Origin: Candidatus Omnitrophota bacterium
Lineage (GTDB): Bacteria; Omnitrophota; Gorgyraeia; Zapsychrales; Fredricksoniimonadaceae
Direction: 5' to 3'
Assembly: GCA_903860135.1 (NCBI GenBank)
Contig: CAIOPG010000009.1
Location: 175,805-239,804 of the forward strand
Length of the DNA: 64,000 bases
Position numbers and translations under genes: made by a program. This document shows, piece after piece, positions 1-64,000 of the stretch. Positions within the stretch are counted from its first letter, which is position 1; the number at the start of each line of letters is the position of its first letter. The notes beneath the pieces were generated by a model. The model was given only the letters and a program-made list of their open reading frames with translations. It had not been told where the DNA came from and did no database searches.

Positions 1-901
1 TGACCTTGACGCCCGCCGCGGCGCCCAATGCCGCCAGTCGCTCTCTTAATGATGTATTAGCGGCAACACCCCCACCCACAAGAAGCGTATTCCTCTTCCT
101 GGACCGGCAAGCCGCCATGCTCTTCTGTGCCAACACAGAAATAACACTTTCCTGAAAGGCCGCCGCCACTTTGGGGACCGAATATCCCGCTGTACCGACA
201 TGTTTACGTATATGATAAAGGACTGCCGTTTTGACACCGCTGAAACTGAAATCATCACTGCCCGCAAGCTCTGCCCGGGGAAATGTAAGGTCATTGGCCG
301 TAACCGTGCGCGCCAGCGAATCGATCACTGGCCCGCCAGGATAACCCAATTCAAGGATGCGTGCCACCTTGTCATAAGCCTCACCTGCCGCATCATCGCG
401 TGTTTTCCCGATCACACGAAAATGCCTGAAATCCTTGATCGAAAAAAGGCTCGAATGGCCGCCGGAAACAACAAGGCCTATGGCCGGCAGAGAAAGCTCC
501 TGGTAGATCTCTGCCAACCGTGACGAACCGCGCTCCACCAGATAATTGGCATAGATATGCGCATGAATATGATTGACATGGATCAGCGGCTTCTTCAAGG
601 CATACGCCAACGCGCCGGCAAACGTGATCCCCACCAAAAGCGACCCGATCAATCCCGGCGTCTGTGTGACGGCAATAGCATCAACATCCTGCATGCGAAG
701 GCCGGCATCTTCTACGGCTTTGGCGGTCACAATATTAATGTATTCCAGCTGACGGCGCGATGCAATTTCGGGGATAATACCGCCGAACTTCTTGTGTTCC
801 CCCAGGCTTGTGGCCACAACATTGGAAAGGACTTCGCGTCCATCACGGACAATGGCCGCCGATGTTTCATCACACGATGTTTCAATGCCAAGGATGTTCA
901 T
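1..901 (-). CDS. tsaD: tRNA N6-adenosine threonylcarbamoyltransferase TsaD (Kae1/Gcp family), N-terminal ~300 aa; C-terminus runs off the window
   Basis: Own translation of the reverse complement from ATG at 899-901: MNILGIETSCDETSAAIVRDGREVLSNVVATSLGEHKKFGGIIPEIASRRQ..GLVVSGGHSS., the hallmark TsaD N-terminus and HxH motif region. Not in the ORF track because no in-window stop. Start ATG overlaps the TGA stop of the upstream gene (ATGA). Confidence 0.85.
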   Translation of the reverse strand, partial: MNILGIETSCDETSAAIVRDGREVLSNVVATSLGEHKKFGGIIPEIASRRQLEYINIVTAKAVEDAGLRMQDVDAIAVTQTPGLIGSLLVGITFAGALAYALKKPLIHVNHIHAHIYANYLVERGSSRLAEIYQELSLPAIGLVVSGGHSSLFSIKDFRHFRVIGKTRDDAAGEAYDKVARILELGYPGGPVIDSLARTVTANDLTFPRAELAGSDDFSFSGVKTAVLYHIRKHVGTAGYSVPKVAAAFQESVISVLAQKSMAACRSRKRNTLLVGGGVAANTSLRERLAALGAAAGVKV

Positions 902-1782
902 GGATGATTGGCCTGAATAAAATCCCTGACACGCATGAACACATAACCCTGGGCCTTTAATTTACGGATCTGCTCCGTAAGGATCTGCATGGTCAACTCC
1001 CGGTCATGCCCGATGATCACCACCGAGCCATTGTCTTTGGCGATCTTCGCCGCAAGGGCAAATTGATGTTCGATGGATGCGCGCTCGTTACGATTATCCA
1101 GGAACACATTCCGCCGCGCGAAAAGAACACCGACCCGCGACGCGACCGGCGCACACACACTCTTGCTGCTGGTCAAGCTGTCCACAAAGAAAAGCCCGCG
1201 TCGCTTCAACTCGGTCAGGACGGTTGTCATCAGGGCAACACTTTCCGTCCCCCGGGAGCCTTCATGGTTATTAACGCCGACGATCCCCTGGAATTCATTT
1301 AAAACCTTCGTGAGCAACCGATGGACTTCTTTTTGCGACATTTCTGTTGTTAACATATACCCGCGGGGATACTTCTCGCGTACAACAGAAGGCTCGACGG
1401 GAAGATGCAGCATGGCATCCTGCCCGGCATCACGGGCACACTGAAGAACATCGCGGGAATACGGAAGATCCGGCATGATCGCCGGCGTGACCGGTGCGTC
1501 AAAATCAGACAGATATTGGCAATGACTACGGTTGTACCCCCAGTCATCGAGAATAACAGTGATCCTTCCCGTTACACCCTCACGGACAACAGGCATCACA
1601 ACAGGTTTTAGCGGTTGAGGGGAAGGTTTAGCCTTGGGCGGACGTGTTTGAACCGGCCGCGAAGAAGGCACCTGGCGACGAAAAAACAAAAAATACCCCT
1701 GGATGCATAACAAAGCCCCCATCACCCATACAAGCACCACAAGCCATGATGCCGGATTCTTGCCCTTGCCTGGTGGTACCAT
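898..1782 (-). CDS. Divergent polysaccharide deacetylase family protein (YibQ-like), N-terminal TM anchor
   Basis: 294 aa. Hydrophobic N-terminus, Pro-rich linker, then GRITVILDDWGY..ALMTTVLTELKRRGLFFVDS..VVIIGHD pattern typical of YibQ/PF04748-like deacetylase fold. Confidence 0.55.
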   Translation of the reverse strand: MVPPGKGKNPASWLVVLVWVMGALLCIQGYFLFFRRQVPSSRPVQTRPPKAKPSPQPLKPVVMPVVREGVTGRITVILDDWGYNRSHCQYLSDFDAPVTPAIMPDLPYSRDVLQCARDAGQDAMLHLPVEPSVVREKYPRGYMLTTEMSQKEVHRLLTKVLNEFQGIVGVNNHEGSRGTESVALMTTVLTELKRRGLFFVDSLTSSKSVCAPVASRVGVLFARRNVFLDNRNERASIEHQFALAAKIAKDNGSVVIIGHDRELTMQILTEQIRKLKAQGYVFMRVRDFIQANHP

Positions 1783-1788
1783 ACATCA

Positions 1789-3216
1789 TCAATTCTCGGT
1801 AGACGTCAATTTCTTGTAAACACGGATCCCCTTGATCACGCTGATCGCGCTCTGGATCTGGTTGTCATTCTTCATCTGCTGATTCATTTCTTTCTCACGC
1901 CTGCGCTTCTCGATGGCGTTGGGATCATTAGCATCATCAGGTGCCAAAGCATCAAATATCTTGTTAACAGAATCTTCTTTTTGCAGTGTTTTGAGTGCTT
2001 TTGACTTAACGCCATCGGCATCATCTGAATTTTCTTCCGGTTGAACGATCCGTTCAACAACAATATCCGGCGTGATGCCAATTTCATGGATACACACACC
2101 TGAAGGTGTAAAATACTTGCTGGTCGTCAACCGTAACCCTGATCCGTCAGGCAAAGGAATCACGGACTGAACAGAACCTTTCCCGAAAGATTTTGATCCG
2201 AGCGTTACCGCGCGCTTGTTATCTTTAAGGGCCCCTGCCAGTATCTCACTGCCCGAAGCACTGCCCTCGTTGATCATGATAACAATAGGCCAGTCGGAAA
2301 ATTCATGGCTGGTATTGTGCGAAACACTGACTGTATTTTGAGTTGCATCACGGCCTCGAACGGAAACGATCGTCTTGCCATCCGGAAGAAATATTTCACT
2401 AATACGGATAGCCACACTCAGGAGACCACCGGGATTATTACGGACATCGAGGACAAGCGCGGTAGCACCCTGCTCCTTCAATTTTCTAAGCTCCTTCAAC
2501 ATTTGCTCGGTAGATTCTTCACGGAACTCAACAAGGCGTAAATAAGCGATGTTATCGCTAATGATGTGAGGATCCCTGATATCTTGGATATGTATAATCT
2601 CGCGTGTAATATCGTATTCATGGATCTTGAACTCAGATTCACGCATGATGGTGATATGAACCTTGGTGCCCGGATTACCGCGCAACTTCTTGACCGCCTG
2701 GCTGATCGTAATGTCCCGGGTCGTATCCTTCTCTATCTTGACAATGCGGTCACCGGCCTTGATACCGGCTTTCCATGCCGGCGTGCCTTCAATGGGCGTA
2801 ATAACCGTCAACAGATTATCCCGGATCGCTATTTCAATACCCAACCCTCCGAATTTCCCTTCGGTGTCAGACTTCAATTCTTCGTATTCTTCGGGCGAAA
2901 GAAACTGGCTATGCGGGTCAAGCGCCCCCAGCATACCTGTCAAGGCCCCGTAAATCACTTCTTTGGGCTTCTTTTCATCCACATACTCACTCATGATCTT
3001 GGTGAGCGCATAACTGAAAAGTTCAACCTGTGAATAAAGATCCTCTGGTGATTTCGGCGCAAACTCTTTCTTAACCGGCGCGACAACCGCATTCACCGAT
3101 ACAGGAGAAAAACTGGAGTCTTCGTCCAGACTATTTACTGCCTGAGAATAAACCGGCACAGAAAAACCGGCGAAGCCCACAGCTACCATGATAATAAAGA
3201 AAATTTTTCTAACCAT
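1789..3216 (-). CDS. ctpA: C-terminal processing peptidase (S41A family, Ctp/Prc-like) with signal peptide and PDZ domain
   Basis: GLGIEI..GTPAWKAGIKAGDRIVKIE (PDZ), NPGGLLSVAIRISEIF, VIMINEGSASGSEILAGALKDNKRAVTLGSKSFGKGSVQ (S41 catalytic Ser/Lys region). Start moved to internal ATG (3214-3216, [15 protein letters not shown] signal peptide) 2 nt after the gatB stop; the ORF-track start at 3243 would overlap gatB by 35 nt. Confidence 0.85.
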   Translation of the reverse strand: MVRKIFFIIMVAVGFAGFSVPVYSQAVNSLDEDSSFSPVSVNAVVAPVKKEFAPKSPEDLYSQVELFSYALTKIMSEYVDEKKPKEVIYGALTGMLGALDPHSQFLSPEEYEELKSDTEGKFGGLGIEIAIRDNLLTVITPIEGTPAWKAGIKAGDRIVKIEKDTTRDITISQAVKKLRGNPGTKVHITIMRESEFKIHEYDITREIIHIQDIRDPHIISDNIAYLRLVEFREESTEQMLKELRKLKEQGATALVLDVRNNPGGLLSVAIRISEIFLPDGKTIVSVRGRDATQNTVSVSHNTSHEFSDWPIVIMINEGSASGSEILAGALKDNKRAVTLGSKSFGKGSVQSVIPLPDGSGLRLTTSKYFTPSGVCIHEIGITPDIVVERIVQPEENSDDADGVKSKALKTLQKEDSVNKIFDALAPDDANDPNAIEKRRREKEMNQQMKNDNQIQSAISVIKGIRVYKKLTSTEN

Positions 3217-4645
3217 CCGCAAGCCTCCTGGCAATGATCTCATTGATCTTTTTGGGATTCGCTTTTCCCTGCATTTTCTTCATGGCTTGACCGACCAGAA
3301 AACCTGTAACCCCGGCCTTGCCTGCGCGAATTTCTTCAACGGCCTTGGGATTAGCCGCCAGTATCTCATCCACAGTATTGAAAAGAACGGCGTCATCAGA
3401 AACCTGCGCCAGTCCTTTAGCGTTGATGATGACGTCAGCGTCACCACCTCCCACAACCATTTCAGCCAATACTTCCTTGCCGGCAAGATTGCTGATCGTC
3501 CCGTCTTCAACACGGGCGATCAATTTAACGAGATTCTCCGCCGACAGGCTGATCCCCGAGAGCGAACAGTTACGGTCATTCAATTCCTTCATGACCGGTC
3601 CGTTGAGCCAGTTGGCCGCCTTCTTGGGGTCTGCGCCAGCACGGACACAGGCTTCGAAGAAATCAGCAAAGCCCTGATCCTGGATGAGGATGGCCGCATC
3701 ATAGTCGTTGACCGCATAATCGCGTTTGAAGCGCGCCTGCTTGGCCGCAGGAAGTTCCGGCAGATTGCGGCGGGCTTCATCAATCATGGCAGTTGAAAAA
3801 GTAAAAGGCACAAGGTCGGGATCGGGGAAATAACGGTAATCATGGGCATTCTCTTTGGAACGCATCGAGACGGTCCGTCCCTTGGCCTCATCCCATAAAA
3901 GAGTTTCCTGCGTGATCTTCCCGCCGCCAACAATGACTCCCTCATGCCGCGCCGCTTCAAACTCAACCGCACGCCTGAGCGCACTGAAAGAGTTCAGGTT
4001 CTTCAACTCTGTCTTAACGCCGAGCGTTGTTGCCCCCACGGGACGTATGGAAACATTCGCATCACAACGCAAACTGCCTTTTTCCATGTCGCAATCAGAA
4101 ACACCGAGATAGGAAAGGATCAGCTTGAGGGTCGTCAAATAATCATACGCTTCGAGCGCCGAACGCATATCCGGCTCGGAAACGATCTCGATCAACGGGG
4201 TCCCTGTGCGGTTATAATCTGCCAAGGAGTAATTGTTCGCATGGTCATGGATAAGCTTGCCGGCATCTTCCTCGATATGTGCCCGGGTGATACCCACACG
4301 CTTTTCTTTGCCACCGGAAATAAAAACGACCTCGCCTTTAGTCGCAATGGGAAGATCATACTGCGAGATCTGATACCCTTTGGGCAGATCAGGATAAAAA
4401 TAATTCTTACGGTCAAACTTGATGAACGTATTGATCTGGCAACCCAGCGCCAGGCCAACCTTCATGCCGTCCAGAAGGACCTGACGGTTCAAGACAGGCA
4501 GAGAGCCAGGCAAACCCAGGCAAACCGGGCAAACATGACTATTGGCTGTACCGCCAAAGACATTGGGGCAAGAACAAAATATTTTTGTTTTGGTCTTAAG
4601 CTGGAGATGGACCTCAAGCCCGATCACTGTTTCAAAAGTGCTCAT
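3209..4645 (-). CDS. gatB: Asp-tRNA(Asn)/Glu-tRNA(Gln) amidotransferase subunit B
   Basis: [49 protein letters not shown], the canonical GatB N-terminus; C-terminal GatB/YqeY domain. Confidence 0.95.
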
Positions 4646-6069
4646 AGCACAGCCCTCGCCTCATGCCAGGGGGTCGCCTGCTCATAAGCGTAGGCGGCAC
4701 GCAGAAGTTTTTCTTCGGCGAAAGGTCCTGCCATCAACTGCAAGCCGATGGGCAGCTTCGCACGATCAAATCCGCAAGGGATCGAGATCGCCGGGATACC
4801 CGCCATATTGGCCGGTATGGTGAAAATATCAGAAAGGTACATGGAAACCGGATCATTCATTTTCTCGCCGATACCAAATGCCGTCGTCGGTGACGTCGGT
4901 GAAAGGATCACATCACACACACCAAAAGCCCGGTCAAAGTCCTGTTTGATCAATGTCCGGACCTTTTGCGCCCGTAAATAATAAGCGTCATAATATCCCG
5001 AAGAGAGCACATACGTCCCGAGCATGATACGCCGTTTCGCCTCGGGGCCAAAACCTTCCCCGCGCGTCTGCGCGTACATATCAATTAGACGCCCCTGCCG
5101 CGCAACCGCAGGGAATGAACGGCGCCCAAATTGAACCCCGTCGAACCGGGCCAGATTGGAGCTGGCTTCGGCTGTTGCCACAATGTAATACGTCGCCACG
5201 GCATATTCGGTGTGCGGCAAAGAAATATCGACGATTTCGGCTCCCTTGGCCTTAAAAACACGCACCGCCTCCTCAACAGCCGCCAAAACCTCCGGCTGTA
5301 TCCCCGGTATAAAATATTCACGCGGGATCCCGATCCTCAGCCCCTTCACCTCTGAGCCAAGGGCTTTCGTATAATCGGGCACAGAAACATTGATCGATGT
5401 GGAATCTTTAGGATCAAAGCCCGCAATAATATTCAACAGCATGGCGCAATCCCTGACATCCTTGGTCAAAGGGCCGATCTGATCGAGCGATGAACCAAAG
5501 GCGATCAGCCCATAACGTGACACACGCCCATAGGTCGGTTTCAAGCCAACCACACCGCAGAAAGATGCCGGTTGACGGATAGAGCCACCGGTGTCACTGC
5601 CCAAAGCCCATACGGCCTGCCCCGCCGCGACAGCCGCCGCCGAGCCACCCGATGACCCCCCAGGAACGCGCTGAAGATCCCAGGGATTTCTCGAAGGGCC
5701 ATAAGCTGATGTTTCACACGAAGAACCAAACGCAAATTCATCCATATTGGCACTGCCTACAATAACGCCGCCCGTGGCCTTTATTTTGGCCATGACCGTG
5801 GCATCGTAGGGCGGACGAAACCCCTCGAGTATCCTGGAGGCACATGTGACAAGATTCCCGTTAACGCAAATATTGTCTTTAACGGCCATCGGTAACGGGC
5901 ATATACCGCCGGTGGTCTGGATGGTATCGGCAAAACGGATATACGCTTGCGTCGACGGATTAACGGCCTTGGCGCGCGCCAAAACCACTGCGGTGATCCG
6001 GGCAGCTGAAAGACGCCCGTCGTTCAAACGATCCATCAACGCATGGGCTGTAAGCGAGAAAAGATTCAT
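4642..6069 (-). CDS. gatA: Glutamyl-tRNA(Gln) amidotransferase subunit A (amidase signature family)
   Basis: Amidase signature [14 protein letters not shown], conserved Ser-cisSer-Lys region. 4-nt overlap with gatB start. Confidence 0.95.
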
Positions 6070-6350
6070 TCCATGATCCTTGGGACTTTATAAGCATTAT
6101 CCTGATGTTCGATCGCAAAAGAGAAAGCTTCGGCGGCAGAAAGACCTGGCTCGGGCACATCCTCCCGCACCACATTCTCGACATTCAATACATGGCTCGT
6201 CGGCGTTACCGCCGAAACATCCAGCGAATCCAGCTTGGCCGCATAATGCAAGATAGCTTCCAGGTCCCCTGCCAGCTTGAGGGCTTCCACCTCATCGAGA
6301 TGAAGCCGCGCCAGGCCGCTGATATAATTGACTGTTTCAAGTGTGATCAT
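6066..6350 (-). CDS. gatC: Glu-tRNA(Gln) amidotransferase subunit C
   Basis: 94 aa, [32 protein letters not shown], a typical GatC. 4-nt overlap with gatA. The gatCAB order is conserved. Confidence 0.85.
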
Positions 6351-6432
6351 GGCTTATCCCTTTAAAAAAGAAATGATTTTAACACCAGGCAAGATCAGGC
6401 ACAAGGAGAAACTCCAGGAAAGACGTATACGT

Positions 6433-8070
6433 TTAGTCCGCCGTAATCTGTATATCCTTGGGGATCGTAAAATGAAAAGCGGATCCCTTGCCCTCTTGCG
6501 CTACAACCCAGACTTTCCCGGCGTGATCCTCGACAACGCTCTTAACAATGCTCAAGCCGGCACCGGTCCCTTCAAACCTGCCAGAAGTATCCAGTCGTTT
6601 AAAAATATCAAAAACCTCTTCCAAGGAAGCATGCGGTATCCCGATCCCATTGTCTTTAACCACAAATTCATACACATCTTCGCGTTCGATGGCCTCGATA
6701 GCTATCTTCGGTGCAATGCCTTCCCGGCCTGAAGAAAACTTGATAGCATTGGTCATAAGATTCAGAAAAACTTCCTTGAGTTTGATGGGGTCGCACACCA
6801 TGACCGGCATCACTGCCGGCACCGCCAAGTCCACAGCGTTTTGTCTGATCTTGTAATCGAGCGTGGCCGTAACCTCATCGACCAATGACCGGACCGGTAT
6901 TTTTTGATATGGATTACGGATGCGGGAAATGCGCGTCAGTGCCAACAGGTCATTGATCAACACATTGGCCCGCTCAACGCCGCGACAAACACCATCGATG
7001 CTGTCCTGGCCTTTCTTGTCGATCTTATCGTAATGATGCGACTTAAGGAACTCCACATACCAGGCAATGCCCATGAGCGGCGAGCGGATATCGTGGCTGA
7101 CGGTGTGAACAAAGCGATCCAGCTCCAGATTCACTTTCTCAAGATCTCTCTTCTGCCGCGCGGTCAGATCAAGGTTTTCCTGTAAAACCTGGTGCTGTTC
7201 TTCAAGGCTTGTCCTGGCATCAGCAAGCTGAGCGGACATACGGTTAAATTCGCGGCTCAACTGGCCAAGCTCGTCTTGAGACAATTCATCAAGCTTTACG
7301 CATAAATTCCCTCCACCAATCTCATGTGTGGCCTTGAGGAGTTGCGCCAATGGACCCTGGATACCGCGGATAATAGAAATGCTGAGGGCCAGCCCCGCGA
7401 TGAGGCTCACAATGAACATAATCAACAGCACGCGCCCTGTGGTCTGTTCATAGCGGCTGGCTTTGGCCACCGATGCCTTAGTGAAATCCTGGACATCATC
7501 GAGCAGTTTCTTGAGTTCCCGCGCCAACTTGCTTTCATCCGTATGGATCTGATCGACCGCCTCGGCGGATATCTCGTAGGAACCTTCGTCAATGCTCCGA
7601 AAAATACCGACAGATACAGCATCATAATGAATATGCGCCTTTTCAATCTCCTTAAACAAATCACTCACATGGTCAAGGTTGTTGCGGGTGGTAACATCCT
7701 GCACCAGACGCAGGTCATCTTCCACCATGCGCTTGGCATTAACAATATCGATCGCACCTTCTTTGGCAAGACTTTCAAAATCATTCTTCGCCAATTTGAT
7801 ATGAAAAAGAAGATGTTCCTTGCGCGCCGGCGTGACTTGCTGGTAAGCCAATTCTTCAGCGATACGGCGCAATCGTTCAAAAATAACCGCTTTCTGGAGT
7901 TGACGCTTGGTGATGGCGGTCGAGGTCTGCAGGAGAACGACATCCTGATTAACAATAGCCCGCAGTTCACGGCTCACTCCTTTAAGAAAATGAAAACTGA
8001 TAACCCCGTTGACAGCAAAAAGCATCAGCAAGACGGCGATCAGCAGTATGATCTTGAATGATATTTTCAT
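6433..8070 (-). CDS. Sensor histidine kinase (two TM segments flanking a ~190-aa helical periplasmic domain, HAMP, HisKA, HATPase_c); no response regulator adjacent
   Basis: H-box HTVSHDIRSPLMGIAWYVEFL; N/G-boxes NLMTNAIKFS, VKDNGIGI, GTGAGLSIVKSVVEDHAG. Start set to ATG 8068-8070 (MKISFKIILLIAVLLMLFAV), which forms an ATGA overlap with the ksgA stop. Confidence 0.8.
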   Translation of the reverse strand: MKISFKIILLIAVLLMLFAVNGVISFHFLKGVSRELRAIVNQDVVLLQTSTAITKRQLQKAVIFERLRRIAEELAYQQVTPARKEHLLFHIKLAKNDFESLAKEGAIDIVNAKRMVEDDLRLVQDVTTRNNLDHVSDLFKEIEKAHIHYDAVSVGIFRSIDEGSYEISAEAVDQIHTDESKLARELKKLLDDVQDFTKASVAKASRYEQTTGRVLLIMFIVSLIAGLALSISIIRGIQGPLAQLLKATHEIGGGNLCVKLDELSQDELGQLSREFNRMSAQLADARTSLEEQHQVLQENLDLTARQKRDLEKVNLELDRFVHTVSHDIRSPLMGIAWYVEFLKSHHYDKIDKKGQDSIDGVCRGVERANVLINDLLALTRISRIRNPYQKIPVRSLVDEVTATLDYKIRQNAVDLAVPAVMPVMVCDPIKLKEVFLNLMTNAIKFSSGREGIAPKIAIEAIEREDVYEFVVKDNGIGIPHASLEEVFDIFKRLDTSGRFEGTGAGLSIVKSVVEDHAGKVWVVAQEGKGSAFHFTIPKDIQITAD

Positions 8071-8915
8071 ACAAGCTCCTCCGTTCCTTTCCATTCTCCG
8101 GCAGAGAACACCTCCTGCAACCCATTAGCGATCCTCGCATACTGAGCTACCGTCAGATCCCCGGCCCTCGCCTGGGGATCAACCCCCGCCACTTCAAACA
8201 GCAAACCAAGACGGTCTTTGGACGCAAAAACACCCAGGGAATTAAGAAGATTCTTGCGGCGCTGTTGAAATGCCGTCCGCACCACACGGACAAAATAAGC
8301 TTCGCTCCAGACCTCTTCAGCCGGCTTACCGCGGCGCAAATCCATGCGCATGAAACATGACGTGACCTTCGGTGACGGACGAAACGCGCCAGGACTGATC
8401 CGGAACAACATCTGCGGCTTGGCGAACATCTGCACAAAACAGGACAGCGAGGAATAGTCCTTCGTCCCGGGCACAGCCACAAGCCGCAGACCAAACTCAT
8501 ACTGAACCGTTATAAAAAGCGTCGTAAACATTGTCCTGTTCATGATCGCCCGCACAATGATCGGCGTTGAAATATTATAGGGAATATTGCCGAAAACCTT
8601 GACCGGCTGCGGTAAAAGCGCAAGATCGAATTTAAGGATATCCGCGTGATGCACGGTAATATTCCTTCGCGCGAAATCCGCCTCCATTCTGGCGGCCAGT
8701 ACACGATCAGCCTCAACCGCGATCACCGCTTTTACCCGCGGAAGGATCTCGCGCGTCAAAGCCCCTTGCCCCGGGCCGATCTCAAGTACGGTTTCATCCG
8801 ATGCAAAGTCACAGGCATCGACCACACGTCCAATGATCCTCTGATCGACCAGAAAATTCTGGCCAAGGGATCTTTTGGGAACAAAGATGGCAGGTGGGCG
8901 GCTGATAGGACTCAC
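8067..8915 (-). CDS. rsmA: 16S rRNA (adenine1518/1519-N6)-dimethyltransferase RsmA/KsgA
   Basis: KRSLGQNFLVDQRIIGRVVDA..VLEIGPGQGALTREIL (SAM motif). Start proposed at GTG 8913-8915, overlapping the pdxA TGA stop (GTGA). The 50-aa N-terminal extension in the ORF track overlaps pdxA and is probably untranslated. Confidence 0.8.
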   Translation of the reverse strand: MSPISRPPAIFVPKRSLGQNFLVDQRIIGRVVDACDFASDETVLEIGPGQGALTREILPRVKAVIAVEADRVLAARMEADFARRNITVHHADILKFDLALLPQPVKVFGNIPYNISTPIIVRAIMNRTMFTTLFITVQYEFGLRLVAVPGTKDYSSLSCFVQMFAKPQMLFRISPGAFRPSPKVTSCFMRMDLRRGKPAEEVWSEAYFVRVVRTAFQQRRKNLLNSLGVFASKDRLGLLFEVAGVDPQARAGDLTVAQYARIANGLQEVFSAGEWKGTEELV

Positions 8916-9865
8916 ACCAGTCCTGCGGCGAGCTTGATCGCCGCACGCATAGAGCCAGGATCCGCCAAGCCTTTGCCTGCAATACCAAAAGCCGTGCCAT
9001 GCGCCGGTGACGTGCGGATAAAAGGCAGACCTGCCGTCACATTGACCAGACGATCGAAATAACACGCTTTCAACGCCGGCAACGCCTGGTCGTGATACAT
9101 GGCAACGATCAGATCATACCCGGTGCTCAACCCCGGCTCAAAAAGGGTGTCCGCCGGCAACGGTCCAACCACATCCCACCCGGCTTTGCAGGCCTTCTTT
9201 ACCGCCGGCATGATCTGGGTGATCTCCTCACGCCCCATATGCCCGCCTTCTCCGGCATGCGGATTAAGACCACAAACCGCGATCCGAGGTCGCTGGATAT
9301 GGAAATGATCCCGGATAAAAGCTGACGCTGTCCCTACAACCGAAAGAACCTTTTCTGCCGTGATCAAATCAGGGATTTCTTTCAATGCCACATGCCGTGT
9401 CACAAGCACAACGCGCAACGCATCGGCGACAAAAAGCATCTCCACATCCTTGATGGCAAAAGCATCAGCCAGAAAAGTCGTATGTCCTTTAAACCCCGGA
9501 TAAAAAGGGATAACAGCTTCCTTCGACAAAGGGGCTGTCACAAGACCGTCAACCGCACCGGCCTTCAAAAGTTTCACCGCACATTCAAGATATAAAAGAG
9601 AATCACGACCCGATCCCGGCGTAGGACAACCCGGCTTGTGTGGCACCATACAACGGCTGTCCGCCAGATGAATGACGGACGGCAAAGGGATCTTGGAGGG
9701 CCAGTAGCGCGCCAGCAGCTCTTCATTGCCGATGACGATAAATTCCACCTTCCGGCAAGTGGCATCGCCCTTCAAACTGGCCAGCGCGGCGGCCGTTACT
9801 TCAGGGCCGATACCGCAAGGATCTCCGAGCGTTACCGCGATAACCTTATTTCTTGATTTCGACAT
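8912..9865 (-). CDS. pdxA: 4-hydroxythreonine-4-phosphate dehydrogenase
   Basis: MSKSRNKVIAVTLGDPCGIGPEV..NPHAGEGGHMGREE, PdxA family motifs. Confidence 0.9.
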   Translation of the reverse strand: MSKSRNKVIAVTLGDPCGIGPEVTAAALASLKGDATCRKVEFIVIGNEELLARYWPSKIPLPSVIHLADSRCMVPHKPGCPTPGSGRDSLLYLECAVKLLKAGAVDGLVTAPLSKEAVIPFYPGFKGHTTFLADAFAIKDVEMLFVADALRVVLVTRHVALKEIPDLITAEKVLSVVGTASAFIRDHFHIQRPRIAVCGLNPHAGEGGHMGREEITQIMPAVKKACKAGWDVVGPLPADTLFEPGLSTGYDLIVAMYHDQALPALKACYFDRLVNVTAGLPFIRTSPAHGTAFGIAGKGLADPGSMRAAIKLAAGLV

Positions 9866-10799
9866 ATGATTTCTTCCTCAAACTCTCCAGCCATAACGGA
9901 AACTTCTGCCTGAATTTTTCATCAAATAATAACTGGTATATCTCCTCCTTCACGATCTCAAACGCCGTTACGGTCCCCTCCGTCCTTCCTGCCAGCTTCA
10001 AGATATACAATCCTTCGGGGATCGCAACGATATCTGAAACATCTCCAGGCTTCATGGTATCAATGACAGACTTGAACTGGTCGTTGAGATTCCCCTCATC
10101 AACTTCACCGATGTCTGGTAATTCGGAATACACCTTGGCGACAGCTTGAAAATCCTCGCCAGACCGGACACGTTCAAGAGCCGCACGCATAACGGCATAT
10201 GGTTGTTCATCAGTCAATCCCCCCTTGACAGCGATAGCATTAAGGTAGACCCGCGCATGCTTACGGTAACGTTCAATATTATCATTATAATAATCAGTTA
10301 CTTCCCTGGGATTGACAGCGATCTTTTCGCGCACAGCGCGTGTCACGATATAACGCGCCTTAAACTGCTCCTCAATCTTTTTACGAATATCAGAAATGGT
10401 CACGCCTTCCTTGTTGATCGCGGACAAAAACTCCTGCGTCGACGTGTATTTTTTCTTGATCTCTGTCAGCCGGTCTTCGATCGCCTGCGGGCGTATCTGC
10501 ATGCCCTGCCTGTTGGCCTCGGCCAGGATAAGCCGGTCATCGACGAGTTGATCGACTCCCTTGGCTTCATACTGCTGCATGATCCCCTTTATTTCAGTAT
10601 CCGTACGCCCCTCAATGCGCAACTGGGCATATATACCACGCAAATAATCCTGTAAATCTTTGGCCGTGATAACATCGTCGTCAACGACCGCAATGATCGC
10701 ATCCTCAACCGCTAATGCAAAAGGCATTGGCCTCACCAGCAATGCCGCGCCCAAGAACAGTGTGATCAACAACAAACGCCAGCAACCATTCATCCGCAT
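9846..10799 (-). CDS. surA: SurA-like periplasmic chaperone / peptidyl-prolyl cis-trans isomerase (SurA N-domain + one parvulin domain), signal peptide
   Basis: Signal peptide; SurA_N-like helical region (IIAVVDDDVITAKDLQ); parvulin-like C-terminal region. The surA-pdxA-ksgA order matches the classical proteobacterial arrangement. Confidence 0.7.
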   Translation of the reverse strand: MRMNGCWRLLLITLFLGAALLVRPMPFALAVEDAIIAVVDDDVITAKDLQDYLRGIYAQLRIEGRTDTEIKGIMQQYEAKGVDQLVDDRLILAEANRQGMQIRPQAIEDRLTEIKKKYTSTQEFLSAINKEGVTISDIRKKIEEQFKARYIVTRAVREKIAVNPREVTDYYNDNIERYRKHARVYLNAIAVKGGLTDEQPYAVMRAALERVRSGEDFQAVAKVYSELPDIGEVDEGNLNDQFKSVIDTMKPGDVSDIVAIPEGLYILKLAGRTEGTVTAFEIVKEEIYQLLFDEKFRQKFPLWLESLRKKSYVEIKK

Positions 10800-10801
10800 C
10801 C

Positions 10802-12721
10802 TCAGGCTCCTTTTTCTTTTAATTCCCGCCGTAAATGCTCAACCGACTCGCGTAAAAGACGGCAATAAAGGTCAAACCCTATTGACGCAATATAACCATG
10901 CTGCTGTTCGCCCAGCAAATTCCCGGCCCCGCGGATCTGCAGATCCTCAAATGCGATATTGAACCCTGCGCCGAGATCAGTGAACTTGGCCAGTGCATCC
11001 AGCCGTTGGCGCGCCACCCCGGAAATTTGTCCTTGCTCGGGTACAATGAAATAAGCATACGCCTTAACATCCATCCGCCCCACCCTGCCACGCAGTTGAT
11101 GCAGATCCGCAAGCCCGAATCGGTCCGCCCGATTGACAATAAGCGTATTGGCATTGGGTATATCAATCCCAGATTCTATTATAGTAGTGCAAACCAAACA
11201 ATCAACCTCGCGCTTGAGAAATTTAAGCATGACCTCTTCAAGCATACGGCCCGGCATCTGCCCGTGCCCCACCGCCAGCCGCACGCGCGGTACCAGGCGC
11301 TGGATCAACCTTGCGATCGGATCAATATCCTCGACATGATTATGCAGAAAGAAAACCTGCCCTCCGCGCCTGAGTTCCTGATCTATCGCGGCGCCAATAA
11401 CCTCCTCATCAAAATGGATCATGTGGGTGGAGACCGGTATCCGGTTCTGGGGCGGTGTCGCAATCACCGACATGTCGCGCGCTCCTGCCATGGCCATATA
11501 GAGCGTACGCGGAATAGGTGTCGCTGTCAAGGTCAGCACGTCTGCCAGCAATTTCATGTGCTTAAGGCGTTCTTTAGCCGTCACCCCGAAGCGCTGTTCC
11601 TCGTCAATGATAATAAGCCCGAGATCCTTGAAGGCGACATCTCCTGACAAAAGCCTGTGGGTACCGATGAGGATATCCACTTTCCCTTCTCGGGTTTGCG
11701 CAACAATGGCTGCCTGCTCAGCCTTGGTCCGAAAACGTGACAACATCCCCACGCGCACCGGAAAATCCTGCAGTCGCTTCACAAAATTAAAATAATGCTG
11801 TTCGGCAAGCACCGTCGTCGGCACAAGGACCGCCACCTGCTTGCCAGCCATAACGGCCTTGAAAGCGGCACGCATAGCCACCTCGGTCTTGCCATAGCCC
11901 ACGTCACCACACAAAAGGCGGTCCATCGGCTGAAGGGCTTCCATATCCGCCTTGACCTCAGCGGCGGCTTTGTCTTGATCGGGCGTGGCTGTAAAAGGAA
12001 ATTTCTTTTCAAACTCAACCTGCCATGAAGTGTCCGGTGGAAAAGGAAAACCCTTCAGGCTCTCCCGCACCGCCTGAACATGCAAAAGGCCGGCCGCCAG
12101 ATGCTGGAGGCGTTTTTCGATCTGACGCTTGACCTTCTCCCAGGTCCTGCTGCCCAGCGTGAAAAGACGCGGCGGTCTTTTGGTAAAACTGATATATTTC
12201 TGCACCAGATGCAAGTCATGCCGCGGCACATAAAGCTTATCGCCGCCCTCATATTCAATGACAAAATGCGCCAGCTTCCCGGTACCAGACTCAACATCTT
12301 TGATGCCCAGGAAACGGCCGATCCCGTGGACATTGTGAACAACATAATCCCCGCGCTCAATATCAATAAAATGATTGAGGGGCATATCAGCCGTGAACGG
12401 AATAACTTTCTTATGGTCCGCCGGACGCGTGGTACGCACCGGAAGAATAATCAGCGCCTTATGCTCCCATATATTCTTGCCGGTGAGCATATTGTAGGTA
12501 TAAATACGCCGCACACAATCATCGTCCATGTCCATACGGACAGGCGCATCAAAATTAACCGGGAAGATATCAATGATACTGCCGCGCACAGCGCATTGGC
12601 CGGGCTCTGCCACATGCTTGACACGGGCATAACCAAAACGAACGAGATCAACAACAATACTTTCCAGCGGGATGGTCTGGGAAATGAAATACTGCAGGGA
12701 TTTAAACATACTTAAAACCAA
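10802..12721 (-). CDS. mfd: Transcription-repair coupling factor Mfd, compact 639-aa variant (UvrB-homology D2 fragment + CarD/RID domain + SF2 translocase; lacks D1a, D1b/D3 and C-terminal D7)
   Basis: N-terminus aligns with E. coli Mfd D2 (..GYARVKHVAEPGQCAVRGSIIDIFP..LIILP). CarD/TRCF RID GDYVVHNVHGIGRFLGI; helicase motifs CGDVGYGKTEVAMRAAF, DEEQRFG, TATPIPRTL, TRG-like QLRGRVGR. Ends right after IRGAGNLLGEQQHG with no D7. Confidence 0.8.
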   Translation of the reverse strand: MVLSMFKSLQYFISQTIPLESIVVDLVRFGYARVKHVAEPGQCAVRGSIIDIFPVNFDAPVRMDMDDDCVRRIYTYNMLTGKNIWEHKALIILPVRTTRPADHKKVIPFTADMPLNHFIDIERGDYVVHNVHGIGRFLGIKDVESGTGKLAHFVIEYEGGDKLYVPRHDLHLVQKYISFTKRPPRLFTLGSRTWEKVKRQIEKRLQHLAAGLLHVQAVRESLKGFPFPPDTSWQVEFEKKFPFTATPDQDKAAAEVKADMEALQPMDRLLCGDVGYGKTEVAMRAAFKAVMAGKQVAVLVPTTVLAEQHYFNFVKRLQDFPVRVGMLSRFRTKAEQAAIVAQTREGKVDILIGTHRLLSGDVAFKDLGLIIIDEEQRFGVTAKERLKHMKLLADVLTLTATPIPRTLYMAMAGARDMSVIATPPQNRIPVSTHMIHFDEEVIGAAIDQELRRGGQVFFLHNHVEDIDPIARLIQRLVPRVRLAVGHGQMPGRMLEEVMLKFLKREVDCLVCTTIIESGIDIPNANTLIVNRADRFGLADLHQLRGRVGRMDVKAYAYFIVPEQGQISGVARQRLDALAKFTDLGAGFNIAFEDLQIRGAGNLLGEQQHGYIASIGFDLYCRLLRESVEHLRRELKEKGA

Positions 12722-12783
12722 TGAAAAACCCCGGTCCCGGCAAGCGTTGGCCTGTCGGAACCGGGGGAAAGAATTGCCTCACA

Positions 12784-14985
12784 TCACTGCCACTTCTTGT
12801 GCGACAACAGCACCAGCGGCGTGACGATGAACATGGTGGAATAAACACCGCACACAAAGCCGATGATCAAAACCAGTGAAAACGTGTTGAGCACTTCACC
12901 GCCGAAAATAAAAAGAGCAATGACAACAAGGAGCGTGACAAACGTGCTCAGCACCGTACGCCCAAGTGTCTGGTTGATGCTCAGGTTGATGACCTCGGCG
13001 AGCGAAAGCTTGCGGTTCTTGGCCGCGTTCTCGCGCACACGGTCAAACACGACGATCGTATCATTGACGGAATACCCCGCGATGGTTAAGAGTGCCGTCA
13101 CGACCAGAAGGTCGATCTGACGCCCCATCATGACGGAAAGCCCCAACGCCATCAGGATGTCATGGATCAAGGCAGCAACGCCGGCCGCGGCAAATCCAAA
13201 GTTCTTGAAACGGATCCCCACGTAGATCAAGATAGATGCCAGCGCTAAAAGGATCGCCCACAGCGCACGTTCACGCAGGGCTTTCCCGACAACGGGACCG
13301 ACCTTTTCAATGCGCAATGTCTCAAAGCTGTTATCCTTGAATTCCTTCTTGAAGATCGCCACAACCTTCTCGTACGTATCCTCGCTCGAACGAACGATCA
13401 CATCTTCGGGATTCTTGTCGAATTGCTGGATCACCGCGTCCTTGATATCCGCATCCTTCAACGCCTTGCGCAGGCTGTCAGCGGAAACAGCTTGCTTGAA
13501 GCGGTATTCCTGGACCTGACCGCCGGCGAAATCTATACCGTAGGCCATATCTTTCTTGGAAATGATCGCAAAAAGACCGGCCGCTGTGATCACCGCCGAA
13601 ATGATCAGGAAGAAATACATCGGCTTCACAAAGTCGATATTGGTCTGTTTGAACAAACGCATCATCTTGAGCGTCGTGAGTTTGCGCTTTTCAAGCAGGA
13701 AATCAAACATGGCGCGTGTGATATAAACAGCCGTAAACAGACTGGCCGCCAGACCGATGCTGAGCGTGATCGCGAAACCTTTGATTGGGCCGGATCCAAA
13801 CTGAAAAAGCAGGAATGAAGCGATCAGCGACGTGACATGCGAGTCAATGATCGCGCTCAATGCCCGGTCATACCCGCTGGCGACCGCCGCCGCCAGTGTC
13901 CGCCCGTTCTCCAATTCTTCCCGGATACGTTCATTGATAAGAACATTCGCGTCAACCGCCATCCCGAGTGTCAGGACGATACCCGCAATACCCGGCAAGG
14001 TCAGCGTGACCTGCGACCCCGGCATCATGACATTGATGAACCCCATCGCGCCGACGATCATCACAAGGTTCAGGATCAAGGCCACCGAAGCGATCATCCC
14101 GCCGATCCAGTAATAAATGATCATAAAAGCAAGGACAAAGAGCGAGCCGAACACAGTGGCGCGAATACCGGCATCAATGGAATCCTTGCCGAGCAAAGGC
14201 CCGATGGTGCGTTCTTCTTCCACATACATCGGCACAGGCAAAGAACCGGAACGCAACGCCAGCGCCAGCACAAACGATTCGTCATACGTGAACTGCCCGG
14301 ATATCTCCGCCGTCCCCGTCATGATCGCTTCCCTGATATTGGGCGCGGAAAGCACCTCGCCATCCATGACAATGGCCAGTCGTTCCCCCACATGCTTGCT
14401 GGTAAGATCAGCAAAATCCTTGGTGCCTTTCCCGTTGAAAGCCAGGGATATTTTGGGCAACATGGACTGTGAATCAAAATCAACCTTGGCATCCGAAATA
14501 GCATCACCCTGCAAGATCGCCTGCGCCTGAACAAGGATGGCTTCCCTGTTATCACCCTTGGCGTACTTAAGCTCAAGCCCTTCGGGAACTTTCCCGGCCA
14601 GCGCATCTTTTAATTTGGCCGGATCATTGTCCACAAGCCTGAATTCCAGGTGCGCGACGCGCTTGACCATATCCACAGCCCTGTCACGGTCGGTAACCCC
14701 CGGAAGTTGAACAAGGATCTGGTCTTCACCCTGGCGCTGGATCGCCGTCTCACCGACTCCCATGCTGTCGATGCGATTGCGCAGGATTTCCATCGCGCGC
14801 AACACAGCATCCTCTTTCTTGGTCTTGTCAGCGAGCTTGGAAGTATCAACCTTCAGGATAAGATGCATCCCGCCCTTCAGGTCAAGGCCAAGGTTAATAC
14901 GCTTTTGGATCGGCCAGGCAAACGCCACGCAAGCAACAATGACACCAAGGATGATCAGGAACCGGGTGCGAAGATTCTTACTCAT
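12784..14985 (-). CDS. secDF: Protein translocase subunit SecDF (fused SecD-SecF)
   Basis: 733 aa. SecD N-terminus GLDLKGGMHLILKV plus 12 TM segments and a second periplasmic domain typical of SecF, in one ORF. Confidence 0.9.
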   Translation of the reverse strand: MSKNLRTRFLIILGVIVACVAFAWPIQKRINLGLDLKGGMHLILKVDTSKLADKTKKEDAVLRAMEILRNRIDSMGVGETAIQRQGEDQILVQLPGVTDRDRAVDMVKRVAHLEFRLVDNDPAKLKDALAGKVPEGLELKYAKGDNREAILVQAQAILQGDAISDAKVDFDSQSMLPKISLAFNGKGTKDFADLTSKHVGERLAIVMDGEVLSAPNIREAIMTGTAEISGQFTYDESFVLALALRSGSLPVPMYVEEERTIGPLLGKDSIDAGIRATVFGSLFVLAFMIIYYWIGGMIASVALILNLVMIVGAMGFINVMMPGSQVTLTLPGIAGIVLTLGMAVDANVLINERIREELENGRTLAAAVASGYDRALSAIIDSHVTSLIASFLLFQFGSGPIKGFAITLSIGLAASLFTAVYITRAMFDFLLEKRKLTTLKMMRLFKQTNIDFVKPMYFFLIISAVITAAGLFAIISKKDMAYGIDFAGGQVQEYRFKQAVSADSLRKALKDADIKDAVIQQFDKNPEDVIVRSSEDTYEKVVAIFKKEFKDNSFETLRIEKVGPVVGKALRERALWAILLALASILIYVGIRFKNFGFAAAGVAALIHDILMALGLSVMMGRQIDLLVVTALLTIAGYSVNDTIVVFDRVRENAAKNRKLSLAEVINLSINQTLGRTVLSTFVTLLVVIALFIFGGEVLNTFSLVLIIGFVCGVYSTMFIVTPLVLLSHKKWQ

Positions 14986-15048
14986 GACTTCCCTCTTTTT
15001 AGAAAGTTACCCCATTCAAGGGCTTATACGGCATCCCTGCCGGACGCG

Positions 15049-15327
15049 TTACTCTGCTTTTTTCTTGAGGACCAGGATCGCTTCCCGATCAAACTCAACA
15101 CGGACATTTTCATCCAGACGAAGCACGATCGTGGTATCTTTAACATTGACAACCACCCCGTGAATACCGCCGGATGTAACCACTTCATCGTTCTTGGCCA
15201 GAGCTTTGATCATCGCCTGATGTTCTTTCTGTTTCTTTTTCTCAGGACGGATAACCAGAAAATAAAAGATCGCGAAAATAAGCAGCATCGGAACAATCTG
15301 CGTAATGATGGAAGACTGCGCTGGCAT
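15049..15327 (-). CDS. yajC: Preprotein translocase subunit YajC
   Basis: 92 aa; single TM followed by the conserved YajC region (MIKALAKNDEVVTSGGIHGVVVNV). Confidence 0.85.
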   Translation of the reverse strand: MPAQSSIITQIVPMLLIFAIFYFLVIRPEKKKQKEHQAMIKALAKNDEVVTSGGIHGVVVNVKDTTIVLRLDENVRVEFDREAILVLKKKAE

Positions 15328-15344
15328 ACGACAACCTTTCGATG

Positions 15345-15596
15345 TTACTTTTGTTGCTTGGTTTTGTTATACAGCGAGCGGACAGTATCTGACATCTGTG
15401 CCCCTGTCTTGACCCACTTTTCAACCTTGGCCGTATCAAGTTTATAAACAGCCGGCTTCTTCGAAGGGTCGTAATGCCCCACGATCTCAAGCACCCTGCC
15501 GTCACGTGCGGACGACTTGCTGATAACAACGATGCGCCAATTGGTGTTCTTCTGGGCCGGATCGCCCGCTCTCTGCATCCTGATCTTGACTTCCAT
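15345..15596 (-). CDS. rpsP: 30S ribosomal protein S16
   Basis: MEVKIRMQRAGDPAQKNTNWRIVVISKSSARDGRVLEIVGHYDP, an S16 family signature. Confidence 0.9.
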   Translation of the reverse strand: MEVKIRMQRAGDPAQKNTNWRIVVISKSSARDGRVLEIVGHYDPSKKPAVYKLDTAKVEKWVKTGAQMSDTVRSLYNKTKQQK

Positions 15597-15628
15597 TGCT
15601 CCTGTTTCCTTTCTTCGTTCGTTTTTGC

Positions 15629-17140
15629 TCAGCGCGCGTGGGCCAACTCGAGGGCCACGATCTGCGCTTTTGCCTTGTTGACTGTTTCCTTATATTCACT
15701 GGCCGGATCCGAATCCGCCACAATGCCGGCACCAGCCTGGACATACGCCTTGGAACCCCCAGGACCTTTCTTGATCACAATGGTGCGTATTGTAATACAA
15801 GTATCGATATCTTGCGAGAAACTTATGTAACCAACACATCCGCCATAGGGTCCGCGCCGCGCAGGCTCAAGCGCCTCAATGATCTCCATGGCCCGGATCT
15901 TAGGGGCTCCCGAGAGGGTTCCCGCCGGGAAAGTGGCCTCAAGGGCCGATAAAGCGTCATGCCCCGGCTGAAGGCGCCCCTGCACATTGGAAACAATATG
16001 CATGACATGCGAATACTTTTCAACGGACATAAAATCAGTAACCTTGACAGTTCCTTCCACGCACACCCGGCCAAGGTCATTGCGGCCAAGATCGACCAGC
16101 ATCACATGTTCCGCGACCTCCTTAGGATCCGCCAGCAGTTCCCTGGCCAAACATTCATCCTCCTCCGGAGACTTTCCCCGCGGGCGCGTACCGGCAATAG
16201 GCCGTGTCTCCACAAGCCCGGCCTCACAGCGCACCAGCAATTCCGGTGATGACCCTACAATGGACAGCCCTTCCATATCCAGAAGATACATGTACGGCGA
16301 AGGGTTGAGTGTGCGCAATGTCCTGTAAATATTGACCGGGCTCGCCGTAACAGCAACATCAAAACGCTGGGAAAGAACGACCTGGATGATCTCCCCGGCC
16401 TTGATCTCTTCCTTGGCGGCAACCACCATGCGCTCATAACCCCCAGCCGTGCAATTAGCGCGCACCTTCAACTTCCTCGCCGGTACGGCCTTGGCAGCAG
16501 GCAATCGCAAAGGCCGTGTGATGACCGCAATCAACGCGTCAATGCGTTGCATGGCCGCCCTATATTTTCCCTGCAAGACTTTTCGGCTTTCACCGGTCCC
16601 TATATCCACACAGGCCACAACCTTGATCGTATGATGCAGGTGATCAAAAATGACCAGGTCTTTGGCCATCATGAGAACAACATCCGGAAGCTCAAGATCA
16701 TCAGGCTTCTGTACGGGAACTTTCTCGAAGAAACGTACCGTATCGTAACTCAAATACCCGACAAACCCGCCGCTAAAACCCGGCAATCCGGGGATATTGA
16801 CAAATTTGTAATGCCCGATCAGCGCACGCACAAGTTCCAGCGGCGTTGTGTCAAAGGTACATGTTTCCCTGACAGGTTTGCCCCGGTTAAAACGGATGAT
16901 CGCCCCCGCATGATCTTTAGTCGTCAGCACAAGTTCCGGGTCGCGCGCCAGAAAAGAATATCGCGCCAGTTTCTCGCCGCCCTCGACGGATTCAAGGAGA
17001 AAAGAATATTGGGCTTTGGCCGAAAGCTTGATATAGGCCGCTACCGGTGTTTCCAGATCACCGTCAATTTCTTTATACACAGGGACAAGATTCCCCTGCC
17101 GGGCATAATCCAAAAATTCTTTTTCGGTCACATGCTTCAT
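15629..17140 (-). CDS. trpE: Anthranilate synthase component I family protein (TrpE; PabB not excluded)
   Basis: N-terminal allosteric-type region ([28 protein letters not shown]) plus chorismate-binding C-domain ([20 protein letters not shown]). Start set to ATG 17138-17140, an ATGA overlap with the hisF stop. Confidence 0.75.
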
Positions 17141-17892
17141 GCCCGCACACATACGCCTTTCGCGCGCAGATGATCTTTAACCTGTCTAACCGATATTTCA
17201 CCGTAATGAAAGATCGAAGCCGCCAATCCGGCATCGGCCCCGGTGTGCCTGAAGAGAGCTGAAAAATCATCGACACGACCCGCCCCGCCCGACGCGATCA
17301 CAGGAATATTCACCGCCGCCGCCACCGCCTGCGTCAAGGGCAGATCAAAGCCGTCTTTGGTGCCGTCGGCATCCATACTCGTCAGGAGTATCTCACCGGC
17401 ACCCAGGCGCTCGACCTCACGCGCCCAAGCAACCGCCTCTTTATCCGTTGGGCGCCGTCCGCCATGCGTGAAGACCATCCAGCGGCCGTCGATAAGGCGC
17501 GTATCAATGGCCACCACAATGCACTGGCTCCCGAAACGCTCGGCCGCCTCGCGCACAAGATCAGGGTTCGCTACCGCCGCCGTATTGATCGACGCCTTGT
17601 CAGCCCCCGCATTCAACAGCCGGCGGATATCCTCGACGGCATTGATCCCGCCGCCGACCGTCAACGGCATGAAGACCTGCTCCGCTGTCCGGTTCACCAC
17701 ATCAATGAATGTCTTGCGGCCTTCATGGCTGGCGGTAATATCAAGGAACACCAGCTCATCAGCTTGCGCGGTATCATAGATCTTCGCCACCTCAACAGGG
17801 TCTCCCGCGTCACGCAAGTTCAGGAAATTAACACCTTTGACCACGCGCCCGTCTTTCACATCAAGGCAAGGGATGATGCGCTTGGTCAACAT
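17137..17892 (-). CDS. hisF: Imidazole glycerol phosphate synthase cyclase subunit
   Basis: [30 protein letters not shown].. Confidence 0.95.
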
Positions 17893-18620
17893 GCTTTGCC
17901 TCCGGAAAGCGCCAGTGCCTCCCTGACATCCAGGGTGCCTTCATAAATAGCGCGGCCGGTAATGACCCCGTAAAGGTTTTTCTTCCCGAGGGCTTGCAAG
18001 GCCCGGATATCATCGAGGCTTTTGACCCCGCCCGAAGCAATGATGTTAACCCCGGCGAGCACCAGCATCTCGTTCAATCCATTGATATTCGGTCCTGCCA
18101 GGGTCCCGTCGCGGGCAATATCCGTATAAATAATATATTGCAATCCCATGTCCGCCAATTCCCGGGCAAGATCGATCCCTTTAATAGTCGAAGTCTCGAC
18201 CCAGCCGCGCCGGGCAACAAAACCATCCGCGCAATCAAGGCTGACAGCAATACGCCCGCCCCATGACGCAAGGACATCCTTAAGAAAAGAACGGTCATCC
18301 ACAACCTTGGTGCCAAGGATAACACGATCGATCCCGGCTTCAAGGTAATGGTCAACGACATCACGGCTGCGGATCCCCCCGCCGGTCTCAACCGGGATGT
18401 TGAGTTCCCTGGCTATCTGGCAAATCGTTGCCTGATTCCGCCGCTGGCCCGATTCGGCACCGTCGAGGTCAACCACATGCAGGTAAGGAGCTCCCAACGC
18501 TTCCCATTGCCTGGCCATGGCCACAGGATCAGAACCATATTCTGTTACCTGATCAAAACGCCCCTTGAACAGGCGTACGACCTTGCCGTCTTTGATATCG
18601 ATCGCGGGGATGATCAGCAT
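17886..18620 (-). CDS. hisA: ProFAR isomerase HisA
   Basis: [22 protein letters not shown]. Start moved to ATG 18618-18620, 7-nt overlap with hisH; the 28-aa extension in the ORF track overlaps hisH. Confidence 0.9.
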
Positions 18621-19216
18621 GCGACAAAATTCTCCAGTATCTTCAGGCCGACGGTCTGGCTTTTTTCCGGATGGAACTGAACACCCCAAATATTCCCCGC
18701 ACACACCGCCGAGGCATAACTCAGCCCGTAATCCGTCATGGCTGAGCGGATCTTCATATCCACAGGCTTAACAAAATACGAATGACAAAAATAAACAAAA
18801 GCCCCATCGGCAATGCCCCTGAACATCGGGCAACCCTCGTGCACAATAGCGAGACTGTTCCAACCCATTTGCGGCACCTTAACAGAATTCGGAAAACGTT
18901 CAACGGTCCCGGGCAAAAGGCCTAACCCTTGGACTGATCCCCCTTCGGTGCTTGATTCAAAAAGAAGCTGAAACCCCAGGCATATCCCCAGAAACGGTTT
19001 GCCCGAGGCGGTGAATGCTTTTATCGCGTCGATCAACCCAAGCTCTCCAAGCCTCTCCATCGCCGGGCGTATCGCCCCCACCCCCGGCAGGACAAGCTTG
19101 TCCGCCAGCGCCACCTCGGCCGGCGATGTCACGATGCGCGTTTTGCCCCCGGACACCTCAATGGCCTTCTCAACACTGCGCAAGTTCCCCATGCCGTAAT
19201 CAACAATAGCGATCAT
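18614..19216 (-). CDS. hisH: Imidazole glycerol phosphate synthase glutamine amidotransferase subunit
   Basis: MIAIVDYGMGNLRSV..GICLGFQLL..H (class I GATase triad). Confidence 0.95.
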   Translation of the reverse strand: MIAIVDYGMGNLRSVEKAIEVSGGKTRIVTSPAEVALADKLVLPGVGAIRPAMERLGELGLIDAIKAFTASGKPFLGICLGFQLLFESSTEGGSVQGLGLLPGTVERFPNSVKVPQMGWNSLAIVHEGCPMFRGIADGAFVYFCHSYFVKPVDMKIRSAMTDYGLSYASAVCAGNIWGVQFHPEKSQTVGLKILENFVAC

Positions 19217-19827
19217 CAGTCAATGATCCCTTTGGTCGACGGCACGATCCCCTCGCGGCGCGGATCAACCTGTGTCGCCTGGTCAAGGGCCAAGCCCAAA
19301 GCCTTAAAGACAGCCTCGACATTGGTATGCACATCATCCGAAACATTCTGGACTGTCACGCTGATCGTTGCTCCCAACGCGTGCGCAAACGATTCCATGA
19401 AATGCTCAAGATAGGTGAATGAATATTCTTCCTTACCCTTCAACTGAACAACCTTGTCTTCCTCGATGTTCAGCTTGAAATACCCGCGGCCGCTGATATC
19501 CAGCAGTACACGTGCGGTCGTGGCCTCCATCGGCGCGCCTGCCCCGCCGAAACGGCGGATGCCGGCTTTATCGCCAAGGGCTTCACGGAACGCCTTGCCC
19601 AAGACAATGCCGATATCCTCATTCGTATGATGAATATCAATGGCCGTATCCGAACATACCACGTCCAGTTCCAGATCAAAAAGGCCATGGAAAGCAAAAA
19701 GCTCGATCATATGATCAAGGAAAGCGATGCCCGTCTTGATCCGGGCACGATCACCGCGCCCGTCGACATTCAGCTTTGCCTTGATATGCGTTTCCTTGCT
19801 TTTACGTTCGATCATGGATGTTCTCAT
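19216..19827 (-). CDS. hisB: Imidazoleglycerol-phosphate dehydratase
   Basis: RKSKETHIKAKLNVDG..FLDHMIELFAFHG..HHTNEDIGIVLG (IGPD signatures). Confidence 0.95.
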   Translation of the reverse strand: MRTSMIERKSKETHIKAKLNVDGRGDRARIKTGIAFLDHMIELFAFHGLFDLELDVVCSDTAIDIHHTNEDIGIVLGKAFREALGDKAGIRRFGGAGAPMEATTARVLLDISGRGYFKLNIEEDKVVQLKGKEEYSFTYLEHFMESFAHALGATISVTVQNVSDDVHTNVEAVFKALGLALDQATQVDPRREGIVPSTKGIID

Positions 19828-19876
19828 AAGCCTGCCCTTTCTCCCGCGCGCGTCAAGGCCGCACCTGGATCAACCT

Positions 19877-21100
19877 TTATTTAAACCTGACATTAACCGA
19901 TTCCGCGTGTTTGACAAGACCCTCGATCATGGCAATGCGCTCGAGCGATTCGCGTACTTTCTCCAGCGCCTTCCTGGAATAAGAGACGATGTGGCTTGTC
20001 TTCATAAAACTGGAAAGGCTCAATCCCGACGCAAAACGCGCCGTCCCTAATGTGGGCAGGACATGGCTTGGCCCGGCCACATAATCGCCCAGCGGTGTCG
20101 GGCTGTACGGCCCCAGGAAAATAGCCCCGGCATGACGGATCATTTTGGCCACATTGGCAGGGTCGCTGGTCAGGATCTGCAAATGTTCGGGCGCGAGCCT
20201 GTTGGCGATCTCGCACGCGGCTTCCATGTTCTTGGCATAAATGACATAACCGCCCTGAACACGATTCCTGACCTGACGGATCAACTGCTTGGATGTCGAC
20301 ACAAGGATGGCAAGCCCGCCGGAATGCTCGATCTGCGATTCAAGGTCAGCCACCACATAATCAGGATTGCTCAGGCGATTGGCGATCACCACCAGTTCGG
20401 TAGGACCGGCGAGCATGTCAATATCCACATAACCAAAAAGCTGACGTTTGGCCTCGGTGACATAGGCATTGCCCGGCCCGACGATCTTGTCTACCCGGGG
20501 GATCGTGCGCGTCCCAAAAGCCAGCGCCGCGATCGCCTGTGCCCCGCCGACCTTATAAACTTCATTCACATTCAACAGATTCGCCACCGCCAGGATATGC
20601 GGATTCACATGCCCGTCCTTCCCGGGAGGTGTCAGGATCACGATCCGTTTCACACCCGCGATCTTCGCCGGGACAACGGTCATGTACACCGAAGACACCA
20701 ACGGTGCCGTTCCCGCCGGGATATAGACCCCCACCGTATCGATCGGACGGAATTCTTCTTTCAGAAGAATCCCGTCTTCACTCTTGATACAGCAGGGCTT
20801 CTTGATCTGACTGCGATAAAAAGCCGTCACATTATGGATAACCATCTTGAGCGTCGCGACAAATTCCGGCTTGATATTCTGAAAGGCACCGCTGATCTCG
20901 CTCTCGGCCACGCGCAGATCTCGGGGTGAAAGCTTGACATGATCGAACCGGGCGGTATATTTCAATACGGCTTCATCCCCGTGCAGGCGAATATCCTCGA
21001 CGATCCGCGCCACCTTGCTGACCACACTTTTGCGGCGATAATAAAGATTCCTGTCATAAAGCTGGTAAACAGCCTTGCTGTTTGACTTTAACAATTTCAT
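19877..21100 (-). CDS. hisD: Histidinol dehydrogenase
   Basis: 407 aa; HisD motifs (IPAGTAPL.SSVYMT, GPGNAYV..AK..). Confidence 0.95.
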   Translation of the reverse strand: MKLLKSNSKAVYQLYDRNLYYRRKSVVSKVARIVEDIRLHGDEAVLKYTARFDHVKLSPRDLRVAESEISGAFQNIKPEFVATLKMVIHNVTAFYRSQIKKPCCIKSEDGILLKEEFRPIDTVGVYIPAGTAPLVSSVYMTVVPAKIAGVKRIVILTPPGKDGHVNPHILAVANLLNVNEVYKVGGAQAIAALAFGTRTIPRVDKIVGPGNAYVTEAKRQLFGYVDIDMLAGPTELVVIANRLSNPDYVVADLESQIEHSGGLAILVSTSKQLIRQVRNRVQGGYVIYAKNMEAACEIANRLAPEHLQILTSDPANVAKMIRHAGAIFLGPYSPTPLGDYVAGPSHVLPTLGTARFASGLSLSSFMKTSHIVSYSRKALEKVRESLERIAMIEGLVKHAESVNVRFK

Positions 21101-23757
21101 AACGAAAGAACCCCTTTCACGATCTTCGCCGCCTCTGCCATCGCCTCAGGCAACCTCGACGGTTCCTTGCCGCCAGCCTGCGCCATATTCGGCTTGCCGC
21201 CACCCGACCCGCCGATAAGAGGCGCGACTGTACGGATAATATCACCGGCCTTGATGCCCCTGGCCACAAGGTCATCCGTCACCGCGATCAGAAAAGCCGC
21301 CTCTGACGGTCCGGCGTCAGCACCGAGCAAATGAACAGATGATGAACATTTCTGTTTGATCATGTCAGATACACGGCGCAAGGTATCCATATCGACATCC
21401 TTGAATATATGCGCCAGGATCAAACTGCCACCGACCTTTTCAGCACCGGCTAAAACAGCATCAAGCCCGCTCCGGATAATATCAAAATTAAGAGTACTCA
21501 CTTCTTTCTGAAGCCCATTCAGTCGCAGCGACTGCTGTTCAATGCGCGCCGGAAGATCATCTGCGGCAACCTTGAGCGCCTGCGCCGCCTTATCAAGGAT
21601 CAACTCACGCCCGCGCACATAAGCCATGGCACCAGCCCCCGTCACCGCTTCAATGCGGCGAATACCCTGCGCCACCGCCCCTTCGGTCACGATCCTGAAG
21701 AAACCGATCTGCCCGGTAGCCGACACATGTGTGCCACCGCAAAATTCTTTGGAATGATCGCCGACCGTCACCACACGCACGGTATCCCCGTATTTCTCGG
21801 CAAAAAAAGCCAGTGCCCCGCTGGTGGCCGCCTGTTCGCGCGTCATTTCCGTCATCGCCACAGGTTCACAGGAACGGACAAGCCTGTTGACCATATCCTC
21901 GATCTTCTCGATCTCCGCACGGCCGACAGCTTTCGGATGCGTGAAATCAAACCGCAAACGGTCAGCATCAACCAGCGATCCCTGCTGTTTCACATGTTCT
22001 CCAAGGATCATGCGCAATGCCGCCTGCAAAAGATGGGTCGCTGTATGATTGCGCGCCACAGCCATACGCCGTTCGCCGTCGATAGCTGATTTGACAGCCG
22101 CAAGGGCCTTGCATACGCCTTTTTCGACAATCGCCGCATGCACATAAACATCCGCCACCTTGCGCACATGCTGCACCCGCAGTACACAGCCCTGCCCTGA
22201 TATCACACCGATATCCGCGCACTGCCCTCCCTGCTCGGCATAAAATGGCGTCTTGTCGAGCACAACAGTAACTTGACTGCCTTCAAGCGCTTCATCCACG
22301 GCCTGCGCCCCTACAAAGACTTTAAGAACAATACTTTCACACGCCGGCTGATCGTAACCAACAAAAATGGTCTTGGGCAAGCCCTTCACATCCACGTCGC
22401 CCGACAAAAACACATCGCCCTGCATCTTGCTGGCCGCGCGTGAACGCTCCTTCTGCGCGTCCATCTTTTTCTCAACAACGCGCATAACCCCCGCATGGAT
22501 ATCCGCCGCGAAGTTTGCACGTATCCTGGCCTCAATCAGATTCAGCGGCAGGCCGTAAGTGTCGCGGTAACCAAACATTTTCTCGCCGATCTCGGCGACC
22601 AATCCCGCCCCAGACGACTGGCGGGCTTTGATCTCCGCCAGATACGCATCAAGTTCAGGCACTTTTTCACGATTAAGCTTGATCACAGACTCCTCGACAC
22701 GCCTTACCGTTTCAACAATATCTTTTTCCTTGCCCAAAAGTTCAGGATACGGTGCCTGCATCAGCTGGACAACCTCGTGAACAAAGGTATGGATCAAGGG
22801 TTTTGTCACCCCTGCCTGGATCAGGATATTGGCCATGTCCACAACGAGTTTGCGCATCACATAGCCGCGCCCTTCATTGGAAGGAATAACCCCGTCGCAA
22901 ATACCAAAAGTCACGGCCCGGATATGATCCGTGATCAAACGGGTTTCACGCAAAGGCAGGGGGGCTCCCTGTGCGGCAACGGCTTGCTTCACCGCCGCCA
23001 TCACCGGGGCAAAAAGGTCAGACTCAAAATTATTCCGTTTGCCCTGCAGTACCGCGGTCAAACGCTCCAGCCCCATACCGGTATCAATATTCTTCGCCGG
23101 TAACGGTTCTAGGACACCGCCGTCCCTACGGTTATACTGCGTGAAAACAAGATTCCAAACCTCGCAAAAACGACCACAACTGCAATCAGGATCGCACGAA
23201 GGATTGGAACAACCATTAACGCCCCAATCAAAAAATATTTCCGAACAAGGCCCACAGGGGCCGTTGGGACCGTTCAACCGCGCATTCGACGGCCAGAAGT
23301 TGGATTTATCGCCAAGCTTGACGATGCGGCTCGACGGGAGCTGGATCTCATTCAACCATATCCCGTAAGCCTCCGCATCATCCTTATGCACAGAAACCCA
23401 GAGTTTCTCACCGGGGATACCCATTTCCAGAGTCAGGAATTCCCACGCCCAGGTGATCGCCTCACGCTTGAAATAATCCCCAAAAGAGAAATTGCCGAGC
23501 ATCTCGAACATCGTATGATGGAAATCCGTAACACCAACCTCGGTCAAGTCATCGGTGCGCAGGCATTTTTGTGATGTGGCCGCTCGCGCAAAACCCGTCA
23601 AATGCCCCATGAACTGCGGTTTGAACTGCTGCATCCCCGCTGTGGTGAAGAGCACCGTCGGATCATCCTTGGGTACAAGCGAATCACTCGCAATGACCGC
23701 ATGCCCCTTGGACTTGAAAAACTCGAGAAACTTTGTACGAATAGCATGCCCGGTCAT
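21097..23757 (-). CDS. alaS: Alanine--tRNA ligase
   Basis: 886 aa; FKSKGH..LVPKDDPTVLFTTAGMQQFKP, editing domain HTATHLL, C-terminal DHHA1. Confidence 0.95.
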   Translation of the reverse strand: MTGHAIRTKFLEFFKSKGHAVIASDSLVPKDDPTVLFTTAGMQQFKPQFMGHLTGFARAATSQKCLRTDDLTEVGVTDFHHTMFEMLGNFSFGDYFKREAITWAWEFLTLEMGIPGEKLWVSVHKDDAEAYGIWLNEIQLPSSRIVKLGDKSNFWPSNARLNGPNGPCGPCSEIFFDWGVNGCSNPSCDPDCSCGRFCEVWNLVFTQYNRRDGGVLEPLPAKNIDTGMGLERLTAVLQGKRNNFESDLFAPVMAAVKQAVAAQGAPLPLRETRLITDHIRAVTFGICDGVIPSNEGRGYVMRKLVVDMANILIQAGVTKPLIHTFVHEVVQLMQAPYPELLGKEKDIVETVRRVEESVIKLNREKVPELDAYLAEIKARQSSGAGLVAEIGEKMFGYRDTYGLPLNLIEARIRANFAADIHAGVMRVVEKKMDAQKERSRAASKMQGDVFLSGDVDVKGLPKTIFVGYDQPACESIVLKVFVGAQAVDEALEGSQVTVVLDKTPFYAEQGGQCADIGVISGQGCVLRVQHVRKVADVYVHAAIVEKGVCKALAAVKSAIDGERRMAVARNHTATHLLQAALRMILGEHVKQQGSLVDADRLRFDFTHPKAVGRAEIEKIEDMVNRLVRSCEPVAMTEMTREQAATSGALAFFAEKYGDTVRVVTVGDHSKEFCGGTHVSATGQIGFFRIVTEGAVAQGIRRIEAVTGAGAMAYVRGRELILDKAAQALKVAADDLPARIEQQSLRLNGLQKEVSTLNFDIIRSGLDAVLAGAEKVGGSLILAHIFKDVDMDTLRRVSDMIKQKCSSSVHLLGADAGPSEAAFLIAVTDDLVARGIKAGDIIRTVAPLIGGSGGGKPNMAQAGGKEPSRLPEAMAEAAKIVKGVLSL

Positions 23758-24248
23758 GATCCTGTCCTTCCTGCCGATAGAACTTTATGAATAACATCCG
23801 CCGAGAAGCCGCGGCGGAGCAGATAATCCGTCATACGCCTGTTTCTTTGGAATGGCTCGAGATCTTTATAATGCGCCATTTTCTTCTCGACCAGCGCTAC
23901 CACCATCTCGCCTTCATTATAATCCGCACGAAGCTGATCCCATTCCCTGCGGACCAGCTCCGGTGCTATGCCCTTATCTTTAAGTTCAAGCGTTACACGC
24001 TTGATACCCAGCGGCCTTTGCAAACGGCAACGCAACCATGCCCGCGTAAAAGCCGGGTCATCGAGAAGCCCCCTGCGCACCAAAGAGGCAATGGTATCCT
24101 CGACCATCACTGCCGGATATGCCTTGCCCACCATTTTACGCCGCACCTCTTCGATGGCGCGCGGCCTGAATTTCAAAAGGCGTAACGCATAAACCTGCGC
24201 TTTTTTGCGGATGATCTCATCCATTACAGGAACATCCACCACACCCAT
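23754..24248 (-). CDS. recX: Regulatory protein RecX
   Basis: 164 aa helical repeats (ALRLL..R..SE.ELR.KL..KG); the recA-recX-alaS order matches the classical arrangement. Confidence 0.8.
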   Translation of the reverse strand: MGVVDVPVMDEIIRKKAQVYALRLLKFRPRAIEEVRRKMVGKAYPAVMVEDTIASLVRRGLLDDPAFTRAWLRCRLQRPLGIKRVTLELKDKGIAPELVRREWDQLRADYNEGEMVVALVEKKMAHYKDLEPFQRNRRMTDYLLRRGFSADVIHKVLSAGRTGS

Positions 24249-24250
24249 CC

Positions 24251-25294
24251 CTACTCGGCATGTTTTGAAGGTAACGGCACCACCTTGGACTTCTCCAGGA
24301 TCACCTTCTCGATCTTCTGAGCCACCTTCGGATTCTCCTGAAGATAACGGCGCACATTATCGCGCCCCTGGCCGATGCGCTCACCTTCAAAAGCAAACCA
24401 GGCGCCAGACTTATCGATCACATTGTATTTGGTCCCCATATCCACCAGATCGCTGGCCAAGGAAATGCCCTCGTCAAAATGGATCTCAAATTCAGCCTCT
24501 TTGAACGGGGCCGCGACCTTGTTCTTGACGATCTTGGCACGCACCCGGTTGCCGATCACCTCATCGCCCCTTTTGAGCGTCTCGATACGGCGCAGGTCAA
24601 TGCGCACCGATGAATAGAACTTCAGGGCATTACCGCCGGTCGTTGTTTCGGGATTACCGAACATCACGCCGATCTTCATACGGATCTGATTGATAAAAAT
24701 GAGGCAAGTATTGGACTTGCTCGTAACCGCCGTTAATTTCCGAAGGGCCTGCGACATCAGCCGCGCATGCAACCCCATATGACTATCGCCCATATCACCC
24801 TCGATCTCGGCCTTGGGCGTCAACGCGGCCACAGAATCAATGACAACCAGGTCTACAGCACTCGACCGCACCAGCGTTTCCGCGATCTCCAGGGCCTGTT
24901 CACCGGTATCAGGCTGAGACACCAGCAGGTCTTCCAACTTAACACCCAACCTGGCCGCATACGCCGCGTCAAAAGCATGTTCAGCATCGATGAACGCCGC
25001 CACCCCGCCTTTTTTCTGGATCTGATGGATCAGGCTCAGCGTCAACGTGGTCTTACCCGAAGATTCCGGGCCGTAGATCTCAACCACGCGCCCGCGCGGG
25101 ATACCACCCACGCCAAGGGCAATGTCAAGGGCAATAGAACCGGTCGGGATCGAATCCACATCAACACGGGCCTGCCCGTCGAGTTTCATGATAGACCCCT
25201 TCCCGAACTGCTTTTCGATCTGCGTCAGCGCAAGATCCAGCGCTTTCTTGCGGTTTTCTGTTTCCGCAGGCGACATTTTTTTGACTTCCGACAT
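24251..25294 (-). CDS. recA: Recombinase RecA
   Basis: [35 protein letters not shown] (Walker A). Start set to ATG 25292-25294 preceded by GGAGGA; the ORF-track N-terminal 18 aa are encoded by the SD region itself. Confidence 0.95.
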
Positions 25295-25364
25295 GTTCAT
25301 TTCCTCCAATAAGATAATATTAATAAGAAGGGGTGGATGATTATACAAAAGGAGGCTGTGATTG

Positions 25365-27080
25365 TCAACGCAACTTCAGCCCCCTCTTGCTCAATTGTAT
25401 GATCTTATCCAATCTTGGTCCATCCCCCAGAATGCTACCAATGATCTTAAGCCCCCGTGTCACGCCACCAGTGCCTTCGGCGTGCTCGAGTGCCAACAAA
25501 AAATTGATCGCCAACTCATCCGTATAATGTGAAGGCAATATCCGTTCAAGATACGTCACCGACACAGGATATTGCTTGATCGCGTAATAATAATCTGCCA
25601 TCCCCAACTGCCCATAATAAGATAATGGCACCTTATTGAATATCCGTTCAAAAGCCGCCTTCCCGTCATCCAAACGACCCAACTGTAAATAACAAACGCC
25701 AAGATAGTAATTTGAAAGCGTTGCGTCACACCCTGGATCTTTCAGGGCAAGCAAAAAATTATCTACTGCCTCTTGATATTTCTTCAATCGAAAAAACTCC
25801 GTTCCTTTAAAGAAATAGCCCATGTGGTGCTCTGGATAAGCCTTGACCCAAGCCTCACCCAGAGAGAAATTGCTCCGCCATACCAAATTACTTGTGATGG
25901 CGGGAAGAAGTAACGAAACGATGGCCGCAGAACATAAAAAATACCGCATCCCCGCCGATAAGCGACCACCCCATACCCGCCCCCAATATACAAGGAGCGT
26001 GGCCATCAAGAACGCTATACCCACAAAAGGGATATACATATAACGCAAAGCAACTGGATTGGGATTAACCCAATAAACCAAAGCCGGCAAAAAGAAAACA
26101 CACACCCATAATGCCGCCCATGAAACCTTTGTACGCCTCATTATTAAAATAATCATTGAAGCCATCAGCGTAACAACCAGAAATGCCAGACCTATCATGT
26201 CAACAGAAAGCCATGGGCGCGGCAATGGCCAATATAGAGGCGGCATAACACCAGCAGAAAGAACAAAACAGATCTCTTTTAAATAAAGTGCCACGATCTG
26301 AACAAAAACCGACATATACTCCTGCCAGCCATACCCGACAGCAAAGTTACGTATAAAACCAGTATTCTGGAAAACAAAGAAATATACATACAAATAAAAG
26401 AATGAAATAAAAAAGAACGGCCAATAGGGCCGTTGTTTTATAACCTTTGCCTCCAGCCCAAGAATCGTTCTGTCAAAGAATACAATGACCAATGGAAAGA
26501 AGAGGGCTGTCTCTTTGGAAAACAGTGCCAGAAAATAAGCTGTATACGCAAGAATGGCCCACAGCGCAGTAATCTTCTTTCGAAAATAAAGCCAGGATTG
26601 AAACGCGATCAAGAGAAAAAAACAAGCCAGCAAGTCTGATCTGTAGCCTATCGCAGCAACAGGTTCCGTATTAGCAGGATGAATAGCAAAAATAATGGCG
26701 GCTGACAAAGCTACGAGCGGTGTCGAAAGAAGCGCAACGATCTGATAAAGCAAAAGGACATTGGCCAAATGCAATACAAGACTTGTCAGATGATACCCGA
26801 AAGGGCGATTATCCCAACCCAAACAATCAAAGAAGAAACTCATCGTCGTCATAGGCCGGTAAGCTACTGACCCCGTTCCCTTGTCAGGAGAATGGCCATA
26901 CAGCACTTCATCGGGAATAACATTATACCCGGAACGGAAAATTCTAACGATATTGGACGAGTTTTTATAAAAAGAATTGTTGCCAAAGAGAGCATGATCA
27001 TCACCGGCAAAACCATTCCATAAAACACATGAAAAACACAATAGAATCAAAACAACAAGGCTGATCTTATGCTTGAACAT
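25365..27080 (-). CDS. Polytopic membrane protein of the GT-C glycosyltransferase superfamily (TMTC/PMT-like, DUF1736-type) with C-terminal TPR repeats
   Basis: 571 aa. About 10 TM helices; early loop motif [16 protein letters not shown] typical of GT-C Dol-P/undecaprenyl-P-sugar-dependent transferases; C-terminal ~150 aa TPR-like. AT-rich codon usage unlike neighbouring recA/rsmE. Confidence 0.5.
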
Positions 27081-27092
27081 TATAGCGTCACT

Positions 27093-27839
27093 TCAACTCA
27101 AGGAATTGTTTAGGATCGCAAAAGATACAACCGCTATCGCGGCTGTATCCACTTTTAAAACATTCTCACCGAGAGTCACAGGCACCGCACCAGCTAGCAC
27201 GGCTTCGACTGCTTCCTCAGGCGTGAAATCTCCTTCAGGTCCAATAAAAAAAACAAAATCCCCTGCATTTCGGCGCGCCGCCAGCGCCATACCCAAAGAA
27301 ATCCGTTCTCCTTCAAGCCATGGGAAAAAAAGAAATTTTCCGGGAACAGCTGTCATGGCCAGCGTTTGGAAGAAAGAAACCGGTAATGTGATCTCGGGAA
27401 ACCATGGACGCTTGCACTGTTTGGCCGCGTTGAGCGCCACCCTCTGGTAACGGGCAAGTTTATGATCAGCTTTCTCGCCGTGCACGTCGTTCTCGGTCCT
27501 TGCCGTAACCATAGGGATAATACGGTCCACCCCTAGCTCGGTGCACTTTTCAATGATCGTTTCAAATTTGGTTCTTTTGGGGATGGCGCAGGCCAGCGTG
27601 ATGTGCGGCCCATGATGCCTCGGAACAACGACAAGAGATCTGATATCAACCCAGGCCGCTGTGCGTGAAACCTCCCGAAGCACCCCTTGCGCCACGCCCC
27701 CTTGCCCGTTCACGATCTCGACGCTATCGCCTGCCTTCAAGCGCAGGACACGGGTCACATGGGCAAATTCATCAGGGTCATCGAGCAAAATACGCGTATC
27801 ATGGCCGGAAAATGGATGGAAAAATCTTCCCGCAGACAC
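27093..27839 (-). CDS. rsmE: 16S rRNA (uracil1498-N3)-methyltransferase RsmE
   Basis: 248 aa; PUA-like N-domain (HVTRVLRLKAGDSVEIVNGQG), SPOUT C-domain (AIPKRTKFETIIEKCTELGVDRIIP). Confidence 0.85.
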   Translation of the reverse strand: MSAGRFFHPFSGHDTRILLDDPDEFAHVTRVLRLKAGDSVEIVNGQGGVAQGVLREVSRTAAWVDIRSLVVVPRHHGPHITLACAIPKRTKFETIIEKCTELGVDRIIPMVTARTENDVHGEKADHKLARYQRVALNAAKQCKRPWFPEITLPVSFFQTLAMTAVPGKFLFFPWLEGERISLGMALAARRNAGDFVFFIGPEGDFTPEEAVEAVLAGAVPVTLGENVLKVDTAAIAVVSFAILNNSLS

Positions 27840-27841
27840 GC

Positions 27842-28474
27842 CTAATAACCCCCGGCATTTTCTCGGAAAGTGATGCTGACTTGAGGATTGTCCGTTGTGC
27901 CAGCTGTAAGTGCCCCGGCACTCACAGCCGCGCCAGCAGACGGTGTTTTTCGTCCAACGACGGTCATCTGAAAATAATATTCTCCGGTAGCCCCATCAGC
28001 CACCAGCACAGGATCAGCAATATTGGCATGTGTAAACATATCTTTGACAACATACCCCTCAAAGGTATCTCCCGTAGTACAAGTACCCACTGCCGTCAAT
28101 TCACAACTATATACCGCTGTCTGATCAAGATCACCCGGCTTACTGAAGCAAGTCCAGTTGTCATCTGTGTAAATCTCGGGTGTGAATGCTCCCGATACCT
28201 GGACATCATGCCGAAAACAAAGTGACGAATTGGTGTTATTCAAGTAAATATTTACGCCTGTATCCGAAGGCGATCCATGAAGGCTCCGCACACTCATCCG
28301 TATCTTGTTCACTAAGTATTGAGCTTGGATGTTAATCAAGGCTTCCGAAGAAACATTACTGCCACTCTTGCGCAGTCCATAATCCACACTAAAAATGGCT
28401 GCCATCATGAAGGTGACAATAATGCTCGCCACAATAAGTTCAGCCATTGTAACGGCAGAAGAAGATACTTTCAT
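27842..28474 (-). CDS. Prepilin-type minor pilin-like protein (~210 aa, PilW/GspJ-like size class)
   Basis: Start set at ATG 28472-28474: MKVSSSAVTMAELIVASIIVTFMMAAIFS, a degenerate N-terminal pilin helix with Glu at +5-like position. Last gene of the pilin array. Confidence 0.5.
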   Translation of the reverse strand: MKVSSSAVTMAELIVASIIVTFMMAAIFSVDYGLRKSGSNVSSEALINIQAQYLVNKIRMSVRSLHGSPSDTGVNIYLNNTNSSLCFRHDVQVSGAFTPEIYTDDNWTCFSKPGDLDQTAVYSCELTAVGTCTTGDTFEGYVVKDMFTHANIADPVLVADGATGEYYFQMTVVGRKTPSAGAAVSAGALTAGTTDNPQVSITFRENAGGY

Positions 28475-28476
28475 AA

Positions 28477-28830
28477 TCACCAATTTACCGTCACAGTAAC
28501 CTGGCGCGTTGTCCCGAAGCCAGCTACAACCGTGTAACTGGCTGATGTCATCGAGGTGCAATTGGGATAGGATGCCACAGTAACAGCATGCGCACCGAGC
28601 GTAAGCACGCCCGTACTCCATGTAGAACCCGCCACCGACTTATTCAAGCTATCCAGTATCTCTTTACCGCATAACCCCGCAACCATCCTCGCTTCCGATC
28701 CACGCCCCGAGACCCGCGTTTGGACAATGGTAGCCAAAACCCCCGCAGATGCCACCACAAAAATAACAGACGCGACAATAACCTCGGTCATAGAAAAACC
28801 TGCCTGATCCGTATAAAATTTCATGGACAA
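28477..28830 (-). CDS. Type IV prepilin-like protein (GspI/PilV-like minor pseudopilin)
   Basis: Leader ..QAG|FSMTEVIVASVIFVVASAGV with G(-1) F(+1) E(+5), a class III signal peptide. Confidence 0.7.
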   Translation of the reverse strand: MSMKFYTDQAGFSMTEVIVASVIFVVASAGVLATIVQTRVSGRGSEARMVAGLCGKEILDSLNKSVAGSTWSTGVLTLGAHAVTVASYPNCTSMTSASYTVVAGFGTTRQVTVTVNW

Positions 28831-29210
28831 TTAGCCCCCGCGCATGAAGGATTAGTTCCGGCCACAACTGGACTTGCTAATGTGACCGTGACCGTCAGAC
28901 CAGATCCAATACTGCCCACACATGTCCCGCTACCACAGGAATACGACACCCCGTCAGCAATAATATGTGTAGCCAACGCCGTATTGATAGCATTGATATC
29001 AGCAGCTACCAGATTAGTGCCGTTGTTATACAAACGATACTGGGCATTGGCGGCATGAATGATACTCAAATTATCCACAACAGAACGCCCGCGCGTGCGA
29101 TCAATCGTCTTAATAAACTGCGGGATAGCCATACCAACCAATATTCCGGAAATGACAAAAATAACCATTAACTCAATCATGGTAAAAGCTTCATTATAAA
29201 GTTTAGTCAT
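28821..29210 (-). CDS. Cys-rich prepilin-like protein, paralog A
   Basis: Start at ATG 29208-29210 (ATGA overlap): MTKLYNEA|FTMIELMVIFVISGIL; C-terminus ..SYSCGSGTCVGSIGSG..NPSCAGANCP. Confidence 0.65.
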   Translation of the reverse strand: MTKLYNEAFTMIELMVIFVISGILVGMAIPQFIKTIDRTRGRSVVDNLSIIHAANAQYRLYNNGTNLVAADINAINTALATHIIADGVSYSCGSGTCVGSIGSGLTVTVTLASPVVAGTNPSCAGANCP

Positions 29211-29581
29211 GGACAACTTGTTCCTGTACATGTCGCAACGCCCGAACTTGTGTTCGGAGTTGTTACAACAAATCCCGTACCCGTAGCCGTGCATTCCGTA
29301 CCTGAAGAACAAGAATATGTGGCACCATCAGCCTTAATATTTAACCCGAGAGCCGTATTTATGGCAGCCACATCTCCAGCCGTAGTATTAGCTCCAGAAC
29401 GTGAAAGAAAGAGGGCATTAGCCGCATGAATAATCGAAATGTTCGTCATGGCCGAACGCGCCTTTGACCGTAAAATAGTTTTTGAAAACTGCGGAACAGC
29501 AAATGCGGCAATGATTGAAATGATGCTCAAAACAACAATAAGTTCAATCAGCGTAAACCCGCTACGCATAAAATACCTCAT
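29207..29581 (-). CDS. Cys-rich prepilin-like protein, paralog B
   Basis: Start ATG 29579-29581 (ATGA overlap): MRYFMRSG|FTLIELIVVLSIISIIAA; IIHAANALF..AINTALGLNIKADGATYSCSSGTECTATGTGF..TCTGTSCP. Confidence 0.7.
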   Translation of the reverse strand: MRYFMRSGFTLIELIVVLSIISIIAAFAVPQFSKTILRSKARSAMTNISIIHAANALFLSRSGANTTAGDVAAINTALGLNIKADGATYSCSSGTECTATGTGFVVTTPNTSSGVATCTGTSCP

Positions 29582-29973
29582 GGGCAACTTGAACCAGAAC
29601 AAGATGGATTTGAGTCACTTAACGCAGTAGCCAACGTGAGCGTCTCTGTAAACCCTGAACCTGTCGCAAGGCATGTCCCTGAATCAGTACAGGAATAAGT
29701 CACTCCATTCGACGTGATCTTTAACTCCAGAGCCGTATTAATGGCCACTAAATTTCCGGCTGTAGATGCATTAACATTTGAATTATTATTACGTAAACGA
29801 TAATACCCATTAGCCGCGTGGATCAGATTAAGATTGGCGATCCCTGCACGTGCATAGGCACGCTTGGTACTTTTTGAAAGAAGCGTGGTCGCAAAAATTG
29901 CTAAAATACCAACAAGCGCCAACACAATTATCATTTCAATGAGCGTAAAAGCCTGACGCATAGTTGGTCTCAT
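29578..29973 (-). CDS. Cys-rich prepilin-like protein, paralog C
   Basis: Start ATG 29971-29973 (ATGA overlap; ORF-track GTG start 29979): MRPTMRQA|FTLIEMIIVLALVGIL; LIHAANGYY..AINTALELKITSNGVTYSCTDSGTCLATGSGF..NPSCSGSSCP. Confidence 0.7.
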   Translation of the reverse strand: MRPTMRQAFTLIEMIIVLALVGILAIFATTLLSKSTKRAYARAGIANLNLIHAANGYYRLRNNNSNVNASTAGNLVAINTALELKITSNGVTYSCTDSGTCLATGSGFTETLTLATALSDSNPSCSGSSCP

Positions 29974-30389
29974 GCGCACGGCGTATTAGGACAAATTTTC
30001 TTAAGTGTGTCCGGACATGAACCACACGAAAAAGCACCCGCTGCAGACACACTAACAGTATATGAACCTGTCGCTGGCTGAACAGCGGATTTTATCGTCA
30101 ATGAAACAGCACCCGTTGATGTATTGCACACAGGTGCCGCAAAATTCGTCGGCGTAACCGTTACATCCAGATTGGCACAAGCGGCACTGGTATCATAGGT
30201 GCTTTTTTCAAGATTATACCTTATCTGAGCCGCGTTGAGCGTGTTAAGGACATTAATCCCTTCAGTAAAGATCGTTTGATCCTTCGCTCCTACCATACGC
30301 GGTACAGCCAACGACGCCAATACACCAATGATAACAATCACGACGATAATTTCAATTAATGTAAAAGCAGACGATCGTATTATATTCAT
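29970..30389 (-). CDS. Prepilin-like protein (139 aa)
   Basis: MNIIRSSA|FTLIEIIVVIVIIGVLASLAVP; C-terminal Cys cluster FSCGSCPDTLKKICPNTPCA. Confidence 0.7.
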   Translation of the reverse strand: MNIIRSSAFTLIEIIVVIVIIGVLASLAVPRMVGAKDQTIFTEGINVLNTLNAAQIRYNLEKSTYDTSAACANLDVTVTPTNFAAPVCNTSTGAVSLTIKSAVQPATGSYTVSVSAAGAFSCGSCPDTLKKICPNTPCA

Positions 30390-30401
30390 ACCATTCCAAA
30401 A

Positions 30402-30818
30402 CTAATTCTTCAATGTTGAAAAAATCCCACCCTTTATCTTTGTAACAGTTCCCGCAGGGGCATTCAGCCTAAGCGTGATCGTATCAGCAACTCCTGCACC
30501 ACCTTTTAAAGTAGCTGTCGCACCGCAAGCAGATGCATTCGCACATTCAGTAGCGGTAAATGAATACGTAAAATTAGTTGATGCCGTTGGAAATGAATAG
30601 CCCGATATTGCTGTTATATTATTACATGCCGTATAATCTTCACTGTTCTGAATATAACATTCCTGGACTTTGCGCATCAAAACGCCAAGCTGCATATAAG
30701 CCTCTGCCGCTTTGGCAATATTCACCTGAGCGCTAAGACGCGGCAAAGCTACTGCGGCCAAAACACCAATGATGATAACAACAATGATGATCTCGATTAG
30801 TGTAAAGCCTTTTTTCAT
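30402..30818 (-). CDS. Major-pilin-like type IV pilin, tandem copy 1
   Basis: MKKG|FTLIEIIIVVIIIGVLAAVALPRL..; Ser/Thr-rich C-terminal half with a Cys pair; ends ..KGGIFSTLKN. Confidence 0.75.
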   Translation of the reverse strand: MKKGFTLIEIIIVVIIIGVLAAVALPRLSAQVNIAKAAEAYMQLGVLMRKVQECYIQNSEDYTACNNITAISGYSFPTASTNFTYSFTATECANASACGATATLKGGAGVADTITLRLNAPAGTVTKIKGGIFSTLKN

Positions 30819-30836
30819 TACTTACCCCATTTCCAA

Positions 30837-31256
30837 TTAATTCTTTAATGTAGAGAAAATACCGCCCTTGGTTTTTGTAACAGTTCCCGCAGGGGCATTC
30901 AGGGTAAGCGTGATCGTATCAGCAACTCCTGCACCACCTTTTAAAGTAGCTGTCGCACCGCAAGCAGATGCATTCGCACATTCAGTAGCGGTAAATGAAT
31001 AGGTAAAATTACTTGATGCCGTTGGAAATGAATAGCCCGATATTGCTGTTACATTATTACATGCCGTATAATCTTCACTGTTCTGAATATAACATTCCTG
31101 GACTTTGCGCATCAAAACACCAAGCTGCATATAAGCCTCTGCCGCTTTGGCAATATTCACCTGAGCGCTAAGACGCGGCAGTGCTACTGCGGCCAAAACA
31201 CCAATGATGATAACAACAATGATGATCTCGATTAGTGTAAAACCCTTTTTTTTCAT
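30837..31256 (-). CDS. Major-pilin-like type IV pilin, tandem copy 2 (about 5 aa differences from copy 1)
   Basis: MKKKG|FTLIEIIIVVIIIGV..; near-identical to copies 1 and 3. Confidence 0.75.
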   Translation of the reverse strand: MKKKGFTLIEIIIVVIIIGVLAAVALPRLSAQVNIAKAAEAYMQLGVLMRKVQECYIQNSEDYTACNNVTAISGYSFPTASSNFTYSFTATECANASACGATATLKGGAGVADTITLTLNAPAGTVTKTKGGIFSTLKN

Positions 31257-31313
31257 ACATTTCCTTTTTTAGTGTTTTATTAGTATGTTCCTGCATTAAT
31301 AATATTTTTGGAA

Positions 31314-31730
31314 TTAATTCTTCAAAGTTGAAAAAATACCACCCTTTGTTTTTGTAACGGTTCCCGCAGGGGCATTCAGCGTAAGCGTGATAACATCCGC
31401 CGCCGCACCACCTTTTAAAGTAGCTGTCGCACCGCAAGCAGATGCATTCGCACATTCAGTAGCGGTAAATGCATATGTAAAATTACTCGATCCAGTTGGA
31501 AAGGAATAACCAGATATCGCTGTTACATTATTGCATGCCGCATAATCTTCACTATTCTGAACATAACATTCTTGGACTTTGCGCATCAAAACACCAAGCT
31601 GCATATAAGCCTCTGCCGCTTTGGCAATATTCACCTGAGCGCTAAGACGCGGCAACGCTACTGCGGCCAAAACACCGATAATGATAACAACAATGATGAT
31701 CTCGATTAGTGTAAAACCTTTTTTTTTCAT
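31314..31730 (-). CDS. Major-pilin-like type IV pilin, tandem copy 3
   Basis: Same N-terminus; substitutions clustered in the variable region (ECYVQ, DYAAC, PTGSSNFTYAF, GGAAADVITL). Confidence 0.75.
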   Translation of the reverse strand: MKKKGFTLIEIIIVVIIIGVLAAVALPRLSAQVNIAKAAEAYMQLGVLMRKVQECYVQNSEDYAACNNVTAISGYSFPTGSSNFTYAFTATECANASACGATATLKGGAAADVITLTLNAPAGTVTKTKGGIFSTLKN

Positions 31731-31787
31731 ACATTTCCTTTTTTAGTGTTTTATTAATATCTTCCTGAATTAAAAATATTTTTAAAA

Positions 31788-32222
31788 TTAATTCTTCAAA
31801 GTTGAGAAAATACCCCCCTTTGTTTTTGTAATCGAACCAGCTGAAATATCCAGCTTAAGAGTGATAACATCCGCAGCGTTCGCATTGGTTCCACTGAATG
31901 AAGCTTGACCTACACAATTATTAGCATCTGGACACAGAGAAGAATTAAAATTATATGTAAAATTAGGAGTTACTGGAAATGTATAACCTGATAGAGCTGT
32001 CACCTCGTTGCATCCCGCCATGATGTCACCATTTTGAATATAACATTCCTGGACTTTGCGCATCAGAACACCCAGTTGCCTATAGGCCTCAACGGCTTTT
32101 GTAGTATTAACCTGATTCGTAACACGAGGCATAGCTATCGCTGCTAAGACTCCAATAATTATAACAACAATTATTACTTCAATCAATGTAAACCCATTTT
32201 TATACACGTATATCCTACCCAC
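31788..32222 (-). CDS. Major-pilin-like type IV pilin, diverged copy 4
   Basis: MGRIYVYKNG|FTLIEVIIVVIIIGVLAAIAMPRV..; shares AYxQLGVLMRKVQECYIQN and the C-terminal ITKTKGGIFSTLKN with copies 1-3 but has a diverged central region. Confidence 0.7.
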   Translation of the reverse strand: MGRIYVYKNGFTLIEVIIVVIIIGVLAAIAMPRVTNQVNTTKAVEAYRQLGVLMRKVQECYIQNGDIMAGCNEVTALSGYTFPVTPNFTYNFNSSLCPDANNCVGQASFSGTNANAADVITLKLDISAGSITKTKGGIFSTLKN

Positions 32223-32281
32223 ATGTTATCTGTATACAAATATGACATATTTAAATAAATAAAGCGAATATAAATAATTAA

Positions 32282-33508
32282 TTATCCTCCGGTAGATAAA
32301 GAAAGTATAGGTAGAAACATCGCGATAACAATTAGACCTATTACACCACCCATGATAACAAGCATAACGGGTTCAATAAGAATGCTGAATCGCTTCAAAA
32401 ATTCTTCAACATTAGCTTTATAATATATGGCGACATTATTCAACATCTTGCCAAGCTCACCGGTTTCCTCGCCAACACGGATCATCTGCACCGTCATCGA
32501 AGGGAAAAATCCACTTCTTTCCATTGGATCTGCCAAAAGCTGCCCCTCACGTACGGCTTCACGCACATTTCTTATAACTTCCGCACAAACCACATTATCC
32601 ACCAGTCTCTCCGATATCTCCAAAGAATAAAGAATGGGGACACCGCTTTCCATAAGGGTGGACATTTGAGATGTAAACTTCTCAATTACAATTAATTTTA
32701 TCATACCACCGAAAATAGGAACTTTAAAAAGAAAAGTCTCAAATTGCTTTCTTCCAAGAGGTGTTTTAATGTAATTCATGAAAAGAAAAATGCTTCCGGC
32801 CCCTCCAGCAATAAGTATAAAAAATCTCTCTTTCAATAATTTGAAAATTGACATCATTATGACCGTGATAGTCGGGAGCTTGATATCCATATCAGAAAAA
32901 ATACGTTCAAATGTAGGCCCGACAAAAAGAGCGAAAAACAAAACAGCTCCGATACAAATAAAACAAAGAACCATCGGATAAACAAGGGCTCCTATAATAG
33001 TAGACTTGAACTTGGCTGTATCCTCCATATATTGTGTCAACTTGTTGAGAACTTTCGGTAATGTACCAGATGCTTCACCAACCTCAATAAGACTGACCCA
33101 AAAAGCAGTAAACACCTTGGGATATTTTGAAATAGCGCTACTGAAAGTACGACCCTGTTCAACATCTGTGACTACCGCCTCAATGATGACGGTTAACCCA
33201 CGACTTTCCAGCTGAGAGCTGATGATCTTGAGCGATCGCATTAACAAAACACCTGCTCCCATCATCGCAGAAAGTTGACGCGCAAAAGAAACAACATCAT
33301 TTAATGAAATATTATTGTGCGAAAACACCCGCTTCTTTGCAACTGACGTCACAGGCTGTTGATTCTCAACAAACTGTTTTACAGCGGTTACAAAAAGCCC
33401 TTTTTGCTGTGCAAACTTAACAGCCTGCTGATCATTAATGGACTCTACAACCTCATTAAATACATGCCCTGAATTATCTTTAGCAGTAACAAGAAATTTG
33501 GCCATCAA
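32282..33508 (-). CDS. pilC: Type IV pilus / T2SS platform protein (GspF/PilC family)
   Basis: 408 aa; two T2SSF repeats, three TM helices, typical PilC N-terminus. Confidence 0.9.
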   Translation of the reverse strand: MMAKFLVTAKDNSGHVFNEVVESINDQQAVKFAQQKGLFVTAVKQFVENQQPVTSVAKKRVFSHNNISLNDVVSFARQLSAMMGAGVLLMRSLKIISSQLESRGLTVIIEAVVTDVEQGRTFSSAISKYPKVFTAFWVSLIEVGEASGTLPKVLNKLTQYMEDTAKFKSTIIGALVYPMVLCFICIGAVLFFALFVGPTFERIFSDMDIKLPTITVIMMSIFKLLKERFFILIAGGAGSIFLFMNYIKTPLGRKQFETFLFKVPIFGGMIKLIVIEKFTSQMSTLMESGVPILYSLEISERLVDNVVCAEVIRNVREAVREGQLLADPMERSGFFPSMTVQMIRVGEETGELGKMLNNVAIYYKANVEEFLKRFSILIEPVMLVIMGGVIGLIVIAMFLPILSLSTGG

Positions 33509-33523
33509 TTTCCCCAGATCAAT

Positions 33524-35233
33524 TTATATAACAATAGATAAAATTTCCTCAAGGCTCGTGACACCTTCTTCAACCTTCTTCATCCCAACTTCAAAAAGTG
33601 TCGCCATTCCAGCTTTAGATGCTGCGTCCTTCAATTCGTCATAGGAAACATTGTTACCGATCATACGCCGTATAACATCATTAATGGCAAGAACCTCTGA
33701 TACGACCATGCGTCCCCTGTATCCGGTGTGCCCGCATTTATCGCACCCTTTAGCGCGATAAATCAAATCGGTAGACAACTTGATAGACCCCAGATCTTCC
33801 GGCCTCGGTTCATAGGGCTCTTTGCAATCGGCGCATAACTTACGCGCTAAGCGCTGGCTCACAATCATCGTTAATGACGGTGTTAATAAATATGAGGGGA
33901 CACCTATATCCATCAAGCGGCTTATCGCTGACGGTGCGTCATTGGTATGCAGTGTTGAAAGGACAAAGTGACCTGTTAATGCCGCACGCACACATATCTC
34001 TGCTGTCTCAAGATCACGTATTTCACCAACCATAATGATATCCGGATCCTGTCGAAGAAACGATCGTAACGCCTGTGCAAATCCAAAGCCAATATCAGGA
34101 CGCACATGAACCTGGTTAATTCCATCAATGCGGAACTCAACAGGATCTTCTGCTGTCATAATATTCTTGGTGCGATCAAAAACTTCAGAAAGAGAAGAAT
34201 AAAGGGTCGTCGACTTACCACTACCCGTAGGTCCTGTTATAAGAAAAAGACCATACGGAACTTTAAGTGCTTTACGGATGAGTTCTAACTGGGACGCATT
34301 AAATCCAAGCGTAGCCAAATCAAGTTTTACTGCATTCTTATCCAGGATACGCATAACCACTTTCTCTCCCCAAACGGTAGGAACGGTGGACACACGCAGA
34401 TCAACAACACGGTTTTGATCAAACTTTACAGAAATACGCCCATCCTGCGGCAATCGCCTCTCGGCAATGTCAAGCCTAGAAATGATCTTAATGCGCGATA
34501 CGATCGAAGCATGAAGATGTTTTGCCGGCGGAGGGATTTGATAAAGATCACCGTCGATACGATAACGAAGTTCGATCTTGTCCTTAAAAGGTTCGATATG
34601 AATATCACTTGCCCGGTCATCAATAGCCTGCCTGATAATAAGATCCACAAGCTTGATGATCGGCGCTTCTTCGGCTGTTGCGATCAACCTGTCAAGACTT
34701 AACTCCGACTCAGATTTATCATCACCGGATGTTGAGAAATTACTCGAGTCATTCTGCGCTCTTTCAACCGCCTTTCCCCAAGCACCACCCTCATCGGCCA
34801 GATAAAACCGCTCCAATGATTTTAGAATATCGGTACGTGTCGCAATGACAAAGTTTATTTCACAACCAGTCATCTTTTTCAAATTATCGATCATAATAAG
34901 ATCAAATGGATTAAAGATCGCGCATGTCAGTGAATTACCATTCCGATTAAGTAACAATACAAGATTATCTACAGCATACTGATACGAAATAAGCTTTTCA
35001 AGGCCCTGCCCTTTTTGAGGATTCAATAGGCCTGAAGCTTCGGAGGCATATGGAATAAGAAGCTGTGTCCCAAGAGCCACAGCCAAGTCGCTTTCATTAA
35101 TAAATCCCATTTTGACCAAAATTTCTCCGACATGACTCTTGTCGGTCTTTTGGGCATCTATAGCAGACTGGAACTGGGCTTCGGTAATTAAGCCCTTTTT
35201 AATAAGTATTTCACCAAGCTTTAACCGTGCCAT
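33524..35233 (-). CDS. pilB: Type IV pilus assembly ATPase (GspE/PilB family) with two N-terminal MshEN/T2SSE_N-like repeats
   Basis: Walker A ITGPTGSGKSTTLYS; Asp box, Walker B and His box region; tetracysteine motif CADCKEP..CDKCGHTGYRGR. Confidence 0.9.
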   Translation of the reverse strand: MARLKLGEILIKKGLITEAQFQSAIDAQKTDKSHVGEILVKMGFINESDLAVALGTQLLIPYASEASGLLNPQKGQGLEKLISYQYAVDNLVLLLNRNGNSLTCAIFNPFDLIMIDNLKKMTGCEINFVIATRTDILKSLERFYLADEGGAWGKAVERAQNDSSNFSTSGDDKSESELSLDRLIATAEEAPIIKLVDLIIRQAIDDRASDIHIEPFKDKIELRYRIDGDLYQIPPPAKHLHASIVSRIKIISRLDIAERRLPQDGRISVKFDQNRVVDLRVSTVPTVWGEKVVMRILDKNAVKLDLATLGFNASQLELIRKALKVPYGLFLITGPTGSGKSTTLYSSLSEVFDRTKNIMTAEDPVEFRIDGINQVHVRPDIGFGFAQALRSFLRQDPDIIMVGEIRDLETAEICVRAALTGHFVLSTLHTNDAPSAISRLMDIGVPSYLLTPSLTMIVSQRLARKLCADCKEPYEPRPEDLGSIKLSTDLIYRAKGCDKCGHTGYRGRMVVSEVLAINDVIRRMIGNNVSYDELKDAASKAGMATLFEVGMKKVEEGVTSLEEILSIVI

Positions 35234-35242
35234 AATTTAATC

Positions 35243-36745
35243 CTATTTCTTTTGTACACTCATAGAGTCCATGGCAGAACGAATAATGCTCTGTCTTATC
35301 ACACCGCTACTTTCGCGAATTCCAAGATCAGCAGGAACAGTGTCAACAACGAAATCACTGCCAGGATCCATGACACGGGGGGTAATAAAAATAAGGAGCT
35401 CCCTGTCTTTGGTAGTCGTAGTATCGTGACGGAACACACGCCCGAGAAAAGGAATGTCTCCTAAGACCGGAAGTTTTGTCTGAACTTTTTGTTTCTCAGA
35501 ACGTAACAATCCTCCGAGAACAACAGTTTCACCCGAATGTATCCTCATTTTAACCTTAGCACTACGGATCTCTGTGTCCTTAAAAGTCACCCCGCTATAA
35601 GTTCCACCCAAACGCGCAACAACCACGCGTGGTGAAACAGCCAGTAAAATATCACCTGTCATCAAATTTAACTGAGGCGTGACCGTCAACGTAATCCCCG
35701 TCTCAACTCGTTCAGGTTCAACAGTGGATCCTTGCGTTATTGTCGCCGCTGCCGTCACTTTAACACCAATAGCTTCCGACGCAGTAATCTTAATCTGTGC
35801 CGTTTCATTATTCATGGTCCAAATTCTTGGGCGCGCTAAATTCCTAGCATCTGTTGACGTCTTTAAAAACTGTAACATAGCCGAAAAAGCATTTCCGCCC
35901 ATCGCGCCCTGTGAATACGTAACCTCTGTGCCCCCCTTACTAAGTGCATTCTTTTGGTCAAGAGGGAAATAAAAACTCCTCCCTCCCAGTCCTTTGAAAT
36001 CATATAAGGTGTTGCCAAACTTAACACCTATCTCATCAGCTACTTCCTTAGAAACATCTATCATCTGGACTTCAATCAATATCTGGGCAACCGGCACATC
36101 CAGTTTAGCCAATGTTCGTTCGATCAAAGGAAAATTTGTATCTTCATCAGAAATGATCAGGCTGTTGGTCCGTGAATCTTCAGCGATCTTGGCCGAAGCT
36201 GTTAATACTGTTTTCAAAATATCCACGAGAGCAACGCTCGTCGTTACTGTATTGCTCCCAGCACTCGACGATCCATTACCCCCCCCTTCTTCTGCGGTAA
36301 TTCCGAATGTTGATTGCAACTTTGAAGATGCAACAGTAGCATATTTTAAAGGATAAACACGCGTTATGATATTCTTTTCAGCCTTGATATTATCGATCAT
36401 CAAAATATTGTCATTATTATCATATGAATAAGAAAGTCCATTTGCCGTCAAAATTTTTTTCAAAGCATCCTCAACAGGAACAGCATCAAGAAAAAGTGTT
36501 ATAGGGTCGGTTTTAACAGCGTCTGAAACAATAAAATTGGCACCTATCTGACGAGAGAAGGCCTTCAAAACATCCCTGATATCTGCATTCTTGAAATCAA
36601 GGGAAACAAGTTGAGAATATTGTGGAAGTATAAAACTGTTCTGACTACCAGCTGAAGTAGTGGCAGAAAAAACTTGAGTAAATAAAGAAATTTGAATAAT
36701 ATTGGTAAGTAAAAATATAAATAAATATTTATTTTTTAAACCCAT
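35243..36745 (-). CDS. pilQ: Secretin (PilQ/GspD family), compact 500-aa form with signal peptide and N0-like domain; no AMIN domains
   Basis: N0 motif FKNADIRDVLKAFSRQIGANFIV; C-terminal secretin signature VVLGGLLRSEKQKVQTKLPVLGDIPFLGRVFRHD..ELLIFITPRV. Confidence 0.8.
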   Translation of the reverse strand: MGLKNKYLFIFLLTNIIQISLFTQVFSATTSAGSQNSFILPQYSQLVSLDFKNADIRDVLKAFSRQIGANFIVSDAVKTDPITLFLDAVPVEDALKKILTANGLSYSYDNNDNILMIDNIKAEKNIITRVYPLKYATVASSKLQSTFGITAEEGGGNGSSSAGSNTVTTSVALVDILKTVLTASAKIAEDSRTNSLIISDEDTNFPLIERTLAKLDVPVAQILIEVQMIDVSKEVADEIGVKFGNTLYDFKGLGGRSFYFPLDQKNALSKGGTEVTYSQGAMGGNAFSAMLQFLKTSTDARNLARPRIWTMNNETAQIKITASEAIGVKVTAAATITQGSTVEPERVETGITLTVTPQLNLMTGDILLAVSPRVVVARLGGTYSGVTFKDTEIRSAKVKMRIHSGETVVLGGLLRSEKQKVQTKLPVLGDIPFLGRVFRHDTTTTKDRELLIFITPRVMDPGSDFVVDTVPADLGIRESSGVIRQSIIRSAMDSMSVQKK

Positions 36746-36749
36746 ACTA

Positions 36750-37301
36750 TCAATCTTTCAATAATAACTTGTAAAGAAATTCGTTGTAATCTATTTCCAC
36801 ACGGCCTTTGCGGATAGCCAAAATCCTTACCCCCTCTGATCTATCCCCCAAACCCAATATATTTCCATTTAAAATAACCATTGGATTCCTTGTTTTATAA
36901 AATATTCCTGTCACTTTCAGCACAGGCAACGAGGCTATTGATAATTTCCTTACAGGTTGCGCTGAGGGTATCGCAACAAAGTGCTTTATTTCAGGAATAA
37001 CAGCAACTATCGGTCTATCTACTACTGGCTTAACTAAATTATCAGCTTCCTTGCGAAAATCTTTACTAACAAGATCTGGTCTGGCTTTAAACGGATGGAA
37101 AGGCTCCCCAAGAGACTCTATCATCATTTCAAACGGAAGCTTATTAGTCTCATTGGCGTAAGAAAGAGTTGAATTAAAATGAAATAATTGAAAACTATAG
37201 ATAAAAAGAATATTATACATTAAAAAAAGATGATGCCTACTTCTTTTTAAAATTTTTATGTTCATTATCTTCCACCAGTTGAAGCAACGAAATGGTAACA
37301 T
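36750..37301 (-). CDS. Putative PilP-like inner-membrane lipoprotein/anchor (weak)
   Basis: N-terminal hydrophobic anchor, then a C-terminal beta-rich segment (VTGIFYKTRNPMVILNGNILGLGDRSEGVRILAIRKGRVEIDY) resembling the PilP secretin-binding domain. Position between pilO and pilQ fits. The true start is uncertain; the ORF overlaps pilO-like by up to 65 nt. Confidence 0.4.
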   Translation of the reverse strand: MLPFRCFNWWKIMNIKILKRSRHHLFLMYNILFIYSFQLFHFNSTLSYANETNKLPFEMMIESLGEPFHPFKARPDLVSKDFRKEADNLVKPVVDRPIVAVIPEIKHFVAIPSAQPVRKLSIASLPVLKVTGIFYKTRNPMVILNGNILGLGDRSEGVRILAIRKGRVEIDYNEFLYKLLLKD

Positions 37302-37866
37302 CCAGCGTCATCGCATCCGTCTGGACTCCTGAATTAACCGGATTGTACTTAATCAACAGGCTATCCAATTTGATCATGTACCCGGAAGATTCCATATCAT
37401 GAACAAATAATAGCATATCCTTGACATTAAGGGAAGAAGCACTAAAACTCATACAAATAGAACGAAAAAAACCATCATTGCTAGTCTGCAATGGATTAAA
37501 AGCATCAATTGTAATTCGTCGCCGCGTGGCACGCCCTGTAACATAAGATATAAAATCAGCCTTGACCAATCCCAAAGGCATCTTGCACATATAATCAGTC
37601 AGATATTTGTTGCTTTGCTCAAGATCCTGGATAGGCTGTCTTTTTGATTGCAAAATCTTTTTTCTCGACGCAAGAGACTGATATTGATTAAAATTTTTAG
37701 TTGTAAGAAAAACTATTACACAAAATCCCAATAAAACAATCAAAGAATTAGTCGCTAAAACTAAATTCTGATTTACATAATGGTTACAATCCTTAATAAA
37801 TTTTGAAGGATTATTTAGATATATTTCGAAATTCTTTAAATCATCAAGATTCATTTCGCCTCGCAC
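37237..37866 (-). CDS. Putative PilO-like protein (single TM, coiled coil, C-terminal ferredoxin-like region)
   Basis: 209 aa, bitopic topology and position right after the PilN-like module; no strong sequence motif. Confidence 0.45.
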   Translation of the reverse strand: MRGEMNLDDLKNFEIYLNNPSKFIKDCNHYVNQNLVLATNSLIVLLGFCVIVFLTTKNFNQYQSLASRKKILQSKRQPIQDLEQSNKYLTDYMCKMPLGLVKADFISYVTGRATRRRITIDAFNPLQTSNDGFFRSICMSFSASSLNVKDMLLFVHDMESSGYMIKLDSLLIKYNPVNSGVQTDAMTLDVTISLLQLVEDNEHKNFKKK

Positions 37867-39455
37867 GTAATCGAAAACGCTGTGACTTTTCTATTATCAT
37901 ATTCTCGAACCTGTAAAGAAACAATCTTAATTTGTGTGAAATTAGTGGCGAACAAATTATCGCTATTTAAAGCATTAAAGAAATGATTAACCCTTTCAAA
38001 TTCTATATTGTTGTCCTTCAAAGACACATACCCCGAAAAGGTCATTGCCGTCTTGGTCTGAAGTGAATAATAATCAACCTCTTTGTTCCCGGGCTCAGGG
38101 ACCTTGCGCGCCGAAACAGGCTCATCTTTAAAAGACAAACTAACAGACTCAAGCCAAAATCCGGATGGCAGTCGTTTGACCAGCCGCACCAACATCTTTG
38201 TCGCCCGTGCATCGAAAGGCAATGATTTCAATGAAAATAACTTCTTGACATTCTTCATTTTCTTCTGAACGGCGTCTGACTCATCTATATCAACGTATTC
38301 CCCGATCTCCTGCTCAAGATTAACAACTTCCTGTCTAAACTTAGACAGAAGCTGATCAGCAAAGAATGCAACAGAAAAGATCAGTGTAAAAACACCGGCC
38401 CCCACCGCCAAGGGCAAAACCAATGCTTGCCTCCTCTGGTCAATTTCAACTTGCTTGAGAGAAACCTGCTGTTTGGAACCTTCAAACAAATTAAAGTCAA
38501 TAACAGTAACCACTTTACTCATCATGGCCACGCCGTAGGCATACACAGCCGCCATTGTATTGCAATCATTGTGATCTACAAGTCTAAAAATATCAACAAT
38601 CTCAACATTGACCCCGAGTTCCTCTCCCATCTTGTCCCACAAAGCATTATTTCCGCCAATGGATATGGCCACCATTCTCTGGACTTCCTCCCCGCCATAC
38701 TGACGCAAGAAGAATTCGGAAGAAATACGGATCTCATTGAAAACTTTGGAACGTAGCTCATCATCGATCTGAAGAGTGCCAACACCCTGATGCACACCTC
38801 CCTGAAGATTAAACTCACGGATAAACTTGACATACCCTTTTTCACAAATAAGGAGTTCTCCGATATAACCATCGACATAAACAATCGCCGTTAATTCATC
38901 GGGATCAACGATCTTTCTAAAAACCAATGCACGGTAAAGACTAGCCGACGCCGGTTCACTGTAAACAACATTTATACCTGCTTGCATTAAAGCATCCGCA
39001 TGTTTTTCAAAAACATCTTTACGGATAGCAACAAATATAATGCCAATCTGCCGCGGATTACTTCCTAGAATATTCGAAGGAAAATATGTGTACGACAACT
39101 CATCAATTGGGAAAGGAATATACTTCTTGGCTTCGAAGATAACAACATCCTGTATCTCGCTTGACTTCATCCACGGAATACTGAACCAGCGAATAATAAT
39201 ATCTTTTGAAGGGATAGAAAGAAATGTTTCCTGCGTTGAAAAACCTTTATTTCGAACAGATTTTTGCAGTGCATCTAGAATCTGCATATCATGCGGTAAA
39301 GACTTCTTGTCAGCAGTGGAAGCCACGTCTTCCGGCGATACAAAAGGAACAAATGTCCCTATGGCGGGTGCGTTGCTCTCCAGTTGAACCAGCGTGAATC
39401 CGCTTGATCCCGAGTAAACCCCTAATCGCTTCTCACTGGCCATACCCAACCTCAT
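37851..39455 (-). CDS. pilMN: PilM-PilN fusion protein (actin-like ATPase-fold PilM followed by TM + PilN-like periplasmic domain)
   Basis: N-terminal GVYSGSSGFTLVQLE (PilM/FtsA-like phosphate-1 region); ~330 aa actin-like fold; then TM ALVLPLAVGAGVFTLIFSVAFF and a coiled-coil plus ~170-aa PilN-like tail. Alternative start ATG 39441-39443 has a GAGG SD. Confidence 0.7.
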   Translation of the reverse strand: MRLGMASEKRLGVYSGSSGFTLVQLESNAPAIGTFVPFVSPEDVASTADKKSLPHDMQILDALQKSVRNKGFSTQETFLSIPSKDIIIRWFSIPWMKSSEIQDVVIFEAKKYIPFPIDELSYTYFPSNILGSNPRQIGIIFVAIRKDVFEKHADALMQAGINVVYSEPASASLYRALVFRKIVDPDELTAIVYVDGYIGELLICEKGYVKFIREFNLQGGVHQGVGTLQIDDELRSKVFNEIRISSEFFLRQYGGEEVQRMVAISIGGNNALWDKMGEELGVNVEIVDIFRLVDHNDCNTMAAVYAYGVAMMSKVVTVIDFNLFEGSKQQVSLKQVEIDQRRQALVLPLAVGAGVFTLIFSVAFFADQLLSKFRQEVVNLEQEIGEYVDIDESDAVQKKMKNVKKLFSLKSLPFDARATKMLVRLVKRLPSGFWLESVSLSFKDEPVSARKVPEPGNKEVDYYSLQTKTAMTFSGYVSLKDNNIEFERVNHFFNALNSDNLFATNFTQIKIVSLQVREYDNRKVTAFSITCEAK

Positions 39456-39511
39456 TGCTTTTATAAAAATGAATACTTTTAGCTAATAATCAATCGCAAG
39501 AAACGTATGCA

Positions 39512-39841
39512 TCAGTAACTAACATCCATCGTGAATGCCCTTGTTGCCCCTGGTCCTCCGCCGGCTACTTGGGTATAATGAACCGAATATGTTGTTCCGT
39601 CAACATATTCAGAGAAATCCGTAAGTGTTGTCGAACCACCGGCGTAAATCTCGCGTGCCCACCATAAAGCTTTTTTGGCAATAAGTTCCGCCTGAAGATG
39701 CTTTCTTTCACGTTCGGAAATAAGTGCCTGTGAATAATTTCGCGATAACACACCTAAAACCAAGATTGACATAAGCATAACAGCCGCAATAACTGTCAGT
39801 AAAATTACCCCCCGCTCACTACCGTATTCTCTTCTAATCAT
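39512..39841 (-). CDS. PilX N-terminal-domain-like minor pilin (109 aa with the start chosen at ATG 39839-39841)
   Basis: MIRREYGSERGVILLTVIAAVMLMSILVLGVLSRNYSQ matches the PilX_N pattern (RG-x-x-L-hydrophobic helix-LRTS/SRN). 8-nt overlap with the upstream Zn-ribbon gene. The longer ORF-track version (39952) would overlap that gene by 119 nt. Confidence 0.45.
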   Translation of the reverse strand: MIRREYGSERGVILLTVIAAVMLMSILVLGVLSRNYSQALISERERKHLQAELIAKKALWWAREIYAGGSTTLTDFSEYVDGTTYSVHYTQVAGGGPGATRAFTMDVSY

Positions 39842-40073
39842 GAATTCCCTCCTCAAGATAACTCTGACAAAGTGGACAACGCACAACCTCAGTCTTTCCG
39901 TTACTGATAATGATATGGCTGCAATAGGGGCATTGCCTAACAATACCCGCACTTGATGCCTCCCTGTTTACGCCATCATCCACAACGGCATATTTAAACC
40001 ACATAAACCCAAAAAAAATAATCATGACAGAAAGACAAAGACTTACGCCCAAGGCAATATCTATCGTGATCAT
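39834..40073 (-). CDS. Small bitopic membrane protein with C-terminal CxxC-x17-CxxC zinc ribbon (79 aa), function unknown
   Basis: TM IALGVSLCLSVMIIFFGFMWF, then VRQCPYCSHIIISNGKTEVVRCPLCQSY. Linked by overlapping stop/start codons to both neighbours (ATGA upstream, 8-nt overlap downstream). Confidence 0.4.
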   Translation of the reverse strand: MITIDIALGVSLCLSVMIIFFGFMWFKYAVVDDGVNREASSAGIVRQCPYCSHIIISNGKTEVVRCPLCQSYLEEGIHD

Positions 40074-40498
40074 GGCAACCTCAAACGAAGATCTAATGGT
40101 GCTACAGGAACATCCTCAACAACTGCCACAGAAGGTTCATCGCGATCCTCAGGAACAACCCTTACACCGGAAAAATGAAATATATCCTTATCCTCCGGTG
40201 GCATACTTCTATAAAAAGATTCAGGTTTCTCTGCCTGCAAGGAGCGCAACCACCCTCCTGATAAGTATAATGGTACGGTACTATCATTAATCTTTTCTTC
40301 AACTTGCAGGACTGAAACTTCATGACGCGAAGGAATAACTTCCTGCGGGCTTAAAATATTGCCCAAGAAGACAACATCGAGTTTGTACGTGTTGTTAACA
40401 GCTCCTTTAAATGAAAAGATCACAAAAGTTAAAGCGATGGCGTGCATGATGCCCGCCGTTAATACCCCTATCATCGGAGAATGCCACTTCACTAGCAT
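40070..40498 (-). CDS. TonB/TolA-like N-terminal module (His-containing TM anchor plus Pro/Glu-rich extended segment); no recognisable TonB C-terminal domain
   Basis: 142 aa: IGVLTAGIMHAIALTFVIFSF (TM with conserved-position His as in TonB SxxxH), then P/E/V-rich low-complexity to the end (..PEDRDEPSVAVVEDVPVAPLDLRLRLP). Occupies the TonB/TolA position after exbB-exbD; TAATG overlap with exbD. Confidence 0.35.
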   Translation of the reverse strand: MLVKWHSPMIGVLTAGIMHAIALTFVIFSFKGAVNNTYKLDVVFLGNILSPQEVIPSRHEVSVLQVEEKINDSTVPLYLSGGWLRSLQAEKPESFYRSMPPEDKDIFHFSGVRVVPEDRDEPSVAVVEDVPVAPLDLRLRLP

Positions 40499-40896
40499 TA
40501 CTTCTCACGATCCGTAGCAATATTAATATGCTCGATCCCCATGCTGCGGGCAAGATTCAGGATGTCCACAACACGACCAACCGATGCCCGGTGATCCGCC
40601 TTGATCAAGATGGCTCTGGCATTGCCGCCAGGAAATGCTAAAAACTCTTTAAGTTCACCCAGCGTGATCAAATGATTATTCACATACACAACATTCTCGC
40701 CCGTCACAATGATCGTCAAACTTGACGGAGAGGCTATGTCGCTTGTCACTCCTTTGGGCAAGGCGATCTTTAAGAACGATGATTTTGAAATAAATAAAAT
40801 AAACGCTATAAAACCCAATAGAATAAATAATACATTCAAAAAAGGAAAGAAATTAAATTTTGGCACACATAATTTCAAATGCCTACGGAAATCCAT
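40498..40896 (-). CDS. exbD: Biopolymer transport protein ExbD/TolR family
   Basis: 132 aa; N-terminal TM FNFFPFLNVLFILLGFIAFILFI, periplasmic ExbD fold with ..IKADHRASVGRVVDILNLARSMG.. Confidence 0.8.
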   Translation of the reverse strand: MDFRRHLKLCVPKFNFFPFLNVLFILLGFIAFILFISKSSFLKIALPKGVTSDIASPSSLTIIVTGENVVYVNNHLITLGELKEFLAFPGGNARAILIKADHRASVGRVVDILNLARSMGIEHINIATDREK

Positions 40897-40899
40897 GCC

Positions 40900-41568
40900 C
40901 TAAGCCCCTCCGGCTAAAGGAACATTAATAATCTGCGTCATTTCACGCACAAGCGTCGAAGCAACCTGCTCCATCTGCAGAACAGTACCCTCGATCACCT
41001 TAAGAAAATACCGGTGCGCGATCATGGCAAAGATCCCGACAAGGGAAGCCGCCGCTGTTGTAATAAGCGCTTGCCCAAGACCAGCCGTAACATCCATCAA
41101 ACTGGCAGGATTTACAGCTACCGCACGAAGCTGTATTGTATGCAATAACCCACACAAACCAACCACCGTCCCCAGAAGGCCGATCAAAGGCACTAATTGA
41201 GCCATAAATACTAAAAGATCCAACCCTTTTTCCATCGCGCGTACCTCATACCTGGCCGCATCTTCCATCGCCACTTGTATCTCTGGTGCCGATTGACCAA
41301 AACTCAACAATCCTGCTTTTAAAATTCGTGCCATCGAAGAATCTGCGGCATCACACGCTGAAAGGGCACCCATGGTATTATTGTTTTGAATAAAACCGAT
41401 CACTTGAATAGAAAGGACAGCAATACCTTCGCGCACTTCTCCTAGAAACAAGAATCTTTCAATGACCAAAGCCGTAACACTGACGGAACATATCAAAACA
41501 GGAACCATGACAGGACCACCTGTCAATAATAATCGCCATGCGCCAATCCCGGTTACAGCATCGATCAT
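40900..41568 (-). CDS. exbB: MotA/TolQ/ExbB proton-channel family protein
   Basis: 222 aa, 3 TM helices; C-terminal LGLLGTVVGL..F motif region characteristic of TolQ/ExbB. Confidence 0.8.
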   Translation of the reverse strand: MIDAVTGIGAWRLLLTGGPVMVPVLICSVSVTALVIERFLFLGEVREGIAVLSIQVIGFIQNNNTMGALSACDAADSSMARILKAGLLSFGQSAPEIQVAMEDAARYEVRAMEKGLDLLVFMAQLVPLIGLLGTVVGLCGLLHTIQLRAVAVNPASLMDVTAGLGQALITTAAASLVGIFAMIAHRYFLKVIEGTVLQMEQVASTLVREMTQIINVPLAGGA

Positions 41569-41586
41569 TTAGGCATCCTTCGGCTA

Positions 41587-44070
41587 TTATTTCTTCCCGC
41601 TGCGTTCTTGGATCAACTCAATCCGTTCATTGGCAAACTTACTCTCGTCAACCTTCAAGTCAACAACCTTCCTGTACGCAGTAATCGCCTTTTCTAATTC
41701 ATTATTGTTTTCAAAAATTCTAGCGATACGCAAATATGCTTTTATAACCCATGGGATTTCTTTCGAATAAATATACGGTATCTTGAAATAAGCCTCTAGT
41801 GCCTTGTCAGATTCATTCAACACCTCGTAAACATCTCCCACAGAAAATTGAATCCCGGCACTGGTTACCTGGCTTTCACCTTTATCCGCTTCGATAGCCT
41901 CCGCGTATACAAACAACTCTTCGTTAAATTTCTTCTCCCGACGGTATATCTGCGCTATCTTCATTAAAGCATCACGTTTATACTGCGGACTTGTCGCTAT
42001 AATACCATGGTATGTTTCAACCGCCTTGTCAGTATCCAGTTCCTTAACAAATATACCAGCAATAGCAATCTTTGCCTTGGGGTAAAGTAATGGATCAATT
42101 TGGGGATCAACCTGCCTAAAATACGCGAGAGCTTTTTCAAAGTTCTCCAAAGACAAATACGCACGACCCAATTCAAAACAAAGAAGACCTTGCTTGACCG
42201 TCTCGGGCAAATCAAACAAGCCCTTCGTATAGAGTTCTACGGCCACCTGATAGAGACCTTCTGTCATATTGTACTGCCCCAGCCACAGAACACACTCGAT
42301 CTCCGCTTCGGTGTGAGGGTAACGATGCACGATATCTTTAAAACGTGCAAGTGCTTCCTTCGTGTCACCCATAGCATCATATGTCTTGGCAAGCCCTACA
42401 TACGCATTCTGGAGTATCTGCTGTTCATCAGGATAAAGCCTAAGCACATCATTAAAGATAACTATCGCCCTGTCAAACTGCTTCAAATTAAAATGCGTCA
42501 TCGCCAACACATAACGGGCTTCCGCCACAAACTGAACCGGAACAACAGGGTCAGAAATAAAAGAGGTCAGTATTTCAACAGCCGTCGCCCATTCCTTTCT
42601 ACGGAAATACGCCAAACCAAGATAATAACGGGATTCAGAAATATACTTACTGCCGGGATAATTAGCTTTTAATGCCTGAAGTGCCAAAACAGCAGCATCA
42701 ATCTTGCCGGATTTAAGAAGCGCAATCCCTAAATAATATTGGACATGATCTTCATAAGGCGTGTCCGGCATTTCATGAAGGATCTTGTCATAGACATCGA
42801 TCGCCTTGTCCATAACGCCAGCCTCCTGATAGGCATCCGCAATCTGGCTATACGCACTCACTTTTATTATCTTGTTATCCGACTTGTCAGCTACCAGCTG
42901 AAACATAGCGACAGCCTTGTCAATATCACCGCTCTTGGAATAAGTCCAAGCTAAACCGAACCTAGCTTTCTCGATCATTTTATCCCGTCCTGCCGCACCG
43001 CTAGAAATAGCAATGATCATCTCATAATCTTTGATAGCGGCCACATAATCATTAACAAGATACCAGGCATTGGCACGCCCCAAATAAGTATCGGCTATTT
43101 TAAGACTCGCCGGAAACCGCGCGATAACTTCCGAATAAATTGAGGCCGCTTCAACATATTTCTCCTGGGCTATAAAAAGACTCGCCTTGGCCAAAAGAAC
43201 ATCTTCTTCGGATACCTTTGCCGCTTTAACCGCAAATTGCGCTTCATCGAACGTCTTTAACGCCTCCACATATTTCTTAAGTTTGATCTGACACCAGCCC
43301 GTCCCGATCAGCGATGCGGCCATCGAAGATGGCGCCGTTGTCAATGATCTGGCTTTCTGATAAGCATCCGAGGCCTTGTCATATTGTTCCAGATTATACA
43401 AAGCCTCGGCCACATTGAATTGGGCTTCATAAAGACGGGTCGAACCGGGATGCCCTGAGATATAATTATTGAAAGCCACAATAGCCGCTTCATACTGAAC
43501 AGCATTGTAGTCACACTCTCCCAGCTTGAACGCGGCATCATCGGACAAGTTGTTAGCAGGAAACTTATCGATCAAGGCCTGGAATATCTTTTTGGCCGAC
43601 ACATAATCTTCCTTCTGAAAATAAGACCAGGCGAGCGAATAATATGCCTGGGGCGCATACAGGGATGCCGGAAAAGCATCAATAACTTGACGGTATTTCT
43701 CTTGGGCTTTGGGAATATCGCCACCCTTGAAATATGTTTCTCCCAACCAGAAAAGAGAGGCATCCTTGTATTCAGGCAACGCTACCAGATCCTTAAAAAC
43801 ATTAAAGGCCTGCACATACTGTTGCTTAAAGAAATAACTTTGCCCTTCGAGCAATCTCGCTTCAACAACTTTTGTGGTTTGCGGGAATTCAGTTAGAAGT
43901 TGATTGACGTAACGCAGAGAAACATCATAAAAACCATCTTCAAATGCGCGCTGGGCTACAATGAAAAGATCTTTCTCATTAGAATCAACAGCAAAAGATG
44001 GTGTCGCAACGATGAGCAACGAAATGCCCATGATGTACAGGATACATTGTAGATTTTTTCTTATTTTCAT
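41587..44070 (-). CDS. Large periplasmic tetratricopeptide-repeat protein (827 aa, signal peptide, no lipobox)
   Basis: Signal peptide MKIRKNLQCILYIMGISLLIVATPSFA; more than 15 TPR-like repeats (W-LG-Y/F-A-F-P patterns). 18 nt upstream of exbB. Confidence 0.75.
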   Translation of the reverse strand: MKIRKNLQCILYIMGISLLIVATPSFAVDSNEKDLFIVAQRAFEDGFYDVSLRYVNQLLTEFPQTTKVVEARLLEGQSYFFKQQYVQAFNVFKDLVALPEYKDASLFWLGETYFKGGDIPKAQEKYRQVIDAFPASLYAPQAYYSLAWSYFQKEDYVSAKKIFQALIDKFPANNLSDDAAFKLGECDYNAVQYEAAIVAFNNYISGHPGSTRLYEAQFNVAEALYNLEQYDKASDAYQKARSLTTAPSSMAASLIGTGWCQIKLKKYVEALKTFDEAQFAVKAAKVSEEDVLLAKASLFIAQEKYVEAASIYSEVIARFPASLKIADTYLGRANAWYLVNDYVAAIKDYEMIIAISSGAAGRDKMIEKARFGLAWTYSKSGDIDKAVAMFQLVADKSDNKIIKVSAYSQIADAYQEAGVMDKAIDVYDKILHEMPDTPYEDHVQYYLGIALLKSGKIDAAVLALQALKANYPGSKYISESRYYLGLAYFRRKEWATAVEILTSFISDPVVPVQFVAEARYVLAMTHFNLKQFDRAIVIFNDVLRLYPDEQQILQNAYVGLAKTYDAMGDTKEALARFKDIVHRYPHTEAEIECVLWLGQYNMTEGLYQVAVELYTKGLFDLPETVKQGLLCFELGRAYLSLENFEKALAYFRQVDPQIDPLLYPKAKIAIAGIFVKELDTDKAVETYHGIIATSPQYKRDALMKIAQIYRREKKFNEELFVYAEAIEADKGESQVTSAGIQFSVGDVYEVLNESDKALEAYFKIPYIYSKEIPWVIKAYLRIARIFENNNELEKAITAYRKVVDLKVDESKFANERIELIQERSGKK

Positions 44071-44127
44071 AATTATTAATTATATCAAGAAATTATCAGG
44101 AAACGAAAGATAAAATCGGAAGAAATT

Positions 44128-46920
44128 TTAAAGCTGGCGTTGCAGGAATGGACGCAAATACTGACCGGTGTATGATTCCGGGTGTGCCATCAGCCCTTCG
44201 GGAGTACCCGAGAATACCACACGGCCGCCGCGATCCCCACCATCTGGTCCAAGGTCTATGACATGGTCCGCTGATTTGATCACCTCGAGGTTATGCTCAA
44301 TGACAAGGACCGTGTTCCCCTTATCTACCAGCTGCTGAAGGACGCCGAGCAGTTTCTCGACATCAGCAAAATGCAGGCCTGTTGTTGGTTCATCCAGGAT
44401 ATACAGCGTCCTTCCTGTTGAAGGTTTGCAAAGCTCTGCCGCAAGTTTCACGCGCTGAGCTTCCCCGCCCGACAGCGTCGTGGCCGCCTGGCCGATCTTC
44501 ACATAACCAAGGCCAACCTCATTGATCACGCGCAATACCCGGGCAATACGGGGAATGTTGCCGAAGACCTCCAGTGCTTCGCTGATCGACATATCGAGCG
44601 TCTGACTGATATTCCTGCCTTTATATTCAACCTGCAAGGTCTGCTCGTTGAATCGCTGCCCATGACAAACAGCGCATTCCACATGAACATCCGGCAAGAA
44701 ATGCATTTCAATTTCTTTAACCCCGTCCCCCTGGCACGCTTCACAACGTCCGCCTTTAACATTAAAACTGAAACGCCCTGGACCATATCCCCTCAACCTG
44801 GATTCAGGAAGTCCGGAAAAAATAGAACGGATATCCGTAAAGACACCTGTATATGTTGCCGGATTTGACCGGGGTGTACGTCCTATCGGCGACTGATCAA
44901 CGACGATGACCTTGTCAATGGCGTCAAGTCCCTCAAGTTTCCTGTAAGCACCGGATTTCTCGCGGGATCCATAAAGATGACGCGCAAGCGCTTTATAAAG
45001 AACATCATAAACAAGCGTTGATTTCCCTGAACCGGAAACACCCGTTACGCATACAAAAACCCCCAGCGGGATATCAACATCAATATTCTTTAGATTATGT
45101 TCACTGACACCCTTTAAACGGATACAAGCTCCGCGCACAGCGGGCCGCCGTTGTGCCGGGATAGGAATACGGATAGATCCCTTAAGGTATTGCCCCGTCA
45201 ACGAATCTGAAATGGAAAGAATACCGTCAACAGGCCCCGCGTACATGATCTCCCCGCCGAACCGCCCCGCGCCCGGACCGAGATCCACCAGCCAGTCCGC
45301 ACTGCGGATCGTATCCTCATCATGTTCCACGACCACAAGGGTATTCCCCAGATCTCTGAGATCCCGTAAACTTGACAACAACCTTTCATTATCTTTTTGA
45401 TGGAGCCCGATAGACGGCTCATCCATCACATACACCACGCCGACGAGTCCGGAACCCACCTGCGTTGCCAGGCGGATGCGTTCAGCTTCCCCGCCGGATA
45501 GCGTTGAACTTTTACGGTCAAGCGTCAAATAATCCAGCCCCACATTGATACAAAAATCAAGCCGGCGAATGATCTCTTTAAGAACAGGTGCCGCAATGGT
45601 GCGTTCACCCCCCTCCAGTTGAAGCCCCAGAAAAAACTCCCGCGACTCCTGAATGGACATGCGCACGATCTCGGCAATGTTCTTGCCCTCAACAAGCACC
45701 ATCAGGGCTTCTTTCCTCAAACGCCGCCCTTCACACGCAGGGCATGGCGCTTCGGACATGAATTTTGAGATCTCCTCCTTGAGCCAGTCGCTCGGCGTCT
45801 CCCTGAACAAACGCTGGAGATAACCCGCGACCCCTTCAAACTTCTTGCCCCAGATAATGTCTTCGCCGCCAAAAAGAACCCTTTGTTTAAAATCCCGGGG
45901 AAGTTTATTGAACGGCATGGCCGGATCCATATCATAAAGCTTGGCTATTTCACGCAACACCGCCCGATAATACATCATGTATCCCCGCTGGCCCTTGCGC
46001 CAGGGAACAATGGCCGATACCCATGCTTTCTCCGGTGACGTGACCAATGTTTCAACATCGATCTCCATCCTTGTCCCGATACCATTGCAATCAGGGCATG
46101 CCCCATACGGAGAGTTGAAAGAAAATGTCCGCGGCTCAAGCTCCGGAAGATCGATCCCCTCATCGGGAACAGCAAAACTCTCGCTCATGACAAGATCTTC
46201 TGTCCCGTCTGTAAAACCGACAACAATAAAACCCTTGCCGACCCTGAGTGCCGTCTCGACCGAATCTGTCAAACGGGTTTTCACGTCTGGTCTGACTGAT
46301 AGGCGATCTACCACTATTTCGACAGAATGGATCTTATAACGATCAAATTTGATCTTGTCTTGAACATCATAAATATGCCCATCGACCCGTAGCCGCGCAA
46401 AACCCGCCTTGGCCACATCCCTACCGATGTGTGGATAGGTGCCCTTCTTCCCGCGGATATACGGCGCAAGGATATTGATCTTACTGCCCGCAGACAGTCG
46501 TAATATCCGTTCGACCATTTCCTGGGCAGACTGCTTCTCGAGCTTTTGCCCCATATAATAAGGAACACCGATCCTCGCGAACAACAGCCTCAAATAATCA
46601 TAAATTTCCGTCTGCGTGGCCACCGTTGACCTGGGATTACGGCTGATCGTTTTCTGTTCAATGGAGATCGTCGGGCTCAAGCCTTCGATCGACTCGACAT
46701 CCGGTTTCTGCACCTGATCGAGAAATTGGCGGGCATACGCTGAAAGGCTTTCCACATAACGCCGCTGCCCTTCAGCATAGATCGTATCAAAAGCCAGCGA
46801 AGACTTCCCAGAACCACTCAACCCCGTCACAACAATCAACTTGTTGCGGGGAAGCTCAAGGGAAATGTTCTTGAGATTATGTTCCCTGGCATTCTTGATA
46901 ACGATATTATTAAGTTGCAT
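44128..46920 (-). CDS. uvrA: Excinuclease ABC subunit A
   Basis: 930 aa; two ABC modules ([15 protein letters not shown]; [11 protein letters not shown]), zinc-finger Cys clusters, signature LSGGEAQR. Confidence 0.95.
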
Positions 46921-46966
46921 ATAATTATTATAATCCTTAAAGACCGAAGAAGCACGTAATAGATAT

Positions 46967-46998
46967 AACCCCTGCCATCATCACTGACGACAGGGGTT
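46967..46998 (-). terminator. Candidate stem-loop terminator between the small basic-protein gene and the uvrA promoter region
   Basis: Inverted repeat AACCCCTG-N16-CAGGGGTT, 66 nt downstream of the 47064 stop. The U-tract is weak, so confidence is low. Confidence 0.3.
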
Positions 46999-47063
46999 AT
47001 ACGTTGATGACTAGCACATGTCGAATTCAAGCAAATTCAAGCCACAGATTTGATCTGTAAACC

Positions 47064-47348
47064 TTACTTCTTGCCCTTCTTCGCCACGACCTTCTTCACA
47101 GCCTTTTTCACAGCCTTCTTCTTCTTTCCGCCCTTCACCATGGCAGCAGAAGAAATATCGCCCTGCTTATCGATAAAATAGAGGAAACCAGATTCCTTCT
47201 TAATACCGACCTTGGCAACCTTCTTGGGCTTGCCGCCCTTCTTGTCGCCGCGCGCCATCGCCGCAGAAGAAACATCGCCATCCTTATCAATAAAATAAAG
47301 GAAACCCTTTTCTTTCTTGACGCCAACTTTAGCAACTTTCTTAGCCAT
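47064..47348 (-). CDS. Small Lys-rich protein with two tandem ~40-aa internal repeats and a histone-H1-like KKAVKK tail (94 aa)
   Basis: Repeat 1 KKVAKVGVKKEKGFLYFIDKDGDVSSAAMARG; repeat 2 KKVAKVGIKKESGFLYFIDKQGDISSAAMVKG; tail KKKKAVKKAVKKVVAKKGKK. The duplication is visible at the DNA level. A standalone gene with its own flanking hairpins. Confidence 0.55.
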   Translation of the reverse strand: MAKKVAKVGVKKEKGFLYFIDKDGDVSSAAMARGDKKGGKPKKVAKVGIKKESGFLYFIDKQGDISSAAMVKGGKKKKAVKKAVKKVVAKKGKK

Positions 47349-47435
47349 TATTATTCACCCCCTTTCATCGTGTAACTTTTTTCCATTTGAATCGGCGATA
47401 TCCCATTAACTCCGCCGATGATATTCATCTTGAAA

Positions 47436-48293
47436 CTATGTACCTACCCGGATATTCCCTGCGAATCCTTTCAATGTCTGAATACCAGACAGCACGGCCA
47501 AATAACTTGTTTTAGGATTATCAGGGCAAACGGTATTGTCCGTACGTGTTGTGATCGACCCAAACGGCCCCTCGGCAAATATCTCATGACTATTGCATCG
47601 GGCTGATGGTGATACCATAATACGCACACGCAAAACAGCATAAGGGCCAGCGGCCAAGGCGACTGCCGCCGCAACATTAATATTTTGTGGAAAATAACGC
47701 ACCGCATCCTCAACGCTACCTTCAAAAAGGATCGTATCCTTCTTCAAAGCATCAAGATCGATCCCCTTCTCTATAATGTAGGCATTACCAGAGAATCCGG
47801 CAGGCGGTTTGCTTGATGTCAACGTTAACTTGGTGATCCCGGCTGAAGAAGCCGCCTTGAGCGCATCAAGGCCTGCCACAGCACCCGACGGTAAAAGAAG
47901 TTTTCCCGAAGATTTGCGCGCCAAAGGGAAAAGGGTGGCGTGTTCCAGAAGCCTGCCGACACTCATGGCCAGGACGGTTTTCCCAGCGAGCAATGATTTC
48001 TTAACGATGGTGCCAGCAGCGGTAGAATTGACTGCTTCAACAATAACATCAGCATGGTCTATCAAATCATCAATAGAAGAAACAACACTGGCGGGATGCC
48101 TGATCGTTGCAGCCAGCCCCTTGGCCCTGACCAGATCAATGTCATAAAGAGCTGACAGGGTAAAGATACCCTTGAGTTCCTTGCTGACACTGCGTGCGAT
48201 CCTTGACCCGATCGCGCCACAACCAATAACACCCAGCCTGAGCCGGAGGTTACGCGCTAGTGCTTTGGGATTTTTCAGATGCTTTTTCATCAA
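47436..48293 (-). CDS. nadX: L-aspartate dehydrogenase (NadX family)
   Basis: LGVIGCGAIGSRIA (Rossmann), PSGAVAGLDALK, FEGSVEDAVRYFPQNINVAAAV, DNPKTSYLAVLS; matches the Thermotoga NadX pattern. Confidence 0.8.
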   Translation of the reverse strand: MMKKHLKNPKALARNLRLRLGVIGCGAIGSRIARSVSKELKGIFTLSALYDIDLVRAKGLAATIRHPASVVSSIDDLIDHADVIVEAVNSTAAGTIVKKSLLAGKTVLAMSVGRLLEHATLFPLARKSSGKLLLPSGAVAGLDALKAASSAGITKLTLTSSKPPAGFSGNAYIIEKGIDLDALKKDTILFEGSVEDAVRYFPQNINVAAAVALAAGPYAVLRVRIMVSPSARCNSHEIFAEGPFGSITTRTDNTVCPDNPKTSYLAVLSGIQTLKGFAGNIRVGT

Positions 48294-49135
48294 ACCCTGA
48301 CAACAATGTTATCTATCAGCCGCGTAGTGCCGATCCGGACCGCAACCGCGATCAGGATATCACCCTCTATCCGACGGGCTATTTGAAATCCGTCGAGCCT
48401 GATGCACTCGATATATTCAATGCTAGCACCCGTCCCGTCGCAAATCAACTTTTTTATTGAAGAATTTATTTTGCCCACAGCGCGCTCCCCGTCGGCGATC
48501 ATGACCGAGGCATGACGCAGTGCCGCAAATATCGCAGCAGCACTGTCTTTCTCCGTCGAAGAAAGATAACTGTTCCTCGAGCTCATGGCCAGACCGCTCT
48601 TTTCGCGCCGCGTAGGGCATACGTTGACGCGCACAGGAAAGTCGAGATCTGCCACCATCCTTTTAAGTATCTCGGCCTGTTGGGCATCTTTCTGGCCAAG
48701 ATACATTACGTCGGGACAAACGATATTCAACAGTTTCGCCACCACCGTCGCCACCCCTCGAAAATGCCCCGGACGTGATGCTCCGCAAAGGATATCCCCC
48801 GCGCCTTCAATATCAACCCATGCCTTCGTCGGTTGAGGATACATCTCGGCAACCGAAGGGACAAAAAGAATGTCCACTCCCGCCGCCAATGCCATGGCCT
48901 TGTCCCGGGTAAAGTCACGCGGATAACGCGACAAGTCTTCATTCAGACCAAACTGGGCTGGGTTCACAAAAAGACTAACAACCGTAATATCATTCCCTTT
49001 GACGCTGGCCTTCATCAGAGAAACATGCCCGTCGTGAAAATACCCCATGGTCGGCACAAACCCAACCGAAAAACCTTCCTGCCGGTGCAAACGAAGCGCC
49101 TTGCGCATCGCCCTGATCGTTGTGATAACCTTCAT
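48290..49135 (-). CDS. panC: Pantoate--beta-alanine ligase
   Basis: GFVPTMGYFHDGHVSLM (HIGH-like), ..VSLFVNPAQF.., KMSKS-like region SSRN. Confidence 0.9.
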   Translation of the reverse strand: MKVITTIRAMRKALRLHRQEGFSVGFVPTMGYFHDGHVSLMKASVKGNDITVVSLFVNPAQFGLNEDLSRYPRDFTRDKAMALAAGVDILFVPSVAEMYPQPTKAWVDIEGAGDILCGASRPGHFRGVATVVAKLLNIVCPDVMYLGQKDAQQAEILKRMVADLDFPVRVNVCPTRREKSGLAMSSRNSYLSSTEKDSAAAIFAALRHASVMIADGERAVGKINSSIKKLICDGTGASIEYIECIRLDGFQIARRIEGDILIAVAVRIGTTRLIDNIVVRV

Positions 49136-49157
49136 CTGCTCCTCCCCGATAACCTGC

Positions 49158-49556
49158 TCATCCCCTTACCTCATTCAAAGGCCGCATGACAAAATCCCTT
49201 GTGTGCATCCTCGGATGCGGGATGATCAACGCTGGCGTGTTCATCTGGGCATTATCATACAACAGGATATCAATATCAATGGTGCGCGGCCCATTCTTTA
49301 TCAAACGCACACGGCCCAGTGCCGCCTCGACACGTTGCCCCGCCATCAGGACATCCAAAGGAAGCAGGTTCGTTTCAGCCCTGAGGACAGCATTAAAAAA
49401 AAGACCCTGCGGGGGGCCTCCCACAGGGGTTGTTTCCATGAGCGTAGATAATTTTACAGTTTTAATGCCTGCCGCATCGAGGAACTTGACCGCGTCATGG
49501 ATATTCCTGGCGCGATCCCCCACATTAGATCCAAGGCCCAGATAGACAGTTGCCAA
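49158..49556 (-). CDS. folK: 2-amino-4-hydroxy-6-hydroxymethyldihydropteridine diphosphokinase (HPPK)
   Basis: VYLGLGSNVGD..GPRTIDIDILLYD..IPHPRMHTRDFVMRPL. Confidence 0.85.
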   Translation of the reverse strand: MATVYLGLGSNVGDRARNIHDAVKFLDAAGIKTVKLSTLMETTPVGGPPQGLFFNAVLRAETNLLPLDVLMAGQRVEAALGRVRLIKNGPRTIDIDILLYDNAQMNTPALIIPHPRMHTRDFVMRPLNEVRG

Positions 49557-49583
49557 CCCAAGACTCCTTACACATATAAGCCC

Positions 49584-50747
49584 TTACGCGAGGACTTTGG
49601 CCATCCGCCTTACCGCCTCGTGGATCCGCTCGACGGGCAACGTGAGCGACATGCGCACATAGCCCTCGCCGTGCTTGCCGAAACCGACACCCGGGGTGAG
49701 CACAATATCAGCCTGTTCAAGGAACGCCTTGCTGCACGCCATGGAATCCGGGAACTTTGATGGCACTTTGGCCCAGACATAAAAAGCCGCCTTGGGCGGA
49801 TCGATCTTCCAGCCAATGGCGCGGCAACCATTGATCAGCGCATCGCGCCGTTCCTGATACACCAGACGCATGTCCTCGATCTCCGCCGGATCCATCTTGA
49901 GCGCGGCGATCCCCGCATACTGGATGGCATTGAAAACACCTGAATCCACGTTGGACTTGACCCTCGCCAGCGCAGCGACGAGCTGGGCATTGCCACAAGC
50001 CCAGCCAAGACGCCAACCGGTCATGAAATACGTCTTTGAGAAAGAATGAAATTCAATGGCGATATCCCTGGCTCCCGGGATTTCAAGGATGCTCGGCGGC
50101 TTAAGGCCGTCATAATAAACTTCCGAATACGCCAGGTCCGACACGATAATAATATTCTTCGCCGTACACACACGCACAAGCTCGGTGTAAAACTCTTTAT
50201 TGGCCACGGCCGACGTCGGATTATTCGGATAACAAACAATGATGGCTTTCACATTCTTGGCTTCTTCAATATCAGCGATCTTCGGCAGAAAATCGTTGGA
50301 GGCTTTCAGTGGCAGGTACTGGATCTTCCCGCCGGCAAAAGCAACCGCCGCCTGGTACGCCGGATACGCCGGATCCGTCAAAAGAACTTTATCGCCGGGA
50401 TTTATGACCGCCAATGGAAAATGCGCTAACCCTTCTTTGGAACCGATGAGCGGATAGATCTCGCTGGCAGGATCAAGATCGACTCCAAAACGCCCCTTGA
50501 ACCACCGCGCAATATCGATCCTTAATTGCGGGACACCGGCGTCAAAAGGGTAATGATGGTTCTTCCCGTCGGCGATCGCCTTCTGCATGGCGTCAATGAT
50601 AGGTTGATGGGTCGTCTGATCCGGATCACCCACCCCCAGATTGATCACGTCACGCCCCTGGGCCAATGCTTCACGCTTGGCTTTGTCTATTTCAAGAAAA
50701 AGATACGGCGGCAACTGTTTTAAACGTTCAGCTATTTCAATATTCAT
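49584..50747 (-). CDS. dapL: LL-diaminopimelate aminotransferase (DapL type; class I PLP aminotransferase)
   Basis: N-terminus LKQLPPYLFLEIDKAK..VINLGVGDPD, PLP-Lys motif SFSKTYFMTGWRLGW; sits in a dapB/dapA/dapF/lysA cluster without dapD/C/E. Confidence 0.75.
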   Translation of the reverse strand: MNIEIAERLKQLPPYLFLEIDKAKREALAQGRDVINLGVGDPDQTTHQPIIDAMQKAIADGKNHHYPFDAGVPQLRIDIARWFKGRFGVDLDPASEIYPLIGSKEGLAHFPLAVINPGDKVLLTDPAYPAYQAAVAFAGGKIQYLPLKASNDFLPKIADIEEAKNVKAIIVCYPNNPTSAVANKEFYTELVRVCTAKNIIIVSDLAYSEVYYDGLKPPSILEIPGARDIAIEFHSFSKTYFMTGWRLGWACGNAQLVAALARVKSNVDSGVFNAIQYAGIAALKMDPAEIEDMRLVYQERRDALINGCRAIGWKIDPPKAAFYVWAKVPSKFPDSMACSKAFLEQADIVLTPGVGFGKHGEGYVRMSLTLPVERIHEAVRRMAKVLA

Positions 50748-51463
50748 TGACCCATCCCCAAAACTTCGCCCATATTAAAGAAACCTTTATCCTTCTTGGC
50801 AATGAACTTTGCGGCGAGCAAAGCCCCTTCGGCGAACATGCCGCGCGTCTTGGCATTGTGGCTGATCTCAATGGTATCGACCCCGCTGTCGAACGTGACC
50901 TTGTGATAGCCGACAACTTCCCCCTCGCGAACAGACGCGATATCCGCCACTTTCTTGTGTGCCGCATTCTCAATGACCTCAGCCATGGTCTTGGCCGTTC
51001 CCGAAGGCGCATCCTTCTTGTGAATGTGGTGCGTCTCGGTGATAGAAATATTATACGCCTTTAATGCTTCTCCCATTTTCTTCAAGAGACCAAAAACAAG
51101 ATTCACCCCCACCGACATATTCGTGGACTGAACGATCGCTACCTTCTCTGACGCCACGGCGATCTCGGCACGCTGGGCATCGGAAAGCCCCGTCGTCCCG
51201 ATCACGATGCCCACATCATATTTCAAACACGCCGCCAAATTATTCATCGTCGGTTCCGGCAAGGTGAAATCAATCAAAACATCCGCCCCCTTGATGGCAC
51301 TGATATCCCGTGCAATGGTGATGCCGTGCATCGATAAGGGGACATCCGTCCTGCTCGGACTTTCGATGAGTGCAACGATCTGAAAATCTTTATCCTTAAG
51401 GGCAAGTTCCGTAATAAATTGCCCCATCCTGCCCCAGCACCCTGTAATAGCCAGTTTGATCAT
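50744..51463 (-). CDS. dapB: 4-hydroxy-tetrahydrodipicolinate reductase
   Basis: MIKLAITGCWGRMGQ (NAD(P) binding), ..VGIVIGTTG.., HHIHKKDAPSGTA (E/HHxxKxDxPSGTA signature). Start set to ATG 51461-51463. Confidence 0.85.
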   Translation of the reverse strand: MIKLAITGCWGRMGQFITELALKDKDFQIVALIESPSRTDVPLSMHGITIARDISAIKGADVLIDFTLPEPTMNNLAACLKYDVGIVIGTTGLSDAQRAEIAVASEKVAIVQSTNMSVGVNLVFGLLKKMGEALKAYNISITETHHIHKKDAPSGTAKTMAEVIENAAHKKVADIASVREGEVVGYHKVTFDSGVDTIEISHNAKTRGMFAEGALLAAKFIAKKDKGFFNMGEVLGMGQ

Positions 51464-51498
51464 ACATTCCTTTTCACGCACAACAAAAGTCTGCGCGG

Positions 51499-52374
51499 TT
51501 AAATTAATTGATACTCTTTGAGCGACTTCTTGAGCTTGGCAAGATTCTCAGGTAACATCTCGCACAGAGGGAGACGCAATTTCGGAGAACACACCCCCAT
51601 CAACCCACAAGCTGTCTTGACCGGGATCGGATTGGTCTCGATGAACATCGCCTTGATGATCGCCTGAAGCTTTGCCTGCTTGGCCTCTGCCTCTTTGACT
51701 TTACCTTTAAGCATCAATTCAACAACCTCTGAAACTTCCTTTGGCATAATATTGGCCAGCACAGAAATAACGCCGGCCCCCCCGAGCTTCATCATCGGGA
51801 TCGTGAGGGCATCATCACCCGAAAGCAGGTCAAACTTCTTGCCGCAGGCCTCTTTGACCGCACGCGCCTGATCCAGATTGCCCGAAGCTTCCTTCACACC
51901 AACGATATTCTTACAGTCTTTCGCCAAGCGGCAAACTGTCTCTGTTTCGATATTGCGCGCGCAACGGCCTTCAATATTGTACAGGATGATCGGGATCTTG
52001 ACGCTGTCGGCTACCGCTTTGAAATGCAAGTAAAGCCCCTGCTGGGTCGGCTTATTGTAATAAGGCGTCACCACCAGCGCGGCGTCGGCACCGGATTCCT
52101 CGGCATGACGGGTCAGACGCACCGCTTCTGCCGTCGAGTTCGACCCTGTCCCAGCGATGACCGGGATCCGGCGGCGCACCACATCGACCGTGATCTCGAT
52201 CACCTTGTCATGTTCTTCATGCGATAAAGTTGGCGACTCTCCCGTCGTTCCGCAAGGAACAATCCCCTTTGTGCCATTAACGATCTGCCGCTCAATCAAC
52301 TCCGCGAGTTTCCACTCGTCAACGCCATGATCTGTAAACGGTGTGACGAGCGCCACAATAGACCCCTTGAACAT
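51499..52374 (-). CDS. dapA: 4-hydroxy-tetrahydrodipicolinate synthase
   Basis: GSIVALVTPF..GIVPCGTTGESPTLS.., Schiff-base Lys region YNKPTQQG. Confidence 0.9.
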   Translation of the reverse strand: MFKGSIVALVTPFTDHGVDEWKLAELIERQIVNGTKGIVPCGTTGESPTLSHEEHDKVIEITVDVVRRRIPVIAGTGSNSTAEAVRLTRHAEESGADAALVVTPYYNKPTQQGLYLHFKAVADSVKIPIILYNIEGRCARNIETETVCRLAKDCKNIVGVKEASGNLDQARAVKEACGKKFDLLSGDDALTIPMMKLGGAGVISVLANIMPKEVSEVVELMLKGKVKEAEAKQAKLQAIIKAMFIETNPIPVKTACGLMGVCSPKLRLPLCEMLPENLAKLKKSLKEYQLI

Positions 52375-52401
52375 AACCCCTCCTCAGAATAAAGCCCTAC
52401 G

Positions 52402-53262
52402 TTATTTCGCCAAACTGCCTGGATAATAATATTCACCCTTACAAATAAAGCGCGCATTGCCCTTTAACCAGACATTACTGACTAAGGGCTTGGCATCAAC
52501 CATATCAAGATCAAAACTCACATCAAGCATTTCACCGCTCTTGGTCAACACCCGAACCAACGCGCCCTGACAGGCGAGCAGTTTCGTCGTGCCTTGAAGA
52601 TACCCGATCAACGCCGCCGCCACGCTCCCGGTGCCGCAGGCCAGTGTTTCCGCTTCAACACCACGTTCATAAGTACGCACCGCGAGGTACCCCTCCTTGA
52701 CGCGCTCAACGAAATTGACATTCGTCCCTTTGGGCGCAAAAGCCTGATGATGACGGATAAGGCGTCCCAGGGCTTCGATCTCCATTTCCTGGATCCCCTG
52801 AACAAAGATAACTGTATGGGGAACGCCGGTATTAATGAAATGGACGCTCATTTTCTTGTCGGCCACCTTGATCTCGATATCCGCACGATAATCCTTGGGC
52901 GCACTCAACTGAACCGAGGCCATCTCGCCACTGGCACTGGCATGGATCTTGCCCGCCAGCGTCTCCATCGTAAAGACCTCGGGCACCAGCGCAAACTTGT
53001 GCGCAATGTAAACCGCCATGCAACGCGCGCCATTACCACACATCTCGGCTTCAGAGCCGTCGGCATTGATGATGCGCATCTTGTGATCAGCGGATTCCGA
53101 GCGGGAAAGGACCATGACACCATCAGCACCGATCCCCAGATGCCGGTCACAAACCTTCACGGCCAAAGACGCATAATCCATAGAAGGATCATGGTCAATG
53201 ATAACGAAATCATTGCCAGCCCCCTGCATCTTGACAAAAGGCACCCTCACAGCATTGATCAT
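52402..53262 (-). CDS. dapF: Diaminopimelate epimerase
   Basis: FVKMQGAGNDFVIID (N-terminal catalytic Cys region ..NADGSEAEMCGNGARC..) and second Cys LACGTGSVA. Confidence 0.9.
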   Translation of the reverse strand: MINAVRVPFVKMQGAGNDFVIIDHDPSMDYASLAVKVCDRHLGIGADGVMVLSRSESADHKMRIINADGSEAEMCGNGARCMAVYIAHKFALVPEVFTMETLAGKIHASASGEMASVQLSAPKDYRADIEIKVADKKMSVHFINTGVPHTVIFVQGIQEMEIEALGRLIRHHQAFAPKGTNVNFVERVKEGYLAVRTYERGVEAETLACGTGSVAAALIGYLQGTTKLLACQGALVRVLTKSGEMLDVSFDLDMVDAKPLVSNVWLKGNARFICKGEYYYPGSLAK

Positions 53263-54536
53263 TTCAAATACTCCGGGATAATGGATCCACGCACCAGATC
53301 CTTGAATGTTTCACGTTCCTTGACGACATCCCAAGCCCCGCCGCTCACCATCACTTCCACGGGGCGCGGCCGCGCATTGTAATTACTCGCCATCGCATAA
53401 CCATAAGCCCCGGCAGAAAGAAGCGCTAAATATTGGCCATCCCTGATATCAGGCACCTTGCGGTCATGGGCAAAGACATCCGCACTCTCACAAACAGGGC
53501 CGACCACATCGCAAACGATCGAACGTGCCCCTGACTTCTCCAGAGGAATGATCTCGTGATGGGCGTCGTACATCGACGGGCGCACCAGGTCGTTCATCCC
53601 GGCATCGACGATCATGAATTTCTTAAGACCATTATCCTTGGTGTAAAGCTTGCGGGTCACAAAAATACCCGCATTCCCAACAATGAAACGCCCCGGCTCC
53701 ATGATCAGGCGTAAGCGACGATCCTTCAAGAGAGGCACAACTTTACGGGCATAATCGAGGGCATTCTGCGGCTCTTCATCTTTATAAATAATACCCAAGC
53801 CGCCGCCAATATCAAAATATTCAATGACAACACCCTGAGCTGCCAGATCATCAATGAACGCCAGCGCCTTCTTGATCGCCGTGATGAACGGAGCACCTTC
53901 CGTGATCTGTGACCCGATATGAATATGCACCCCGTTCATGCGTACCGACGGGTATTTCTCACGGTCAAGGAACAGCTGCCTTGCCGTTGACAGGTCAATG
54001 CCGAATTTCTTTTTCAAGCTTCCGGTATTGATCTTGTCATGGGTAGGGGCATCGATATCAGGATTGATGCGCAACGCCAGCATAACCTTCTTGCGCAAAC
54101 CGGCAGCAATGCGATTGATATTTTCGAGCTCCGGCAGAGACTCAACATTGAACAAAAGTATACCAGCGCTGATCGCCAACCGGATATCGTCATCCGTCTT
54201 GCCGACAGAAGCGAACACCACTTTCCGCATGTCCGCACCGATCAATTTGGCCTTGCGGAGCTCCCCTCCTGAAACAATATCAAAACCAGACCCTTCACGG
54301 GCAAGTGCCTTGAGCACCGCAAGGTTGGCATTGGCTTTCATCGCAAAGCATATCACCGGATCGAGCGGCTCGAAGGCCTTGGCGAGCTTGCGGTAATGCT
54401 CGACGAGCGTGGTGTAACTGTAAATATACGCCGGCGTACCCGTCTTCTCAACAATAGCACTCACCCTCACGCCTTCGCAATGCAGCGCGCCGTCTATATA
54501 TTTGAAATCATGGATGGGATGTGAAAAACTTTTCAT
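53259..54536 (-). CDS. lysA: Diaminopimelate decarboxylase
   Basis: TPAYIYSYTTLVEHY.., PLP Lys FAMKAN, ..HIHIGSQI.., C-terminal YGYAMASNYNARPRP. Confidence 0.9.
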   Translation of the reverse strand: MKSFSHPIHDFKYIDGALHCEGVRVSAIVEKTGTPAYIYSYTTLVEHYRKLAKAFEPLDPVICFAMKANANLAVLKALAREGSGFDIVSGGELRKAKLIGADMRKVVFASVGKTDDDIRLAISAGILLFNVESLPELENINRIAAGLRKKVMLALRINPDIDAPTHDKINTGSLKKKFGIDLSTARQLFLDREKYPSVRMNGVHIHIGSQITEGAPFITAIKKALAFIDDLAAQGVVIEYFDIGGGLGIIYKDEEPQNALDYARKVVPLLKDRRLRLIMEPGRFIVGNAGIFVTRKLYTKDNGLKKFMIVDAGMNDLVRPSMYDAHHEIIPLEKSGARSIVCDVVGPVCESADVFAHDRKVPDIRDGQYLALLSAGAYGYAMASNYNARPRPVEVMVSGGAWDVVKERETFKDLVRGSIIPEYLK

Positions 54537-55909
54537 TTAAGTCGCTTTTTCCAAAGACTGATCTGTGCCCGTACCATGTCCGGGTTCGTCGAACCCAGCG
54601 ATTTCTTGATCTTCACAGAAACATCCGGCCGGAGAAGGTTGGTCATGTCATCTTCAAACTGCATCGAATATTTCTTGAGCTGGCCCACATTCATGTCCGA
54701 GATCTTGCGCCCGTGATCGAGGCATTCCTTGACCATAGCCCCAACGGTGTCATGTGCGTCGCGGTAAGATACCCCCTTCTTGACAAGATAATCCAGGATG
54801 TCGACGGAAAAGAAATACTCGCTGGTGATGCGATCCTTAAGGACATCTTTCTTCACCTGGATACCGCCAAAAACATGCGCCATGATCTCGAGCATATCCT
54901 CAATGGTCTCGACCGTCTCAAATAAGCCAGGCTTATCCATCTGCATATCGCGGTTATACGTCAAGGGCAACGCTTTCATCAAGACCAGTGCCTCGACCAG
55001 CCGCCCAGGGAATTTCGATGCCGTACCGCGGACCAATTCAAGGACATCCGGATTCTTCTTGTGCGGCATGATCGATGAGCCCGTGCAAAACTCGTCGCTA
55101 ATGGAAATAAAATTAAACTCACTGGTCACCCAGAGGATGAGATCCTCACAGATGCGCGTGAGGTGCATCCCGGTGATGGCCGCTGCGGACATGATCTCGA
55201 TGATAAAGTCACGGTCAGACACAGAGTCAATGCTGTTGGCGGATGTCTTGGCAAACCCCAGTTTTTGCGTGACAAAATCACGGTCCGTCGGCAACGATGT
55301 GCCCGCCAGCGCGCAGGCCCCCAAGCTATTGATACTCGTGCGCTTGAGGGCATCCTCAAAACGCGCTTTATCACGCTCGATCATCTCGACATACGCCAGC
55401 ATATGATGCGCCAACAGAACAACCTGGGCCGACTGAAGATGTGTGTACGCCGGGATAATAACATCCTTGTTCTTGTCGGCAAAAGTAACAACAGCGACCT
55501 GCATTTTCCTGATCAGGGTCATGATATGCGCGATATGCTCCATGCAGTAAAGACGGACATCCGTCACCACCTGATCATTGCGCGAACGTGCCGTATGCAA
55601 CTTGTCCGCCGGCTGACCAATGAGTTTCCGCAACTGGATCTGGATATCGGTGTGAATATCTTCAGAGGAAGGGTCGCAGATATATTCCCCGTCCTTGATC
55701 GTTTTTAGAAGCGTTTTAAGGCCTCCGGTGATGGCACTGGCGTCCTTCTTGGGAATAATGCCCTGTTCGCCGAGCATCTGGGCATGGGCAATGCTTGCCT
55801 CGCAGTCGTACTTGGCCAATTTGGCATCATACGCTGTGCTGTAAGTGAACTTTTCGGAAAGCTTGCTCAGACTTCCGGTGAAACGCGAACCCCATAGACG
55901 TGCTGCCAT
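54533..55909 (-). CDS. argH: Argininosuccinate lyase
   Basis: LWGSRFTG..; fumarate-lyase signature GSSIMPHKKNPD. Confidence 0.95.
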   Translation of the reverse strand: MAARLWGSRFTGSLSKLSEKFTYSTAYDAKLAKYDCEASIAHAQMLGEQGIIPKKDASAITGGLKTLLKTIKDGEYICDPSSEDIHTDIQIQLRKLIGQPADKLHTARSRNDQVVTDVRLYCMEHIAHIMTLIRKMQVAVVTFADKNKDVIIPAYTHLQSAQVVLLAHHMLAYVEMIERDKARFEDALKRTSINSLGACALAGTSLPTDRDFVTQKLGFAKTSANSIDSVSDRDFIIEIMSAAAITGMHLTRICEDLILWVTSEFNFISISDEFCTGSSIMPHKKNPDVLELVRGTASKFPGRLVEALVLMKALPLTYNRDMQMDKPGLFETVETIEDMLEIMAHVFGGIQVKKDVLKDRITSEYFFSVDILDYLVKKGVSYRDAHDTVGAMVKECLDHGRKISDMNVGQLKKYSMQFEDDMTNLLRPDVSVKIKKSLGSTNPDMVRAQISLWKKRLK

Positions 55910-55941
55910 AAGAATCTCCCTGCCACAGCAAAACTAAAAAC

Positions 55942-57117
55942 TTACTGGTGACGCTGAAACGGAACAGTCCAAAGTTTAATGAAACCTTCCGCGAGTGATT
56001 GATCAAACGTGTCGCCCTTGCCGTAGGTGGCCATCTTTTCGCTGTAACGCGAATGCGGCGATCGGCGACCGACCACCATGGCATGCCCCTTGTAAAGCTT
56101 GATGCGCACCGTGCCTGTGGTGTTAACATGATAGGCATTGAAAAACGCATCCATTTGAGCTTTAAGCGGTGTCCACCACAAACCATTATACGTCAACTCG
56201 GCGTATTTTTGGGAAAGGATCTCCTTGAAGCGCAGGCTGTCGCGGTCAAGCACAAGGCTTTCGATCTCGCGAATACCCAAATGCAACACAGCACCGGCGG
56301 GATTCTCATAAAGCTCGCGGGACTTGATCCCCACGAGGCGGTTCTCGATCATATCCACACGGCCAACGCCATGACGCCCGGCGATGGCATTCAGCTCAAG
56401 GACAAGCTCCAAAGGTTTCAACTGACGGCCATCGACCGACACAGGAACGCCTTTAACAAAACCGATCTCGACATAACCCGGTTTAGCCGGTGCTTTCTCC
56501 GGATTTACCGTCATGGAAAATACATCCTCGGGCGGCTCTACCATCGGGTCTTCGAGGAGGCCGCTTTCAATGGCCTTACCGTAAACATTGGTGTCAATGC
56601 TGTACGGGCTCTTCTTGGTGGCAGACACCGGCACCCCCTTGGACTTGGCGTAATCGATCTCTTCGTCGCGCGACTTGAATTCCCATACACGCACCGGCGC
56701 GATCACTTCCATCGACGGCTCCATGAGGCGGTAGGTCACTTCAAACCTGACCTGGTCATTGCCTTTCCCGGTACAGCCATGCACCAATCCGGCCGCCTTT
56801 TCCTTGCGGGCGATCTGGACCTGATGATGCGCAATGAGCGGACGGGAAAGCGCGCACGCTAAATTGTATTTGCCCTCATAAAGCGCTCCGGCCTTAAGGG
56901 CGGGGATCGCATAATCTTCGATCAATTCCTGACGAAGATCCAGGCAATACGCCTTCGAAGCCCCGGACTTTATCGCCTTCTCCTTGACCTTGGTAAAATC
57001 ATCACCCTGCCCCACATTACCGATCACCGCGATAATTTCATAACCCCGATCCTTAAGCCACGGAATAATGCAGGAAGTATCAAGCCCACCCGAATACGCC
57101 AAAACAACTTTCTTCAT
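55942..57117 (-). CDS. argG: Argininosuccinate synthase
   Basis: Start set at ATG 57115-57117: MKKVVLAYSGGLDTS (PP-loop); the 59-aa ORF-track extension overlaps argF. Confidence 0.9.
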   Translation of the reverse strand: MKKVVLAYSGGLDTSCIIPWLKDRGYEIIAVIGNVGQGDDFTKVKEKAIKSGASKAYCLDLRQELIEDYAIPALKAGALYEGKYNLACALSRPLIAHHQVQIARKEKAAGLVHGCTGKGNDQVRFEVTYRLMEPSMEVIAPVRVWEFKSRDEEIDYAKSKGVPVSATKKSPYSIDTNVYGKAIESGLLEDPMVEPPEDVFSMTVNPEKAPAKPGYVEIGFVKGVPVSVDGRQLKPLELVLELNAIAGRHGVGRVDMIENRLVGIKSRELYENPAGAVLHLGIREIESLVLDRDSLRFKEILSQKYAELTYNGLWWTPLKAQMDAFFNAYHVNTTGTVRIKLYKGHAMVVGRRSPHSRYSEKMATYGKGDTFDQSLAEGFIKLWTVPFQRHQ

Positions 57118-57136
57118 CGCACAACCCCTTTCCTGA

Positions 57137-58054
57137 TCAAGTATATAAGAAAACCATGACCGCCTTCTGCACATGCAGGCGGTTTTCTGCCTCGTCGAAA
57201 ATAACCGAATGAGGACCGTCAATAACATCCTCGGAAACTTCCTGCCCGCGATGCGCCGGCAAGCAATGCATAAAGATATAATCCTTGTCGGCAACAGCCG
57301 TCAAGGTCTGGTCAATGCAATACCCCTTAAAATCCTTCAAACGCTTCAGGGTCTCGCTTTCCTGCCCCATACTCACCCACGTGTCGGTATAAAGAATATG
57401 AGCATCTGCCGCCGCTGCAGCGGGGTCGCGCATCAACTCGATCCTGGCTCCTGTTGCCGCTGCCAAAGCACGCGCCCGGGTCACAAATACGGCATCTGGC
57501 GCATAACCCGCCGGTGTCGCCACACTCATGTGCATCCCGGTCATGGCACAAGCCAACATCAGGGAATTGGTCATATTATTCCCGTCGCCGATATACGCCA
57601 GTTTAAGCCCCGCCAGATTGCCGAACTTTTCCCTGATCGTCAGGATATCTGCCAAAGCCTGGCAGGGGTGTGAATGATCCGACAACGCATTGATCACCGG
57701 CACATCCGCATAGCGTGCCAGATCAACGAGATCCCGATGAAAGAAAACACGCGCAATGATCCCGCCGACATACCGCGACAGCGTCCTGGCGATATCTGCC
57801 GTTGGTTCACGTTTTCCGAGGCTGATATCATCGGGCGCAAGATAGATCGCATTGCCGCCAAGTTGAAAAATACCCGTCTCAAAAGAAACGCGGGTGCGAT
57901 TCGACGGCTTTTGAAAGATCATGGCCATGGATTTCCCCGCCAGAAGTCCGGCATGCAGCCCCGGATTTTTCTTTAACTGCGCGGCAAGGTCCAGGATGGC
58001 CAACAGATCCGCTGGTGAACTATCCCCGATCGAAATGAAATCTCTTTTTTTCAT
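57137..58054 (-). CDS. argF: Ornithine carbamoyltransferase
   Basis: STRTR-like SNRTRVSFE, HPCQ.LAD (HPCQALAD), ..FMHCLPA.. Confidence 0.9.
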   Translation of the reverse strand: MKKRDFISIGDSSPADLLAILDLAAQLKKNPGLHAGLLAGKSMAMIFQKPSNRTRVSFETGIFQLGGNAIYLAPDDISLGKREPTADIARTLSRYVGGIIARVFFHRDLVDLARYADVPVINALSDHSHPCQALADILTIREKFGNLAGLKLAYIGDGNNMTNSLMLACAMTGMHMSVATPAGYAPDAVFVTRARALAAATGARIELMRDPAAAAADAHILYTDTWVSMGQESETLKRLKDFKGYCIDQTLTAVADKDYIFMHCLPAHRGQEVSEDVIDGPHSVIFDEAENRLHVQKAVMVFLYT

Positions 58055-59253
58055 ATTGTCCTCTGCTGGGCCGTCACCGTAAAAACTTTTTCAAGGATAT
58101 CCAACGCCTTGACTGCCTGCTTGAGCGTCACATTCAGCGCCGGCATGATGCGCAACACACGGCCCTGGGTGCAATTGATGATCAGGCCCCTGGCAAGGCA
58201 TTCATCAAAAACAGGTTTCCCCTCAACAGACAACTCAACCCCGATCATGAGGCCAAGCCCGCGCACATCGACCATAAAAGGAAACCGTGCCTGCATCGCC
58301 TTCAACCGTTCCGTCATATAAAGTCCGATCCGCCTGGCATTGGCGATCATCTTGTCCCTGCGGATCGCTTCAAAAACACCCAATGCCGCCTTGGTCACCA
58401 GCGGGCTTCCCCCGAAAGTCGTTCCGTGCATGCCAGGCTGAAGAAGGTGCGCCACTGACCGGCGCGCCAGCATGGCACCGATCGGCAACCCGCCGCCCAG
58501 CCCTTTGGCCAAGGTCATCACATCCGGCTCAATGCCATAATGCTCGAAAGCGAACATTTTCCCGGTGCGCCCCAACCCTGTCTGAACTTCATCGGCAATA
58601 AAAAGCAAATTCCTGTCATCGCACAACCGGCGGATGGCGCTGACATACTCCGGTGTGGCCACATTGATCCCGCCCTCCCCCTGGACAAGCTCGATCATCA
58701 CCGCGACCGTCCTTGGTGTCACCGCGGCAAGGAGTGCCTTGATATCATTGAAAGGAACCGCGACAAACCCCTGCGGTAACGGCGCGAACCCTTCCTGATA
58801 CTTCTTCTGCGGCGTTGCGGCAAGGGCACCTAAGGTACGCCCATGAAAAGCATTCAATGTCGTGATGATCTCAAAACGCTCACCACCGCCAAAAAGACGC
58901 GCGAACTTGATCGCCGCCTCATTGGCTTCAGCCCCGCTGTTGCAAAAGAACAGTTTCCCGTCAAAGGACTGGCGTACGATCTCGCGGGCCAGTTTGGCCT
59001 GATTGATCCCGAAGAAATTATTCGGTAAATGAATGAGTTTTGAAACCTGGTCGCGCACAGCCGCCATGACTTTGGGATGGCAATGCCCCACATTGGACAC
59101 ACCCCAACCCGGGAAAAAATCGAGGTATTTCTTGCCGTCAATGTCTGTCAGCACACTCCCTTTGCCCTTCACAAAAACAACAGGCAACCGGGTGTACGTC
59201 GGAAAAACGTACTGGTCATACGCTTCAAAAACATCTTGCTTGGTCATAAGCAT
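58051..59253 (-). CDS. argD: Acetylornithine aminotransferase
   Basis: Class III aminotransferase; ..LIADEVQTGLGRTG.. and PLP-Lys LAKGLGGGLP. Confidence 0.9.
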   Translation of the reverse strand: MLMTKQDVFEAYDQYVFPTYTRLPVVFVKGKGSVLTDIDGKKYLDFFPGWGVSNVGHCHPKVMAAVRDQVSKLIHLPNNFFGINQAKLAREIVRQSFDGKLFFCNSGAEANEAAIKFARLFGGGERFEIITTLNAFHGRTLGALAATPQKKYQEGFAPLPQGFVAVPFNDIKALLAAVTPRTVAVMIELVQGEGGINVATPEYVSAIRRLCDDRNLLFIADEVQTGLGRTGKMFAFEHYGIEPDVMTLAKGLGGGLPIGAMLARRSVAHLLQPGMHGTTFGGSPLVTKAALGVFEAIRRDKMIANARRIGLYMTERLKAMQARFPFMVDVRGLGLMIGVELSVEGKPVFDECLARGLIINCTQGRVLRIMPALNVTLKQAVKALDILEKVFTVTAQQRTI

Positions 59254-59293
59254 AACACCAAAATTTAGGAGGTAAAAGACCGCAGACGATCAC

Positions 59294-60148
59294 TCACCCC
59301 TGAATGATCTGCGTCCCGACACCCGTGTCGGTAAATATTTCCAGCAGAAGGGCGCGGTCAAGGCGCGCGTCGATGATATGCGCTTTAGGAATACCGCCCA
59401 GAAGCGCCTCAACACACGAATCAACCTTGGGGATCATCCCGCCGGAAATAACCCCCTCTTTCTTCAAGCGGTCCACATCAGACCTGGTCAGCGTTGAACA
59501 CAAGGTGGCTGGATCCTTTGGGTCGAGCATGACCCCCGGCACATTCGTCAAAAGGACAAATTTCTCGGCACACAGGGATGCCGCGATCGCGCTGGCAACT
59601 TCGTCAGCATTCACATTATGTGTCTGCTGTGCCGCACCGACCCCCAGCGGCGAGATCACCGTGATATACCCCTGATGCAGATGTGTCTCGATGATCCGGC
59701 GTTCGATATTGGTGATCGTCCCGACAAAACCCAGGTCACGTTCAGCGTTCTTCTTTTCAACATAAACAATATTCTCCTGCCCGCGCAGCCCGGTCACATC
59801 CCCTTTGAGCGAACGGATCTCGTCGACGATCTGACGGTTGATGTCATCCAGCTCTTCAATGACGATCTGGAGCGTCTGTTCATCTGTCACACGGATACCC
59901 TTGTGGAACTGCGGCTCAACGCCAATGGCTTTCAGGCGGCTTGAAATGTGCGGCCCGCCGCCATGGATCAAAATAATGCGGATACCGACATAGCTCAAAA
60001 AAACAATATCTTCGAGCACCCGCCGGCGGATCACATCATCATGCAGGATACTGCCGCCGTATTTGATGACAAAAACTTTCTTACGGAACTGCTGGATATA
60101 CGGGATGGCCTCGACGAGAACGCCGGCTTTTTTAATTATAGTTTCCAT
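59294..60148 (-). CDS. argB: Acetylglutamate kinase
   Basis: VFVIKYGGS.., ..IHGGGP.. amino-acid kinase family. Confidence 0.9.
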   Translation of the reverse strand: METIIKKAGVLVEAIPYIQQFRKKVFVIKYGGSILHDDVIRRRVLEDIVFLSYVGIRIILIHGGGPHISSRLKAIGVEPQFHKGIRVTDEQTLQIVIEELDDINRQIVDEIRSLKGDVTGLRGQENIVYVEKKNAERDLGFVGTITNIERRIIETHLHQGYITVISPLGVGAAQQTHNVNADEVASAIAASLCAEKFVLLTNVPGVMLDPKDPATLCSTLTRSDVDRLKKEGVISGGMIPKVDSCVEALLGGIPKAHIIDARLDRALLLEIFTDTGVGTQIIQG

Positions 60149-61274
60149 TGATATCTATGTATTGATGCGTGAGGTCACATGTATAGACCGTGGCCGAAGC
60201 TTCACCGATCCCCAGGTCTGCGTGGATATAGATCGTATTCTTCTTCACTGAAAATTCTATTTTGAGTGTTTGCTCGGTCACACGATTGAAGCCGCAAGCC
60301 CCGATAGCTGCCGCCACACGGCCCCAGTTGGGATTGTCCGTATAGTCGGCGGTCTTGACCAGGCTGGAATTGGCAACCTTCATCGCCGCCGCACGCGCCT
60401 GCTTGACGCTCACTGCCCCGGTCACCCTGACCTCAAAGAATTTCGAAGCCCCTTCGCCGTCGATAATAATATCACGCGCCAGCTTGACGCAAACAGCCTT
60501 CAACGCTTCGACAAAAAGATCATAATCCGCCCCCCGGGCAGATATCATTTTATTATCCGCCATGCCGTTGGCCATCAGAGAAACCATATCATTGGTGCTC
60601 ATACAACCGTCGACGGTGATGGCATTGAAAGAAACATCGGTGGCCTCTCGCAAGGCCGTCGTCAGCAAACCGGGCGTGATCGCGGCATCCGTCGTCACAC
60701 ACGCCAGCATGGTGGCCATATTCGGCTCGATCATCCCCGACCCTTTGGCGCAAGCCCCGATCGTTACCGTCTTGCCCCCGACTTCCAATGACACGGCGAT
60801 CTGTTTGTCCATCGTATCGGTGGTCATGATCGCTTTGGCAAAGCTCGCGCCCCTTTTGGCACTCAACCCCTTAAACAGCGACGGCAGTGCTTCCCTGATC
60901 TTCTCGTAAGGGAAGGGACGACCAATGATCCCCGTCGACATCACCAGCACATTGGCAGGCACAATGGCAAAATGCCCCGCCACCAGCTCGGTCAACTTCT
61001 TGGCGTACATCATGCCGTACTCACCGGTAAAACAATTGGCATTGCCGCTGTTGGCCACCAGCGCCTGAACCTTGCCGCCCTTGATATGCTTCTGGCACAA
61101 CACGATCGGTGCAGCTTTCACGGAATTGCGCGTGAATACCGCCGCCGCCGTGCACATGACATCAGAATAAATAATACCCAGATCCGGCTTCCCGGATTTT
61201 TTGATCCCGGCCCAAAAACCATTGGCCTTAAAGCCGTGCGGAGAAGTAACGCCCCCCCCTTTAAGCTGTTTCAT
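60132..61274 (-). CDS. argJ: Bifunctional ornithine acetyltransferase / N-acetylglutamate synthase
   Basis: ..GGVTSPHGFKANG..; ATML autoprocessing site (PNMATMLACV). Confidence 0.9.
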   Translation of the reverse strand: MKQLKGGGVTSPHGFKANGFWAGIKKSGKPDLGIIYSDVMCTAAAVFTRNSVKAAPIVLCQKHIKGGKVQALVANSGNANCFTGEYGMMYAKKLTELVAGHFAIVPANVLVMSTGIIGRPFPYEKIREALPSLFKGLSAKRGASFAKAIMTTDTMDKQIAVSLEVGGKTVTIGACAKGSGMIEPNMATMLACVTTDAAITPGLLTTALREATDVSFNAITVDGCMSTNDMVSLMANGMADNKMISARGADYDLFVEALKAVCVKLARDIIIDGEGASKFFEVRVTGAVSVKQARAAAMKVANSSLVKTADYTDNPNWGRVAAAIGACGFNRVTEQTLKIEFSVKKNTIYIHADLGIGEASATVYTCDLTHQYIDINGNYN

Positions 61275-62290
61275 AATAATCCTTCCGTCTCGTTAAACCC
61301 GCACATGATATTCATGTTTTGTACCGCCTGGCCACTGGCCCCCTTGACAAGATTATCAATGACCGATGTAATAACCAGTGATTTGCCGTCCGGACTAACA
61401 ACAAGGGCTATGTCACAAAAGTTCGTCCGCACCACATGCCGCAATTCAGGCTGAGCCCCTGGCTGTAAAAACCGGACGAATGTTTCCGTGCTGTAAAAAC
61501 GCCGGTAACACTCCGTCAGCGCCTTTGACGCTATCTTGGCATTCAAATGCACGTAGATCGTTTCGAGTATCCCCGAATCAACGGGCAAAAGATGCGGGAC
61601 AAACATGATGTCAACCGGCTTCTCTGCCATGCGCGATAAATACTGCGCAATTTCAGGCGCATGCTGATGCTCCAGCACCCGGTAGGCCTTGAAATTCTCG
61701 TTGACAAACGTGTACATCAACGCCTCAGAAGCCTTGCGCCCGGCCCCGGAAACGCCTGACTTCGCATCAATGGCAATCGACGCTATCTTGTCGGGATACA
61801 TCGACACCAGCGGTGCCAACCCCAGCAACGCGGCCGTCGGGTAACATCCCGGATTGGCAATGAATTTAGCCTTTTTGATCTGCGTCCGATAAATTTCTGA
61901 AAGCCCGTAAACAGCTTTGGCCAGATTACGCGGATCTTTATGCTCGGCGTGATACCATTTTTTATAAACAGCACGGTTCTTGAGACGGTAATCAGCACTG
62001 AGATCGATCACGCGTTTACCGGCGGCGAGTAATTCGCCGGCCACATTCATCGATTCTGTATGCGGCAACGCTAGGAAAACAAGATCACACGCCGCGATCG
62101 CCGCTTCAGCGCTGTATTTTTCACAAACAAGATCCGTACGGTTGGTGAACACAGGCCAGATAGCATCGACCCTGCCCGTCGTCGAATACGCTGCGGCATA
62201 GGTCACACGGACATCCTTGTGCCTTAAAAGGATATCGAGCAAGACCCTGCCAGAAAAACCACTGATACCGACAATACCCACCCTGACCAT
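61271..62290 (-). CDS. argC: N-acetyl-gamma-glutamyl-phosphate reductase
   Basis: VGIVGISGFSGRVLLDIL.., catalytic Cys region ANPGCYPTA. Confidence 0.9.
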   Translation of the reverse strand: MVRVGIVGISGFSGRVLLDILLRHKDVRVTYAAAYSTTGRVDAIWPVFTNRTDLVCEKYSAEAAIAACDLVFLALPHTESMNVAGELLAAGKRVIDLSADYRLKNRAVYKKWYHAEHKDPRNLAKAVYGLSEIYRTQIKKAKFIANPGCYPTAALLGLAPLVSMYPDKIASIAIDAKSGVSGAGRKASEALMYTFVNENFKAYRVLEHQHAPEIAQYLSRMAEKPVDIMFVPHLLPVDSGILETIYVHLNAKIASKALTECYRRFYSTETFVRFLQPGAQPELRHVVRTNFCDIALVVSPDGKSLVITSVIDNLVKGASGQAVQNMNIMCGFNETEGLL

Positions 62291-62343
62291 AAGACCTTTC
62301 TTGTGGAATTTCCCGTCAGAAAAATAGAAATCAATAATAAATT

Positions 62344-62390
62344 AAAAAGCCTGTCCCGTCAATAAAACTTTTTGAAGGAACAGGCTTTGT
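62344..62390 (-). terminator. Candidate intrinsic terminator downstream of rpsI
   Basis: Inverted repeat AAGCCTGT(TCC)..(GGA)ACAGGCTT with a T-rich tail on the minus strand, 40 nt after the rpsI stop, preceding the argC promoter region. Confidence 0.4.
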
Positions 62391-62430
62391 AAATTCTTGA
62401 GAATTTAGTTTTGAACGGTACGCACCAGCG

Positions 62431-62826
62431 TTAACGCTTGACCCACTGGAACTTCCGGCGAGCACCCTTCTGTCCAGGCTTCTTGCGTTCCTTCATGCGT
62501 GAATCACGGCGAAGGCAAAGATTCTTCTTGAGGATCGCGCGCGAGGTCTGATCAAACAAAGTCAAGGCACGGGAAATAGCCATCCGCAGTGCGCCAGCCT
62601 GACCAGTCAAACCGCCGCCACACACATTGACATCAATATCAAAGCGATTGAGGAAGTTGGCCAACTTGAGCGGAGAAAGAATAAGGATGCGATCCGTCTC
62701 ACGCGGGAAATACACTTCAAACGCACGGCGATTGACTGTTAATCTGCCAGCGCCTGGAGTGATGATAACACGGGCTACTGCTGTTTTACGACGACCGGTT
62801 GCTGCATACTTGACGACTTCAACCAT
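62431..62826 (-). CDS. rpsI: 30S ribosomal protein S9
   Basis: ..ATGRRKTAVARV.. and C-terminal ..KPGQKGARRKFQWVKR. Confidence 0.95.
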   Translation of the reverse strand: MVEVVKYAATGRRKTAVARVIITPGAGRLTVNRRAFEVYFPRETDRILILSPLKLANFLNRFDIDVNVCGGGLTGQAGALRMAISRALTLFDQTSRAILKKNLCLRRDSRMKERKKPGQKGARRKFQWVKR

Positions 62827-62852
62827 TGATACGACTCCTCTGATCTTAAATA

Positions 62853-63290
62853 TTAAATATCAAGTGGAACGGGTTTTTGCGCCTTGTGCGGATGATCCGC
62901 GCCGGCGTACACATAAAGATGCGTCTTCACACGGCTTCCGAGCTTGCCTTTGGGGATCATGCGGTGAATGGCCAGCTCCAGGATCTTGTGCGGGTTCTTT
63001 TCGAGCATATCCGAAAACCGGATGCTCTTTAAACCGGAATGAAAACCGGAATAACGATCATAGAATTTATCGCTGGTCTTCTTGCCGGTAACACGGATCT
63101 TCTCGGCATTGATGATGATCACATGATCGCCCGTATCCATAAAAGGCGTAAAAGCCGGCTTGTTCTTGCCGCGCAAGATCGAAGCGACCTTGGTGGCCAG
63201 ACGACCGAGAATCTTGCCTTCAGCGTCGACAATATGGAATTTCTTTGCGATTTGTTCAGGTGTTGGAAGTGATGTTTTTTGGAGTACCAT
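62853..63290 (-). CDS. rplM: 50S ribosomal protein L13
   Basis: ..HIVDAEGKILGRLAT..LRGKNKPAFTP..D.GDHVIIINAEKI.. Confidence 0.95.
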   Translation of the reverse strand: MVLQKTSLPTPEQIAKKFHIVDAEGKILGRLATKVASILRGKNKPAFTPFMDTGDHVIIINAEKIRVTGKKTSDKFYDRYSGFHSGLKSIRFSDMLEKNPHKILELAIHRMIPKGKLGSRVKTHLYVYAGADHPHKAQKPVPLDI

Positions 63291-63449
63291 GTTCTTCTCT
63301 TTTAGATTTTTCCCGAAGCCCTAGAAATAGTAAGCCTACATTCCAGCCATTCGATTAAATAATGAGCCTCAACTATAACACACAAATGATGGATGTCAAC
63401 AGAAAATCAATTTTGAGTTATCGTTTTTCTCGTTTTCTCTTAGCGATTG

Positions 63450-63833
63450 CTAAAACGGTCTTTCGACAATAATCCCCGGCATTGGGTAGTGTTTGCTATT
63501 CAGACAATAAAGTTTGCCGCCTGTTTGCATCACCGTAGCCGCCAGGAGCGCGTCATTGATGTCCAACCCGTGAGAAGGATGCCACTGACGATACAAGATG
63601 CCACCCAGATCAACGATCTTCTGGTCGATCACCGCCGTTTTAAATTGCGACAGGAACAACAGCGTATCCTTTTCCTCTTCTTTACGCATAAAGAAAACAA
63701 CTTCCGCACGCTGAATAGCACCGACCCACAATTCAAACTCCATCTTGCCATGTAATTCATTGAAGAAAGCAAGCGCCCTGGTGTCTCCACGCAAATGCCA
63801 AATCAAGATATCTGAATCAATATAAACCCTCAT
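63450..63833 (-). CDS. vapC: PIN-domain ribonuclease toxin (VapC family)
   Basis: MRVYIDSDILIWHLRG (first acidic residue), ..ALLAATVMQTGGKLYCLNSKHY.. (PIN fold); start ATG overlaps the TGA of the upstream ORF (ATGA). Confidence 0.8.
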   Translation of the reverse strand: MRVYIDSDILIWHLRGDTRALAFFNELHGKMEFELWVGAIQRAEVVFFMRKEEEKDTLLFLSQFKTAVIDQKIVDLGGILYRQWHPSHGLDINDALLAATVMQTGGKLYCLNSKHYPMPGIIVERPF

Positions 63834-64000
63834 GCGTGATGCCGCTCCATGGACATTCTAAAAGAATTCTTGGCGTGATGCACCGTTTCTTCCACTGTTT
63901 CAGATCGCTTCCACGCACCACTGGTTTGCGTGAAAACATTCATGTCTGCCGTCGACTCCATTTCACGCGCATACATCCGCACCGCGCCTTCAATGATCTT
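63830..64000 (-). CDS. Putative VapB-type antitoxin, C-terminal part (N-terminus outside the window)
   Basis: Own translation of the reverse complement gives ..KIIEGAVRMYAREMESTADMNVFTQTSGAWKRSETVEETVHHAKNSFRMSMERHHA*; open to the window edge, with the stop overlapping the vapC start. Confidence 0.4.
   Translation of the reverse strand, partial: KIIEGAVRMYAREMESTADMNVFTQTSGAWKRSETVEETVHHAKNSFRMSMERHHA

Follow-up and report, generated by a model that had tools for sequence, protein, structure and literature searches.

A tandem array of four major-pilin-like genes with traces of gene conversion in an Omnitrophota bacterium

Organization of the pilin gene array

The 64-kb window (the whole stretch of DNA analyzed) contains an operon read from a single strand, in which a pilM/N-like gene, two small genes and the genes for a secretin, a pilB-like ATPase and a pilC-like platform protein are followed by four prepilin genes and then by six minor pilin genes (Table 1). 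Open reading frame calls bear out the original prediction of four tandem prepilin genes. All four are intact minus-strand genes arranged head to tail in the order D-C-B-A. Each has a Shine-Dalgarno-like sequence, a stop codon and the residues G-1, F+1 and E+5, and the prepilin-peptidase site is intact in every copy. The fourth, diverged copy had been placed at 31788-32222. This copy is real, but its start is more likely to be the GTG at 32207 (139 aa), which the gene callers of two other assemblies chose, than the alternative GTG at 32222, which would give a protein of 144 aa.

Table 1. Features of the pilin array and its operon (positions in the window)
Feature	Position	Strand	Description
Alignment-complex genes	36750-39455	-	PilM-like protein and two small proteins
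PilM-like protein, weak PilN-like C-terminus	37851-39455	-	PilM_2 46.9 bits; PilN weak; TIGR01175 (pilM) 67 bits, below cut-off
Two small proteins in the usual PilO/PilP places	37237-37866, 36750-37301	-	putative, assigned by position alone
Outer-membrane secretin	35243-36745	-	Pfam Secretin, Secretin_N and STN; GspD 195.7, PilQ 195.1
Assembly ATPase (PilB/GspE family)	33524-35233	-	Pfam T2SSE 455 bits; MshEN at the N-terminus
Inner-membrane platform protein (PilC/GspF family)	32282-33508	-	Pfam T2SSF 186 bits; NCBIfam GspF 317 and PilC 291, both below cut-offs
Candidate sigma-70-type promoter	32304-32331	-	TTGTTA-16-TATACT; consensus scan, 9/12 matches; within the platform gene's 3' end; D lies ~100 nt downstream
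Pilin paralogue D	31788-32207	-	ORF, 139 aa; leader MYKNG, then FTLIE; N_methyl 31.4 bits (cut-off 21.2)
D-C spacer	31731-31787	-	57 nt, AT-rich; Shine-Dalgarno-like AAAGGAAA
Pilin paralogue C	31314-31730	-	ORF, 138 aa; DNA 91-92% identical to A and B
C-B spacer	31257-31313	-	57 nt, AT-rich; duplicate of the D-C spacer
Pilin paralogue B	30837-31256	-	ORF, 139 aa; DNA 95.0% identical to A
B-A spacer	30819-30836	-	18 nt, with GGGG; junction found only at this array position
Pilin paralogue A	30402-30818	-	ORF, 138 aa; leader MKKG; first minor pilin 12 nt downstream
Six minor-pilin-like genes	27842-30389	-	N_methyl matches for m1-m5; gene calls from an assembly identical to the window (L001)
Minor pilin m1	29970-30389	-	
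Minor pilin m2	29578-29961	-	
Minor pilin m3	29207-29569	-	
Minor pilin m4	28821-29210	-	
Minor pilin m5	28477-28824	-	
Minor pilin m6	27842-28480	-	

At the protein level, B, C and D match A at 96%, 92% and 63% of residues, respectively; the corresponding genes are 95.0% (A-B), 91.1% (A-C) and 91.8% (B-C) identical, and D shares 68-72% of its nucleotides with the other three. A repeat search gave a family of 300 nt (94-98% identity, spacings of 435 and 474 nt) and one of 191 nt to which D belongs at 76%. Contrary to what had been supposed, the copies are not perfect repeats: the longest exact run shared by two copies is 82 nt (B-C), followed by 66 nt (A-B). The claimed duplication of an AT-rich spacer is seen in the two 57-nt spacers, which agree at 51 of 57 bases, and the 18-nt B-A junction is also present in two other assemblies (L010 and L011).

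Outside the leader, 10 aligned positions distinguish A, B and C (nine substitutions and one 1-residue deletion). None of these falls in the N-terminal helix, and most of the changes are conservative (I/V, S/T, A/G, S/A). All the amino-acid differences listed by the original prediction are correct. The copies can be told apart by NNITAIS versus NNVTAIS and LRLNAP versus LTLNAP, as well as by copy-specific peptides: NNITAISGYSFPTASTNF for A, NNVTAISGYSFPTASSNF for B, YAACNNVTAISGYSFPTGSSNF for C and FSGTNANAADVITLK for D. The C-terminus is conserved, although not in the invariant form ITK(T/I)KGGIFSTLKN given earlier, as it reads VTK(T/I)KGGIFSTLKN in A-C and ITKTKGGIFSTLKN in D. The central region of D is only 45% identical to that of B.

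Family assignment of the array proteins

The N-termini, MKK(K)G followed by FTLIEIIIVVIIIGVLAAVALP in A-C and MYKNG followed by FTLIEV in D, represent the class III prepilin motif. Pfam PF07963 (N_methyl) scored 28.8 and 31.4 bits (cut-off 21.2) and TIGR02532 scored 33.5 and 34.6 (cut-off 16.3). The AlphaFold2 model of B (mean pLDDT 78.1) has a helix at residues 8-58 and strands at 84-89, 98-105, 114-120 and 125-130; the predicted structure is thus a pilin fold, with a long alpha-helix and four strands. Its top Foldseek match in the PDB is full-length PAK pilin (1oqw, TM 0.63, probability 1.00, E = 0.016). A profile search of the PDB placed T4a PilA proteins on top; its matches include 6xxd, 6xxe and 8qqj, entries of the two Thermus thermophilus pilins PilA4 and PilA5. 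Together, the family scores, the model and the PDB matches agree with the proposed assignment to major-pilin-type genes.

We also considered the major pseudopilin of type II secretion, GspG. The GspG equivalog TIGR01710 scored 41.4 bits for B and 42.7 bits for D against a cut-off of 88.85, with a match that spans the N-terminal helix only, and in the profile search GspG ranked 19th (E = 5e-6), behind many PilA proteins. This candidate was rejected. The C-terminal disulfide loop (D-region) typical of T4a pilins is absent, the last 40 residues having no cysteine. Four cysteines are central instead (numbered as in B: C55, C66, C93 and C99). The first two are invariant across the family and the second pair is missing in several relatives.

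The class of the whole system is less clear-cut. The ATPase scored 622 with NCBIfam PilB (cut-off 676) and 587 with GspE (cut-off 630); its N-terminal domain is of the MshEN c-di-GMP-binding type (c-di-GMP motif 56.9 bits, cut-off 38). A clean assignment to either type IVa pili or type II secretion fails because all the equivalog scores of the machinery stay below their cut-offs and no gene for PilT or for PilD/prepilin peptidase was found within the window.

The array in other assemblies and in relatives

The window is 100% identical to a contig of 272,553 bp in ENA (second assembly, L001), and the same four-gene table is found on a 258,189-bp contig from another sample. The order D-C-B-A recurs in L010, a SPAdes contig from a different study with 92% DNA identity over 8.6 kb. 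Since the four-copy array is present in an identical second assembly, in a third one by its gene table and in a strain diverged by ~8% across the locus, it is not an artefact.

Several close versions of the locus are nevertheless broken or shorter, as the original prediction of an assembly hazard would have it. In a sibling scaffold with 100% identity elsewhere, a gap of 100 N stretches from the 5' portion of C into the 3' portion of B. Three-copy versions occur in two other assemblies: a sibling contig (ERZ1426842) falls short by 437 bp, close to the 435-bp length of one unit, and carries a B(5')/A(3') chimera, and a 1,676-bp contig carries D, a B-like copy and A, with C missing; both are known from gene tables alone. 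The three-copy B/A fusion variants could reflect either unequal crossing-over or assembly collapse. L011 departs from the window at just five bases in 8.3 kb, each of them in copy A and in the B state.

Copy number varies among relatives, in line with a lineage-specific expansion: one in L006-L008, two in L002, L009 and L093, at least two in L092, and four in the window and L010. Two further kinds of search were made. A scan of genome contigs with the family alignment, which ran on the universal N-terminal motifs, returned, among the matches listed, unrelated pilins from many phyla and no member of the close family. JGI metagenomes were scanned twice with a DNA pattern for the 3' end (KGGIFSTLKN and stop); the first scan gave no match and the second gave five, none of them pilins.

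Age and selection

The dN/dS ratio is 0.04-0.28 in all 28 pairs, which rejects positive selection on the head domain. By these ratios, all copies are under purifying selection, and the surface variation proposed by the original prediction is at odds with a substitution pattern that is not diversifying. Most differences between copies are synonymous; for instance, B and C are separated by 26.8 synonymous and 7.2 non-synonymous differences. The L010 orthologues of D and B are 96.2% and 95.5% identical at the DNA level, with dN/dS of 0.13 and 0.04, respectively.

The expansion had been described as young. However, the ends of the genes remain positionally orthologous in the two four-copy strains, and dS is 0.12-0.19 between orthologues and 0.14-0.33 between the A/B/C paralogues. 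The A/B/C triplication therefore predates the split from the ~8% divergent strain, and the array is not very young.

Gene conversion and concerted evolution

The alignment has 30 informative sites. Fourteen of them, found mainly towards the gene ends, join positional orthologues, and 11, located centrally, join paralogues of the same genome (Mann-Whitney test on site positions, p = 0.009). Incompatible site pairs number 198 out of 435, and the PHI permutation test is significant with windows of three (p = 0.0019) and five sites (p = 0.00075). In addition, C has a 14-nt D-type tract at 31388-31401. At four of its sites (alignment columns 339 and 343-345), C has the same bases as D and differs from every other A/B/C copy in the two strains; no such tract is seen in the C orthologue of the second strain. 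The mosaic site patterns together with this tract point to gene conversion, which the original prediction had raised as a possibility.

Genome-wise grouping of tandem major-pilin paralogues is a repeated pattern across the clade. In a neighbor-joining tree, paralogues cluster by genome with bootstrap values of 95, 95 and 100 (run with a simplified distance). In two other species (L002 and L009), identity within the paralogue pairs changes abruptly along the gene, from 67-83% to 95-100% in the final ~130 nt. Positional orthology of first and second copies across these two lineages was looked for and rejected, since in each region a paralogue is closer to its partner in the same genome. The clustering by genome could alternatively result from independent duplications in each lineage instead of conversion.

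Transcription signals

The candidate promoter upstream of D matches the consensus only weakly; the scan gave 39 sites versus 30.9 +/- 6.2 in shuffled sequence, that is, no excess. By eye, -10 sites of the TATACT type seem to precede the major pilin genes in L006, L002 and L009. In the spacers we found no terminator or stable RNA structure beyond that of shuffled sequence (D-C spacer z = 0.38), and inspection of the 57-nt spacers by eye revealed no convincing sigma-54 or other promoter. No promoter-like site, terminator or structure thus lies in the 57-, 57- and 18-nt spacers, and all four genes are probably transcribed together, on a single polycistronic message that starts at a promoter upstream of D.

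In L006, L002 and L009 a hairpin of -29 to -43 kcal/mol follows the last major pilin gene. By eye, a similar inverted repeat is seen at this place in L093. The last major pilin is separated from the minor pilins by only 12-14 nt in the window, L010 and L092, and in the window the 12 nt between A and the first minor pilin hold no hairpin. Because this lineage is without the strong hairpin of the relatives, the proportion of major and minor pilins may depend in part on gene number. However, copy number is only weakly linked to hairpin loss, as two-copy lineages keep the hairpin.

Interpretation of the array

We consider it probable that the array is a major-pilin family evolving in concert, in which A-C serve dosage and D is one specialised paralogue. 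The near-sameness of the A, B and C proteins suggests that these copies mainly provide a greater supply of the main fibre subunit. D, with its different but conserved head domain, may be a specialised paralogue for a second fibre type or a co-polymerising subunit. Short conversion tracts pass between the copies, including from D into C, and unit-length variants could arise by unequal crossing-over. Judged from the genes, the dosage role and heteropolymeric use put forward by the original prediction are both plausible.

Several known systems have parts of this arrangement. Tandem or multiple pilA genes occur in type IVa pilus loci (tandem pilA in Stigmatella aurantiaca, two pilA in Pelobacter carbinolicus, 1-7 pilA homologues in myxobacteria; PMC6060248), and duplicated pilins are often contiguous (bioRxiv 10.1101/576694). 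As in these loci, complete, co-oriented major-pilin paralogues with a conserved helix and a variable head lie in or near the assembly cluster. The present array differs in its four copies, among which three share 92-96% of their protein sequence, in the direct evidence of concerted evolution and in a copy number that varies among close relatives; its host is an uncultured Omnitrophota bacterium, and the C-terminal disulfide loop is lacking.

Thermus thermophilus uses PilA4 and PilA5 to make wide and narrow pili with one machinery. It shows that a single machine can assemble more than one major pilin and offers a model for D versus A/B/C, but its genes encode distinct pilins rather than near-identical tandem repeats, and the present case is known from genes alone. 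Tandem archaellin (flaA/flaB) arrays of archaea belong to the type IV filament superfamily and are co-transcribed and used together. They too consist of several adjacent, similar filament-subunit genes (for a gene census see PMC4858521), but represent another branch of the superfamily with a rotary filament, so that the likeness is in gene organization only.

That each copy, and not D alone, is sub-functionalised, acting in its own filament or condition or in a fixed heteropolymer, seems unlikely, although it would fit the distinct yet conserved head of D (its central region is 45% identical to that of B, its DNA 96% identical to that of the orthologue, at dN/dS 0.13) and the two Thermus pilins among the PDB relatives. 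The 3' ends of A, B and C also keep positional orthology across strains, and both strains retain the R/T118 and I/T129 differences. On the other hand, the differences among A, B and C outside the leader are only ten and mostly conservative, no separate promoters or terminators lie between the copies, and conversion homogenises the three.

Programmed surface variation, with the paralogues acting as donors and recipients of frequent gene conversion, is rather improbable. Neisseria has silent pilS copies that lack a promoter and the 5' end, and the transfer is G4-dependent. The pilE/pilS system of antigenic variation (PMC4023411) resembles the array in that non-reciprocal short-tract transfer between pilin paralogues changes head-domain residues. 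The mosaic sites and significant PHI test, the restriction of amino-acid differences to the head domain, the mosaic A/B alleles of genomes that are identical elsewhere and the D-to-C micro-conversion, which turns a GAGVADTITL-type sequence into GAAADVITL, would all suit such variation. Against it, the mosaic alleles could be assembly chimeras, selection shows no sign of diversification, and with so few differing positions outside the leader A, B and C hold little diversity to shuffle. Silent truncated cassettes are lacking: all copies are full-length and translatable, with start, leader and ribosome-binding site. No G-quadruplex motif (G3+N1-7 x4) was found on either strand at 27,001-40,000, and the window ORFs of at least 120 aa that were scanned gave no recombinase or invertase match. 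A silent-cassette system of the Neisseria type was rejected on the grounds of the full-length copies and the missing G4.

A related idea, to which we give equally little credence, is that the array works as a self-contained pilin diversification module with all copies expressed, in which four active copies frequently exchange short tracts and units are gained or lost by unequal crossing-over. If this were true, a clonal population of ultra-small, possibly host-attached cells would show a shifting mixture on the pilus surface without silent cassettes or a dedicated recombinase. Finally, short-read mis-assembly of the repeat, whether by stringing strain variants of one pilin gene in tandem or by giving a number other than the true one, is very unlikely in spite of the gapped, three-copy and B-state versions described above: the four-copy order with its distinct 57-, 57- and 18-nt junctions is repeated in three assemblies, one of them 8% divergent and from another assembler and study, gene ends are positionally orthologous between two strains, exact repeats of up to 82 nt are below typical reads and the k of 141 suggested by the 'k141_' contig name, and collapse would reduce copies rather than add them.

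The concerted evolution of a major-pilin family favored here is ordinary, expected gene-family evolution and involves no new mechanism. Seymour et al. (2023), in the portion of the paper available to us, report T4aP genes in most Omnitrophota genomes of all classes and propose that the pili attach these bacteria to host cells or prey (PMC10066038). The clusters are of the same kind and from the same phylum as the present one, and that portion describes no tandem major-pilin families or their concerted evolution. For annotation, the locus represents four real pilin genes and not one, and for quality control of metagenome-assembled genomes it is a place where assemblies break or collapse. A multi-gene major pilin also affects future subunit identification by proteomics or cryo-EM.

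The array is not the only tandem repeat of the operon. According to the repeat search and pairwise identities, the minor pilins m2, m3 and m4 are 44-50% identical as proteins, each with a CxGxxCP end, and constitute an older tandem triplet.

Four tandem pilin genes in a type IV pilus cluster

The region 30402-32222 contains four complete open reading frames, all on the minus strand, here labeled D, C, B and A in the order of reading. Each encodes a short basic leader with a final Gly, then FTLIE and a run of hydrophobic residues, and is preceded by a Shine-Dalgarno-like sequence. B, C and D are 96%, 92% and 63% identical to A at the protein level. At the DNA level the identities are 95.0% (A-B), 91.1% (A-C) and 91.8% (B-C), while D is 68-72% identical to the other three. 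The original prediction of a tandem array of nearly identical pilin genes with a diverged fourth copy is thus confirmed, and its gene coordinates stand, except that D probably starts at 32207 rather than at 32222. The resulting product has 139 residues, and gene callers made the same choice in two other assemblies. Self-alignment with a repeat finder, proposed as a check, recovered a 300-nt repeat family (94-98% identity, periods of 435 and 474 nt). The AT-rich 57-nt spacer is indeed present twice, but only 51 of its 57 bases are identical, and the repeats are not perfect, the longest exact run common to copies being 82 nt. B is separated from A by 18 nt, and A from the next gene by 12 nt.

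Differences between the copies are mostly synonymous. Outside the leader, an alignment of A, B and C has 10 variable positions (nine substitutions and one single-residue deletion), all beyond residue 56; in an AlphaFold model these map to the alpha-beta loop, beta-1, the beta-2/beta-3 loop, beta-3 and beta-4.

The array lies in a cluster with the gene order PilM-like protein, two small proteins, secretin, ATPase, platform protein, D-C-B-A, six pilin-like genes and rsmE. The ATPase scores closer to PilB (622 bits) than to GspE (587), and the platform protein closer to GspF (317) than to PilC (291), all below the NCBIfam equivalog cut-offs. Three observations point to the pilins being T4a-type pilins of the type IV class: their match to the GspG model is confined to the N-terminal helix (41 bits; cut-off 89), T4a PilA proteins head the PDB profile search, and the AlphaFold model (pLDDT 78, helix 8-58, four strands) has full-length PAK pilin as its best fold match (TM 0.63). 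They lack the usual C-terminal disulfide loop. Neither PilT nor a prepilin peptidase was found within the 64-kb window. Homologs have Candidatus Omnitrophota source names, and T4aP clusters are common across this phylum (PMC10066038). The PilM-like protein, whose N-terminal domain is PilM-like with an ATPase fold, is in addition matched by the PilM-like family of Akkermansia Amuc_1101, and there is a weak match of the secretin to Amuc_1098; these matches hint at a PVC-type pilus architecture.

Coordinates of features in the window and in related lineages
Feature	Sequence	Position	Strand	Remark
PilM-like protein	window	37851-39455	-	profile match; 534 aa with a weak PilN-like tail
Secretin	window	35243-36745	-	profile match
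PilB/GspE-family ATPase	window	33524-35233	-	profile match; MshEN c-di-GMP-binding domain
PilC/GspF platform protein	window	32282-33508	-	profile match
Pilin D	window	31788-32207	-	ORF; alternative GTG start upstream at 32222
Pilin C	window	31314-31730	-	ORF
Pilin B	window	30837-31256	-	ORF
Pilin A	window	30402-30818	-	ORF
14-nt tract in D	window	31861-31874		
14-nt tract in C	window	31388-31401		
Major-to-minor pilin gap	window	30390-30401		
Six further pilin-like genes	window	27842-30389	-	
Minor-pilin-like m2	window	29578-29961		
Minor-pilin-like m3	window	29207-29569		
Minor-pilin-like m4	window	28821-29210		
TPR protein	window	25365-27080		~570 aa
TPR-protein ortholog	L006	9271-10989		
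TPR-protein ortholog	L092	3932-5665		
Post-major-pilin hairpin	L006	6265-6349		
Post-major-pilin hairpin	L002	6412-6499		
Post-major-pilin hairpin	L009	2172-2260		
Post-major-pilin hairpin	L093	5418-5503		judged by eye

The array in independent assemblies

We consider the four-copy array established by several assemblies. A MEGAHIT contig from ENA (272,553 bp) matches the window at 100% identity over 11.7 kb, and the gene table of a 258,189-bp contig, from another sample, agrees with it (139, 138, 139 and 138 aa). A SPAdes contig of strain L010, from a different study, is 92% identical over 8.6 kb and agrees with the window in its four genes, their order and the three junction types. Moreover, since exact repeats do not exceed 82 nt, reads or k-mers of ~140 nt can resolve the copies.

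The anticipated assembly hazard is nevertheless real. In L011, a sibling scaffold of the window, a 100-N gap reaches from the 5' portion of C into the 3' portion of B; elsewhere, over the 8.3 kb compared, it differs from the window at five bases only, all inside A, all in the B state and interspersed with retained A-state bases. A sibling contig of 257,752 bp is 437 bp shorter and has three copies; the last of these is chimeric, with B sequence at the 5' end and A sequence at the 3' end, and switches once, between residues 69 and 82. A 1,676-bp contig carries D, a B-like copy and then A. Such three-copy and mosaic variants may be either true recombinants or assembly chimeras.

Age, selection and gene conversion

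Orthologous copies of the window strain and L010 are 92.6-96.2% identical (dS 0.12-0.19), dS between A, B and C within a genome is 0.14-0.33, and between D and these three about 1.0-1.4. At the 3' ends and in a leader indel, orthology is cleanly positional (A, B and C pairing with A', B' and C' of L010). The triplication therefore predates the split of the two strains and is not as young as initially supposed. All four genes are maintained by purifying selection. With dN/dS of 0.04-0.28, none of the 28 pairs gives a signal of diversifying selection, which speaks against surface variation in that sense.

Gene conversion, also proposed originally, fared better. Among 30 informative sites from the six A, B and C genes of both strains, 14 back positional orthology and 11, located centrally, back within-genome groupings of paralogs (A+B of the window strain at four sites, A'+C' at three, B'+C' at two, plus others). 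The two classes differ in position (p = 0.009), the four-gamete test is violated by 198 of the 435 site pairs, and p values from PHI-type permutation are 0.0019 and 0.00075. In addition, C and D share the 14-nt tract GCGGATGTTATCAC, four bases of which differ from A, B and all three L010 copies; hence D converted C in the window lineage. In two other species, tandem major-pilin pairs reach 95-100% identity in the final ~130 nt and 67-83% elsewhere. The original interpretation was partly right about a real feature, and we consider it improbable that the array is a pilin diversification module driven by conversion, with every copy expressed.

Along the 8 kb from pilC to rsmE, the synonymous divergence of the two strains spans more than a factor of ten, with dS of 0.05 in pilC, 0.12-0.19 in the array and 0.35-0.74 in the downstream minor pilins and rsmE. 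This unevenness suggests that strains have recombined, with a breakpoint close to the array.

Duplicated pilins that lie side by side are well known from type IV filament loci (10.1101/576694), and myxobacteria and relatives have tandem pilA genes, with 1-7 pilA homologs (PMC6060248). The array belongs among these known tandem-pilin systems and is not surprising. It resembles Neisseria pilE/pilS in the transfer of tracts between copies, but lacks the silent truncated donors and the G4 initiator that define that system.

Copy number and expression in related lineages

The syntenic locus from pilC to rsmE varies in its number of major pilins: members of the L006-L008 lineage have one; L002, L009 and L093 have two; L092 has at least two, its contig beginning inside an upstream copy; and the window strain and L010 have four. 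In the neighbor-joining tree paralogs cluster by genome: support is 95% for D with A, B and C, 95% for the L002 pair and 100% for a clade with L009_139a (P0010) and the L009_139b-like P0007. The L002 and L009 copies are not positional orthologs in any protein region compared. The pattern fits either an old duplication homogenized by conversion, which is more economical, or repeated duplication.

The genes m2, m3 and m4 form a second, older tandem triplet, minor-pilin-like (44-50% protein identity, each C-terminus CxGxxCP). Relatives have one to three such genes, one of them upstream of the major pilins in L002 and L009. Pilin-gene amplification at the locus therefore extends beyond the major subunit.

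The array spacers contain no terminator, no promoter-like site and no RNA fold beyond that of shuffled sequence; a TTGTTA-16-TATACT site lies ~100 nt upstream of D. In our working model, the array would be spanned by one polycistronic message, A, B and C would jointly increase the output of a nearly identical subunit, and D would be a specialized paralog. In L006, L002 and L009, the spacer between the last major pilin gene and the minor pilins contains a strong hairpin (folded spacer, -29 to -43 kcal/mol), and L093, judged by eye, has a similar inverted repeat. The hairpin is GC-rich, and its stem sequences vary among the four lineages with pairing kept. It is absent from the window strain, L010 and L092, where 12-14 nt separate major and minor pilin genes. 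The model further allows that, in the window lineage, the surplus of major relative to minor pilins could be set partly by gene number in place of the hairpin.

Surroundings of the locus

All family-assigned genes of at least 120 aa in the 64-kb window are on the minus strand, an unusually long run of co-oriented genes (1-64000). GC skew is negative throughout, its cumulative value falling steadily to -4.37. The pilus cluster, ExbB/ExbD-like genes and a large TPR protein lie in a low-GC island (~26000-44000, 35-47% GC versus 50-55% in the flanks). Relatives keep the gene order of this island, which is therefore no recent insertion. A TPR protein of ~570 aa (25365-27080), encoded just past rsmE downstream of the pilus locus, is conserved in synteny, and its relatives weakly match PMT_2 (GT-C glycosyltransferase). 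Given the Ser/Thr-rich pilin heads, it might, as pure speculation, be a pilin-modifying enzyme.

Follow-up and report, generated by a model that had tools for sequence, protein, structure and literature searches.

Several systems built on ExbB/ExbD-type stators resemble the locus described here. In E. coli, the variants ExbD(D25N) and TonB(H20A) are inactive (PMC11658791). In Pseudomonas aeruginosa, PocAB-TonB3, homologous to ExbB, ExbD and TonB, is needed for making and localising type IVa pili and not for siderophore uptake. TonB3 has been proposed to contact the N0 domain of PilQ, which resembles the signalling domain of FpvA. Thus, an ExbBD/TonB-like complex serving type IV pili is not a new idea (PMC5285504). 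The TonB2 systems of Vibrio include a TPR protein, TtpD2, essential for iron transport (PMC6957404). In Anabaena, the TonB-like protein SjdR (TonB1) is exceptionally short and its role is not in siderophore transport; more generally, links to envelope integrity and to the localisation of pili are described for TonB paralogues (PMC8597729).

Gene order and junctions

The analysed locus lies on a metagenome contig of Candidatus Omnitrophota. The window, that is, the whole stretch of DNA analysed, is 64 kb long. Its relevant features are the following.

41587..44070, minus strand: TPR protein, secreted, 827 aa, first gene of the Ton-like module
40900..41568, minus strand: ExbB/TolQ-family protein, 222 aa
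40498..40896, minus strand: ExbD/TolR-family protein, 132 aa
40834..40836, minus strand: ExbD Asn21 codon (PFLNVLF), by translation and alignment with E. coli ExbD and TolR
40070..40498, minus strand: truncated TonB-like anchor, 142 aa (gene 4)
40442..40444, minus strand: anchor His19 codon, equivalent to TonB H20 and TolA H22 by alignment
39834..40073, minus strand: Zn-ribbon protein, 79 aa, single-pass membrane protein, fifth gene of the module
39512..39841, minus strand: PilX/GspK-like minor-pilin-like protein, 109 aa
37851..39455, minus strand: PilM-PilN fusion (Pfam PilM_2, NCBIfam pilM / Amuc_1101 family)
37237-37866, minus strand: PilO-like ORF, by position only
36750-37301, minus strand: PilP-like ORF, by position only
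35243-36745, minus strand: PilQ secretin (Secretin, Secretin_N and STN/N0 domains)
33524-35233, minus strand: PilB extension ATPase (T2SSE, MshEN)
32282-33508, minus strand: PilC platform protein (T2SSF)
27842..32222, minus strand: ten pilin-like genes (N_methyl)

By coordinates, the TPR gene is separated from exbB by 18 nt, and exbB from exbD by 3 nt. The stop and start codons of exbD and the anchor gene share 1 nt, the anchor and Zn-ribbon genes overlap by 4 nt (ATGA), and the Zn-ribbon and PilX-like genes by 8 nt. The PilX-like gene, whose ATG is preceded by the Shine-Dalgarno sequence GAGGAGG, is followed by a 56-nt gap before pilMN. The original prediction had given the same six ORFs in 39512-44070 with these sizes, gaps and overlaps, and both the ORF check of the window and gene calls made independently on the contig agree with it. 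The predicted pilus genes downstream are likewise confirmed by domain matches, with PilO and PilP assigned by position. Three of the ten pilin-like genes are near-identical tandem copies (30402-31730). A dip in GC3 is common to the module and the pilus genes.

The overlapping stop and start codons had been noted as linking the last four genes, with co-transcription inferred. However, the genome is compact and one-stranded, and same-strand order with such overlaps is the rule in the window even among unrelated genes, e.g. hisD/alaS, alaS/recX and lysA/argH. Thus the overlaps say little about a functional link. As predicted, neither PilT (or any second ATPase) nor a TonB-dependent receptor is encoded anywhere in the 64-kb window; the same holds for TolB and Pal.

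Components of the module

The TPR protein carries a signal peptide of the Sec type (MKIRKNLQCILYIMGISLLIVATPSFA|VD) without a lipobox Cys, and matches many Pfam TPR families, including TPR_6, TPR_2 and TPR_16.

The ExbB and ExbD proteins score above the Pfam cutoffs for MotA_ExbB (79 bits, cutoff 22.9) and ExbD (57.6 bits, cutoff 25.4), respectively, and the module is indeed Ton/Tol-like. ExbB retains Thr in TM2 (GLLGTVVG) and in TM3 (ALITT), has Gln at the position of E. coli E176, and has lost the TM3 Pro (GIFAMIAHRYF). Asn21 of ExbD occupies the position of the essential transmembrane Asp (D25 in E. coli ExbD, D23 in TolR). The two nearest relatives of the window, L003 and L005, also have Asn, and L012 has Ser, whereas Asp is retained in L007, L008, L010, L092, L094 and most lineages with a long TonB-like protein. 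With Asn21, no TM3 Pro, and D25N inactive in E. coli (PMC11658791), the suggestion that this is a stator driven by proton-motive force (PMF) is doubtful for the window genome. Comparison with a 94%-identical strain yields dN/dS of 0.35 for ExbB, with TM2 and TM3 identical, and the ORFs stay intact across relatives with ~36-52% ExbB identity.

The anchor consists of an N-terminal TM helix and a Pro/Glu-rich tail ending with LDLRLRLP. It has no Pfam match and no TonB_C domain, and AlphaFold2 builds only the TM helix, predicting disorder for the remainder. The TM His is invariant in 19 of 19 aligned homologues. The His19 alignment and the disorder after the helix support the description of this protein as a TonB/TolA-type anchor without a C-terminal domain. 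In sister lineages gene 4 is longer (207-278 aa) and has a TonB_C-like end: Pfam TonB_C gives 26.9 bits in L013 (cutoff 24.6) and 22.7 bits in L035, seven of nine weak PDB matches are C-terminal domains of TonB or HasB, and hhalign pairs a long form with E. coli TonB (residues 175-224, E 1.2e-4). On these matches and the invariant TM His, gene 4 is assigned to the TonB family. In all members of the clade where the module is fused to pilus genes, it encodes 131-149 aa and ends before the TonB_C-like domain, leaving a TM helix that bears the conserved His, followed by a disordered linker and, at the C-terminus, a short conserved motif. When 5.8 billion proteins were searched with a profile, only seven short forms were found; the two new ones have the same gene arrangement as the window.

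For the last two proteins the predicted names hold in part. The 79-aa protein has the CxxC...CPxC motif of a zinc ribbon, but its Pfam zinc-ribbon matches are all sub-threshold. By the positive-inside rule, the ribbon probably faces the cytoplasm. The family (264 word-index matches; 188 clusters at 50% identity, E<=1e-10) is uncharacterised and annotated as "hypothetical", and its gene adjoins the TonB-like gene in the loci examined. The 109-aa protein has a predicted pilin-like architecture, as its AlphaFold2 model contains a 60-residue N-terminal helix and a three-stranded sheet (pLDDT 81). However, it does not match Pfam PilX_N, and its only NCBIfam matches, 30 bits for the N-terminal part of GspK and 23 bits for ComGG, are sub-threshold. 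Glu5 is absent, and Foldseek against PDB finds no significant match.

Distribution and possible role

Together, the TPR, exbB, exbD, TonB-like and Zn-ribbon genes form an autonomous module, widespread without pilus genes in many genomes of other Omnitrophota, Kiritimatiellota and Verrucomicrobiota. Among the lineages with such stand-alone modules are L011, L012, L013, L035, L021, L022, L031, L045, L047, L049 and L057, where gene 4 encodes 207-278 aa and the Zn-ribbon gene 75-79 aa. In the cultured Pontiella desulfatans (L090, Kiritimatiellota) the module is a stand-alone operon, which contains neither tolB nor pal. Thus the module is not pilus-specific, which weakens the original prediction of a role tied to the pilus. 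Nor is the TPR protein likely to be a secretin-associated factor, since modules that begin with an orthologue of 809-850 aa occur in genomes without adjacent pilus genes. As the five-gene unit stands alone elsewhere, the TPR and Zn-ribbon proteins are part of the Ton-like module and not of the secretin.

Direct fusion with the pilus genes and truncation of gene 4 are confined to one Omnitrophota clade of about eight lineages. There, the Zn-ribbon gene overlaps pilX by 4-23 nt, and the linkage of the module to the pilus operon is conserved in relatives with ExbB identity down to 36%, which supports the original reading. This clade is monophyletic (bootstrap 91), and its ExbD-Asn subclade has bootstrap 87. 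Fusion and truncation stem from a single ancestor and therefore represent one event, not a correlation. In the separate lineage L015, pilus genes and a PilX-like homologue (hhalign 88%) are close to TPR-ExbB-ExbD, at a locus without TonB-like and Zn-ribbon genes, and in L011 and L013 PilB-PilC are encoded ~6.5 kb downstream of the module. That the two recur so close together suggests that chance may not be the whole explanation.

One possibility is that the stator and its short TonB-like arm are dedicated to the type IV pilus and secretin machine, which they would energise or position by means of the PMF, similar to PocAB-TonB3, with the TPR protein as a secretin scaffold, and that this system might replace PilT, absent from the window. 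The precedent of PocAB-TonB3 and the resemblance of PilQ N0 to FpvA (PMC5285504), together with the STN/N0 domain in the window PilQ, agree with this, as do the fusion with its pilX overlap in eight lineages, the coincident loss of TonB_C, and the pilus genes near the module in L015, L011 and L013. However, fusion and truncation are one ancestral event, the macro-synteny (panC-aspDH-uvrA onwards) is conserved as well as the module-pilus junction, overlaps join unrelated genes throughout the window, and PilT may be encoded elsewhere in the genome. Moreover, the module complete with TPR and Zn-ribbon genes is widespread without pilus genes, and the window proteins lack the essential ExbD Asp and the ExbB TM3 Pro. 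Such a dedicated role is thus doubtful.

It is still less probable that the module serves envelope maintenance of the Tol-Pal type, with TolQ-TolR-TolA-like proteins and a CpoB-like TPR protein, the pilus operon being a mere neighbour without a shared role. The best NCBIfam match of ExbB is TolQ (62 bits, against 25 for the ExbB family), but all TolQ and TolR scores are far under the curated cutoffs. On tol_pal_ybgF the TPR protein reaches 216 bits, and E. coli cpoB lies within the tolQRA-tolB-pal operon; however, this score is a sum over nine stretches of generic TPR_6-type repeats. The independence of the module from pilus genes in three phyla and the dense, uninformative gene packing are in line with this explanation, whereas the absence of TolB and Pal from both the window and the Pontiella operon, the match of long gene 4 to TonB_C rather than the TolA C-terminal domain, and the loss of the Asp that TolR function also needs argue against it. 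Classical TonB-dependent uptake of nutrients, energising outer-membrane transporters encoded elsewhere, is very improbable. The canonical order of ExbB, ExbD and a TonB-family protein, the TonB_C-like domain of the long forms and the role of TtpD2 in iron transport (PMC6957404) would fit it, but the window lacks the TonB-box-binding TonB_C domain, the ExbD Asp and, within 64 kb, any TonB-dependent receptor.

The explanation we favour, with a probability of roughly 55%, is that a complex of the TonB family has become derived, with both its canonical input and its canonical output lost, and now serves as a scaffold co-expressed with the pilus machine. In this view, the five genes are the local version of an ancient operon of the TonB type that is autonomous, typical of Omnitrophota, Kiritimatiellota and Verrucomicrobiota, and originally independent of pili. 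Its products are a periplasmic TPR protein, the ExbB/ExbD stator, a protein of the TonB family and a small membrane protein whose zinc ribbon faces the cytoplasm. In one family-level clade of Omnitrophota this operon abuts the type IV pilus operon, whose first gene would be that of the PilX-like minor pilin, and the two are probably co-transcribed; in the same clade the TonB-family protein has lost its TonB_C domain. In the subclade of the window, ExbD also has Asn in place of the proton-accepting Asp, and TM3 of ExbB is divergent. The analysis thus shows homology, phyletic pattern, domain loss and residue changes. From intact genes that evolve under purifying selection, we infer that ExbB, ExbD, the anchor and the Zn-ribbon protein still assemble into a complex. 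It would be unable to follow the canonical cycle, which consists of protonation, binding through TonB_C and a pull exerted on an outer-membrane receptor. Given the loss of the canonical features, the complex has most likely been kept as an inner-membrane scaffold, static or energised in a different way, whose expression accompanies that of the pilus machine.

A proton-driven pilus motor in the window is unlikely, because the TonB output domain and the proton-binding Asp are both missing. However, Asn could be compatible with another coupling mechanism, and a second ExbD encoded elsewhere in the genome, outside the 64-kb window, could supply the Asp. For the fused clade as a whole a working pilus-tied motor is possible, since L007, L008, L010, L092 and L094 have kept the Asp.

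Comparison with known systems

The locus shares with E. coli ExbB-ExbD-TonB the gene order exbB-exbD-tonB-like, both Pfam domains above cutoffs, the TM2/TM3 Thr of ExbB, the TM His of the anchor (TonB H20) and, in the sister lineages of the window, the TonB_C-like end. It differs by the missing TonB_C, by Asn for Asp25 in ExbD, by Gln at E176 and the lost TM3 Pro in ExbB, by the conserved periplasmic TPR (827 aa) and TM zinc-ribbon (79 aa) partners, and by the lack of a TonB-dependent receptor near the module. Tol-Pal (TolQ-TolR-TolA-TolB-Pal-CpoB) similarly combines in one operon a stator, an anchor with a TM His and a periplasmic protein with TPR repeats of the YbgF/CpoB type, and TolQ is the best, though sub-threshold, NCBIfam match of the window ExbB. 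However, TolB and Pal are absent, the long-form anchor matches TonB_C, and the TPR protein is three times the length of CpoB and first in the operon.

The Vibrio TonB2 operon (TtpB/TtpC/TtpD) also encodes additional accessory proteins, a TPR protein among them, but TtpD2 has 425 aa and its gene lies after tonB2, the system has no zinc-ribbon partner, and this is a bona fide iron uptake system with a complete TonB. Anabaena SjdR, a short TonB-like protein with a non-transport role, is similar by description, and belongs to another lineage and another architecture.

Pseudomonas tonB3 is encoded apart from pocAB, and neither is known to lie inside the pilMNOPQ operon. No TPR or Zn-ribbon partner has been described there, and the module of the window is ancestrally independent of pilus genes. 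The likeness is one of described role; by this analogy, a pilus-organising role like that of PocAB-TonB3 is plausible.

Gene content of the locus

The locus consists of five minus-strand genes downstream of uvrA, which are considered here as a module, and a sixth gene encoding a PilX-like protein. Coordinates are from the ORF list.

44128-46920, minus strand: uvrA
41587-44070, minus strand: TPR protein, 827 aa (TPR confirmed by Pfam and NCBIfam)
40900-41568, minus strand: ExbB-like protein, 222 aa (Pfam MotA_ExbB)
40498-40896, minus strand: ExbD-like protein, 132 aa (Pfam ExbD)
40070-40498, minus strand: TonB-like protein (gene 4), 142 aa
39834-40073, minus strand: zinc-ribbon protein, 79 aa (sub-threshold zinc-ribbon matches only)
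39512-39841, minus strand: PilX-like protein, 109 aa (ATG at 39841 with GAGGAGG 5' of it)

The six ORFs following uvrA, with their gaps and overlaps, are exactly as described in the original prediction, and the genes called on the publicly available contig, a 257-kb ENA metagenome scaffold, yield identical protein lengths. Downstream of the PilX-like gene are a PilM-N fusion, PilO- and PilP-like ORFs (both assigned by position only), PilQ, PilB, PilC and ten pilin-like genes. The PilM, Secretin/STN, T2SSE and T2SSF domains of the pilus genes are confirmed by Pfam and NCBIfam. A type IVa pilus set (PilM, PilN, PilQ, PilB, PilC and pilins) is thereby encoded together in the window. The remaining genes are housekeeping ones: gatAB, secDF, mfd, his, alaS, recA, dap, arg and rpsI/rplM. 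Two absences noted earlier hold within the 64-kb window: PilB as a query finds no second T2SSE-family ORF, that is, no PilT or other second secretion ATPase, and there is no TonB-dependent receptor. Neither TolB nor Pal was found there.

Three tandem pilin genes (138-139 aa) at 30402-31730 encode nearly identical proteins, and a related fourth copy lies beside them at 31788-32222. The arrangement looks as if the candidate major pilin had recently been duplicated in tandem. At 47064-47348 there is an ORF for a lysine-rich 94-aa protein formed by two copies of an approximately 45-aa repeat, KKVAKVGxKKExGFLYFIDKxGDxSSAAM, with no Pfam match. In relatives, the space between aspDH and uvrA likewise contains a small ORF of 80-107 aa, also without Pfam matches.

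The PilX-like protein has no match to Pfam PilX_N, and its N-terminal NCBIfam matches are sub-threshold (GspK, 30 bits with cutoff 130; ComGG, 23 bits with cutoff 40). It lacks Glu5, as do GspK and PilX-type minor pilins. When folded by AlphaFold2 as a single sequence, it is predicted to form a pilin-like lollipop in which residues 7-67 are helical and three strands come after them (pLDDT 81). A Foldseek search of this model against PDB produced nothing significant, and so the pilin fold is a prediction from the model architecture, and the assignment to the minor pilins is tentative. A 133-aa PilX_N-like ORF of L014, another Omnitrophota locus, was considered as a homologue and rejected, as the HMM of the PilX-like protein misses it and the hhalign probability is 7%; the L014 locus resembles that of the window in architecture only.

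The module in other genomes

With the window ExbB as query, the proteins retrieved at 39-52% identity form a small clade and are 222-223 aa long; beyond them the identity falls to at most 35%. A scan with the alignment of this clade, one genome per GTDB species, assigns the window to Candidatus Omnitrophota and yielded 80 loci (L-numbers denote these and further loci), annotated with the window proteins as queries against their ORFs and by direct reading. The gene order TPR (~810-850 aa), ExbB, ExbD, TM protein (207-278 aa), TM/zinc-ribbon protein (75-79 aa) recurs without adjacent pilus genes in other Omnitrophota (L011, L012, L013, L035; also L014, where gene 4 is shorter, 185 aa) and in Kiritimatiellota, Verrucomicrobiota and PVC MAGs (L021, L022, L031, L045, L047, L049, L057). 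In the cultured Pontiella desulfatans (L090) the module is a stand-alone operon whose flanking genes are transcribed divergently. The module thus predates its association with the pilus and occurs without pilus genes. It follows that the TPR and zinc-ribbon proteins are members of the Ton-like module rather than pilus or secretin accessories. This speaks against the suggestion that the TPR protein is a secretin scaffold or a pilotin-like factor, as its gene heads the module also where adjacent pilus genes are absent.

The alignment shows the zinc-ribbon proteins to be a well-conserved unnamed family. All 264 matches to it are annotated as 'hypothetical' or mis-named, and among 1.84 billion representatives there are 188 clusters at 50% identity (E<=1e-10). 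By this comparison the module is a TonB-family operon that also encodes two accessory proteins typical of these lineages.

The TonB-like protein and the ExbB/ExbD stator

All 19 aligned homologues of gene 4 have a TM helix with an invariant histidine, His19 in the window, in the column of TonB H20 and TolA H22. The window protein does not have the serine of the strict SxxxH pattern and has no match in Pfam or NCBIfam. The long forms extend into a C-terminal domain. In L013 it reaches the gathering score of Pfam TonB_C (26.9 bits), and the L035 form scores 22.7 bits. The only recurrent PDB matches of this domain are C-terminal domains of TonB or HasB, all of them weak (best E 0.058), and hhalign aligns it with residues 175-224 of E. 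coli TonB (E 1.2e-4, probability 55%). In the window and in every relative with a directly fused pilus operon, gene 4 encodes 131-149 aa and stops before TonB_C, ending in the conserved motif [VL]x[LM]R[L]xxP. An AlphaFold2 model of the 142-aa protein, based on a seven-sequence alignment, has a confident TM helix at residues 8-31; the remainder is disordered, with disorder after residue 46. The lack of a TonB C-terminal domain, expected from the first analysis, is therefore seen in the profile searches, in the alignment with the long forms, which stops short of this domain, and in the model. Gene 4 is thus identified, by alignment and profile comparison, as a TonB-family protein truncated in the window, with the output domain lost. 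A profile of the short forms retrieves only seven proteins among 5.8 billion; two of the short forms, in L092 and L094, are newly found and sit in the identical TPR-to-pilin arrangement.

Both stator proteins score above the curated cutoffs of their families, as anticipated. ExbB matches PF01618 with 79 bits (cutoff 22.9) over residues 75-200, the TM2-TM3 core. The threonines of TM2 and TM3 are retained, and the position of E. coli E176 is occupied by Gln, as in most PVC-type homologues. In the window alone, the TM3 proline is replaced by Phe (GIFAMIAHRYF). All four positions are conserved in the TM segments of E. coli ExbB/TolQ, and E176 and the TM3 proline are presumably of functional weight.

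ExbD matches PF02472 with 57.6 bits (cutoff 25.4). Alignment with E. coli ExbD and TolR places Asn21 (PFLNVLF; codon 40834-40836) in the column of ExbD D25 and TolR D23, so the TM aspartate needed for a PMF-coupled ExbD/TolR stator is replaced in the window. In E. coli, ExbD Asp25 is essential for proton transfer, and ExbD(D25N) and TonB(H20A) are inactive mutants (PMC11658791, TonB review). Besides the TonB output domain, the module of this genome has lost the canonical proton-accepting residue. The same Asn is found in the nearest relatives, L003 and L005, and the Asp is kept in L007, L008, L010, L092, L094 and most lineages with long TonB-like proteins. One locus with a long TonB-like protein, L012, has Ser (PYISVLF) at this position of its ExbD (3529-3924), and hence carboxylate loss is not unique to the subclade of the window.

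Judging by the sequences, the module genes of the window are not decaying. For ExbB, dN/dS against a 94%-identical strain is about 0.35, and TM2 and TM3 are identical; the Asn of ExbD is conserved among species with just 43-51% ExbB identity. The ExbB of the 94%-identical strain (L096 236-892, against 40900-41568 in the window) has a different C-terminal tail of ~10 residues, as would be expected from a frameshift or an indel near the stop codon.

Association with the pilus operon and possible roles

In the clade to which the window belongs, the module and the pilus operon are directly joined, and the TonB output domain has been lost. In the neighbour-joining tree of ExbB plus ExbD, the pilus-fused lineages with short TonB-like proteins are monophyletic (bootstrap 91) and include the Asn-ExbD subclade of the window, L003 and L005 (bootstrap 87). 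The linkage between ExbBD and pilin genes is conserved in relatives, with eight fused lineages. Their monophyly means that the pilus fusion and the loss of TonB_C trace to one ancestor and represent a single coincidence rather than a repeated correlation. Literature searches turned up no previous account of ExbBD genes linked to a pilus locus in Omnitrophota.

The overlapping stop and start codons on which the original prediction relied are present, but they are a poor guide to a functional link, as unrelated genes are joined likewise. All ~60 confident genes of the window are on the minus strand, and 4-nt overlaps or 2-16-nt gaps occur at hisD/alaS, alaS/recX, recX/recA, lysA/argH, panC/aspDH and rsmE/last pilin. 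The overlap between the zinc-ribbon gene and pilX (4-23 nt) is kept in 8/8 fused lineages, in all of which pilX and pilMN are 56-71 nt apart. These spacings would, if anything, associate the PilX-like gene with the Ton-like module more than with pilMNOPQ. A scan for consensus promoters and terminators at 27-47 kb gave counts at background level (52 against 42±6 and 22 against 18±4 in shuffled sequence), and these predictions were set aside.

In some Omnitrophota-like genomes outside this clade, the module is associated with pilus genes less tightly. In L011 and L013, PilB-PilC lie ~6.5 kb downstream of the module, past cutA, AmmeMemoRadiSam genes, rsmE and miaB. In L015, which is not part of the fused clade in the tree, TPR-ExbB-ExbD precede a wHTH gene, then cutA, a homologue of the PilX-like protein (hhalign 88%), pilins and PilMN, with neither a TonB-like nor a zinc-ribbon gene before the pilus genes. 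Because of these loci the link may be functional. On the other hand, uvrA, panC, aspDH and rsmE are conserved around the module at these same loci, and thus the background synteny is strong. The gene between the ExbBD module and the PilX-like ORF in L014 (11773-12437) and L015 (7698-8843, here with cutA) is a DUF2582 winged-helix gene.

GC3 was considered as a possible mark of horizontal transfer. A low-GC3 block covers 25365-44070, with values of 0.30-0.47 for a 571-aa TPR membrane protein, most pilins, pilC-pilMN and the pilX-like, zinc-ribbon, TonB-like, exbD, exbB and TPR genes; rsmE and two pilin genes within it have 0.50-0.53. The flanking housekeeping genes have 0.52-0.66, except aspDH (0.48). 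No such dip over the module and pilus genes was found in L003, L094, L011 and L013. Replacement through recombination and relaxed codon selection are possible explanations. The 571-aa protein (25365-27080, between recA and rsmE) is polytopic, with C-terminal TPR repeats.

The ExbB-ExbD-anchor complex would still assemble. It could not run the canonical TonB cycle, and so it would serve as a scaffold or anchor, or act by some other form of coupling. A PMF motor that makes the pilus dynamic or stands in for PilT finds no support in this window, given Asn21 of ExbD and the absence of TonB_C. One possibility is that, in this Omnitrophota family, the type IV pilus machine has recruited a TonB-type complex as an integral component. 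The TonB-like arm, devoid of its C-terminal domain, would use the conserved terminal peptide [VL]x[LM]R[L]xxP to dock to the PilQ N0/STN domain, PilP or the TPR protein, and the inner-membrane complex would be coupled or anchored to the secretin, in the Asn subclade without the canonical proton relay. This prediction is speculative, and we assign it a probability of about 0.2.

Two other explanations are weaker for this genome. Maintenance of the envelope as by Tol-Pal could be suggested by the TPR protein, which scores 216 bits on the CpoB/YbgF family TIGR02795 (cutoff 90). However, this score is summed over 9 repeat stretches of the 827 aa, and the 'YbgF' equivalog match was dropped as Tol-Pal evidence because it adds up nine generic repeats. 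Moreover, the Pontiella operon, like the window, contains neither TolB nor Pal, the NCBIfam TolQ and TolR scores are far below the cutoffs, the long forms of gene 4 match TonB_C, and this function would also need the ExbD Asp. The same aspartate is required for classical TonB-dependent uptake, for which the window has no receptor either. TPR proteins are already known as accessories in TonB operons, as with TtpD2 of Vibrio (PMC6957404), and some TonB paralogues act outside transport (PMC8597729).

The system is a TonB/ExbBD variant joined to a type IV pilus operon; its TonB is truncated, its ExbD carries Asn, and its zinc-ribbon partner is uncharacterised. If these findings hold, they define an uncharacterised module of the TonB type with five genes, TPR-ExbB-ExbD-TonB-Zn-ribbon, that is widespread in Omnitrophota, Kiritimatiellota and Verrucomicrobiota, the cultured Pontiella among them, and has a subunit, the zinc-ribbon protein, for which no function has been described. 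They also provide a natural series of the same complex, from the complete form through one that lacks the TonB output domain to one that lacks this domain and the proton-binding Asp of ExbD. Such a series could reveal what ExbB/ExbD does when it is unable to transduce energy canonically.

A parallel is found in Pseudomonas, where the ExbB/ExbD/TonB homologues PocAB-TonB3 are needed for production and localisation of T4aP (PMC5285504). By analogy, the module may have a similar pilus-organising role, a suggestion that we regard as tentative. If the findings hold, the tight operon fusion offers a genomic handle on a question raised by PocAB-TonB3, namely the effect of Ton-like complexes on the assembly or positioning of pili. 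If the complex was indeed re-purposed, it would be the natural equivalent of PocAB-TonB3, encoded in the operon itself and extended by a new subunit, the zinc-ribbon protein.
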